Source: Eledone cirrhosa
Taxonomy: Eukaryota
Reading direction: 5' to 3'
NCBI GenBank assembly: GCA_964016885.1
Contig: OZ024746.1
Span: 34,410,001 to 34,474,000, forward strand
DNA: 64,000 nucleotides
Made by a program: the position numbers and the translations under genes
In this document: piece by piece, positions 1-64,000 of the stretch
Layout: each line of letters begins with the position of its first letter
Position numbering within the stretch: the stretch's first letter is position 1
The notes under the pieces: model-generated
Told to the model about the DNA's origin: nothing
Database searches by the model: none
Seen by the model: only the letters and a program-made list of their open reading frames with translations

Positions 1-378
1 GAAGAGTAATTCAGACTTACTTCTAATATGTTTGTTTATATTATTTAATATTTTTTATGGCTAGCAAGACCTATTTCAATCTTAGCAGGGTTGATTAATC
101 TACAACTAGCACGATTAATAAAATGAGGTTTGTGATCTTTGAAGGTGATATAACCATTACGTTATGCACATTTTTCTGTTCTATTGTCTATTTTTAAAAA
201 ACTAGAAAATTATTTAGCTTGCTTATTTATTTTATTATAGGTGTTTATATTAGCTATTTGCAATTTAGAGGTGATGTTATCTGTTAAGAGTTGGTCATGT
301 AAGTTATTATTAAGTTCGTATAAGTTTTTAGTTTTGTCAGAGAAAATGAACTTATTTTTAGAAGATTTGAATATTGTA
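1..378 (-). pseudogene. Naiad-type Penelope-like element, N-terminal RT fragment
   Basis: Minus strand reads [11 protein letters not shown]...INKQAK, then (frameshifted) ITFKDHKPHFINRASCRLINPAKIEIG. This parallels KADKTSNVY/LKDHK/LICPFKSDIG at 34470-34750. It abuts (TA)n. Confidence 0.75.
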
Positions 379-419
379 TATATAAACATATATATATACA
401 TATATGTATATATATATAC

Positions 420-497
<78 letters not shown>

Positions 498-502
498 ATA
501 TA

Positions 503-668
503 TACATATCACATTATATCCGGAAAAAAAGGGTTCGAAAAATGCACCCTCTATATATATATGTATATATATATATATATATATATACAGGGTGCATTTT
601 TCGAACCCTGTTTTCCGTATATAACGTGATATGTATAGAACGTATTCTAACGTCCAGAATTTGTTCAC
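503..668. repeat. Short inverted repeat around a (TA)n spacer (probable PLE-end fold-back)
   Basis: 503-550 (...GGGTTCGAAAAATGCACCCT) is the near-perfect reverse complement of 589-635; an unpaired ~33-nt extension follows before (TA)n. Confidence 0.7.
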
Positions 669-687
669 TATATATATATTAATCGGT

Positions 688-2075
688 CATTCTCAGCCCC
701 TCACTCATCGACACAGTCTCCATCTCCTGCATCAAATCGTCTGCTTCCTTCACTGTGTTTGTCACCGGAACTGTGTCTTGGGAATATTCAGCATCCGATA
801 TCTTTTTCGTCTTAACTCTCCTGCTCTGAGCCGGTGTTACAGTAAAGTCAGAGTCCCGGTGTTTCTCCAGCGCAAGGCGCATATAATAGTCGGCTGCGAT
901 AATAAAAAGGTAAGGAGCCAGTGTATCTCCCTGGGGCATTCCAGCCAGTATCTCAAAGAAATCTGTCATCTCATCACCTGTTATGACTTCGACTTTGGTG
1001 TTGGTGTAGAGCAGTGATATGAGTTCCACTGTCTTCTTGTTGCTTCCATAAGCCTATATGAACTTCATCAGACAGTGATGGTCCACAGAATCAAAGCCCT
1101 TCCGCAAGTCAATGAAAATCATAACTGCAGGAAGGCACCTTTCTCTAGCTCCCACTAATATCCTTCTCAGCATCAAGATGTGACTGGTCGTTGATCATCC
1201 CTCTCTGAAGCCGTTCTGGTGATCCCTGACCTTCTTCTCCATCTCGGGTTGGATCCTGGTAAGAAACACCCTGTTCAGGGTCTTTACCACAGGTTACGTC
1301 AGTGAGATGCCCCTGTAGTTGTTGGTGTTAGAGAGATCCCTCATCTATGGCACTGGGACGATGTTACTGATCCTCTACTGATTCGGGGTAACTCCTTTCT
1401 CTAGAGATTAAGACGAAGTATCTGGTAGAATATATTAAGAAGCCAGAGAAGATTAATAATGCAGGCGGGAAGCCGCTAGAATTGGTTGAGAACTTGCTGT
1501 ATTTGGGAGCAAATATTGCGAACGCGGAAGTTGATGTGGTCGAGAGGAGGAAGAGTAAAGCCTGGGCGGCGTGCCACTACTTGAGATTGGTGTGGAATAT
1601 GGACCTTCGTAAAGACCTGTAGATCCGTCTTTTTCTTGCTGTAGTGGGGTCTGTGCTGCTGTACGGGCCTGAGACTTGGACACTAACCAAGAAACTCACT
1701 CAGATGGTGGATGGGTGCTACACGAGAATGCTGAGGATGGCTCTGAACATTAATCAGTATACACTGAGGATGAAAAACTCAGATCTGTACGGGAGCATCC
1801 CAAAAGTCAGCTCGAAAGTGGCACAAAGGAGACTGAGGTTAGCTGCACATGCTCACTGACATCTAGATTTGGCACTTCACTCAGTGCTCCTGTGGGAGCC
1901 CCTACATGGACACACTGGAAGAGAAAGACCACGGTTAATATTTGTTGATGTCCTAAGGACAGACACTTCTCTCTTCGAGACGCAGGACATGGCAGTGATA
2001 ATGAGGGACAGAGACTACTGGAGATTACTCGTCCATGGATCTCGGGATTTGTATGCGCCATAGATATAGACATAG
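688..2075. mobile_element. RTE-clade LINE, 5'-truncated with 5' inversion
   Basis: Minus 688-1403 encodes RT (NYRGISLT, GMPQGDTLAPYLF, ...GLRM). Plus 1404-2063 continues the same protein (IKTKYL...YLGANI...LLYGPETWTL). Flanked by ATATTAATCGGT at 676-687 and 2076-2087. Confidence 0.88.
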
Positions 2076-2760
2076 ATATTAATCGGTGAATTCTTATTGA
2101 ACTTTAGTTATATGTGCATATTCTTATACTGATAGAAGTGAAATTATATGCTTCCTGTAGTAGATGCCTACCTAAATACGTCCATATATTAAAATACATC
2201 TACAACTGTGCATGTAGAGACGCATACAAACACACACACACACTGCTTATATATATATACGCATTTATATATATATACAGTTATATGTTGTTCTATATAT
2301 GCGTATATGTTCAGACACAACCAGGATATATTAACTTTACCATCATAACATGTAGACACTTGCACAGCTATACGTAACACCCCTTTCTTTAGTGTCCAGT
2401 AAGCTAGTAACTCTCCCTTCCACCATCGACATCATTTATTAAATTTGTCTCCATATTCTCGCTTCCATGCACTCTCTGTTAATAATGCCACAATTATCAA
2501 TGTTCAATTGAGTATATAGTTAAGAGACGCAGTCACTTGCATTTTCAATTAATTTAGCGTCTGTATAGTACACGCCTCTTACTTGATAATCTTTTACTAG
2601 TCATTTATTTGAGTTTAGACGGTTTTACTTCCTTCTATCAGCTGTGTTTTGTGGTCTACTGTTCGATCTACTGCATTTTTCTTTTACTTTCTGTTAACAA
2701 TCAGTTATTATTTTTAATATCAGACTGGCACAAACGAAACCAGTGAAGCATATATTATTT

Positions 2761-2792
<32 letters not shown>

Positions 2793-3128
2793 TTTCATGG
2801 GCGAAAAAATGCATAACCGTACGAGTATCATATTCCTGGTGCATCCATCCATAGAATGGAGTAGGTATAGATATAAGGGCGATATTGGAAACAATTGATG
2901 ATTAAAAAAACGTATTAATATTTGATACGATTAAAATTTCTGGGCTATTAAGCACATATTTAGAGTGTGTACTATTCTTAAAATATGTATAACCATTCAG
3001 CCGTTTGATGAATGTGGTCTACAAGCACAATCAGGTCGGTTGTTGTGGGATATTTAAAGATCTTAGCTATCTAATTGTAAAGAAATTCTGAATGGTTTAT
3101 TTAGAAATATAAAATTTCGAAGTCCTAA

Positions 3129-3183
<55 letters not shown>

Positions 3184-3594
3184 TCTCTCTCTCTCCCTCC
3201 TCCCTCTCTCTTCTGTGTGAAAAGACACAACTGCCATAACTACAGCTCTCACTATATACACGAGAGTGCATTTTTCCAGTCTCCCTCTCAACGGGAAAGT
3301 TGAAAAATACTTGCCTCAACACCTAATTCTAAATCTTTAATTCTAAGTTTTTAATTCTTATTAATTATTGTTAATTGTAGTACTCAACATTTGATAATAT
3401 GAATTGTTCTAATACGTCGAATCCTGTTATACGTTATATATATTATAACACTTTTTGTCAAAGAATTCTCCCTCTCATTTTTTCAATAATGTCGCTTTGA
3501 CGAATTAAAGCAATGAAAAAAAAAAAAAAAAAAAAAAAAACCCTTAAACATGTTTTCTGTACTATTTCCAATTTCACCTTTTCTCTCTCTCTCC

Positions 3595-4138
<544 letters not shown>

Positions 4139-4139
4139 G

Positions 4140-5556
4140 CCAGTCACGGTTCCATCCGCGCAGATCGACCACCTGCGGACCTGAGAGTTGCGGATCGGCG
4201 TTGCTCAGGCCTTCAGCTGCCCACCAAATCGCTTGCGCCAGTTAGGGAGTAGAGGTGGGGGGAGAACATCGCGGATCAGCTCACCCTCAGGGCGCCGGGC
4301 TGCGTGACCAAACCATCTTAAACGCCATTGCAGAAGCACTGAAGGAAGGGTCGAAGATTCAGGCGAAGTCGAAGACTGGTGGTAGGTACCCGATCAACGC
4401 ATCGGTAGCGAAGAATGCGGCGGAGACAATCATTGTCGAAGACCTCCAGCCCTCGTTGATCGACTACCCTCATAGGCCATGTTTCACAGCCATAGAGGAG
4501 GATAGTGCGAACGACGGCCTGGTAGTTTCGCCCTTTGGTCGCCGAGGTGATCTCTCTTCTGCCCCACAGACACCGCTGGAGGCGCCCGAAAGTGGATCTG
4601 GCAGCACCTATGCGACGCTTGACCTCGGCTGCGCCCTGTCCCGTTGGAACCACTGTTGAGCCGAGGGAAAACGAAGGACTCCACATCCACCAGGTCCACG
4701 CCCTCGAGAGATATCGGTTTCCAGGCATCAGGCGAGACCAGTGATGTCATGACGTTCGACTTGGCGACAATTATTCGTAGACCAACAACGGCGGCTGCAG
4801 TGTGCACCCTTTCGAGAGCACCTTGTACATTTGTCCCGTTAGCGCCCATCAGTACGATGTCATACGCGTAGGCCAGGTCCGTCACCACGACCCCTCTCCC
4901 GACCTCTACGCTCGGGTAATCCCGGAGCGCTGTGCTGAGAGTGTAGGCAATGGCGTAGTGCATGAGAGTTGGCGAAGCGCACACCCCTGCCGAACACCGG
5001 TCCCAACATCGAACGACTCGGTCTCCCCACCATAGACCCTCATTCGAGCCTGAGTCGACCGGTAGTAGCCTTGTATGAGACGAATCAGCTTCACTGGGAT
5101 TCCGTCCGCCCGCATTATACGCCATAGAGCTTCCCGATCTACCGAGTCGAAGGCAGCTGCAAGGTCGACGAAGCAGAGGATGGTAGGCTGTTGATGTGCC
5201 CACCGTTGTTCCAGAAACCGCCGCAAAAGTAATATTTGATCAACGTACCCTCTCCCCAGACGGAAGCCCTGAGAAGGACGGGTACGGACATCACGGATCG
5301 CCTGGAACCTCTTCAGCAGAAGAATTGCCAAGGTTTAGGCAGCAACGTCAATTAAACTGATACCCCTGTAGTTGGAGCACAGTTTCCTGTCGCCCTTTTT
5401 GAAGAAGGGTAGGAGAGTTGCCTCGCTCCTGTCACCACGGAAACGCTCCGTCGCCTACACCGAGGAGAAGACTCCATGGAGCCAAGCTGCGAAGACATCG
5501 GCCTTGTAGACCTAAGCTGGAACGCCATCTTCTTCGCCCGGCGCCTTGTTGTTCAG
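4140..5556 (-). mobile_element. RTE-clade LINE, decayed RT and C-terminal region
   Basis: Frameshifted ORFs: NYRGISLI, QGFRLGRG, FVDLAAAFDSVDR, GVRQGC, DLAYAYDIVL, LLYGCETWP. Confidence 0.9.
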
Positions 5557-5574
5557 TTTAAAGCTCTACCAACT

Positions 5575-5626
5575 GAAACCAGAATAAGCCCCTGCCAAAT
5601 GAGCCTTCTGACTTAAGACAGACTTT

Positions 5627-5632
<6 letters not shown>
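5575..5632 (+). mobile_element. 3' tail fragment of tRNA-derived SINE
   Basis: GCCAAATGAGCCTTCTG.CTTAAGACAGACTTTAGACTT matches the 3' end of the SINE at 33491-33768. Confidence 0.65.
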
Positions 5633-5677
<45 letters not shown>

Positions 5678-5681
<4 letters not shown>

Positions 5682-5954
5682 AAAATGGCGTGGACATACG
5701 CTACAACAGGAGGAAACATAATAGCACCACTCACGAAGTTGCAGATGTGCAACGAAAGCACTTTGTTAGACTATATTTATATATATTTTTATCTGTATTT
5801 TTAAATGTTGGTCAATAAATGATAAAAGTTGATTGTCAAATCAATTAACTATGGAGATATAACAGATACAGAAGCGAAAACCAAGCAAACGGTGAGCCTG
5901 TTCTGTTATTATTTCTGGCAATATTGTTATAAAAATATGACCTTCCCCAAGTAT

Positions 5955-5962
<8 letters not shown>
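5678..5962 (+). mobile_element. Old 3'-UTR fragment related to the PLE at 54444-58300
   Basis: Colinear with 57940-58245, including the GTTGCAGATGTGCAACGAAAG hairpin (HHR core decayed to CTCACGA). Flanked by (TA)n. Confidence 0.8.
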
Positions 5963-6045
<83 letters not shown>

Positions 6046-6050
<5 letters not shown>

Positions 6051-6497
6051 TTAATAATAAATTTGAAGACTAAAATCCAAAGACAGCTCGATAAGGATAA
6101 TTATATATCAAATATATAAGCGCCGTAGAGCAAATATTTATTAAAATATCAAGTTAAATTTTAAGGAAAGAATCGCTGCTTTCACACTTAACGGCATAGT
6201 CTGAAACTAAAGAGAAAAAAATAGAATTTCAGTCTACAACTTCAGTTATACCATAAACGTTGTTTGTCTTTGCGTGTAATTGTTCTCACGCACCAAATAA
6301 TGACGTATTATCTTCGTTTTTTCCGTTCTTTACCAGGGAACGTTTCCACCAAGAAAAGTATCGTCTTCCTGTCTTTCTTTTGTTGCAACGTATTTCGTAA
6401 TATTTATTTCTGCGTTCACAGATTGATTTTTTTTAGTTTCAGAAGATCCCGTTAAGGGTGAAAGTAGCGATTCTTTGCGTAAACTTTAATCTGTTAT
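6046..6497. repeat. Family A fold-back (plus arm 6046-6215, minus arm 6216-6497)
   Basis: Both arms match 3692-4050 in opposite orientations; (TA)n on both sides. Confidence 0.75.
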
Positions 6498-6816
6498 ATA
6501 TATATATATATATATTAGTCAAAAGGTAAAGAAAATGCTGACAAATTTTGCCAAGTGAAAAGTAGTTTAATTTGGAATAATTATAAATTAGTAATAAGTA
6601 TTAGTTAGTATTCAGTTTTAGTTTATATAGTTATTACCGGTTGCGCATTTGTTGCTTTTCAAAAATAATTTTGTGATTTTTGCTTAATCTGAATGTATAT
6701 ATAATGTATTTGGTAATAGATTGTATGATTAATTAAAAGCATGTTAAAGACATTACGCTATTGTTTTAAAGTAGTGACTATGTCACTTACTTCTTTTTTC
6801 AACAAACAAAGGGAGA

Positions 6817-6864
6817 TAAGCGGACAGATCTCTGTTTCATACTGTTGATATTCCTCAGAGCTTA
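6817..6864 (-). ncRNA. Type I hammerhead ribozyme motif
   Basis: Minus: TAAGCT-CTGAGGA-ATATcaacaGTAT-GAAA-CAGAgaTCTG-TC|CGCTTA; stems I, II and III can form. Confidence 0.7.
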
Positions 6865-7170
6865 GCACTCTCCTGGTGTGTTGAAAAATTATGAATGTTG
6901 GATTCTTATCGTCGGTCCAGCAATAATTGAAAATTAGAATTGGTGCTCTGAAATAGCGATGTGCATATGAATGTATATATCGTGTATTTGATAATACACT
7001 GTATGCTTAATTAAAAGCATTTTGAAGACCTTAGGCTATTGTTTCAAAGCAGTGACTATGTCACTTTTTTTTTTCAACAAACAAAGTTCCTGATTATTAT
7101 CAGTTCCTGATTATTACTGGAATTATATAAGAATACAACATTCATAATTTTTCAAGAGACAGAGGGGTGC

Positions 7171-7218
7171 TAAGCTCTGAGGAATACCAACAATATGAAA
7201 CAGAGATCTGTCAACTTA
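7171..7218 (+). ncRNA. Type I hammerhead ribozyme motif
   Basis: TAAGCT-CTGAGGA(7177-7183)-ATAccaacaaTAT-GAAA(7197-7200)-CAGAgaTCTG-TC|AACTTA. Confidence 0.7.
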
Positions 7219-7377
7219 TCTCCCTTTGTTTGTTGAAAAAAGAAGTGACATAGTCACTACTTTAAAACAATAGCGTAAGGTCTTCAAAGTGATTTTAATT
7301 AAGCATACAGTGTATTACCAAATACACTATATATACATTCATATATGCATCGCTATTTCAGAGGACCAATTGAAATT

Positions 7378-7423
<46 letters not shown>

Positions 7424-7455
7424 AGATCAAAAGATGGTTAAAGGAGTTCCATGTA

Positions 7456-7522
7456 TTTTATTATGCGCATTTCAAAAACAAACATCATCATGCAATAATA
7501 TTTGTGTTTTCATCAGATAAAA
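7456..7522 (-). ncRNA. Type I hammerhead ribozyme motif
   Basis: Reverse complement of the 8330-8396 motif. Confidence 0.75.
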
Positions 7523-8329
7523 CAGGAGAACATGATATGAAGGCTAAAAAACACTTGTGGATAGTGCAGTTTTAAATCAACATATGAAAAGTGGTTTTAG
7601 ATTGATGTGTGATATTGTGAAAAATATTTTGAAAACCGTTGGAAGATAATGTATAAATTAAAAGAATTTGAAAATTAACGAAGGGAAGATATGTACGAGG
7701 AAAAAATGTTTATTTAGGGAGGGGGGGGGGAGGATGAAAAAAGGGGGAGGAGATGAGAGTGAAGGTGGAGACGGAGAGATGGGTGATAGAGAGAAAGAGA
7801 TAGTTTTATAACTGAGAAAAAGATATATTGTTTTACATAGAGAGGTTGAGAACCGTAGAGAGGTTGAGAACGGTTCTCAACCTCTCTATGTAAAACAATA
7901 TATCTTTTTCTCAGTTATAAAAACTATCTCTTTCTCTCTATCACCCATCTCTCCCTCTCCACCTTCACTCTCATCTCCTCCCCCTTTTTTCATCCTTTCC
8001 ACCCCCCCCTCCCTAAATAAACATTTTTTCCTCGTACATATCTTCCCTTCGTTAATTTTCAAATTCTTTTAATTTATACATTATCTTCCAACGGTTTTCA
8101 ACCTCTCTATGTAAAACAATATATCTTCTCTCAGTTATAAAAACTATCTCTTTCTCTCTATCACCCATCTCTCCCTCTCATCTCCTCCCCTTTTTCATCC
8201 TTTCCACCCCCCTCTCTAAATAAAATATTTTTCCCAATATCACACATCAATCTAAAACCACTTTTCATATGTTGATTTAAAACTGCACTATCCACAAGTG
8301 TTTTTTAGCCTTCATATCATGTTCTCCTG

Positions 8330-8396
8330 TTTTATCTGATGAAAACACAAATATTATTGCATGATGATGTTTGTTTTTGAAATGCGCATAATAAAA
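8330..8396 (+). ncRNA. Type I hammerhead ribozyme motif
   Basis: TTTTAT-CTGATGA(8336-8342)-stem II (CAAATATTAT/ATGATGTTTG)-GAAA(8379-8382)-TGCGCA palindrome-TA|ATAAAA; 6-bp stem I. Confidence 0.78.
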
Positions 8397-8428
8397 TACA
8401 TGGAACTCCTTTAACCATCATTTGATCT

Positions 8429-8484
<56 letters not shown>

Positions 8485-8593
8485 TATATTATGTATACAA
8501 CAGTCCTACAAACTGTAGAGTGCTTCTTATCCGATATCTGCATTGCTTTATTGTACTACAATAAAACTCACCTCCTACATTATATATATATAT

Positions 8594-8664
<71 letters not shown>

Positions 8665-9142
8665 TGTTTCTATTTATTGCCACAAAGGCGCAAAAGAAGG
8701 GGACAAATACAAAAGGAGTAGATATATATTTGTGAGTGTCTCTGTGTGTGTGTGCCTTTGCTTGCGGTTACGTACGTGTGTATCTAGTGAAAGGTGCGAA
8801 TAGGTAACTTGATACAAAATATCATACATCTGAGACACGCCTCGTTGCACACGCTTCCAAATAATGCTCTCTTATTCCAGTGAATAAAAACATTGCATTG
8901 TCTCAATACCCATATGATAAAACACAGATGGGCAGTTGATAAACTCGTTTTCGAAATATTGTTATGATCTGCATAATGGCACATGCAATATTAAACAGTA
9001 AGACTAATTTTATTTGTAGGAGTGAATTTGTAATGATGCAAACGTTGCGATATTGGTTTCCTTACAATTAATAGCCAGAGAATTGTTTTTAATAGAGTAA
9101 TGGATGGAAGTGGCATATTTCGCTCTCTCCCTCTCTCTCTTT

Positions 9143-9200
<58 letters not shown>

Positions 9201-9208
9201 ATATATAT

Positions 9209-9423
9209 GAAGGCGTATGGCTGAGTTGGTTAGAGAATTGGGTTCACAATCGTGAGGTTATGAGTTCGATTCCCGGATCGGGTGATGCGTTATGTCCTTG
9301 AGCAAGACACTTTATTTCACATTGCTCCTTCTACCTGGAGTTGCGACCGATAGATAGTATCAGCAATTGGAAAGACCAATGGAAACATTGTTTCCTTGGT
9401 CCGATTTGACGAAAGTCGATCGA
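9209..9423 (+). mobile_element. tRNA-derived SINE with CORE-like body (family S1)
   Basis: A box TGGCTGAGTTGG, B box GAGTTCGATTCC, TGTCCTTGAGCAAGACACTT motif; homologous to 23322 and 33491. Confidence 0.85.
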
Positions 9424-9430
9424 ATTCTAC

Positions 9431-9464
<34 letters not shown>

Positions 9465-9644
9465 ATGGGTGGATGTGTGTGTGTGTGTGTGTGTATTAAC
9501 AATGAGTGATCGAAGATTCAATATGATACATTTTAAGCCTACTCACCCATACGAAGCGTTTCGTCAAGGAATAGCTGTGGGCGATATCCACAACACACTC
9601 GCGCACACACATACACACACACACATACACACACACGCACACGC

Positions 9645-9724
<80 letters not shown>

Positions 9725-10249
9725 TTATAATCTCAATTATATAAGGTTAATTAACTCTTAAATCTTTAACTTTTTCTTATCCAGAACGATATTTTAGAGT
9801 GTTGGTTGGGGTATTCTTCTCCCCTCTCGAATATAATACTTCCATTTGTTGGGTGATTTATCTTATTGTTATTTCCCAGGAAATTCAATGGTATAAGGGT
9901 TTATAGCATATCTATCACCTCCTCAACTGATGGCATGCCTAATCCACTTGACCCTTCATAGTCTTATTAGAAACTGTACATTAGTTTTTACTATAAGCTT
10001 TTTGCAGATATGAGACTTTATGATTCTGTCTCTCAACTGCTTGCTTTCAATGATCCTTAGGCATTTCTTTGTAAAAACTATACTTTTCATTAGCTTAGAC
10101 TATTATGGAGGTGGTATGAATTTATTACACTGTCATTTAACTCTTGCAATGAGTATATTTTTTGTACTTTTTTTCTCATTGAACATCCGATAATTTGATG
10201 AGGTTAACGCAATTCGTCTCTACACGGCAGCAGACATTCGTGGTGCAAC

Positions 10250-10378
10250 AGAAACCAATACGATCCAGAGGTTGGCTGATGAGGTCGGACTGTCCATAGG
10301 TTTGTTCATTGTTTTTTGCACCGTGAAAGGAAAATGAAAATAGAAAAAAAAGACGGATAGCCCGATCTCCTCAGACAA
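10250..10378 (+). pseudogene. Mariner-like transposase HTH remnant
   Basis: TIQRLADEVGLSIG then (frameshift) VHCFLHRERKMK; resembles the mariner second HTH preceding the WVPH motif. Confidence 0.5.
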
Positions 10379-11099
10379 ACTCTGGTAATGACAGATTGGG
10401 ATTGATTCAGATGTATGGTGGTTCTGAGTTTGTTTATACTACGTGGGTTTCAGGGAAAAGTATAAACTTATATACAGCTGACTGGAGGAAGCTAGAAAAA
10501 AGAAACAACAACAATGTACGATGAACGGAATAGAAAATGTTTATAACGGTTCTTTAAGATAAAACTAGAGGATTAGAAAGAATACGCCGAGGGAGAGATA
10601 ATGGTAGAACTAGAATTATAAATGCAGATGATTGCCTGAACATACATTTTCCAACAGTCATAAGAATTCATGAACATTAACAACCTTATATACGACTTTT
10701 TAATGTTAGAGAAAGAAACACAGTCTAGCTCATAAGACATACCTATAATTGTTTACTTATTCAGATTTATATAATATTGTGTACATGCTAATAGGGACTG
10801 GAGTTCAACAGGGTAGATACCAATACACCGCTTATGCAAATAAAAGTAGATTTGATGAAATGCAGTTGTATAAATTTATACACACTCACAATGTGAATGA
10901 CAAAACCGCATCACAGAAAAAACAAACAATAGAGAAAAAAAGATGATGCACCTTGAACAAAATACACATGAAGAGGAACACATAAACTGCCAAAGTACTA
11001 ATGATGAAATCAGAGAATATGTCAGTAAAAATATACGAAAATAATTTAAACCTACTTTTACTAACCTGAACAATGGCTGGTTTATTAACCTGAATAATG

Positions 11100-11310
11100 T
11101 ATTCTGATGTAGGTACAAGGCCAGCAATTGTGGAGGAGGGAAAATCGATTAAATCAACTCCTATTGATTACTGTTCCTATATATTATCCACCCGTAAAGA
11201 GGAAAGTCAAAGGTAAACTCAGCTGTATTTGAACTCGGTTCGTAATGGACCGTAACTCGATATCATAAAGCATGCTGCCCGACGCACTAATGTGACTGCC
11301 AATTCACAAC
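11100..11310 (-). mobile_element. SINE family S2 (Octopus OK-like), diverged
   Basis: GGTACAAGGCCAGCAATT, TTTGAACTC and ACTGCCAAT landmarks shared with 49393-49571. Confidence 0.7.
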
Positions 11311-12305
11311 CCTTGTTTATTAGAATAATAATATAAAAAAAGATTAATATAAAAGTATTTAATGTACACCCTGTGTTTTTAAATTGGCAAGAGGACATAC
11401 CCAATATACAACAATACATATGGTGTAATTTTCTAACGTCAAATTTCTATTTGCACCGCACCACACTGAACTTTGTCATTTTACATAATTTAGCTAGAAA
11501 GAGTATTTTCAAATAGAATATTGTAATCGCTTAAATTGGCATTTAAACGATTAATCATTTATTCGAATTTCAGCGTAGGCTTTACAAAAAAAAAAAAGGT
11601 AAAAAATCAATTTTATAACATGTTTCATTTACATTACAAATTGCACGCATTTGATATTGATTACTGGGGTAGGATATTTTGTGGAAAAGGCAAATTTATT
11701 AAATCCCTCCAAGTACTTGATTGTTTTATTTCATATATAACGGATGGATGCACTGTTTAAGTTGATCTCGGTTGAATTCGAACTCTCTATGTAAAGAGTT
11801 AGAAAATTTAGCTCAGTGGCTTATACTCTGACGCTTTACTAAATCTGTCAATACCCGAAGTTTACATCGAAACAGGTTTTAAGTATTTGATGCATTTGTC
11901 ATGAGCTTAAACTGCTGACTGATCATAAGTTAACTGCGAAATGTTGCAAAACATTTCCTTAAGCAATTATCGTATGTTAATGTAGGAAAACTATAGAAAA
12001 GTTAACGAGTATGACCCACTTCTTTCATTGGCCATTGATGAATGTCTAATGAAAAGAAATGTTGAATTTGTTTGTACTTAGATACAGAGACACACACCCA
12101 ACATACACACACACACGCGCATACCCAGTCACACGCAGAAACACACACAGGCGCACTCACACATACACAATACAAACATGTATATGTACATGCATACACA
12201 GTTATGCTAATATGTTTGAGGATGAAGATGTGTTTGAGGATGAAAATATGTTTTATGCATAGAAAAAGAGAGGCGTACTTACATCTACATATTTATGTGT
12301 GTGCG

Positions 12306-12350
<45 letters not shown>

Positions 12351-12964
12351 TTGTATATATGTGTGAGCATGTTTTTTACACACACATTTCGATACGTACA
12401 TATAAATGTGTCAGCGTTGTGTGTAGAGACATGTACGGAGATGTATGCATAATATTCAGACAAATTCGAATATATAAAAAAAGCATACAATTTTAAATTA
12501 CGATAACAAATATGATAAATGATGAAATGCGAATTGAAGGAGAAAAAATGGAAATACATATGAAATCAGTATAGATTTATCTTGTTTCAATCGAACGTGT
12601 TGACATACATGTAGGCACAATTTCACGTAATTCTTGATTTGATATGTAATTACAAAAGTATTCTTTACTTGTACTATAGTTTGAAAAAGGACAATTATAT
12701 TTTAGAATTTCTCTCCAAGAATTAACAATATAAGCGACATTTACAAGTGAATAGAACTCTAAATATTTAATTGGCATTCCGGAAAGAATTACCGGTTACA
12801 AAACAGCCTACTTTAATTCTATTTGTATTAATCTCTTATTCGGTTGGGCTTCCAAACAATATGTAATGTACATATTTTTTAGGGCCTGTTCATGGACTTG
12901 TTTTGTTTGAGTGCATATTTAAATATATATTTGGGTTGCATCTCTGGAATAGATGAAGAACAAG

Positions 12965-13720
12965 AAGGTAGTTCTTCTTCTTCTTCTTCTTCTTCTCCTT
13001 CTTCTTCTTCTTCTTCGTCAATTTATCCGGCTGGATCCTGAAGCGCGTCCAGCCAAGCTCAGGCATGCTAAACAATTATTTTGCTCGGGGTCTATTTTTG
13101 GTCTCTTGCCAGTTTGTTTTCCCGTAACATCTACACAGCGATTATTTCCTCAGACATGCTAAACGTATGTCCGTAATGGAGGAACTGTTATCTTTCAATT
13201 CGCAAAGTTCTACAAGGAGCGATTACCTGATATCAGAGCTACGAAGTCTGTCGTGTAACCTTACACCAAAGATCCTTGGTTTGCATTTTTGATGGTTTTC
13301 TTTCGGTCACTACACGAGATACATGACCAGTATAGCTTGTCACGAATACTGATTTGAAAATACCGCGATTGGCTTTCACACATTCGTTCCTATTTCTAAT
13401 GACTGGAAAATAAATGTAGCGCCTTTCTGCACCAGATCCTGCTATTGTTGCACTTAATTCAGCCTCCTGACTTCCATTACTCGTGAGTACAGCCCCGATA
13501 TACTTCACCATCTCTACATTCTTCAGTGGTAATCAAGTCTTATGTAGAGTAAACTCAGCATGCTTATTTGCGTCAGCGAATGTCTCAGTCTTCGCTGTAT
13601 TTCATTGCTGCCCTGCAGCACTCGGCATAAAACCTGTGAAAGGCATGTCGAAGATCACCTTTCGACCAGTTATGTTGTACCATGCAAGGCTACTGAAATC
13701 TTCTTTCGAAGGTAGCGAAA
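12965..13720 (-). mobile_element. Decayed RTE-like LINE 3' end with (AAG)n tail
   Basis: Minus VKYIGAVLTSNGSQEAELSATIA resembles the RTE thumb (FKYLG...EI..RI); the (TTC)n run at 12970-13016 lies at the element 3' end. Confidence 0.55.
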
Positions 13721-14666
13721 TATACAAATACATACCAAATCCAGTTACATCAATATGAAACACCTTATATATCAAAAAAAGAAAATCTTTTACATTTACT
13801 TTATATATTTTAATTAAAAAGATATGTCTTCTTCCGCACGTTTGATATTTTACCAATTTCTTTCTTGCAGCTTCTGTTTGATTCTGTTTGATTGCCCTCA
13901 GAAGAGGTGCAAGAGCTATGTGAGTATTTATGATGGGAAATTAGTTCAAGTACGTACTTGTTAATAATTAAAATGATCAAACTAGAGATTTTTAGTCTGC
14001 TAGTGCTTTAAAGCGAGCATCGAGAATGTGCACAGGGACGCAGTCACATCGACTTCATTTGTTTCCACCCACGTCTGTTTATATTTAGTGATTTTGTACG
14101 TGATGCATTCAATAAAGATGTTAATTAAATATTATAGCGAATATCAGTAATGTACCTAAATCGAGAATGTAACTCAAATCGGAAAGGCATTTAATCCTTT
14201 ACTTTTCATTGTCATTTCAGCCCATACACAAGATAACATATCGCAAAAATGACGTCAATGGAAAAAGATAACATGAAATACTAAAACAGCCACAAAACAA
14301 TTAATCATATTACTGTTGATGGCATGTTGTTGTTGATAGCAATTCCTTAATATAGAGTAAAATCCATATGTTTAATCAAAGGACATTTATAAATCATTAA
14401 TGCTATCATTTCCACTAAAACTATGATCTAAGAATGAAGACACTTTCGGCAACAATAGTCGTGTGTACAACTATGAACAAGTATGGAAGTTGTACCGTGT
14501 GAGGTGTTCAAATCAGTACGCAAAATATTCTCACCTAACACATTTATGCATAGTACTCATAATGCAGCCCTAATCGTTTTAAAATGATAATGTTTACAAC
14601 AACTATAACGGCAAGAGTAGTAACTACAGCAGCAGAACCTCAAAGCCTGCTGTTGATGTTGGACAT

Positions 14667-14682
14667 GCTGCTGCTGCTGCTG

Positions 14683-14730
<48 letters not shown>
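14667..14730. repeat. (CTG)n(CTA)n microsatellite
   Basis: Direct reading. Confidence 0.95.
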
Positions 14731-14731
<1 letters not shown>

Positions 14732-15874
14732 CTCTGACACCATTAATATTACTAAAATATTTTACTTCCCGTGTCACTAGGGCCCGAAAAGCAAGCTACA
14801 ATGAACATTGTCAGTTGTGATTTACATATAATTGTGTAAACCAAATACACGCAACAAAATAGCAATGATTTTATACAACAAAATTTCGCAATGAGGGAAA
14901 CAACAACTACGAGTAGATAGGAGCTCTATAGATCCGAACTCACCTGATCCCCAAGAACAACTTAGATTGGTAGCCTCTCTTCTGAACTCTCCAGCCTACA
15001 GGCATATATTCTCAGTAGTGTGTGATTACGCATCTGACTCTCTAAGAACACTTACCACTGCCATTCCATGCCCCTTAACTTGGGTGAGGTGTGTTTTCTG
15101 TTTCTGCACAAAATATGTGTATTTTAAAATCGGGATTTACTTGGCCGGTCTCTTTTAGTTATTATTTATCTTCGATGTGTTTCCAATATATTTGCAGCGA
15201 TTGAAAAAAAAAAAATTCACGTGCTTCGCTCCTGTTGCTTTACTGCATTCTGTCGATTTCGAAACTGAGGTCATGCAATATAAATATTGTGTTGTTTGTG
15301 TCTGCTGATAGTCGATATGTTTTGCCTGTTAATACGGCTTTTTGGAGTCGGTATCAGTGACTATTTCAAGAATGGTAATTCTGTGAAATTCACTTGAATT
15401 TTGTAAGCTATGTCTTAACTTGCATGCTATTGTTTTCATTTGCACCTCTCTATATAGGGATGCTGGTGACATTTGTGGTGGATTTCATTGTGTTGGTGCT
15501 GTGGTGGTGTGATTGTGAAACTTGTAATATTGTTATTTGAATTTCTCTTACTTTCTTTAGTCACTTGGTTTAAGCTGTTAGTGACGAAAACTATTTCAAT
15601 TAACGAGGAAAAGAAGGTCAATCGATTTTGCTGGAGACTGAGACGCTATGGTATCCTATCGGCATGAAGTATTTGAAAGAAATATTGGTTTGAATGTTTC
15701 AAAAAAATACAAGTAACTCGACTGGGGGCATCAATGTAAATTCGCTACATTTAATGAACAATATTAAATAACATTTATAAATGCAGTTGTTAAAAGCAGA
15801 TACAAACAAGAATATGACGGCAGACAAAGCGGCGCAATTGTGTAAACACAAAGAAACAAATGTAATACTAAGAA

Positions 15875-16235
15875 TTGTTTCTACTTTTGACACGAGGCCA
15901 GCAATTTCTTTTTCTTGGGGGGGGGGGGGATTAAATCGACCACAGTCCTTTACTTGTGCTTTATTTTATCGACCCAGTAAGGATGAAAATTAACCCCAGT
16001 GGATTTGAACTCAGAACGTTAGGGACGTAACTCTATACTGCAAAGCATAATGTCCGACCCATACTGCACAACCGATACTGCCAATCCACCGCTGTCTTAT
16101 ATTAATGATTTCTAGTATAGGCACAAGGCCACTAATTTGGGGTGGATTGGCACTGTCATTTTATCGACCTCGTAAGGATGAAAGGCAAAGTTAACATCGG
16201 CGATATTTGAACTCAAATCATAAAGAGCCATAACT
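15875..16235 (-). mobile_element. Two tandem S2 SINEs (15875-16092, 16104-16235)
   Basis: Each has CAC.AGGCC, TTTTATCGACC, AGGATGAAA and TTTGAACTCA landmarks. Confidence 0.8.
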
Positions 16236-16529
16236 CGACCAGGAATTAATTAAACACAAACATAATGTCAGTAGGTTTAGAAATTAGGATAGAAATATTT
16301 GAAACGAATGTCACAATAACAGTCGTATCAATAATAATAATGATAGTAACAATATTGTTAATTTGTTATATTATAATGGATAAAGTACAAAAATGGTGGT
16401 GGTTTCAACATAAGCTATCAAACAAAACCTTACAAAATTACAAATACGCCAAATAACATATGAGAAGGTTGTGAAATAAAACCTTTCAATGCGGCAGGAC
16501 CACTTAACTATAGTGAATATGAAACTTTC

Positions 16530-17620
16530 TGAACAGACTCTGACAGCCGTTTGATTGTTGCTGGTTTTTCAGATCTTTAATTCCAAGCTTGTTGTTGTCT
16601 CATGATAGCTGCTACAAATATCCGTGTACTATACTCTACATGCATTATTGTGCATTGATCGCCCTCTTTCTCTTCTCGTTGATGTTTTCTTCATACTTAC
16701 TCATCTTATACGCATGTTGTTCATCTACACGGTTCCTATATGGGATGCCAGCTCAACCACGATGACTCTGCTTGCTTCTGACCACTTGAAAATATTTGGT
16801 ATTTGTCCATTCTTCCTGATGGATTCTGCATAATTTGTATGCAAGTGTGGGAGATCAACATATATAGCCCAATCGCACTCCAGACCGAGCAGGTTCTGTC
16901 CAAGCGTAGATTCCCGTCGAGGTATCTTTTTTGATGCACCTTATTTCTTCCCATTCACTTCTTTTCAGATGTTACGGCTGAATCAGTGGTTTATGGTTAC
17001 ATCTGGTCCCAGGTTGATCGAGGCCACAACATTTTGTTGTGCCTCCACATCTTTCAACCATTATCAAGAGCTATTTTACTTGAACTTAGAGGGTGCCCAA
17101 TCGTTTGGAGTTTATCATTGCACAGAGAGGAACTATGATCCTCCCCGTTGCCTCACTTCACACTCGTAGCCACATTTCACTCTCGTTGCCTCACTTCACA
17201 AGGTTGTTCTTTGATAGGAGCAGGTCATCTTTGGCTTGTATAATGTTGTTCATCATGAGTCATGTCATCTACCACACGTCTTTTCATGTACTCGTATTGC
17301 CAATGCCCCGACCCAATTCGCCCAGTTATCATTTTTGTGACGGCTGAACTGCTTTTGTTCTTCTCTTCCTAAATAACCAGGTAACGAGGGCCTTTGAACT
17401 TAGCCTTGGACCACCATTTTACATTGATCGTGTCTAGAACTGATCTCATTCTCTTAGCATGTCTAGTTACCGCTTTGATGACAAATCCTTCTTTAGCCTC
17501 AGATATGTTGTCATGTAACTTCCACTTTCTGTCTGTCATTAGAGTGGGCTGTACTTCCCTCATCACTCCGTCGGGACTCATTTGTATCTTTTACATCCTC
17601 AGACATATCCGGCTCTGAAT
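16530..17620 (-). pseudogene. Possible highly decayed Gypsy/Ginger-like integrase remnant
   Basis: Non-repetitive coding-like block with only weak, fragmentary integrase-like peptides; no intact motif. Confidence 0.25.
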
Positions 17621-17824
17621 GAATTAGTCATAATCCATTACAAATGAATACACATAAATCCGACGTTAAAGACTTTCATCGATTAACCTCATATTTAATT
17701 ACTTCCACAAAACATTACGGCAACCTGGTGAAATCTTCATTGCTATTTTGATCTACACGTATGAACCTGCTATTTATAGTAAAATGATATCATTGATAAA
17801 TTGCACAAGCATCAAAATTGTATG

Positions 17825-17872
<48 letters not shown>

Positions 17873-17876
<4 letters not shown>

Positions 17877-18067
17877 AACGAGTAGGATCCCGACGGCTAA
17901 GCTCAAGCCGTTTCGACGGCTAATTCTGGACGTCCACAATTACCCGTCGAAACGGCTTGAGCTCAGCCGTCGGGGTCCTACTCGTTCCTATTATCCACTC
18001 TACTACCCTAAGTATTGAGTAATTTGGTGCGTTAAGGTCCATCTGGTTCCGTACCACATTTCCTTCG

Positions 18068-18072
<5 letters not shown>
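17873..18072 (+). mobile_element. Short asymmetric fold-back element with 3' half of an HHR (family B)
   Basis: Arm 17873-17930 is inverted at 17932-17992 (GAAAC-GGCT...AGCC-GTC|GGGG), then a ~80-nt tail; (TA)n flanks. Confidence 0.75.
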
Positions 18073-18134
<62 letters not shown>

Positions 18135-18202
18135 GTGTATGTATATATGTGTGTATTATATATGTATATATGTATATATATATGTATATATATATATATA
18201 GT

Positions 18203-18862
18203 CGGAAAAAAAATGAAACGAAATTTCATTTCCCACTCTTAGTACGGCTGTTACTTAAATATAAGTATGTACACGTACATACATATATGTATACAGACGT
18301 ACAGTAGTATGTATATACATACATGCACACATACATATATGTACGTATGGATTCACCGAACATTTATTATAATGCTCGGTGTGTTTGTAAACAAACATCC
18401 CGTATTAAGCCGTAGTGTCCAGCAACAATCGTTGCTCGTTTGTTCAACACTGACAAAGGAACGCTGTACTAGTTTCAAGCTTATTAGCTATCGTAAGCAA
18501 CGTATATCTTCCTGCCAGATTGTTGAACGTATATACTTACCTTATGCATATTAACGGCTGAGTAGCCCCATTTGCATATCGTGTGGGTTAATCGGCCGGG
18601 TGCACCGAAAACGATAAACGGTATACTTTGCTGACGATAGCTAATAAGCTTGAAACTAGTACAACGTGACTTTGTCAGTGTTGAACAAACGAGCAATGAT
18701 GGTTGCTGGACACTACGGCTAAATACCGGATGTTTGTTTGCAAACACACCGAGTATTATAATAAATGTTCGGTGAATCCATACGTACATATATGTATGTG
18801 TGCATGTATGTATATACATACTACTGTACGTCTGTATACATATATGTATGTACGTGTACATA
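18203..18862. mobile_element. Retrozyme-like element (family C): ~419-nt monomer plus inverted partial arm
   Basis: Monomer 18203-18621; 18622-18862 is the reverse complement of ~18265-18507; homologous to 59074-59583. Confidence 0.78.
18628..18664 (+). ncRNA. Minimal type I hammerhead ribozyme motif
   Basis: TTG-CTGACGA(18631-18637)-t-AGCTaataAGCT-t-GAAA-CTAG-TA|CAA. The mirror copy at 18461-18502 has a core mutation (CTTACGA). Confidence 0.78.
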
Positions 18863-18866
18863 ATTA

Positions 18867-18902
<36 letters not shown>

Positions 18903-18904
18903 TA

Positions 18905-19581
<677 letters not shown>

Positions 19582-19583
19582 TA

Positions 19584-19653
<70 letters not shown>

Positions 19654-19702
19654 CATACTTATATATATATATACATACTTATATATATATATATATATAT
19701 AT

Positions 19703-20095
<393 letters not shown>

Positions 20096-20279
20096 TAACC
20101 ACACAAAACAGGCACGAGTGGTTACTCCTTCAAACGTAATAAATGAGTAACCACTCGTCCTTGTTTTATTATATTTTATTATACTACACTCTGTCTAGCT
20201 CGACACCTCGATACAGACATGTACCTAAATATCAATTGATCACCCCGGTGAACCTACAGTAACTCCGTGTTACAGTTCC

Positions 20280-20321
<42 letters not shown>

Positions 20322-20345
20322 TGTGTGTGTGTGCGTGTATGTGTT

Positions 20346-20407
<62 letters not shown>

Positions 20408-20409
20408 GG

Positions 20410-20440
<31 letters not shown>

Positions 20441-20525
20441 AAAAGGTAAACAGAACTAACAACACAATCATTACAGTATATGGAAGGGATATATTAGGTT
20501 AACGCTTGATATAGTAGGTAGAGTG

Positions 20526-20561
20526 TCTTAACGTTTCGGACGCCAGTCCTTCATCAGAAGA
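20526..20561 (-). ncRNA. Minimal type I hammerhead ribozyme motif
   Basis: Minus: TCTT-CTGATGA-a-GGACtggcGTCC-GAAAC-GTT|AAGA; palindromic AACGTT stem III. Confidence 0.78.
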
Positions 20562-21263
20562 AAGAACGAGAAATAAGATATATTTGAAGTGCCTGTACTA
20601 TGGGAAATATTACGCCAGACCCATTGGCTCGTCACCGTAAGCTTGCCGATGCATGCTCAATATCTCTGTAGCAGACGTCAGAGTGGAACGCAAACGTTCA
20701 CGTTGGTTCTTTGTTCCAATTTGTTATTCATGAAAACGTCACAGGCTTCAGCATGATCAGAAAAATACAAATTTCCAAGCTTGCGTAGTGAACACAGGAA
20801 TGACACTCGGCATAATGGCGTATGAAGGTTACTACTAGCTCACACGGTGCGCGCAACTGTATATTGCCGTCTGCTGGCTTGCTACAGAAATAGTCCGGAA
20901 ACCTTTTTCATACCACCTCGTACATGCGTGTGCGTATGTTTTATGGTTTTGTTTATTTGCTCATGTCTATTGACAGTACAATATAATTTGACACAGAGTA
21001 TGTGTTCTGCAAACACAATATGAAAACAAATTCCATCATAGATGACAATAGGCGACACCGGAATTATGTTACGGATGTCAGTAAGATATTAATGCAAACG
21101 TGGAAGGTTTTAGACAGGAAGCTTTTCCCCAATATGTCTTCGTGTCATTTCATCCCGTTTGATAAGTGTTTGCTTGGAATATGTAAATACATATATACAA
21201 ATACGCGCACACACACACATTCACACAGACACACAGACACACAGACACACAAACACACAGACA

Positions 21264-22307
<1,044 letters not shown>

Positions 22308-22911
22308 ACCGGACATAGCTTTTCTCTCTATCTCTTTCTTGTTTTCTATTAATTGTAGGCTTATATATAACACACCTGACTTTACAAATACAGAATGCAC
22401 TTTACTGTTTCTCTGTTCTTGCTCTATTTGCCTTTCTATCTACACATTCATGTGTACGTGCACACTCAAGAATATATATCAGCATATATACGTTAATGTT
22501 TCTCTCCGGACGATTGTTTAATCGCACCATCTGGTACTATGAGGCAAAAACTGTCCAATACTTCCTGGAAGCCATTTATTCTATGATCAACAGAAATAAT
22601 TCATATTATCCCAACGGGGGAATGAAGGTATATTCAACCTCTGCATATCACAATTAATCTGCATTTGTTTATTTGGTCATTTGTTGGTTTCCATCTATGA
22701 TGTCCTCTTTATACTCAGAGCTGTTGTTGCTGTATTTGTCGTCTCCTCGTTAAATTGTTTATTGTTTGTACGTTTTGTATTCGTGAAATCTAAAGTGAGG
22801 AGAGCATACATAAACAAGCTTGTAATAAATATGTATAAACATAATCAGCTATTTAAGAATAATAATCTGTAACGTCATTTTCTCTATCTCCCTCTCTATA
22901 AATCTGTTCAT

Positions 22912-22999
<88 letters not shown>

Positions 23000-23058
23000 T
23001 TTACACTCTCACACACACACACGCACCCAAATGTATATATATATATATATATATACAT

Positions 23059-23090
<32 letters not shown>

Positions 23091-23091
<1 letters not shown>

Positions 23092-23294
23092 GGAACCAGC
23101 AAGACCCCGACAGCTGAGCTCAAGCCGTTTCGACGGCTAATTCTGGACTATTTCAGTCCAGAATTAGCCGTCGAAACGGCTTGAGCTCAGCTGTCGGGGT
23201 CTTACTGGTTCCTATTACCCACTCTACTACCTCAAGTATTGAGTACTTTGGTGCGTTATGGTCCACCTGGTTCCTTACCATATTTCCTTCGTTA
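23091..23294 (+). mobile_element. Family B asymmetric fold-back
   Basis: 23091-23149 is near-perfectly inverted at 23155-23213, then the same tail as 17993-18072. Confidence 0.8.
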
Positions 23295-23321
23295 TATATA
23301 TATATATATATATATACAAGT

Positions 23322-23535
23322 GAAGGCGTGTGGCTGAGTGGTTAGAGAATTGGATTCGCAATCGTAAGTTCGTGAGTTCGATTCCTGGACCAGGCGATGC
23401 GTTATTTCCTTGAGCAAGAGACTTTATTTCACGTTACTCTTTCTACCTGGAGTTGTTTCCGATAGATAGTATTAGCAATTGGAAAGACCAACGGAAACAT
23501 TGTTCCCTCGGTCTGATTTGACGAAAGTCGATCGT
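23322..23535 (+). mobile_element. S1 tRNA-derived SINE
   Basis: A and B boxes plus a body nearly colinear with 9209-9423. Confidence 0.85.
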
Positions 23536-23572
23536 TCCTTTTTTTTTTATATATATATATATATATTTAAAT

Positions 23573-23623
<51 letters not shown>

Positions 23624-24186
23624 TATGTTTAATTCTTTCTCTAAGACTTACTTTAAAGATATTTTTGGAAGCAAAGCATTGGATGCTAAAATACCACAGT
23701 GGGCCTCTGCTATGTTACTGTGGGTCCCAGCAATGCTACCGTGAGCTCTGTGGGGGACCAATTGCCAAGCTTTATTCCATTTCCCTCTTCAAGTTCAATC
23801 GTGATCGTATGAATCTTGCCATACCCGATCCAGCTGGTTCCTGATTTGTTTCAGTTTTTGACGATGTTGCATCACTGATACAATTTGGTTCTCGTACAAG
23901 GTTAAAATGGATGAAAAACACGGACAATCCACATCCATATCTATGTTAAAGTTTCTGCCATGTTCATAGAGTGGAATCTATAGAGTTTAATGTATCTAAA
24001 TTTACTTTAATGTAGTTTCTAGAGAATGTTTTATACAATATATGTAATTCCATTCACAATTGTAGATTTCTTATACTACATGTTTTATATGTATGTATAA
24101 CTATATCTCTCTCTCTGTCTCTCCCTCTCTCTATATATACATACAAACACACACACACACACCTAACTATATATATATGTGTAAAT

Positions 24187-24620
24187 ATATATTTATTTAA
24201 ATAACAGATTAAAGTTTAAGCAAATAATCGGTTTCACCCTTAACGGGATTTTCTGAAACTAACAAATTCAATCTGTGAACGCAGAAGTGAATATTTAAAA
24301 AAACGTTGCAACCGGAGGAAGACAGGGAGCTGATACTTTGGTTCGTGGAAACGTTCCCTGGCAAAGAACGGGAAAAAACGAACATAATACGTCATTATTT
24401 GGAGCGGTGAAAAACAATTACACACAAAGACAGAACCACGTTTATGGTATAAAAGAAGTCGTAGACTAATATTCTCTTAGATGGTTCATAGAGACGTTCT
24501 CTGGTAATGAACGGACAAAAACCAAGATAATACGTCATATGTGGACCGTGGAGAACAATTGCACGCAAAGACAAAACCACGTAAATGGTATAACTGAAGT
24601 CGTAGACTAAAATTCTAACT
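24187..24620 (+). repeat. Family A repeat with two internal subunits
   Basis: Colinear with 3782-4138 and extends through the second subunit. Confidence 0.8.
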
Positions 24621-25381
24621 AGGAAACCGAATGATTCTCGGCTTCAGAGTTAAGAATAAAGTAAATAAATACAGTGGTAATTGAAATTAAATAAATACAT
24701 ACACGCATACATATACGTATGTACACGAGCATATGCGAAAACACTCGCCACAGGTATACAAATACACGCACATATAAATATGTGTGTGTGCGTGTATCCA
24801 ATAAAATAAATAAACGTATATAAATAAATAAATACGTATATAACAAGCGCACACACAAACCTTCATGTAAATACCCAAATGTTCGGAGACGACGTCAAAC
24901 CAAAACACGAAGTACACACATACACACCCCCTACATACGTACGAACCCGCATACTCACACAGACGCGAAAGTCATGTATACACATAACCAAAAGCATATG
25001 TACCTGAATATATAAAATATACGCCATAACATATACAATCAAATATACGTACGAGAAAGTATACGTACATTCACAAAACATACAGGTAATATATACTTAC
25101 CTATGCAAATAAGTAATGGTATAAACAGAACTTATACTTAGCTACCACATCAAGACGTAAAATATCCGCGTATAGATCGTACTATCCGTTAGGGTATAAT
25201 GTGGAGCTGTAATACAGGAAAGTTTTGTGCAATTTATGTTTACAAGCCAAAATTGCCTCAGATCTTTTGTTCAAGATGTATTCTGTGGCTAGAGTATTTC
25301 CAGGGCCTCAGCGGCGCAGTGGTCACATGGTCTTTTATTTCCGGTATATCTTTGGATTTTAGTCTTCAAATTTATTATTAT

Positions 25382-25459
<78 letters not shown>

Positions 25460-25590
25460 GCAACAGTTTTATTTAAATTGTTGGGATACAACAAGCAAAT
25501 ATTTTTATAACTGATATAAAGCACTCGACAAATATTTGGAGTAGATATACGATATTAATAAATGGAAACTATATTTATAAAACCATATTT

Positions 25591-25653
25591 ATTTCATTAT
25601 ATATATTTCAAGGATACCAAGTTACATTATGGTATGCCTTCATCAGACAAAAT
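25591..25653 (-). ncRNA. Type I hammerhead ribozyme motif
   Basis: Minus: ATTTTGT-CTGATGA-AGGcATACCA...TGGTATCCTt-GAAA-TATATA-TA|ATGAAAT. Confidence 0.7.
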
Positions 25654-25877
25654 ACAATATATAACAGTTTTTATAAATAGACATTGACGTACCCCTTTAA
25701 CAAATTGACCGTTGTTTTTGGAGGCCATCAGGATAGTGATTTGTTTACTTTAGTAACTCATAGTGGTAAGAGTATGTAAAAAGATGGGGAGAGAGAGAGA
25801 GAAACGTGGAGAAAAAACAACGGTCAATTTTTTAAAGGGGTACGTCAATGTCTATTTATAAAACGGTTATATATTGT

Positions 25878-25940
25878 ATTTTGTCTGATGAAGGCATACC
25901 ATAATGTAACTCGGTATCCTTGAAATATATATAATGAAAT
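25878..25940 (+). ncRNA. Type I hammerhead ribozyme motif
   Basis: CTGATGA 25885-25891, GAAA 25922-25925; stem I ATTTTGT/ATGAAAT with two G-U pairs. Confidence 0.7.
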
Positions 25941-25980
25941 AAATATGGTTTTATAAATATAGTTTCCATTTATTAATATC

Positions 25981-26058
<78 letters not shown>

Positions 26059-28859
26059 ATATAGTTGGGGGGTTGCGTGTGCTTAAGTATTTCGCTTAGA
26101 AATTGTATATGGTTGTGTAAATAGATACTAGAAAAGAAAACATTTTCATATCTTCTTTTGAGCACGAATATATTTCTATTTGATTTGCTCCATCTGTCTT
26201 TCTCTCCGCCTTTCTCTTTATCCACATCTCCCTTCCCTTGTCACTATATCTTCTAAACGTTCGAAAAGTTAAAATTGTTTTCCTAATATATTAATAGTTA
26301 CATTAAAATTAAACATCATTGTACTATCCTGTTATCCCCAGTTAATGTTGGATTTCATCATATATGATATATATTCATGTGTATGTACTCTTAAATAATG
26401 AAAGCAATAACAAAACAACGTATGTACAACTAAACATATATACGTGGAGCACACATACTGAAATACATCCAATACACACATTGGTATGCACGGAGACAGC
26501 TAAATACAATATCATAATATAACATGCCATACCAAACCCCATTTTAAAAATCTACATGAATGCTACATAAGATATTAATTTGTGCATTCAACTTAATTAT
26601 GAATTATTTGTATATTACAATAAGTTATTAAAAGATACTATTTAATACTCCAAGAAAATAGATAAATCACACCTGAAGAAATATGGTAATGATGAGTTAA
26701 AATTGCGGAAATGTAACTATAAATTTTCAATTGAAATTGCGGTAATGTCTAAAGCTAACGCAATATATGTATAGCAAATGAATACTAAAAGTTAGAAAGT
26801 AAACGAAGGCGGATAAAGAAAGACAGCATTAAGAAGGCGGGCATTTTCGTAATGGAATAGGTGTAAGGTTGAGAAAGAAAAAAAGAAAAGTATAGCAAAT
26901 GAGTATTTAAGTTAATCATCGAAAACAATAGTAAATATAAATTAGTGGAGAGATGCATATGAATAGTAAATTTCAATATTCGTATATATCAAAATTCATG
27001 CAAAGAATATTCTTTGATATTTTATTGTCTTATAGAATAATGAAATCATGTAACTGCTACGACGATATACAATATGAAGTAAAGCGTAAGTATATATTAA
27101 GATACAAAGGACCCACACACACACACGCACACACGACTCTAATTTTTCCCTATATGTATCTAAACATCTATCGATCTATCTTTCTCTGTATATATATATA
27201 TATCACATAAGAAACGGAGAATCAGTGTTGCGACGAATGAAATTTATTAGATATATTACAATAGTTTCTCTGGCGACCTGCTCGTGGCACTATCGATGTA
27301 ATGATCGAACCTGACTCTGAAATTACAAGGTCCTCAGATACGTGTCGATTCTACGAAGCAGAGTTTCTAAATGTCACTCGGCAGGTTAGATCCTGTTGTT
27401 GTCATTCTCTGAGGGGTGACGAATTGTACACGTCATCGGTATTGTTGCCCACTCATGACCGTACTATATTTGGTTCCATTCATTCGAAGAATATATTTTC
27501 TTCTCTGCCATCGCCCATTTTCCTCTATCTTTCTATTTCTTCTTTGATTTCTCATTCCATTTTCTGGTGAAGGACTATCGGCTCCAGAAAAGTTAAGACA
27601 CGTTTCTACTAAGTACATTAAGCGTAAAACTAATGATATATTTCTTTAATGTACCGTGTCGTTTCCTTTGATATTTCTGTTTGTCTAGCATATATACATG
27701 TAAGTTCTGCATGACAGTATGTTCTTCACTTCAAACTGCTGTCGAATCCAGTTGTTGGTGTTCCTGCACACCGAATGTATGGCAGCATCTCTCGCAACCT
27801 ACTTCCGAGGTACTTATAATTGTTTACTTCCTTGATGATATTTGGTTTTAGAATGGTCAGAAACTGCCAATCGAAGGCAGACTTAGACGGTTACAGGTAT
27901 AGAGAAAAATAACTAAACAGCATCACGATAGATCCCAGCCAATGCCCTAATAGTAAGTAATTATATATTTCATATTATCAAATGTTAAAAATAGTCACTT
28001 TGAAAGCGGGAAAATGTTTTATTTCGATTAGAAATTGTTTATATATTTCGCGATTCATTGTGCGGTAGAAGACACATGTAGCTTTTTCATATATTGTTTT
28101 CTAATGGCTGTTTTTATCTTTCAAATCAACGCTAGCATTGGTTTCAAAATTTAACAACGAAACGTTTCCGGCTTTTATCGTTATGTACTTCAGTTTCATT
28201 AGTTGTGGCATTAGGCACTGTTTGAGGTAAACTCCCGCTTTTATTTTTAATAGCTCAGTCATCTCATGTTTCGAATGTCTAACATAAAAGATGCTATTAG
28301 GTGGAATATAAACGTATAATTGTACAACGGTATATCATTCAGATAGAATTAAATTATTATATCATTGCACATTCGTTTGAATCAGTGGAGTTAAATTCGT
28401 TGATTAGATAATTGTTTAGTTATATATTGAATACTCTATGAACAAGCTCCTTTTTCTTTCCATAGCATACTTATTTAAGTTAGTTTTTAAGTTCCACAGC
28501 AATGTTAACACAATTAAAGATCTTATGTATCCTTTTCTCCTTGTTCTATACATTTTACTCGTGGAAGTATTTTAGTCACACCAAGTGAAACTACTTAATG
28601 CATAAATATTATATAACAATGATCGAAAAATATCCGTTCTTCTTACCATTCTGTTTTGAAAACAGGTTCCACTCATATAAGGTTTCAAAATATTTGCATT
28701 AATGATTCTGAATCAACTTTCACTCATGCTTGCTTTCTACATTTCAGCAACATCAGTACAACTTTCAAACCTGAAATTGCAAGGATATTTTCGACCGATT
28801 GATGAATCTCCGGTCAATCTATAATGAATATGATAAATTTATATGTATGTACATATATA

Positions 28860-31025
28860 ACGGCGATGAATTAGTTTTTGCGAGGTTTTTTATATGAAAT
28901 CGTGTGTCGAAACAAATATTGTTATACTTGGGGAGGGTCATATTTGTGTAATATTGCCAGAATTAATAACAGAACACACTCACTGTTTGGTTGGTTTTCG
29001 CATTTCGCTTCTGTGTCTTTTATATGGGTAATCAAATTTATGCGGTCCTCAATGTTGCCATTGACTGACCAACGGTAAAAAATAATACAGATACAATATA
29101 GACACAAACACATATATATAATTTATCAAAGTTCTTTCGTTGCACATCTGCAACATCGTCCGTGGTGCTATAGATTCCTCCCTGTTGCATTGTATTTCTA
29201 CGCCATCTTTATGTAGTCTGTTTATATATTTATTTATTTATTTGTTTGTTTGTTTATTTTATTTTGTCTTCTTTGCGCATGCGTTTGTGTGTGTGTATAG
29301 TGTTTTGTTTGATGTGTGTTCGTGATTGGGTGACTGTGTATTGGTTAATGTGTTCTATGTTTACTAGTGTGTGTTTATATGTGTTTGTTGTTATTGGGCT
29401 TGTGTATGTATTTATTTATTTATTTATCTATTTATTTATACTTCTCTTAGGTCAGTGTTGTTTGTTGGGGTGTTGTTATTCCACTCATTCTTTCTGTTTA
29501 GTCTTGGCCTTCTAAGTTCTATTTCACTAGCCTCTCTGATTTGCCTATCTGCTGGGTCATTTCTATGTTTAGATATTATTCTAATTTCTATGTTGTCTAT
29601 GTTACCATCGCGTTGTTGTCTGGCATGTTCGTATAGTACTGACCCGTTTTTTCGTCCTTTTAGTTCCCTCCAGTGTTGGTCTATCCTTTCACCTATGCTA
29701 CGAGCTGTTTCGCCTATGTATGTTGCTGTCATGTTTCTTCAAGTACCCTCTGTACATATTATGCTATAGATTACGTTTCTAATTTTACAGTTTATCCGGG
29801 GATTTACCTTACATATGATACACTTCCTATTAGTACAGTGGATTTTCTTAAAAGGGTAGGTTTTGCTGATCAGGGATTTTATGGGGGTTCCTGGCTTTTC
29901 TACCACCTTTATCTTTAAGTGGGTCTTTCTCAGGGCCTTTCTACACTGGTTAGCTAATTTCCCTCCAGGGGTAGCATCCACAAACATGACACTCTGGTAA
30001 TCTCTGGTTGTCGTACCATGAGGTGGCTTTCCCTATCTTATGTCTGGCCATATCTAAGCTATTCCAGGATTTGCTCCTGTATAATGGGCAAATTCCTTTC
30101 ATGTCCAGTTCTATGAGGGTCTTAAACTTCTCCATGGCTCCTTCTTATACTCTGACATTGTCTCTTTGGTTGTAGCCAGAGAACTGAATGCGGTTGATGA
30201 AGTGTTGGATGTGTCTTTCCATTTCTGTTGGGTCGCACATGCGGGACACATTCTTCATCACTCGTACCAAATCTGCGATCAGAATATTAAACTTAGCACT
30301 ACTGGACATTGCTGAGATTTTGAGTATCAGGTATTTGGAGGCCATGGGTTTAGCATAGTGTGAGTGGAGAATGTGGGCTCTCTCGTCTATAGTGTTAATC
30401 CAGAGTTCCGTGTCTAATACAGGTAGTCTATTGTTAGGGTGTTTGGAAGGGTATTCGATAGTTACAGTTATACTCTGGTGTATGGAATTAGCTATCTGCT
30501 GGATGCTTTCCATTGTGCTACGTTCTAAATTAAATTTGATAGTGCTCTCTAGTGGGGATGTTCTTATAACTATATTGATATCATCTACGTAACGAGTGTA
30601 CATGATGAGGTCTATGGAGCTCTCATTAAGGAGATCTTTAAGACTCCTTCCCCACCATACCATAAAAAGGTTGGCAACATCACTAGCTATGCTGACGCCA
30701 ATGGCTGCTCCCTCATTTTGGGTGTAGATCTTCTCTTTGAACTGGAATATGTGGCCCTTTAGGGTAGTTTTGATACTAGCCCCTATTGCATGTGCGACCA
30801 TTTGTCTACCTGATCATTGTTTTGGGGGGTCCGTATAGCTTTGGTCCACCCAATCCACCTTCCCATGGGAGTCTTTTTTGCCATGGAGGTTATGGTGGGG
30901 GTCTACCTCTTATGGGTCTACTAGGGCAGAAACGTCTATGGTCATGGCTGTCTAGGTAGTCAGTGTCGTAGGTAAGTCTAAGTAGGAGGCCCAGTTCGTC
31001 TGTGTCGACGTCGCAGAACTCCACG
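28860..31025 (-). mobile_element. Older, 5'-truncated, frameshifted copy of the 54444-58300 PLE family
   Basis: ORF pieces 30145-30801 (YVDD), 29950-30135, 29739-29987 and 29436-29732 (YIGET) are nearly identical to the 724-aa ORF; it ends in the same 3' tail. Confidence 0.95.
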
Positions 31026-31232
31026 TAGTATATACATTGTTTTTACCCTTTTTCTTTCGAGCATATATGAAAAGTGTTTGTGGGCTTCCTACTCTAGAAC
31101 CACATATATACATTGACCATGTGAGAGTGGGAGCTTAATTGAAATCACACGAAAATCCTTAATTATTACCAATTTTCTTTAGTATTAATAACCGTCAACA
31201 TACAACCAAACTTCATTTTTATAAGTATTATG

Positions 31233-31295
<63 letters not shown>

Positions 31296-32166
31296 TGATT
31301 GCAAATACATTTTTCGAGCCTTCCTGAATCCACTGCTTGTATTGCAATTTCCATTTGCAGTGTTATACTTCCATAGTTCTTCATGAATCGAGAGACCCTA
31401 TTGGTACAAGTAAACCAATATCATCGAAAACTGTTTACAATAAGTGAATTGTATGCTAAAAGCTATCAAAATCTTTCTCTAGAGTAGAAGCAGACATACC
31501 CTCATATAATATGAATATATGAATAGTTACCCTCCACTTTCGTGTGTGTGTTGATGTAAGGCCTGCATATATGTATATATATATATGTTACAGGTGTGTA
31601 TGTTTAATGTGTCTCATTCGTTTACTATCATATATGTGCAAAACATACTATCCAGTATGGTCTCCAATGCTAATAAATTTGGATACATGCATTATACATT
31701 ATCATTATATTATTTATTATCTTGTTCATGTTTGCAAAATAAAATAAAAATAAGATCGATAACAATATATAACAGGAAAATATTTAAACAAAAGCCAAAC
31801 AAATTGTGGTCTCTATGCTGAATCATGAAAACTTAATTTGAAGCGAAAAAAAGTCAGCAAGCAGAGAAACAGGTATATATTGATTTGAATAACTAACATT
31901 GTGTGGTGAGTGTAGACGTTGGATGCATTTCAAGAACATGTGCAGACATGCAGATTATTAAATAAAAGCTCAGTGCACATTTTATAACAGCCTTTCACAT
32001 GAAATCAATTGAGTCGTGTTGATAAGGGAAACACTAATGAAATGATGAAACAAAAGGAAAGAGGGATGAGAGCGTTGAAGGCGACAGAAATGTTAAGAGA
32101 GTGGGAGACAGAGAGGAAGAAAAAGATACAGAGAGTAAGAACAGAACATGATTAAATAAGGAAGTG

Positions 32167-32240
<74 letters not shown>

Positions 32241-33490
32241 TATTATATTATATTATATTATATTATATTATATTATATTATATTATATTATATATATATA
32301 TGTGTGCGTGTTTGTGTGTGAGTAAGCAGAGAGTGGAAAAGAAAGCTTGAGATAAAAAGAGGGGAATACATTAGAATAGCTCAGTTTGAGAGAAAAGTAA
32401 AGAATAAACGAAATCAGAGTTTACCAAAACAGTCGTTTAAATATGTTAGATTATTGTTTGTTATAATTCAAGATGGGTTGTTGCTGTTGCAATTGTTTAT
32501 TTAAATTGTTTTGTTTCTCATCTTCAAACGAAAGTTTTGTTTGTCATTCTTGCCGTTATAACACACTATTGTTCAATGCTGTTGTAGTGCAGCTGAGTTG
32601 GCTTTTTTCATAATCAAACTAAGTTAATGTTTTTCTGCTTTGTTTAGTAGCAAAACAGACAGTAGGGGTAATCCGGTGAATAAATATAGAAAGCTAAAAA
32701 CAATAGCGCCATTGTTTTTGCATTTGAATTGTTGCTTTACTGGTATATTACGGGAATATTGTTATTCTTTCTGTATTTTTCATTGTTTCATAATTTCATA
32801 GATTTGTGTTTGCATTTTGTTCTTTATTCAAGTAGCTTCCAGTAAAAGTAAATATCATAGGTAGCAGGGAAGTACAAACGAATAAAATGTCTTGCAGTAT
32901 TTGGATCTTCTCCTTAATATTCTATACAGAGATAATAACGAAGTTGAATATTATCTCTCCACAGTAAATACAGTTCATTCCCATCAATTCAAATAACGAT
33001 TTAATGAACGATCTATTGCATTCCGTTCGCCCCCAGAATATGTTTGAACTTGTTCTTATGTAAACATCAGTATTTACATGTGTCTATATCATGTAATTCT
33101 TTGAGTTCAAACTCAACCAGTGATGCAACATGCCATTCATATTGCTGCAATCAGTAGTATACCTGAGTATACAATATTAGTGACAAGACAGTAATTTGCA
33201 TCCTTGAACACAACCAACAGAAATATATTCATCCACACACATTTCTCTCTCCCATATATGTACTCATATCTATATGCCTATAGCGGATTTTCAACTAGCG
33301 AATTTTCGACACCTATATGGCCGTAGTTTAAAATTCCTCTATTTGAAGCATGCGTCCTCGAGTAAATGTTGCTAACTATTTACCGAATTCGTCTTCTGGA
33401 CTCAGTGCTCTTACCCTTGGATATTTCTACCCAAGTAGTACTACAGTTTATATATATACTATGTATATATATATATATATATATATGTGT

Positions 33491-33768
33491 GAAAGCGCAT
33501 GGCTTAGAGAAGTAGGCTTGAAATCGAAAGGTTGTGAGTTCAATTTTCGGACCGGGTGATGTGGTGTTTCCTTGAGCAAGAGAATTTATTACACGTTGCT
33601 CCAGTTTACTCAGCTGATAATAAGTACCAGCAATAGATGGAAGTTTAAACCTGCGATGGACTAGCGTCCTGTCTAGGGGAAATCATGTACTCTCAGTCGC
33701 TTCACGCAATGAAACCGGGATAAGCACCGGCCAAATGAGCCTTCTGGCTTAAGACAGACTTTAGACTT
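33491..33768 (+). mobile_element. S1-related SINE with alternative 3' tail
   Basis: tRNA-like head and TCCTTGAGCAAGA motif; tail shared with 5575-5632. Confidence 0.75.
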
Positions 33769-33884
33769 ACGGCCTGCCCGCCCAGCCAGTAGGATGGCGT
33801 CATCATATGGCTAAAACAGAATGTGCTTTGACCGGCGGCGCCGTATGGCGCCCGACAGACTGGTCTGTCAAGGTGATCAAGGTG

Positions 33885-33991
<107 letters not shown>

Positions 33992-34376
33992 GCAAAGCAT
34001 CTAGCGTTTGAAGCGGGGAGGTGTTATGATATTCATATAGCTTAGAAAGTCGCATGAAATCACCAACGAAAGCGGAAAATATGACCGACAGTTGCAATGC
34101 AGAATCGAACATTGTACCTTTCAAATGCAGACTAACTGTTCTACTAACTGATACAACGATCTCAGTTGAAATTTGAAAGTTAGATACTATGGGTTTTGAT
34201 TGTATAAAAAAGTGTCGGTAAAGTGTCGAATCATCGACGCGCCAATGAACAGGGAGTTTCATAGAAAATGTAAGAAGGTCAGTTGCAAAAAATAATTATG
34301 AACACATTTTGATTCCCAAAATGTTTGCTATGAAAATCGGGTAAAATAACCCGGTGTCTGAGGTTCCTATATATAT

Positions 34377-37000
34377 ATGAATACTAAATATAGGAAGTTC
34401 AAAACCAACAAGCTTCATAAAGACATGGATACCTTTCTAAACAAGCTGCACACCACTAACGGGATTATTGTCAAAGCGGATAAAACATCTAACGTGTACA
34501 CAATGGACATTAATACTTACCACGACCTTATACGAAAGGAATTACATGAAAAATATAAGAAAACCAATAACAAAGCACTACTTAACATCAACAAACAAGC
34601 ACACCATATTGTCAAAAGTCTAGAACTTGAAGATAGAACTGAGCCCATGACAACTTGCACCCCCCCCCCTTTAATCTTAAGGACCACAAATTAGATTTCC
34701 TAGATAAACCCACTATTAGTTTAATATGCCCATTTAAGTCAGACATAGGTAAAATTAGCAAGCATATTTTAGATAGAATAATAATACAATTAAGGAATAA
34801 ACTAGTTATTAAACTTTGGGACAATACTAGCGACACAATTAAATGGTTTAATAGTATAGATAACAAAAATACCTCTAACGTTATACAATTCGACATTAAT
34901 GACTATTACTCCTCCATATCACCCGATACTCTAAACAAGGCACTAGAATTTGCGAAAGCCAACTCTGACTTAACCGACGACGAAATAAACATTATCCTAG
35001 CAGCTAGAAAGACGATAATTAAATTTGAAAATAACTTTTGGATACGTAAGGATAGAATAGATAACTTTGACATAACTATGGGTGCTAATGACTCAGCACA
35101 AGTTACGGATATTGTTGGTATATACATAGCCCACACCTTACATAATAAAGTTAGTTACCTTCAAGGCGGAATATATAGAGATGACGCTCTCCTATTAGTT
35201 AAAAAATGAATAAACAAAACATAGAACGAACCCGTAAGAGCATTAGAAGAACCCTAGATAGCCATGGCCTTAAAATCACCTACGAATATAGTACCAAAGT
35301 AGTTAATTTTCCTAGCTCTAACCACCCACTATCTATTATAAGGTCCGTACCACATAGTATATCACTTAGAATATCCCGCCTCTCATCTAACCAACAAATA
35401 TTCGATCAACACGCTGAATACTACAATACTGCATTAGAACGGGCTGGCCACACTGACAAACTAGAATACATGGACCCACACAACCATAAAACACATAACC
35501 ACAGACACGCCAAACGCCCCACAAACACCCGCACACACGCACCTAGAGCCTCTAATACTAACCACACCACAAATACAACAGCAACATCAAAGCAAAACAG
35601 AACACGGAGTAGATCTTACATTTGGTATAATCCTATTTTTAACTCTTCTATTAGCTTTAACTTACCTTCCACATTCTACAAAATTATAAAAAAACACTTT
35701 CCAAATTCACATAAATATAGTAGTATACTTAATACCAAAACAATTAGACTATCTTATTCCACTGCTCAAACCTAGACGCACACATTAAGATGCTCAACGC
35801 CAAAAAACTCCGTAACAACAACACCCCAATCACTCAACACAATAATACACCTAATACACAACCACCCACTAACAATCAGTATGCACAAAACACACTCACA
35901 CACACATCCCAGCCCCTTTATAACTCCACCACTGCCCATAACTGAAATTGTAATTGCCACCTTCCCGAGACTTGTCCATTGAATAACGAATGTTTGCATT
36001 GAAACCTAGTGTACAGGTGCTCGGTTGAGTCGGGCAACCAAACCAGGCACTACATAGGCAGCACTGCAAACACCTTCAAAACTCGTTGGTACACGCATCG
36101 TTACGCAATAAAGCACCACCAACACCGTTGCGTAACGACTCTCGCCGACAAAATTTGGCACTTAAAAGAGAGTAACCGACAATACACCCTTAAATGGACC
36201 AAACTCTCACAGGCTCCTCCATACCGGAGTGGGAGGAAAACGTGCCCGTTGTGTAATAATGAGCTCTTCCATATCCTAATCTCAACAAAATTGAAAGGTC
36301 AATTTTTTGCCAGCATAAACTGAAAGCGAAATTCTCACGCTTCAAACCTTCAACCAAATCCTAACACTACCTATCTTTCTGCCCTAAATACCAATTCTAC
36401 ACCCCTAAAAATAGACTATATATGAAATTTAATACTTTCTTCCTTCTCTGTACTCTGGTAAGACTTTCGCCTGTCCACTTCCAAATGCCTCTTAAAATTC
36501 TATCTTCCTTCTCTCTCCCTCTACTCATCACAACTTTTAGCACACAACCCTCCTCCCCCTCCCTATACAAATCCTCTCACACCACACTATCTCTTTCTCT
36601 TTCTCTCCCTACCTCTATCCCTTTTCTCTATCTCTCTCCCTCTCGTTTGCCCCTCTCTCTCTCTGTTCCTCTATCTTACACTACTACCCCTTATTTCATT
36701 TCCTAAGGTCATTCCAACTTTGTATTTTGAAAATTCGGATGCTACAGTATCTTTCTTGATTGCCTATTATGACATAGTGTAGCAATAATGGACTGAAATT
36801 CTGATGAAACAATTGTTAATACGTGGATTAAATTATTTTGTAACTGTTTACCTTCGTCCTATTTCTCTTCTTTGATTACACTCCTCGTTTGTTCGTGTTT
36901 CCACTACAGAATCCCTACCAAACTGTCGAGTCACCTTAACATATGTTGAGAACTTTCCTCACAACTTGTTCTACCAAGCTTTGGAATACTCCTAATAACT
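34377..37000 (+). mobile_element. Decayed Naiad-type Penelope-like element (RT + GIY-YIG)
   Basis: KADKT, LKDHK, FDINDYYSSI, FDITMGANDSAQ, GIYRDD, IWYNP, CNC..CPL...C, VY..YIGST...FKTRW..H, KW..L, CPLC..E. Frameshifts and stops throughout; TA runs at both ends. Confidence 0.88.
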
Positions 37001-37454
37001 GAATATATATATATATATATTAGCTCTGTTTCTCGACCGTTATATCGCGTGACTATCTCCCCCTCCGCCTTTTGGGATTCTTTCTCACGTCGTGTAGACG
37101 CGTTCTTGAGACTAGTAAAATGAGGTATCCTCTTGATAAGTCGGCATACCTCGCAGGGACTCTATATCTTTATGATATATTGTTTTTGTTTATGCCACGA
37201 AACTACGTAGTCGAGGAATTTAGGAGCAGTTTAGGTGTGATACATTTTATTACTAATTATATCTAAATGTTTCTTCTCTCTTCATAATGTATTTTTAACT
37301 CTGATACTGGTGCAGTCTAGTTCAACTGAATTGGTCTGTCCCAGTCATTCATTGAGCAACATCGGTGAAGTTGGCACCCTTAACTCACAGTTGGGTGCGG
37401 ATGCATTCATGTATATATGTGTGTGTCCGCATGTATCTGTGTGTTTCTAAATAT

Positions 37455-37525
<71 letters not shown>

Positions 37526-37997
37526 AAAAATATATTTTTCTCTAATATACATAGGAACCCCAATCAAATCAGAGAAGCATTTATTCATATTTAACTGAAG
37601 CCGCAATCTCGTTTGAGGGAATATAATCTAGAAAAGTAAGATAAGATAGTTTCACTGATATAAGGTTCCCAGCGGCAGTTTCAGGAATTAAGAAACAATT
37701 CCAATTATATCAATAGATTAAGACAACCAATATTAGAAGACAGATCGTAAATATGGAGATATTTTTTTCGAATATAGACTCAATATTCAATAAATGGCAT
37801 ACAGACCGTGTCGAAACAGCTTATTGGATGTCTTAATTTATTGAGAAAATCGTTAATGATCCTTAATTCCAGAAACTGTAGATGGGGAACTTATATGAGG
37901 GAGACTGACTTATTTTAGTTTATCTAGGTTATATTCCCCAAATCTAGTTTTTGTCAAAGTTAAATATATTTATATATATATATACATAAATACATAG

Positions 37998-38068
<71 letters not shown>

Positions 38069-38605
38069 GGTGTGTGTGTGTGTGTGTGTAGGTATATTTG
38101 TATGTGTATGTGTGTATAGGTGTAGAGGTGCAAGATAATTGCGTCGTAGGCGGTATACCGAGTGAGCACTCGATGCTCTTGCAGAGCAGAGTATCAATAG
38201 TATAGGAACAAAGGAAAAGAGAATCAGTGCTGTGTCATAACGTTATGATGTAACACTGATTTTTTGTTCCTATATATATATATGCATACATATAAACTTA
38301 CATTGTGTTCGTGTGTGTGTGTGAGAGAGAGAAAGAGAGGGAGAAAGTGAAAGAGAGAGTGGGAGAGAGAGAGAAGGAGCTAGATATTAAAATCGACAAT
38401 TTTAGGCTTCTATAAGTATTATATTTCATACATTCGTAGCTTTCCCCTGGGGGGACATGTATGTAAATACGAGAAACCTCTTATAAAATAGATAAACCTA
38501 GAACAATATAACTTATGACCCCATGCACATACACACTCAGAAAGATATGCACCTGCATCGGCTGTACACGAAAATGTATATATCTATGTATGTATGTATG
38601 TATGC

Positions 38606-38684
<79 letters not shown>

Positions 38685-38686
<2 letters not shown>

Positions 38687-38828
38687 AAAAAGTGTAACCC
38701 CGACGGCAGAGCTCAAGCCGTTTCGACGGCTATTTCTGGACTTTTTCCTATTGCCCTCTCTACTACCCTAAATATTGAGCACTCTGGTGCGTTATGGTCC
38801 ATCTGGTTCTTTACCACACTTCCTTCGT

Positions 38829-38830
<2 letters not shown>
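38685..38830 (+). mobile_element. Family B element, internally deleted
   Basis: Left arm (CCCGACGGCAGAGCTCAAGCCGTTTCGACGGCTA) is joined directly to the tail; (TA)n flanks. Confidence 0.75.
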
Positions 38831-38859
<29 letters not shown>

Positions 38860-39049
38860 TTTTTTTTTTATACATTAAAAGAGAAAGCTTTAAGCGATAC
38901 TCTGACCAACTCCATCTCACTCAACAAACATTAGCATATACCTAAATATAATCCCAATTATGTGTTTAGGGTGCTAACTAGATAGTATTCCGTGGATAAT
39001 TGGTTGTATTATTTTATATGAGACATAATTAAATAAATCTCTCTTTCTT

Positions 39050-39170
39050 TCCATACGATCGTTTCGTTATAAGATTTCTACAAGGTGATATAAATAATGT
39101 CCAAGTTATGTAGAAACTTGTATATAATCCAAAGATATACACAAGTTGGCCCTTATAACTCATCAGCGGA
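39050..39170 (-). ncRNA. Type I hammerhead ribozyme motif with long stem II
   Basis: Minus: TCCG-CTGATGA-GTTATAAGG...TCTTATAAC-GAAA-CGATCG-TA|TGGA. Confidence 0.75.
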
Positions 39171-39246
39171 TGCCTATGCAATATCAATATAAACAACTAC
39201 ATCGATATTAATAATCAGTGATGGTCTCTGTCAGTGCATATATCTA

Positions 39247-39298
<52 letters not shown>

Positions 39299-40439
39299 AG
39301 CAAATTGGAATTCGACATCATATTGTCAAACTAATATCACGTAAGTGATATTGATCGTCATTTTCCCAAAGCTTCGCAATCAGAGAGAATCTGGAGTCAG
39401 TTGATTTGGAAGTGAATTTCTTAATCACAAAATATCTCCCATGAATTGATACTTGCCTTTAATTGACATGCATATTGCATGACTCCTATCGGGACTATCT
39501 TATTATTTGCCATTGATATATATGATATCATGTTACAGAGAACTAAACAGAAACACCCCCGCATCTGGCAACCGCCATAATAATATTTTGAGCCAATGTG
39601 TTACAACGAGTATTATGGAATGAGATCGAAACATCGTCGGCATTTAACATTGACATGATTGTACTTCCTATCTTATCATTTGAGTTTCCAACTCATTTCC
39701 AGTATATAACTTGTTTAGTGTTTACTATGACGTCTCCTGTCGTGTTAATTTACTAGTTTGCTTTCATGAAATTTTTGTTCTATATATGTTGTTTTCTGGA
39801 AAGCTGTTTGAACACGTTTGAATAGAATCGCAGACACCTAGGCGTTCACATATGAAACGTAACTACTAAAGTATTGAATATGTTATGTACAGTACACTCT
39901 GTAATACCAAATTAAATAGCACTCAGTACATAGGGAAGAGATTACATTTATTTGAAATTAGTAAATGATGCACTCCATTATTACTCATGTTTGTACTCAG
40001 TCACACGCGACATGTGTCTATGAATCTTCAGACGATATTGAGGGTAATATTGAGGATAACAATATTGACAATATAGTTTGTTGGATCACAATTATATACA
40101 TTGTGTGTCCACTTGAGAGTGTGTGACTGTGTCTCTCTGTGTGTGCGTGAGTATATGTGTGGGTGTTAACAAGTGTGTGTTTTAAAATCAAAGTACAGTG
40201 TGAAAACTTTCAATGCTTACCAGCATATGGTAATTTTCCATAGTACATTATTACAAATATATGAAGTGCGTGCTATTTCTTATCCCCCATTAATCTCAAT
40301 GATTTCCACTTAACACAATATCTTACTTTATTTTTCTTGCCTTTTTTCTTCCATTTTTCCTTTTTCTTTATTTTATTTTAGTCACATGTGACACTCGAGC
40401 TATACAATTTACAATATCGTCATCTTCATTTCATATAAA

Positions 40440-41350
40440 ATTCTATGTGAACATGTTATACTGTTTTTCTTTCTTGCACCTTACCCCATGGACAACGCCT
40501 TGGCTTGTACCAGACGCTGAGAAGCCGGGTGGACCAGCAGTTCCATTTATATGGGGAGAAATTGCCAAAGTTCATCTAGACATCCGAAGATCGTCGAGTT
40601 CTGTGTCTTTCATTTCAAATTTTATATTTTTTAAGGTCTCACCTTCAAAACATTATATTTTCTTTTCCCCTGTTTTCGGTGATTTCCTCGTTTTGTCTTC
40701 TCTTTAATTTTCATACTTTTATTGTTAATGATCTATGACATTCGTATTCTGATGTATGCATCTTCGAATCTTTGTGGCGACACGTATTCAACATCCAGGA
40801 CGCTAAACTGTACACAAGCATCGTTTCCATAAAAATGAAAACCCATTTGGCTTTTTTCTCCTTGTGGATGGTGGCCTCCTACAGCTTGTGCAATGTGTAC
40901 ACTCCTTGACTAAGCCACTCTGGCATCCATGTTTTGACAGGAATCAATGTCACTTGCCCACCTCATATTTGAAATCACTGAGCCATTTCTTGCGCAGAGG
41001 CGATCAGCCATAGACAGACTCGTGTATATGTAATTTATAATCTTGGCATGCATTCTAATCTCTGATGATGAGATCCGGTGCAGCTTCGATATTTTCGAGA
41101 AGCGCGATGTTTCAGTTCGCCATGTATATTATAGACAAATGAGGAACAATAATTGTTCGAGAGGGTCATCTTGGATAACACCTGTGTCAAAGATGAATGC
41201 ATCAATCTCACCTTCAGGTGTGACTACTACCGCAGAAGAATTCTCATAAATGTCGCGGATAGTTCTGACTACATGCTATGTAGTCTTGATTAGGTGAAAT
41301 GCCGTAAGCTTCGAGAATGTTGTGCATTTTCTTGCGATTGATGGAGTCAA
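40440..41350 (-). mobile_element. Decayed RTE LINE RT fragment
   Basis: Minus: SINRKKMHNILEAYGI, IRDIYENSSAVVVTPEGEIDAF..DTGVIQDDPL..LLFLI. Confidence 0.7.
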
Positions 41351-41741
41351 AATACTTTTGGACGTATATAAATACTAATACAGCTTGCATGCTGCACATA
41401 AATGCTAATACACTGACGGCATACGGCGATGAGCCAGAAGGACATGTTGGAGCGGCCTCGAAGTAACCATGCTGATTCGAATGTCACACCGTGTCCATAA
41501 CTAGTCAAATTCTGTAATGAGACACTCATCGCAAATGCTGGATGAACAGTCTGTTTTTTTCGGAGAGAGAAAGAGGTGAATGAGAGTGAAAGAAAGAGGT
41601 TAGGTAAAACAATTACCTGCAGTTGCGTATAACGATATCATTTCTATGGTAGAGTTATTCGTTTTACTGTACACTAAAAATATATAGTTTTAAAAATCTA
41701 AATATATATTAGCAGGAATATAGCCCAGAAAATAATTAATT

Positions 41742-41793
<52 letters not shown>

Positions 41794-41828
41794 AAACGAC
41801 TGAGAGTTTATTCTCAAAATATAATATA

Positions 41829-41878
<50 letters not shown>

Positions 41879-41986
41879 GAATATATATATATTTAATACA
41901 TGAATATATATATATTTAATACATGTATATATATTTAATACATGTATATATATAAATATATACGTGCAAACACATATACTCACATA

Positions 41987-42182
<196 letters not shown>

Positions 42183-42213
42183 CAGAAACCACAAACCCGT
42201 CATCTCAATTCTA

Positions 42214-42250
42214 CTTTTGAAAAGCATAAGAACTGCGAAACTGGTAAAGG
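42214..42250 (+). ncRNA. Minimal hammerhead motif, U3-A8 variant
   Basis: CTT-TTGAAAA-GCAtaagaacTGC-GAAA-CTGG-TA|AAG. Confidence 0.45.
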
Positions 42251-42795
42251 CACCAAAACAAATATTCTTAAAAAGACTCCAGTTGCATTTTCGATTTCAT
42301 CCTTTTTTCCTTATATATATTTATATATATATATATATAATATATATGGATTTGTCGATTTAAGCTTCCCTAAAATCTTCTCTGGCAGATTATTACGTAT
42401 TACAGCATTGCATTATATACCCTGACAAACAGATAAGATTGTTTCTCTTATCATTCATATCATATAGGCATACACATTTAACACACTCACACACTCAGAG
42501 AGACACACTCATATGTGAATATAATTATATACATAGCGTTGAGTATATATGTGTTTATGTGGACTGGGCAGGGTTTTACAGATGAGTCTCTGAATAATTG
42601 TTCATACAGCTGCTTCTCGCCTGTGTGCTGGTATGAGTATGTGATGTGTGCCCATCTGCGTTACAATGAATGTGTATTTGTAGTTGTTTACGTTTGTTTC
42701 CTTCTTACTTTCATGTTTTCTTATATCCCATTCAAATATCACCGACGCTTAGTCAGCATTATACGCACACATAAATATATATATACATATATACA

Positions 42796-42864
<69 letters not shown>

Positions 42865-42934
42865 TTTATAACAGGCCCAATGATTTGGGGTGCATAACAC
42901 AACGAAACTTAAGTAACTATATATATCAATCTTG

Positions 42935-42995
<61 letters not shown>

Positions 42996-43294
42996 ACGTG
43001 CGTGTGTGTGTATTTATGCGTGTGTGTGTGTTTGTATGCATATAGATATACGTGTGTATATATGTATTTTTGGAAGTAACTAAGACTTTAGAGGTAGGTA
43101 TAAATCTTTCACAGCCATGTGGTTTTGAATTTATCCAATACATATGGGTGGCTACTTGGAAAGGTGTCCTCTATGGACAATCATACAAGGATACGCACCC
43201 TACCTGAATTGCCTTTTCAATTAAGTTCGGTTCACGGATACCTTGTGGACTATAGTTAGCCGTTATAGAGAGAGATTGATAGAGAAATATAGAA

Positions 43295-43338
<44 letters not shown>

Positions 43339-43514
43339 ATAATTTTCAAATCACTATTCTTATTCTCTCTCTCTCCCTCCCTCTCTCTATCTCCCCTCTC
43401 TCTCTCTCTCTCCCCCTCTCTATCTCTCTCTTTTTCTCCCTCTCTCTCTCTATCTCTCTCTTTCTCCCTCTCTCTCTCTTTCTCCCTCCCCCCTCTCTCT
43501 CTCTCTCGTTCTCG

Positions 43515-43591
<77 letters not shown>

Positions 43592-44159
43592 TATGTATGT
43601 ATATGTATATACAACTAAGTTGTGTGCTGAAGGAGGCCAACATATGCTATAATCATTAATATGTCCACACTTAAAACTTATCTTATTCCATACCTCTCTT
43701 ATCTGATAAAACAACAAACAGAGGAATAGTCAAAATAAAACAGATGTATAATCAAACAAATAAAAACAACATTAAATAGATACAAACCAAGTGCAACAAT
43801 AACACTAACGGTTATGAGATGTAATAGCATCAGCTGTAATCATCTGAAAAATAATAATAATAACATTCATAATAATTATGAAAACGAATCATGATAATAT
43901 TATTCGTATCTTACCTCGCATCCCTTGAGGAGAGTAAATGCAATGTAAAAAAATAATACATCCCCAAATTATTAAATAAAACATTGAACATCGTGTAAAA
44001 CGAGCGATAAACGTGTACATACATCTGGAAAAAGCATTTCGTGCTTAAATTATTCACATATATATATACGCATGTCTGAATATGCATATGTCGATATATA
44101 TACTGAAAACACAAACTCAGATACTTAAATAGTCACACATAGACGTACATCCTCCCCTC

Positions 44160-44705
<546 letters not shown>

Positions 44706-44889
44706 AGGGTCGGTACCAACGGCATAGCTCTGGCCATTTCGTGCAAGGTGTTGAAATGACGAGACGATTCCAGGACCCATCTCTATATAATATATCATAC
44801 CCTACTACCCAAAGTATCAGGATATTTGTTGAGTTATGATCTAACTAGTTTTAAGCTGGTTCTATCCTGATTGTTAAGGTTCCGATTCA

Positions 44890-45180
44890 AGGATTGTGTA
44901 GAGGACTCATTGAAAAAAACTGGTCTGATGATGGCTGACTGGGTGATAGAAGCTCGTAAAGAGAAACTTGGCGTGGAATGGTGAATGATGGTGGCCATAA
45001 TTTTGAGGGCAGACGCATAGAGCACAAGAAGATCAAACGGGGTGCGCGTAAGCGATGCCCTGATGTATCTCTCGGAACGATCGGTGTGTCCATTGAATTG
45101 AAGTGCCCTGATTGTGGAAAAATTTGCTTGAGCAAATCTCGTCTCAGGAGCCATACATATAGCCCATACAGATAGCCCTT
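44890..45180 (+). mobile_element. RTE(BovB-like) LINE 3' end with C2H2-like motif
   Basis: RETWR.MVNDG..NFE..R..HKK.KR..RK...CPDCGKICLSKSRLRSH, typical of RTE C-termini. Confidence 0.65.
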
Positions 45181-45235
45181 CTTGTTTCTAATATTGGTGT
45201 AAGGCAAGTCAATCGAGGGAAAGGTGAAAGTTCAA

Positions 45236-45398
45236 TAAATAAACCCAGCTCTTGAGTGGTACTTGATTTCATCAATCCCTGAAGGATAAAAGACAACGTT
45301 GGTCTCGGTAGGATTTGAATTAGAGAGTTACAATGTTGTACTGAAATATTTGCAAATCATTTTGTCCAACGCTCTAACAACCTCTTTAATCCACCGCC
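45236..45398 (-). mobile_element. S2 SINE, diverged
   Basis: GGTACTT.ATTT, AAGGATAAAAG, GGATTTGAA and AATCCACCGCC landmarks. Confidence 0.6.
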
Positions 45399-46901
45399 TA
45401 ATTATTCTGAGATATACTACCTACACTGAGGGGTAGCCTCTGCTGCTCCACTTACGTTCACCATTTTATTTTTGTCACTTTCTTTATATTTTTATATCTA
45501 ATATTCAGTAGCACCAACGACGAAATGAATAATACATATTATAATTAATCTTGCGTGCTTGTTAATGTTGATATGATGGAGCAAACAGCTGACGAATTGC
45601 CGTCCTATCACGATGAGGGATCTTTTTTGTGTAGATCTTGTGATTTGCGATCATTGTACCACATAATTATCCCCCAGCGTAGTGATGTCCTTTTTGATAA
45701 CAGTATTGGTATGGTTAATCCCCCCCCCCCCCTCTAATCAACTTCATAACCCTTGTTTTAATGTCTAGAAATAGATTTCACAAAACGTCCTACGATTTTT
45801 ACATCAGTATGTTTTGACTGGTTGTTTTTCTGCCTCCTATGACAGAAATTCATGATGTTTGGGCAACGTACACATTATTGACAACAGCAGGGTCTTCATA
45901 CAACAACTTCATACCCACCCAACTATGCATGGGGGGAAAAAACGAAGGAAGACCACGATTGAAATTCAAAAAGTATGGACAAAGCATAAAAAGCGTTGCC
46001 AAAGCCTCGAACAGTTATAGTTGTACTGACTGACTGTTTGATGAGATTTAAACTTCAGCGAATTATATTTATGGGTTGTAATGTTCGTTTCATTTAACCT
46101 TTGTTGCTGTTGATGAAAATGAAAATAATGATATTGCTAGGTTTCTTGTTTTCCCACTTGTTTGATGCAATCTAGCAGATTTATGTTCACATTTTTACAG
46201 CCCTACTATCGTATAATTTCTTCAAAATCTAACATAATTCCCAATGTGTGTTGTGGATCTTAATGGTGTTTAAGCTATAAGCAATCATTTGAGTTGTGTA
46301 TATGAACTTACATTATAGAGACACATAATCAATTTTATTCGCCGCATCTTTCTTTCTTCTGTGGGTCAGAGAATTTAACCAACTGTATATAAACAAAGAA
46401 ACATTTATCCAGAAAATATGTGTGTGAAATCGGTAGCGCCGGTTTGAGTATATTCCAGATATTTACTCCGTTAAATCTAGAGAAATGTTGATTAATTGTG
46501 GCAGCGTGCTTATTATTCAGAAAGTGGATATGCTTCAAGATATTCAACACAGTTTATACGATTTCTATTTAACCAATATTCATCCTCATCGCAACTGTAC
46601 TGCTACTACAAGCAATTACATTTTGATCACCTAAATAGGCACAACGTTTTAAATTTCGAAGAATGGATAGTGAATACCACTATACTTTACCACAACCGAG
46701 TGAACGGAACATTTTAGATTCGTGGAATTTTAACGCAAAGCATGAAGTGGCGACAGAAAAGTCACAATACATTTTTTAACACTTGCCTCTCCCAGGAAAT
46801 GCATATATAGGAGACATCTAGTCTCTCAAAGAAGAGCAAGTCCACTCATTTACGGGAGAAATGCATTCGATGAAATTGAAATATTATGTGACTAGAAAAT
46901 A

Positions 46902-46955
46902 AAGTGCCAGTAATACACTGGGATAATTGCGGGCCTTGTGCCTAAAGTAGAAACA
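46902..46955 (+). mobile_element. 5'-truncated S2 SINE with 19-bp TSD
   Basis: ATTATGTGACTAGAAAATA at 46883-46901 and 46956-46974. Confidence 0.85.
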
Positions 46956-47819
46956 ATTATGTGACTAGAAAATAGTATATCGCATTCATAATGAACGGAA
47001 AGTATTGAATAACGACAGGGTTCATAATTCACCGAAACCCATTTATTTACCCCTCATTAATATCATCACTGGTGCTATGATTTCAAACACAAATACAAAA
47101 TGGATTATATGTTTATTGTTATCGCATAGATATTGTCACATCTAGAATAAAGCAATTCGAAATCAAAAGCTACATTATTTGAATTTAAAAAAATATTACT
47201 GAAAACAAACTAATATAAATAAATAAACAAATACATCCTTTTCTGCAGACTGAATAAACATTAAACGTAGTAGATGAAACGAAAATAAAAAGGAATCATT
47301 ACAACCCCAAAAGTGTTGATGCAGTCCCACAGGGATATTACAATACATGATGCGTGAATGAAAGAAAATACAGGCACGTGTACTGTATTAGAATGTTAAA
47401 TCATGTTTTTGTAAATATATATTTACATATCAGTACGTCGAAAGTACTGCCCACTTCAATTTTTTTTTACTTTAGCAAACTCATTCAGTCACATCCTCTC
47501 CCGGTCTCTTTCTTTCACAATTTTTTCCCTTTTTTCACTGTTTCTTTCTTTTTCATTCTACCACCCCCACTCTCGCTCGCTCCCCCTCTCTCTCTACAGT
47601 GTTAATGTCATACCATTTTAATTCGCTCTCTCTCTCATTCTCTGTCTATAGTGTTATAGTCATACCATTTTGATTATTTTCAGTTTTCTCGTCAATAACG
47701 TTTCTAAAGCGTCTAAATACCTGTCGTCTAATGTCGCCAGAGTTATCTTTTGTCTTACACGTTGCAATTTCATTCTCTATCAACAATTACATACATATAC
47801 ATTTATTTACTAATAAAAA

Positions 47820-48240
47820 TAATTGTTTCTCATTTAGGCACAAGGCCAACATGTTTCGAAGGCGAGATCGATTAAATAGACGCTAGTGAGTTACTGGTAA
47901 TTTGATTTTATCGACACCGTAACAATGAAAAGCTAAGGTAACCCCGACGGGATTTGAACTCGGAGCGTAAAGTGTGGTAGCTCTATGCCCGAAAGCATGA
48001 TGTCTGACGCTCTACTGATACAGCCAATACAATGATAACAATGATTTCTGATATAGGTAAAAGGCCTGATATTTTTATGGAGGGGAAAGTCAATTAAATA
48101 GACCCCAGTGCATTAGTGGTGCTTTATTCTATCGACTCAGGCAAAGCTAACCTCGGCGGGATTTGAACTTAGAAGGTTAAGTGTGGTAGCTCTATATGCC
48201 AGAAGGCATGGTGTCCGACGCTCTACCGATACAGTCAATA
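47820..48240 (-). mobile_element. Two tandem S2 SINEs (47820-48030, 48040-48240)
   Basis: Both show the family landmarks; (AAT)n follows at 48242-48256. Confidence 0.8.
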
Positions 48241-49392
48241 CAATAATAATAATAATAGGTGGTCCAGCTTGGCTTCACTCTTGTGAGTGAAAGAAAGAAG
48301 AAGAAAAGAAAGAAATAGGAAAGAATACCTTAAGATAAACTCAAATATTTAGGGATAAAACAATTTATTTTAAGTCAAGCAAATTATCATGACTAATATT
48401 TTATAATAATATTGTTGTGTTATACTTAAGTTCTGGAATGTAATCCGCAGGAATGTTATAATATTATGATTAGGGAAAGTTATATTCTTAAATTTCAGTC
48501 CGTTTAAATGACTTCAATATCACCCATGGCCTTACTATCATTATCGGAAACAAATAGATAAATAAGCACCCACCCCAGTCGTAACCAAAACATATAATGC
48601 AAACCCAAACATTTATCAGCAACACACCGACAACGTTTGTAATATTTCCATGACTTCAATTAATAAATAAACAAAACTCATCACCACAACCAGTAACATC
48701 ATAAGTTACTATTGATATAAACATCAGTAACTTTTCCGTTAGCACCTAACTACGATGACTAAATATATAGCTGTAGTCTCTGTTGTATGAGTTTTAATAT
48801 CCAGTCGTTTTCAATTAATTTTACTTTGCTGTAACATTATTTCTGTTCCCTCACTCTCTATGTTTTCTTACTTTCTCTGTCTTCTTGTTTTCTTTCATCT
48901 ACTACTAGCAACACTTATAAGAACGTTTTTTTTTTTTTGCACTTTGAGTTAGTTCTCATAACGTATAACACATGATGTAGATGTATTTTCTTTATTATTA
49001 TTTCATTATTGCTATTAAAGTGCCTGTCAGCCTTTTACTACTGCACCACCATTCTGTATATTCCTCCTCAAACAACCCTAATTATTCTCTTGTTACTTCT
49101 CACTATTATTCTACAATCGTTAGCACGTCACACAATATGGCTTGTGGGGTTTGGTCAACATTACTTTTCGTCTTGTTACTACCAAGAAAGAAAAAATTGT
49201 ATGTATTTTGCTTTTTCCACTCTTCGTCTTTGTCGAATACAATGAGTCCTTACTGCAGGACTCATCAATGTGGATAGCTGTATACATATCATGTTTATCT
49301 TACAACAAGTGTTGGCCTATGTAAATGCGGTGTGATTAACAATACAGGTGTCCATTAAAAGATATATGAGTGGCATTATCTAAAAAGGGATG

Positions 49393-49571
49393 TGGATTGG
49401 CAGTATCGGTAGAGGGTCGGACGCCATGCTTTCCAGCATAGTTACGTCCCTTTACGATCTGAGTTCAACTCCCGCCGAGGTTGACTTTGCCTTTCATCCT
49501 TACGGGGTCGATAAAATAAAGTACCAGTAATGCACTGGGTCATTGCTGGCCTTGTGCCTAAAGTAGAAACA
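49393..49571 (+). mobile_element. S2 SINE (Octopus OK-like), near full length, 18-bp TSD
   Basis: TGGCAGTATCGG A-like box, GAGTTCAACTCC B box, GACTTTGCCTTTCATCC..GGGGTCGATAAA; TSD ATTATCTAAAAAGGGATG at 49375-49392 and 49572-49589. Confidence 0.88.
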
Positions 49572-50669
49572 ATTATCTAAAAAGGGATGGGCTCCACAAG
49601 TTTACGATAGACAGGTAAGTTCATAAAGTAAATGTATTCTATTGACGTAAGTGTGTCGCCAGGAAGCAACATACTATAATCTTGAGCAAGATCAATATTA
49701 AAAAGCAAGATATAAGCCACTTAGACGTCTCCTGATTTGTCAGGTCCCTCTTGATTACTACTGGTAAAATATAACCCGGTATAACCTATCACATGGTCCG
49801 GTTGTTGGTGACTAAACCGGCAACCTCACTAAGCAAACTTAGTGAGGAGTGTGATTTTGGAGACCCAGGAGGATGAATGAAAAAAACAGACAACGGGCAG
49901 AGGAACTCATGCGAGTCAATTACCATCGTGTGCGTAAGTATATGTTAATTCATGAGTGTGGTTAACATTGTGCTTATATGTATTTGCATATAGACATATA
50001 TATATATATGAAAATATATATATATGAAAATATAATAATTTAATGTTATTTGAATGAGGTGTCCTAAAATGTGAAATGTCTAACTAATACTTAGAATTAA
50101 TAAAGCAGCATTAATAGATTATATTTAACCCACAGAATTTAACATCTGAATGAGGCACTTATGATTTAAACATCCTCGTTCCAAAATCATTAGTTTTATT
50201 AAAAAAAAAAAAAAATGATGAACGCAAAATAATTAATTATGGTTGACTTCTTAAATATCAGAGAAATACAAATATACTTGAGAATGTTTAGATTGTATGC
50301 CTACGCTGGAATTAATTAGATCCTAGAGGATGTTGAAAGCAATCTGCATAACTGACTTATGTCCCTTAGATTCTGATCTCATATACAAAGAATGTTGATT
50401 AAAATGACAAAAGTGAAATATTATTGTAGAATCAGTCAATTATTTAAGCACAATTAATTACAGATAATGTTAATTAAGGAGGAAGGTTATTCAAATATAT
50501 ATTTGAATTTATATTATACGTAATGTGAAGCAGCAAAACAAAAAAGGTAATGAATTTCTATTTATAATGAGAATGTCTAGAAAAAAAGGGAAGAGACATT
50601 TCATTGAAACAAAATTGCAATCTGTTTAAAATGTTGTAGGTATTAAGGTTTGAAATGTTACCATAAAAA

Positions 50670-51960
50670 ATGTGTCGATGAATCATCCTTACGATGTATC
50701 TGTTTTCGAAAGACTCCATCAATACCTACGTACATACTGTATATGTTATATGAATGTATATATGCGTATGTATATTAGTATATATATAAATATATATATA
50801 TATATATAGTAAGGTGTATTATTGGTTGTCTAAAGCGGTCCAATAAATTTATGTTAGCAATATTAAGTTCTCCACGCTATTGTATATCTCCAGATCCGTT
50901 CAAGGGAACAGCTAGATGATGTAAAACGTAGTATAAGTTTCAAAATAAAAATCTGAAGGCAAGGTAAAATTCCAATCATTTTAATGACGACACATGTTTC
51001 AATAAGATATACATCGATCGTAAAGCCATGATCAATTGTCATTGATCTCATCAGGTGAAAATAAATTGTCTTCAAATTATTGATATGAGGGAGAAAATAG
51101 CAATGTTCGCTCACAGAGTTTATTCCCTCATATGAAGATCCAGTAGTCAGAAATACTGAAGCGATGTCACAGAAAAAAAACAAGTATAAGAATAAAAATA
51201 TACCAACACAGAATCCACCGAATGTTCGTTTACAAAACAACAAATGCTACATTGGTCAAATCTCAATTTGACGACGTAAATTGGAAATATTGGTTTAACC
51301 ACAGCCCCATACACACACAAACACGCACAAGCAAGCAAGTAAGTTCAGTTCAGTGTTCTGTTATACATGTATAGATTGAAATGTAGTATTTGTTGTTTTG
51401 TAAACGAACTTTCGGTGGATGCTGTGTTGGTACATTCTTATTCTTATATTTGTTTTTTCTTTTTCTATGACATCGCTTCGGTGTGTGTGAGACTGTGTGT
51501 GTACCCACTCACACTAATTGTGACCTTCTATAAGTCTACAGGTTTGATGTTGTGTTTATATGTGTACATATATACTTTTTTTTTATTTGACCTCGAGCCG
51601 GTGTGTATGGGTGTTGAGTGTATGTGTACCCACTCACATTAACTGTGACCGACTGTATTTCTACATATCTTATTAATGTCCAGCGTCCGTTTCAGCTATG
51701 GAGATTTGACAGTTTTATGACCCTAACTGAAGCTGATAGCAGTCGCCGTATTTCTGACTACTGGCTCTTCATATGAGGGAATAAACTCTGAGTGAACATT
51801 GCTAATTATCTCCCTCATATCAAGAATTTGAAGACAATTCATTTTCACCTGATGAGATCAGTGATAATTGATCATGGCTTTACGATCGATATATCTCTTA
51901 TTGAAACATGTGTCGTGATTAAAATGATTGGAATTTTACCTTGCCTTCAGATTTTCATTT

Positions 51961-52005
<45 letters not shown>

Positions 52006-52107
52006 AATATGCATACACATAATCACATTTATATAACATATATGTACGTAGGTATTGATGCAGGCTTTCGAAAACAGATACATCGTAAATATGATTCATC
52101 GACACAT
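50670..52107. mobile_element. Nested fold-back element with HHR-like motifs
   Basis: Inverted pairs: 50670-50776/52003-52107, 50940-51155/51748-51962 and 51157-51253/51380-51482. Confidence 0.72.
51845..51918 (+). ncRNA. Hammerhead-like motif (mirror copy 50985-51058, minus)
   Basis: TCAC-CTGATGA-GATCA...TGATC...ATT-GAAA-CATGTG-TC|GTGA; closure of stem II is weak. Confidence 0.5.
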
Positions 52108-52149
52108 TATATATGTATATATAAATATATATATATATACTAATATAGA

Positions 52150-52800
52150 AATGCCCATGTGCGGTACATGTACATGAATCGTTCAATATCGTTGCCAATG
52201 TGAAATTCGTTGATGGAATTGATGTAATTAGTTGGGGTACGAAACGCACCCCAACTACTGTGGATGGAACTTTAAGGTCCGCAGAGAGACAGGTGGGGAA
52301 GTAGAGAGTCAACAATTTTCGGATGAGTGGGGGTTAAAGTGAGAGGATGGGTGTCCGTCAGAATCGTTGGAAACGGCATGGGTACTGGTAGCAGTAAGGT
52401 GGACGGGTGGTACATGGGGTGGTGACGTAATGGCGTGTGGTTATTCAGGATGCACGGGACGTTGTAGATAGGATACTTCTCTGAGAGGTGAGGTGAGACA
52501 CTCGAGTGAAGGCAGGAGGGAAATTAAATTTTGGAGATTGTAGAAGTAAGAAAAAGGATAAATAGATGGCTAAGGTATAGGATGAAAAGAAGTATTCAAT
52601 GTGCGAGGCTGGTTGAAAAAATGAAGAAAGATTTCGTGGATCTAGGAGAGAGTGGAGCGAAGAGAAATGTGCAGGAAGTGACGGGAGGATTGAGTGATGA
52701 TGAACTCAGTAGAGGCCGATTAATATGTAGTGAAGTGGAAGTAGGCACATACATTCCGGAGATCAGATTGGGGTGAAGAGAGAGACAGATGGTGAGAGAA
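52150..52800 (-). pseudogene. Possible old PLE thumb-domain remnant
   Basis: C-rich minus strand with weak PLE-like peptides (PRSTKSF..STSLAH*I, LSEKYP); no catalytic motif. Confidence 0.3.
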
Positions 52801-53741
52801 ATGGGGATAAAGATCTGAAAGAAAATGAATAATATTTTATTTCGATTGTGCTGAACAGGTTAAAAGACAACTTCAAAATATGTCTGATTTCTATAAAACA
52901 ATTTCAAAGCTGTACTATAGATATTACGATCCACCGAAACAGTGATAACCAAATAAGAACTACGTAAAATAGTAGGAGAATATATTGAACGCAAAGACAT
53001 AACCACATAAACGACTAGACAAGCAATCGAAAATCGAACAAATGCACCATACAACTAAACACAACTAAGAACGGAAATAGTTTGTCGTCACATATTTGGC
53101 GTTACATTGTGATAAATTCTTGTGAAAGCTGTCTGTTTCTAAAAGAATATATATGCTTTGCTAAATTTTTGCTTATTGAATCGAATTATTGTGATATGCA
53201 TATATTTAGTAACTTTAGATGCACATAGGAGTACACAGACACACACAAACACAAACACAAACACACACACACAAACTCAAACAAGAATGGACTCTCTCTC
53301 TCTGTCTCTCTCTGTGTATGTATATATATATATATATTCAAATATGTGCGTGCTTCTGTGTGTATGTGTATACATCTGTGTGTCTAACATATACATAAAT
53401 ACAGCGAAGGAGAAGTATATAGTTAGATGGATATAGACATAGATATGCATTCGTGTTTGTGTATGATTATGTATGAATAAATTTGCCTCATACCACTAAT
53501 ACTTGAATAAAATTATAGTATACACATTTTTATGCCCTGATCTATATGCGAGTGACAATGGTCATTAAATTTTATTAAAGTCATTAATGGGTACAATTAA
53601 AACGCACTCGGAATGAAATAAGAAAAGGGATGGTACATATAAAAACATATAAGCACATTTAAGAAAATTCAGGAACAACCAGAAATAATCAACAGTTTCT
53701 ACTTCATTGACACAAAAGCTTGAGTAGTTTTCAAACAATAC

Positions 53742-53868
<127 letters not shown>

Positions 53869-54082
53869 TAAAGACCGCGATGATTTGCTATTTTGCTGAA
53901 CTTCTTACATTTGTAGAGGTTTTTCTGAATGGTTTTTGACTGCTGTTTGCTGTAAACAGACATTCGTCTCATTCTGACGTCACCAGCCCTGTCTCCACAT
54001 GTGCATTTATTTTCATAATTACGCATGATGTGAACTAGCCTGCTTTTAAATTTCCTTTTTGGCATATCTAAACAGTGTTTGA

Positions 54083-54146
54083 GCTCTGCTGACGATCGAC
54101 TCCACTGAAAGTTTCGTGAAATAGTATGTTTAAGACTATACAGAGC
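54083..54146 (+). ncRNA. Type I hammerhead ribozyme motif
   Basis: GCTCTG-CTGACGA(54089-54095)-tCGA...TCGt-GAAA(54118-54121)-TAGT-atgtttaag-ACTA-TA|CAGAGC; perfect 6-bp stem I. Confidence 0.8.
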
Positions 54147-54392
54147 ATTTGTAGTTTTTCCAAATTGAAGGATGAGTATTTAAACTTTATTTTATTCTGA
54201 TTTAAGGCTCTATTGATTTTTCCCTGGATTTCATAAAATTCCGTGGATAAATATGTCTTGATTTTTTTTTTAATTGAGCTTGAATTATTTTCCCACATCG
54301 TACGTTAACTATTTTTCCATTTTAACGTTATAGTCACTTATATATTATGAAATACTGTTGGCTTCTTGCCCACGATGATTTCTATACGTTCA

Positions 54393-54451
<59 letters not shown>

Positions 54452-55545
54452 ATATTTGGGGAGGGTCATATTTGCGTAATATTGCCAGAATTAATAACAG
54501 AACACACTCACTGTTTGGTTGGTTTTCGCTTCTCGCTGTCTTTTATATATATATATCTGCGATCTAACTTACTCGGTCCTCAATGTTGCCATTGACTGAC
54601 CGGCGGTCAAAAATAATACAGATACAATATAGACAAACACATATATATATAGTTTACATAAATCTTTCGTTGCACATCTGCAACATCGTCAGTGGTGTTA
54701 TATTCATTGTTCCTCCTGTTGTGTTGTATGTCTACGCCATTTTTTTTTTTTTGTTCAGTCTGTCTATATATTTATTTATTTATTTGCTTGTTTGTTTATC
54801 TTATTTTATTTTGTCTTCTTTGCGCATGCGTTTGCGTGTGTGTATAGTGTTATGTGTGATGTGTGACTAGTGTGTATAGTCTTGTGTCTGCTGGGTGACT
54901 AGTGTGTGTTTATGTGCTTGTGTATGTATTTATTTATCTTATTTTATTTAATTTAATTTACTTATTTATTTATACTTCTCTTAGGTCAGTGTTGTTTGTT
55001 TGGGTGTTGTTGTTGTTCCACTCATTCTTTCTGTTTAGCTTTGGTCTTCTAATTTCTATTTCACTGGCCTCTCTGATTTGCCTATCTGCTGGGTCATTCC
55101 TATGTTTAGATATTATTCTAATTTCTATGTTGTCTATGTTACCGTCATGATGTTGTCTAGCATGTTCGTATAGTACTGACCCGTTTTTTCGTCCTTTTAG
55201 TTCCCCCCAGTGTTGGTCTATCCTTTCACCTATGCTACGAGCTGTCTCACCTATGTATGTTGTTGTCGTGTTTCTGCAAGTACCCTCTGTACATCTTATG
55301 CTATAGACTACGTTTCTAGTTTTACAGTTTATCCGGGGGTTCACCTTACATATGATACATTTCCTATTGGTACAGTGGGTTTTCTTAAAAGGGTAGGTTT
55401 TGCTGATCAGGGATTTTATGGTGGTTCCTGGCTTTTCTACCACCTTTATTTTTAAGTGGGTCTTTCTCAGGGCCTTTCTACACTGGTTAGCTAACTGGTT
55501 AGCTAACCAGAGGCCCAACAACTTGGGATAAAACCTGTAGAAGGC

Positions 55546-57720
55546 TTGGTTAGCCTCAAGCAGCGCACAAGGGATGGTGAGGTAGTGTGTCTACCCACAG
55601 ATAAGTCTGGTAGGATGTCAATAGATAGCATGCCGAACTACATCGAGGCAATGCAACCCCACATCACCAACACGAGCGAAGTTGCACAACTAACACACGA
55701 TGGGAGAGAAAAAATCCTCAACGCTCACATGATGATGTGGACTGACATCCTAAAGCCAAGCAGACGCACTGCCAACAACTTCCAGGCGTCTAACAATGGC
55801 ATACCACCCTTGTATGGGCTCCGCAAAGACCACAAGACTGTCGACGACCCGACAATAGGACCACCAACAAGACCTGTATGCGGAGCTAATATAGCTAGCA
55901 ACTACAGGATCTCCTACTTCCTCTCAATGGTTATACGCCCCATAATCAAGATGTCCCCAGATGTATGTGAAAGTACAGAGGACCTCCTCAGCAGAATCAG
56001 TGAGTGCAACAAAAACAGGAGCCTATCCAACTGCATAATAGGCAGCATGGATGTGGTGTCACTGTACCCATCCATTAACATTGATTTTGCTGTGAAAAGA
56101 TGTGTGGAGATGATCATTGAGAGTGAGGTGGAGTTCTGCGACGTCGACACAGACGAACTGGGCCTCCTACTTAGACTTACCTACGACACTGACTACCTAG
56201 ACAGCCATGACCTTAGATGTTTCTGCCCTAGTAGACCTATAAGAGGTAGACCCCCCACCATAACCTCAATGGCTAAAAAGACTCCCATAGGAAGGTGGAT
56301 TGGGTGGACCAAAGCTATACGGACCCCCCAAAACACTGATCAGGTAAGAAAAATGGTCGCACATGCAATAGGGGCTAGTATCAAAACTACCCTAAAGGGC
56401 CACATATTTAAGTTCAATGAGAAAATCTACACCCAAAATGAGGGAGCAGCCATCGGCGTCAGCATAGCTGGCGATGTTGCCAACCTTTTCATGGTATGGT
56501 GGGAAAGGAGACTTAAAGATCTCCTTAATGAAAGCTCCATAGACCTCATCATGTACTCTCGTTATGTAGACGATATCAATATAGTTATAAGAACACCCCC
56601 ACTAGAGAGCACTAACAAGTTTGATTTAGAACGTAGCACGATGGAAAGCATCCAGCAGATAGCTAATTCCATACACCAGAGTATAACTGTAACTATAGAC
56701 TTCCCTTCCAAACACCCTAACAATAGACTACCTGTATTAGACACAGAACTCTGGATCAACACTATAGACGAGAGAGCCCAAATTCTCCACTCACACTATG
56801 CTAAACCCATGGCCTCCAAATACCTGATACTCAAAAACTCAGCAATGTCCAGTAGTGCTAAGTTTAGTATTCTGATCGCAGATTTGGTACGAGTGATGAA
56901 GAATGTGTCCAGCATGTGCGACCCAACAGAAATGGAAGGACACATCCAACACTTCATCAACCGCATGCAGTTCTCTGGCTACAACCAAAGAGACAGAGTC
57001 AGAGTATACGAAGGAGCCATGGAAAAGTATAAGACCCTCATAGAACTGGACATGAAAGGAATTTGCCCACTATACAGGAGCAAATCATGGAATAGCTTAG
57101 ATAGGGCTAGACATAAGATAGGGAAGGCCACATCATGGTACGACAACCAGAGATATCAGAGTGTCATGTTTGTGGATGCCACCCCTGGAGGGAAATTAGC
57201 TAACCAGTGTAGAAAGGCCCTGAGACAGACCCACTTAAAAATAAAGGTGGTAGAAAAGCCAGGAACCACCATAAAATCCCTGATCAGCAAAACCTACCCT
57301 TTTAAGAAAACCCACTGTACCAATAGGAAATGTATCATATGTAAGGTGAACCCCCGGATAAACTGTAAAACTAGAAACGTAGTCTATAGCATAAGATGTA
57401 CAGAGGGTACTTGCAGAAACACGACAACAACATACATAGGTGAGACAGCTCGTAGCATAGGTGAAAGGATAGACCAACACTGGGGGGAACTAAAAGGACG
57501 AAAAAACGGGTCAGTACTATACGAACATGCTAGACAACATCATGACGGTAACATAGACAACATAGAAATTAGAATAATATCTAAACATAGGAATGACCCA
57601 GCAGATAGGCAAATCAGAGAGGCCAGTGAAATAGAAATTAGAAGACCAAAGCTAAACAGAAAGAATGAGTGGAACAACAACAACACCCAAACAAACAACA
57701 CTGACTTAAGAGAAGTATAA
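55546..57720 (+). CDS. PLE reverse transcriptase + C-terminal GIY-YIG endonuclease (N-terminally truncated, no internal stops)
   Basis: PTDKSG, LYGLRKDHK, RPVCG, SMDVVSLYPSI, QNEGAAIG, YSRYVDD, LPVLD, CxxxxCxxC linker, VVY.I.C....C...YIGET.R...R...H...HH, R.I.EA..I....P.LN. The frame is open from 55507 and the listed start is TTG. Confidence 0.93.
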   Translation: MVSLKQRTRDGEVVCLPTDKSGRMSIDSMPNYIEAMQPHITNTSEVAQLTHDGREKILNAHMMMWTDILKPSRRTANNFQASNNGIPPLYGLRKDHKTVDDPTIGPPTRPVCGANIASNYRISYFLSMVIRPIIKMSPDVCESTEDLLSRISECNKNRSLSNCIIGSMDVVSLYPSINIDFAVKRCVEMIIESEVEFCDVDTDELGLLLRLTYDTDYLDSHDLRCFCPSRPIRGRPPTITSMAKKTPIGRWIGWTKAIRTPQNTDQVRKMVAHAIGASIKTTLKGHIFKFNEKIYTQNEGAAIGVSIAGDVANLFMVWWERRLKDLLNESSIDLIMYSRYVDDINIVIRTPPLESTNKFDLERSTMESIQQIANSIHQSITVTIDFPSKHPNNRLPVLDTELWINTIDERAQILHSHYAKPMASKYLILKNSAMSSSAKFSILIADLVRVMKNVSSMCDPTEMEGHIQHFINRMQFSGYNQRDRVRVYEGAMEKYKTLIELDMKGICPLYRSKSWNSLDRARHKIGKATSWYDNQRYQSVMFVDATPGGKLANQCRKALRQTHLKIKVVEKPGTTIKSLISKTYPFKKTHCTNRKCIICKVNPRINCKTRNVVYSIRCTEGTCRNTTTTYIGETARSIGERIDQHWGELKGRKNGSVLYEHARQHHDGNIDNIEIRIISKHRNDPADRQIREASEIEIRRPKLNRKNEWNNNNTQTNNTDLREV

Positions 57721-57990
57721 ATAAATAAGTAAATTAAATTAAATAAAATAAGATAAATAAATACATACACAAGCACATAAACACACACTAGTCACCCAGC
57801 AGACACAAGACTATACACACTAGTCACACATCACACATAACACTATACACACACGCAAACGCATGCGCAAAGAAGACAAAATAAAATAAGATAAACAAAC
57901 AAGCAAATAAATAAATAAATATATAGACAGACTGAACAAAAAAAAAAAATGGCGTAGACATACAACACAACAGGAGGAACAATGAATATA

Positions 57991-58050
57991 ACACCACTGA
58001 CGATGTTGCAGATGTGCAACGAAAGATTTATGTAAACTATATATATATGT
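57991..58050 (+). ncRNA. Hammerhead motif in PLE 3' UTR (mirror copy ~54640-54698, minus)
   Basis: CTGACGA(57997-58003)-t-GTTGCAgatgTGCAAC-GAAA-G.TTTAtgTAAAC-TA; stem I is poorly paired next to the cleavage site. Confidence 0.6.
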
Positions 58051-58300
58051 GTTTGTCTATATTGTATCTGTATTATTTTTGACCGCCGGTCAGTCAATGG
58101 CAACATTGAGGACCGAGTAAGTTAGATCACAGATATATATATATAAAAGACAGCGAGAAGCGAAAACCAACCAAACAGTGAGTGTGTTCTGTTATTAATT
58201 CTGGCAATATTACGCAAATATGACCCTCCCCAAATATAACAATATCTGTTTCGACACACGATTTCATATAAAAAACCTCGCAAAACTAATTCATCGCCGC

Positions 58301-58331
<31 letters not shown>

Positions 58332-58431
58332 TGCATGCATGTATGTTTGTATGTATGTATGTATGTATGTTTGTATGTATGTATGTATGTATGTATGTAT
58401 GTATGTATGTATGTATGTATGTATGTATGTA

Positions 58432-58985
58432 CAATCTGTCTCATGGTCGGGTCGTTGGCGACCAAACTGGCAACCCCACCAAGGTTTCCTGGTGAGGAGG
58501 GCGTCTTTGGAGATCCTGCAGGACTAAAAACAAAACCTGTCAAAGGGCAAAGAAGTCTTAAGAGTCAATGGCCATCCGAAATGACCGGGAGAGATTACCC
58601 ATTAGCCTTTGTCAAGGCAGAATTCTAGAAGGAAAACTCTGATATAACACCTGCAACCCTGATGGTGTCCAATGATGTTGACATGTTCTTCTTTTTGGTA
58701 AATATCATCTTCGTTAAGAGAGTGGGCCTGGCTTTGTGCAGTGCCTTTGCTCACTAAAAGGATTCACGGCACAGGCATTGCTGTATATCTGGAGATCGCT
58801 GCACTTGTCGTCACATGATACCATGGCCCCAGCACTGTGTCAATAATTGTCACAATTGTAGTGTTTGTACCAGAGTTTTCAAGTCGCTGGCTGGACTAAA
58901 AATCACACTCGTCAGCGCATCGGTAGGCGTTCTCCTACATGGATATAAAGTAGAGGCCGTACTTGAAAACGAATTGGCAGCCACC
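58432..58985 (+). mobile_element. Probable RTE-type 5' region or non-autonomous derivative
   Basis: 58440-58580 is homologous to 49790-49928; downstream [15 protein letters not shown] is C2H2-like; embedded in (GTAT)n. Confidence 0.45.
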
Positions 58986-59012
58986 ATGTATATATGTATG
59001 TATATATGTATG

Positions 59013-59073
<61 letters not shown>

Positions 59074-59076
<3 letters not shown>

Positions 59077-59583
59077 TATGTACACGTACATACATATATG
59101 TATACAGACGTACAGTAGTATGCATATATATATATATATATATATACATACATGCACACATGTATATATTTACGTATGGATTCACCGAACATTTATTATA
59201 ATGCTCGGTGTGTTTGTAAACAAAAATCCCGTATTAAGCCGTAGTATCCAGCAACCATCGTTGCTCGTTTGTTCAACACTGACAAAGGAACGCTGTACTA
59301 GTTTCAAGCTTATTAGCTATCGTCAGCAACGTATACCTTCCTGGAAGATTGTTGAACGTATATACTTGCCTTATGCATACTAACAGCTGAGAAGCCCAAT
59401 TTGCATATCGAGTGGATTATTCGGCCGGGTGCACCGACAAAGATAAACGGAAAAAAATGAAACGAAATTTCATTTCCCACTCTTAGTACGGCCGTTACTT
59501 AAATATAAGTATGTACACGTACATACATATATGTATACAGACGTACAGTAGTAGGTATATATATACATACATGCAAACATATA
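59074..59583 (-). mobile_element. Family C retrozyme-like element, 1.2 tandem units
   Basis: 59074-59150 recurs at 59507-59580 (period ~433 nt); circular permutation of 18203-18621. Confidence 0.8.
59290..59332 (-). ncRNA. Minimal type I hammerhead ribozyme motif
   Basis: Minus: ACGTTG-CTGACGA-t-AGCTaataAGCT-t-GAAA-CTAG-TA|CAGCGT. Confidence 0.8.
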
Positions 59584-59859
59584 TAACTTTACTGCAAAAC
59601 ATGGCGTCTAACCCTCAATCGATACTGCCAATCGAATAATAATAATAATAATAATAATGATTTCTTTATTACCCACAAGGTTTTACATAAAGTAGACATT
59701 AATGACAGAACAGGACAATACAGGACGGTACAAATGGGCATTTCTGCGTGTAAAAAAAAACAAGAAACAGTGGATGTAATAATAGAACGATGAAAAAATT
59801 CCCCAATAGGGGGGAGACTTCCGAGCGACATTGGTGGAGAAAGCCCATTACAAAGCCGC

Positions 59860-62800
59860 AGTGACCCTGATCACCAGGGCAAGTGCCCTCTCCCAGTTTT
59901 CCACCTTTAATTTACAGACACATACTCAGAGTAGGCCCCTTCACTCGGGCCATTCTTGCCTCTCTCACCCATCTTTCAACAAAATGCTGGGAAGAGAGCA
60001 CTTCCCTTCTACTCTGATTTTCCTTTTCAAATGAAATTTGAAAAAGTTAATCAGAGCATCACCGAGAGATAAGTGCTCGTCTTCAGCCCTTTCAAACGTG
60101 TCCACCTCCATGCCTGTAGAGTTTATCCCGAACTAGCAAAGCTCCTCGGTAGCACTGCCGGACCAGGGATTTCTGGAATTTGTCAATAGGCCCCGGCCCC
60201 AAAGTCCTTCCGAAGAGATTGGCTAGTTGATTTCCATCGACGCCTACAGTTTCTCCAAGTACGTCGTCGCACTTCCCCTCCACTAATCATCTATAGAACG
60301 CCAAGGTGGCGTTTTCACCGATCACATTGCCCGATTGGCCGAGGGCTGTGAGCGCCTGAAGATATTCCAGTCTCCAAACGCTCCCTCTCGGTCTTCGCTT
60401 GACACAGGACTGCAGCTCCGTCAAGGAGACGAGCTGGGGTAAGAATTGTCTAGCAAACGGCGACCACACCTGATTACCGTCGAGGAAGACGTGGAGATGA
60501 CGTAGACTGAGCGCGTGTCTGCGCATCATCAGCCACGGCATGCCCAGCCCTCCACGTAGCCGGTGTTGACAGCAGATGGACCGCCTGACCATCGGAGCGC
60601 GTCCCATCCACAAAAAGCGAAAGAGGAAACACTCCAGCGCAGTCAGGCGGGGCATAGGACAAGGTACGACGGTCAGGCGGTAGTAGATGACGGACACGAT
60701 GTACGCGTTACCCACCTCAGCTCAACCTTTCAGGGATAGCTTCCTCTCGGCCCATTTCTGGGTTAGAGAAGCCACCCTGCTCGTCACCTCATCCCAGTTT
60801 TTGTCCGTCTATTTTAACCGGTCCGTCCGTCCAGCGCCCGACGATGCTGTTTGACGGCACGGACCTGCCTCTCCAGGTGCCGAGCTGCAGGCCCACTGAC
60901 TTTTCCTGGTTGATCATTGCTCCTGTCACCGCTTCGTATTCTCTAAGTGTAGGGACGATCGCCTCGATGTGTTTGGCGTTCGACATCACTACGGTGACAT
61001 CGTCCGCATAAGTTGACACGGATCTTCCGCATCCTAGTTCGCGCGGGTCCCACCTCAACGTCTCCAATTTGTGCAGTAACGGCTCGAGAGTCAATACGTA
61101 CAATAGGGACGAGAGGGGACATCCTTGGCGGACCGAGCGCATGATGTTGAACGGTTCCGAAACGTGACCCTTCACTCTCACCACAGAGCAGATGTCGCTA
61201 TGCATGGAAGCGATCCAGCCTCTGAAGACGGGCCCAAAGCCAGACAGCCTCTGGACTGCCACTAGGTAACGATGGTCGACCCTATCGAAAGCTTTCGACT
61301 GATCTAAATTGATGAAGGAGCCACCCGTGCCAGGTTCCCTAGCTACCCTCTCTATGATGTATCGCATGAGGTGGAGGTTGTCGTGAATGTATCTGTCAGG
61401 AATGGCGCACGTCTGAGCCTCTGCCACCAGACCACCAACGACAAGCGCCAACCTCTTTGCTAGAACCTTGGCAAAAATCTTGAACTCTGTGTTTACTAGA
61501 GTTATGGGTCTGAAACTATCTATGTTATCCCACTTTTTCGGATCCTTTCTCAGCAGCGCCACAGTTCTTGGGCTCACAGAGCTGGGAATTCTCCCGTTCT
61601 GTTGCCAGTTGCAGTAGACGTCCGCCAAGAGACCTCCGAACAAGTCTGGCATCTGTACATATAGTTCATAGGGCAGACCATCCAAACCAGGCGATTTACC
61701 CCTTGCGCAGCCAGTCATTGCCTCCCGTACTGCAGCGGCTGTTATCGACTTTTCGCAAAACTCTGCCTCAGTGGCCGAGAGCCGCGGCAGTTCGTCGAGG
61801 TAGACACTAAAGTCCCCCCTCGATCCGGCCCGCCGCTGCCCCCGAACAGCTGTGCGAAATGTCGCTGAAAAGCTTGACACATTTGCCGGGGATCGAGCAG
61901 CATGCACCCGTCGTGGTCCACCAAAGACCGGATCGTGGCTTTGTTGCCACGAAGCGCCTCCGCCACTCTGGCCCATTGAACGGCTTTCGTCCCCGCGTGT
62001 CTGAGAGCACGCATCCTAGCACTGACAACACAGCCTTCGTGATTTGCATTGAAGAATTGGTCATGGGCAATTTCGCCGCAAGTACTTTGGTCGCGATTCC
62101 TTTGCTAAGCGCCTCGTCTAATTTTCTAACTAATTCTCCCTCTGCTCTATTTTTCTCTATTGCTAAAGTCTTACTAAACCTAATGGACTCTATTCTAATT
62201 GCTCTTTTCAGAGCAAACCACCACTTGTTGTTGACGATGGCCCCCGTCAACGCCCGCTTAACTAGTTCGCTAATCCGGTCTCTGTAGGCCTTGCGCGCTG
62301 GTAAGGACGCGTTTAGCTTCCAGTAGCCGGGTCCTCGTCTATGAAGCCTATCTAAGTCAAGCACACAAATCACGAATTCGTGGTCCGTGTAGCTGACTAT
62401 CTTGAAATGTGGACAGCCTATGCTAGACCTATCTATTTCCCTACAAAATACTCTATCTAGATATGATCTGGATGACCCTATGCGATTTGTCCAAGTCCAC
62501 ATTGGTACATACGGGAAATCCATTCAGTACCTGTCAGACAGTTCAAAACGTCTGAGCAGGTTGGTGAGACTCTTGCACCCTCCTTCCCTATCCACTAATC
62601 CCACACAATCCCGGCGTGCATCTAAGATCCCGTTCCAGTCGCCCACTAACACTAAAGAGCGGGACGTTCCAAGAAAGGTCTCCAGACGCCGGAAGAAATC
62701 AGGCCGCCCTGCTCCTGTCGGGGCATAGACGGCCACTAACCTGAAAGCTTGGCCGTCTCCGCTGGTCACGTCCAGCACCACCAACTTACCTTCTGGGTCC

Positions 62801-63093
62801 AGGAAGATGGCCCGTATGGCAAGATCCAAACCTCTCCAAAAAAGCACAGCAACTCCTCCCCCCGATCCCGGATGGCTGGGAGATGCGTACACATCGTAGC
62901 CGCCGAAGATCGGTGCGAAAGCCTGTGCTTCGAAGATTCTGGTCTCGCTGATGGCCACTACATCTATGTTTAGTGACCTGAGGTCGTTGAGCATGTGGCC
63001 CTGCTTCCATGACGACCCCAAGCACGCGCATTTATGCTGCCTATTCTGAGTGAGGTCATGTTGAAATGGAGTGGAAAAGATGGGAAAGACCAC
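59860..63093 (-). pseudogene. LINE ORF2 (endonuclease-RT), multiple frameshifts and stops
   Basis: Consecutive ORF pieces 62524-63093, 61807-62523, 61742-62014, 60789-61976, 60287-60715, 60092-60283. Confidence 0.9.
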
Positions 63094-64000
63094 TTACCTT
63101 ACTTCTCGTAGATGAAGGACGGTTTCTCCATTATTTTCACTGCTTGTGGCCTCCTCAGGAAGGATGTCCTTATAAATTCTCCTTGAGCGTGCTTGTCGGA
63201 AGTCTCCGATGTCTTGGGGGAATTTTTGTTTTAGTGTCATGTACGTTTTCTGCGTGATGCGAGTGATTTGTATGTGTGGAGGTGGTGTGAACTTTTGGGT
63301 TGTTGTGTAGTCTTTTTCTGTGATGCTGTTGTTGTGTTGGATGTAGTGTAATAATTGTTTGTTGTTCAAATTTAATTGTTTCTACTTTTGGCACAAGGCC
63401 AGCAATTACCCAGTGCATTACTGGTACTTTATTTTATCGACCCCGTAAGGATGAAAGGCAAAGGTTCAAATTTAATGCAGTGTAGTGTGTATCGCTTTGG
63501 TTGTTTTGTTTTGTTTGCGTTTGTTGTGGGTTTGTTTCTGTTTCGATTTTTGGTGACTTGTGTGGTGTAGGTGATGGTGGTGTTGGGGTTAATGATGGTG
63601 ATGGTGTTTGTGTTTGGGGTGATGGGGTTGGTGATGCTGGTGTGGATGGTGGCATATCTGTCCTAACTTTTTTGTTTGATAGTTTATTTGTTTCCCTCTG
63701 TATTTTGTTTTTGGAGGAGGAAGGAAGAGAATTTTTTTTCTTTTTTGGTTTCTTTTTTTCTTTTTTCCTGATACCGTTTCCCACTCCTCGTCGTCACAAT
63801 CTGTCTCCAATTGTGATAGGCCGGGGAGTGGAAAATCCTCCACGGGCGTTAGTTTTAGTTGTGGCGTGGTGGATGGTGTAGGCGCTGGTGCTAGTTCTGG
63901 CGCGTTGGGTGGTGGTGAGTGTGTTGGTTTTGCTACTGTTGTTGGGGTTGTTGCTGTTACAGTTGCTTCTGTTGTTGCTGATACAATTGTTGCTGCCATC
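63094..64000 (-). pseudogene. LINE ORF1 C-terminal part, interrupted by a SINE
   Basis: T/P/K-rich frame stopping immediately before ORF2; ...HYTALNLN joins LNNKQLL once the SINE and one TSD are removed. Confidence 0.65.
63377..63463 (-). mobile_element. 5'-truncated S2 SINE with 13-bp TSD
   Basis: GTTCAAATTTAAT at 63364-63376 and 63464-63476. Confidence 0.88.

Follow-up and report, generated by a model that had tools for sequence, protein, structure and literature searches.

The 64,000-nucleotide stretch of Eledone cirrhosa DNA analyzed here (contig OZ024746.1, positions 34,410,001 to 34,474,000; hereafter the window) contains a hammerhead-bearing repeat at positions 18203–18862, and the question that it raises is whether such a repeat is a retrozyme, copied from circular or tandem RNA, or the truncated UTR of a Penelope-type element (PLE). 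The first-pass annotation favored a retrozyme, having read the interval as a lone complete monomer with one hammerhead, circularly permuted relative to a sibling copy. We found the interval to be a slightly decayed, two-armed inverted insertion of a ∼420-base non-coding hammerhead repeat. In the reading that we prefer, to which we assign a probability of roughly 0.55, this decayed two-armed retrozyme insertion arose when a Neptune-type PLE likely copied a more-than-unit-length, and probably circular, RNA in trans.

With unit coordinates given as r1–r420 in the hammerhead sense and the predicted cut placed after r155, the first arm (18198–18622, minus strand) comprises just over one unit, is 5′ truncated at r1, and reaches, with its tail, a 3′ end at site B that passes into (TA)n. 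The span described earlier as extending from CGGAAAAAAAATG to GATAAACGG is indeed a single pass through the 420-bp unit (18203–18622). The interval is not a lone monomer; it also holds an inverted second arm (18620–18869, plus strand), a partial unit (r114–r369) whose 3′ end lies at site A, without the tail, and likewise runs into (TA)n. The arms are 95% identical and joined 5′-to-5′ through a 2-nt GG microhomology, between a (TA)n-rich target microsatellite on the left (18075–18197) and a (TA)n target microsatellite on the right (18870–18980). Nor is a “complete monomer” the natural unit: one end is the fixed 3′ end and the other is one among many scattered 5′ truncation points, and arm 1 has unit length through a chance 5′ truncation after a single turn.

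Arm 1 carries a type I hammerhead at 18450–18520 (minus strand; core 18497–18491, predicted cut GUA/CAG between 18467 and 18466) whose stem III, ACUAGU, is the palindrome ACTAGT first noted in the DNA. Its core reads CUUACGA rather than CUGACGA, with base 18495, an invariant core position, changed (G5 to U). This hammerhead is predicted to be inactive, and with its core mutated the copy is ill suited as an assay substrate. The hammerhead of arm 2 (18623–18667, plus strand; predicted cut between 18661 and 18662) has an intact core at 18631–18637, a single stem I mismatch, and a distal stem removed by 5′ truncation. One hammerhead is thus the right count for the unit, but the interval contains two hammerhead-derived motifs. 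Also on the minus strand of arm 1 are the octamer ATGCAAAT (18570–18577), which with the conserved block and the TATA-like element (about 18535–18530) that come after it makes a candidate internal snRNA-type promoter; a TA-rich long hairpin of variable length (18259–18352), closed by a covarying long-range helix; and a PLE-type tail (18198–18258; 59 nt in the family) with a conserved hairpin inside, lying between initiation sites A (between 18259 and 18258) and B (about 18198). The minus strand of the flagged copy folds far better than shuffled sequence (z = −7.6), a result to which the TA-rich hairpin contributes part, and on the plus strand a 95-aa ATG frame runs through that same hairpin. 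Taken by itself, the flagged copy is an ordinary, mutated member of its family.

The sibling (59067–59585, minus strand) consists of one arm, 1.2 tandem units long, whose core at 59326–59320 is intact and whose 3′ end lies at site A in (TA)n. It does fuse the end of the unit to its start, as previously described, with a closed junction at about 59441–59458; as special evidence, however, the circular permutation fails, since any tandem template yields 1.2 head-to-tail units. On the 3.0-Gb assembly, an exact 38-mer from the hammerhead stretch gave 5,030 matches (0 for the reversed control), an exact 25-mer downstream of the hammerhead gave 10,519, and a relaxed hammerhead core gave 27,838, the last including older subfamilies of 450–540 bp at 70–90% identity. 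The family exceeds 10,000 units, and tens of thousands of hammerhead cores are a notable share of this genome. Its largest array has ∼50 units (on contig C1), and consecutive exact cores occur in the family, though not in the 18203 copy or its sibling. The unit is closed on itself without an ORF, as the first-pass annotation held: we counted 3,617 exact head-to-tail junctions genome-wide, and 74 full units (406–452 bp, with lengths in all three mod-3 classes and longest ORFs of 32–129 aa, variable) have no conserved ORF, nor did a search of both strands of the circularized unit find one. Because closed junctions and units are so numerous, permutation is the normal state of the family and no local accident; the one-off local duplication that had been named as the competing explanation was not borne out. 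The GC content of the unit is 37%, below the 45% ceiling that goes with the 150–450 bp tandem repeats of non-LTR retrozymes. By sequence criteria, we are highly confident that the family is a non-LTR retrozyme. The repeat is present in four sequence runs of unknown kind, which speak to presence only and have no bearing on expression, ends, or circles.

A 466-bp relative is 67% identical to the unit over 212 nt and has the hammerhead, tail hairpin, and octamer in common with it. This hammerhead repeat of 466–469 bp (loci L206–L224; on C1, e.g., 5738326–5752444) has a canonical G-C at the base of stem II, the same octamer block, and two 3′ ends like those of the 420-base family; one pattern that catches it gave 11,309 matches, older variants of the 420-base family among them.

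Insertion ends were mapped for 158 arms, in 97 insertions at 82 loci, drawn from the distinct loci among the first 100 listed 38-mer matches, 26 more from the first 100 25-mer matches, five others, and the window; the sample is position-ordered and mostly from C1, not random. The 3′ ends fall at site A (last templated base r369) in 61 of 158 arms, at site B (r428) in 72, and elsewhere in 25, so that 133 arms end at one of two sites separated by 59 nt. TAT closes both sites, with (TA)n after it, and exact B-type ends into (TA)n number 3,358 genome-wide. In the sampled arms, 5′ ends are scattered across the unit; an apparent pile-up at r1 (20 of 158 arms) was discarded as largely a BLAST edge effect, the ends scattering upstream. 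All 49 two-arm inverted insertions are joined 5′-to-5′ with their 3′ ends outward, and by end type they comprise 37 A+B, one B+B, and no A+A pairs, plus 11 with one other end. After five local duplicates were dropped (two from L148, L160, and two from L171), 32 of 33 pairs were A+B (p = 4 × 10⁻⁹), which amounts to a near-strict rule of one site per arm. The flagged locus is such a pair, with arm 1 at B and arm 2 at A. Classical single-molecule twin priming, in which an arm stops where the other starts, was also rejected; by inspection, 5′ ends do not cluster there.

These ends bear on the idea of a satellite- or MITE-like repeat that spread at the DNA level, its permutation due to local duplication and its hammerhead incidental. 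Growth of that kind is visible in L086 and in the 50-unit array, as are local duplications of whole insertions (L148, L159/L160, and L171), but fixed 3′ ends with scattered 5′ ends, a single tail per inverted pair, scatter across numerous contigs, covariation at the RNA level, and A>G changes that are unequal between strands all speak against it. The polarity of the ends rules out DNA-level spread as the main route, and we consider this the least probable of the readings weighed here.

A Neptune-like PLE in the window, at 54444–58303, is built in the same way. It is two-armed, with a tailed arm ending at 58303 and a tail-less arm ending at the position equal to 58245; the tail is 58 nt long, within the ORF start at 58220, and both arms end in (TA)n. 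The element has a 737-aa open frame, a minimal hammerhead at 57998, and an RT frame in which a CxxxxCxxC linker and a GIY-YIG-like end were recognized by eye; Pfam gave only a weak RT match, and no GIY-YIG match, for this element. From these motifs and its architecture, we take it to be of the Neptune/Nematis type. A second Neptune-like family in the examined loci has the same two ends, 56 nt apart, and in the Neptune-like PLEs the two ends lie 56–58 nt apart at ORF codons 9 and 28. Because the retrozyme insertions share both the two-armed build and the tail with the window's Neptune-like PLE, machinery of this type very probably mobilizes the repeat. The element at 54444–58303 may serve as an architectural model of the repeat's insertion, and no donor role is implied. 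A further copy of it lies at 28837–31024, and fragments of a second PLE-type RT family together with a further Neptune-like RT fragment occupy 34643–35775 and 30145–30813. Since the insertions bear the PLE tail and the inverted-arm footprint, “retrozyme versus PLE” is a false choice: the copy is not a truncated PLE UTR, as the first reading maintained, but retrozyme and PLE are not alternatives.

The ends, tail length, and target that the repeat shares with PLEs, the PLE fragments near many copies, and the view that retrozymes descend from pLTRs, expressed in part of a recent study (10.64898/2026.07.22.740005), could all be taken to mean that the copies are 5′-truncated ends (pLTR or UTR) of an autonomous PLE, usually falling short of its ORF. 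We consider this very unlikely. At the sampled loci, four RT queries placed none of 45 free 5′ ends within PLE coding sequence, which agrees with the expectation that copies are unattached to an ORF; the queries matched within 1.5 kb of 10 of the 45 ends, the nearest same-sense match being 500 nt away, and as they come from the window, PLE families too distant from them could be missed. Upstream of the 45 ends, a search for shared sequence returned only the unit itself, other repeats, and local duplicates, with no unknown sequence common to loci, and long arms pass into another unit instead. The neighboring PLE fragments that we read are separate insertions behind a TA tract. Sampled PLEs bear minimal hammerheads with a long stem II, whereas the retrozyme bears a canonical one. 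Comparison of the unit with the UTRs of PLE fragments in the examined loci (few families) revealed no detectable similarity and no pLTR homology, and looking for a parent PLE with the stem III palindrome turned up only the 466-bp relative and variants among the matches listed.

Several other repeats in the window and the mapped loci have comparable structures. A different canonical type I hammerhead family, with a longer stem III, forms an inverted two-armed insertion ending in (TA)n at 6687–7379 (cores at 6858, minus strand, and 7177, plus strand). Large palindromic or inverted repeats at 7379–8473, 21179–21980, 25542–25989, and 50662–52115 are probably other two-armed insertions, with hammerhead-like cores at 7516/8336 and 25646/25885. 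A ∼200-bp repeat of MITE or PLE type, containing a 120-bp near-perfect hairpin, lies in (TA)n at 17872–18075, 23018–23316, and 38624–38875 and often adjoins retrozyme copies (e.g., L003, L094). Fragments of an L1/Tx1-like non-LTR element (an RT with a Pfam match and an AP-endonuclease-like frame) occupy 60789–63093 on the minus strand. At locus L237 (about 1440–1530, minus strand), an antisense tRNA-like stretch, in which ARAGORN calls no gene, adjoins a copy whose start coincides exactly with the predicted cut site.

Rfam at the gathering threshold gave no match in the 64-kb window, and the hammerhead is therefore called from motif, folding, and covariation. The family hammerhead has a type I core, a 6-bp helix I plus distal stem, a 4-bp helix II, and a 2-bp helix III. 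The minimal hammerhead of PLEs has a 7–8 bp helix II with an extra base, a short helix I, and little or no helix III (Cervera 2014), a type that the family fails on its 4-bp helix II and long helix I. In an alignment of 12 units from three subfamilies and the 466-bp relative, 93% of cells pair (28–44% in slid controls), and 16 of 51 pairs are changed on both sides (matched by 0 of 500 shuffles), although most of these changes come from two to three related sequences and represent few independent events. The compensatory changes lie in hammerhead stems I and II, in the helix around site A, and, in a single case, in a helix spanning the r420/r1 junction, where two rows of the 466-bp relative are misaligned; because this last helix covaries, the working RNA would read through the junction. 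Stem III, 2 bp with a palindromic loop, has a form described as working as a dimer, and self-cleavage is predicted by analogy, probably as a dimer via the palindrome. Position 10.1:11.1, at the base of stem II, is U.U in the family, like axolotl HHR_Amex2, and G-C in the 466-bp relative; the U.U suggests that cutting would be slow. A splice donor (AG/GTAAGT) upstream of the hammerhead was considered and rejected, being absent from older subfamilies.

The octamer and adjoining block are retained in all subfamilies and in the 466-bp relative. Newt satellite 2 uses an octamer. It is a hammerhead satellite with an internal snRNA-type promoter (Coats et al., 1994, as cited in part of PMC2220036), and because the octamer and block upstream of the hammerhead are kept throughout the retrozyme family, the octamer/TATA block is, by analogy, a candidate internal promoter here. 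No proximal sequence element was identified.

What, then, was the template? The permutation had been ranked as the strongest evidence for circular or tandem RNA; a tandem or circular template is supported by the copies, but a circle is not singled out by them. Candidate 5′ ends at the predicted cut site numbered 57, against 15 and 22 at control sites, an excess that did not survive inspection of 20 candidates (controls uninspected), of which 4 were clear and 3 probable junctions and 13 were substitutions or deletions in read-through copies. True stops at the cut site are few compared with the tens of thousands of read-through cores. Given no 5′-end pile-up there, cut linear monomers are not the main template, though the ribozyme is conserved; copies that cross the cut site freely would fit ligated circles or uncut multimers alike.

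The latter may be written as a full account, in which the same element and PLE enzyme are at work, the template is an uncut linear multimer from tandem arrays, and any circles are by-products. It accounts for every DNA feature, and numerous source arrays are present. The PLE reverse transcriptase starts internally and needs no RNA end, and for the anole PLE in vitro hammerhead cutting is not needed and uncut, unprocessed RNA serves as the main substrate (PMC11167929); on that account uncut tandem transcripts would give the same permutations. The U.U at the stem II base, with the slow cutting that it suggests, and the adjoining of units from different subfamilies also fit. Five of 36 adjacent unit pairs differ at ≥2 diagnostic sites (8/14 in L071, 6/13 in L110), which a single monomer circle cannot yield. 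Against it, compensatory changes keep the hammerhead stems paired, so that cutting seems to matter for spread, and cut ends are not enriched as cDNA stops; young arms of 5–8 near-identical or strictly periodic units are found; and related metazoan retrozymes accumulate mainly as circles. We give the uncut multimer a substantial minority chance and, because the ribozyme is kept, cut products go uncopied, and related retrozymes accumulate as circles, judge a circular template, on this partly analogical ground, to have somewhat better than even odds.

Variation within insertions adds to this picture. Opposite arms have 8 rare variants in common over 5,119 bases, whereas unrelated copies have 10 over 194,131 (a ∼30-fold difference), and diagnostic sites are discordant in 11% of comparisons between opposite arms against 42% for unrelated copies. 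Opposite arms therefore derive mostly from a single source, to which later gene conversion could add. Higher-order array periods are two units (L086, L108, and L170), three (L171), and four (part of the large array), with such periods also in L087–L089, and all of these would fit multimeric circles, periodic source arrays, or unequal crossover; in L086 an AB dimer has later grown at the DNA level. Every other unit of L086 and L108 has a hammerhead stem change. On the hammerhead strand, A>G changes outnumber T>C (55 versus 29 and 40 versus 12 when events are counted, 25 versus 20 and 24 versus 9 when sites are), and A>G makes up 4 of 15 shared rare variants and 17 of 255 unshared ones (p = 0.02, with events not independent), a weak hint that the hammerhead strand is the RNA and that the template is edited. 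A concentration of subfamily switches at the cut site, as a ligation scar, was sought and dropped; switches fall in several intervals, with no signal.

Copying of a circle could proceed as follows. Transcription of tandem arrays would likely follow the hammerhead strand, perhaps starting at the conserved octamer/TATA block. The hammerhead would cut, probably as a dimer via the palindromic stem III, and ligation of the products would give monomeric or multimeric circles, by analogy with coral, mussel, and axolotl retrozymes. A PLE endonuclease would then cut both strands of (TA)n, with each end priming at A or B, 59 nt apart. Of this, the insertions themselves show the two ends, the target, and the one-site-per-arm rule; the enzyme is what we infer from them. 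A PLE protein (anole) does cut and extend both target strands in vitro, with starts at two internal positions on the RNA, to either side of the tail (Frangieh et al., 2024, PMC11167929). Both cDNAs would continue through junction and cut site alike, end at scattered points, and be joined 5′-to-5′ by microhomology, giving the structure observed, and certain arrays, judging from L086, would later grow at the DNA level. More speculatively, and with the odds against it, a dimeric Neptune-type PLE enzyme might grip one circle (monomer, dimer, or trimer) at the structured 59-nt tail and present A to one break end and B to the other, both reverse transcriptases then rolling round the same circle.

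The family resembles the metazoan non-LTR retrozymes, for which passages of PMC7229834 report that RNA, cutting, and circles were demonstrated and PLE mobilization was proposed: its canonical type I hammerhead sits in a structured, low-GC tandem repeat that is non-coding and has thousands of copies, and, as in mussel and coral, it co-occurs with PLEs bearing minimal hammerheads. Unlike those retrozymes, it is known here from DNA alone; its tail, inverted arms, and (TA)n target are counted here, and insertion ends do not feature in those passages. According to the portion of Li, Clavereau and Pollet (2026; 10.64898/2026.07.22.740005) considered here, retrozymes are non-autonomous PLE derivatives whose mobilization mechanism is open, and 8 of 9 Xenopus retrozyme dimers remained uncut in vitro. 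As in Xenopus, monomers, dimers, and multimers of a hammerhead repeat occur alongside PLEs; the link there is co-occurrence plus pLTR homology, whereas here it is an insertion footprint, with no pLTR homology in the sampled PLEs. Among EN+ PLEs, a 30–40 bp tail is often at one end only and inverted 5′-truncated copies occur (sections of Craig et al., 2021, PMC8557442). The repeat shares with EN+ Neptune-type PLEs, as the relevant sections describe them, 5′ truncation, partial tandems, an inverted 5′-truncated arm, a tail confined to one end, (TA)n targets, and two internal initiation sites (PMC8557442, PMC11167929, PMC3846280). It differs in having no ORF and a tail of 59 nt rather than 30–40 nt, which nevertheless matches the 56–58 nt of this genome's Neptune-like PLEs; and the one-ended tail, “often” or “optionally” present in the corresponding sections of the EN+ PLE papers (PMC8557442, PMC3846280), is close to a strict one-per-pair rule in the retrozyme family. 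MRC1 and other non-autonomous Chlamys PLEs of Chlamydomonas also make multicopy head-to-tail insertions by PLE machinery, but in the sections cited their 3′ ends are generally similar to those of their autonomous partner, and canonical hammerheads are absent from most Chlamys (PMC8557442). A literature search of open papers (main texts) returned no paper dealing with retrozymes of cephalopods or with the ends of retrozyme insertions, and the word “ribozyme” does not occur in the main text of the Octopus vulgaris repeat paper. The family thus appears to be a new non-LTR retrozyme with a clear PLE insertion footprint and a putative circular stage.

The return of animal retrozymes to DNA has so far been proposed, with PLE enzymes and a circular template, from co-occurrence and homology. 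This family links retrozymes to Neptune-type PLEs by a countable footprint and supplies two exactly placed initiation sites together with a tail, and the one-site-per-arm rule constrains how PLE insertion itself works. If both reverse transcriptases do roll round one shared circle, then the one-site-per-arm rule and the two-, three-, and four-unit periods would be a genomic record of shared-circle copying, and the unit would be a self-transcribing (from its octamer promoter), self-cutting, PLE-parasitic replicon.
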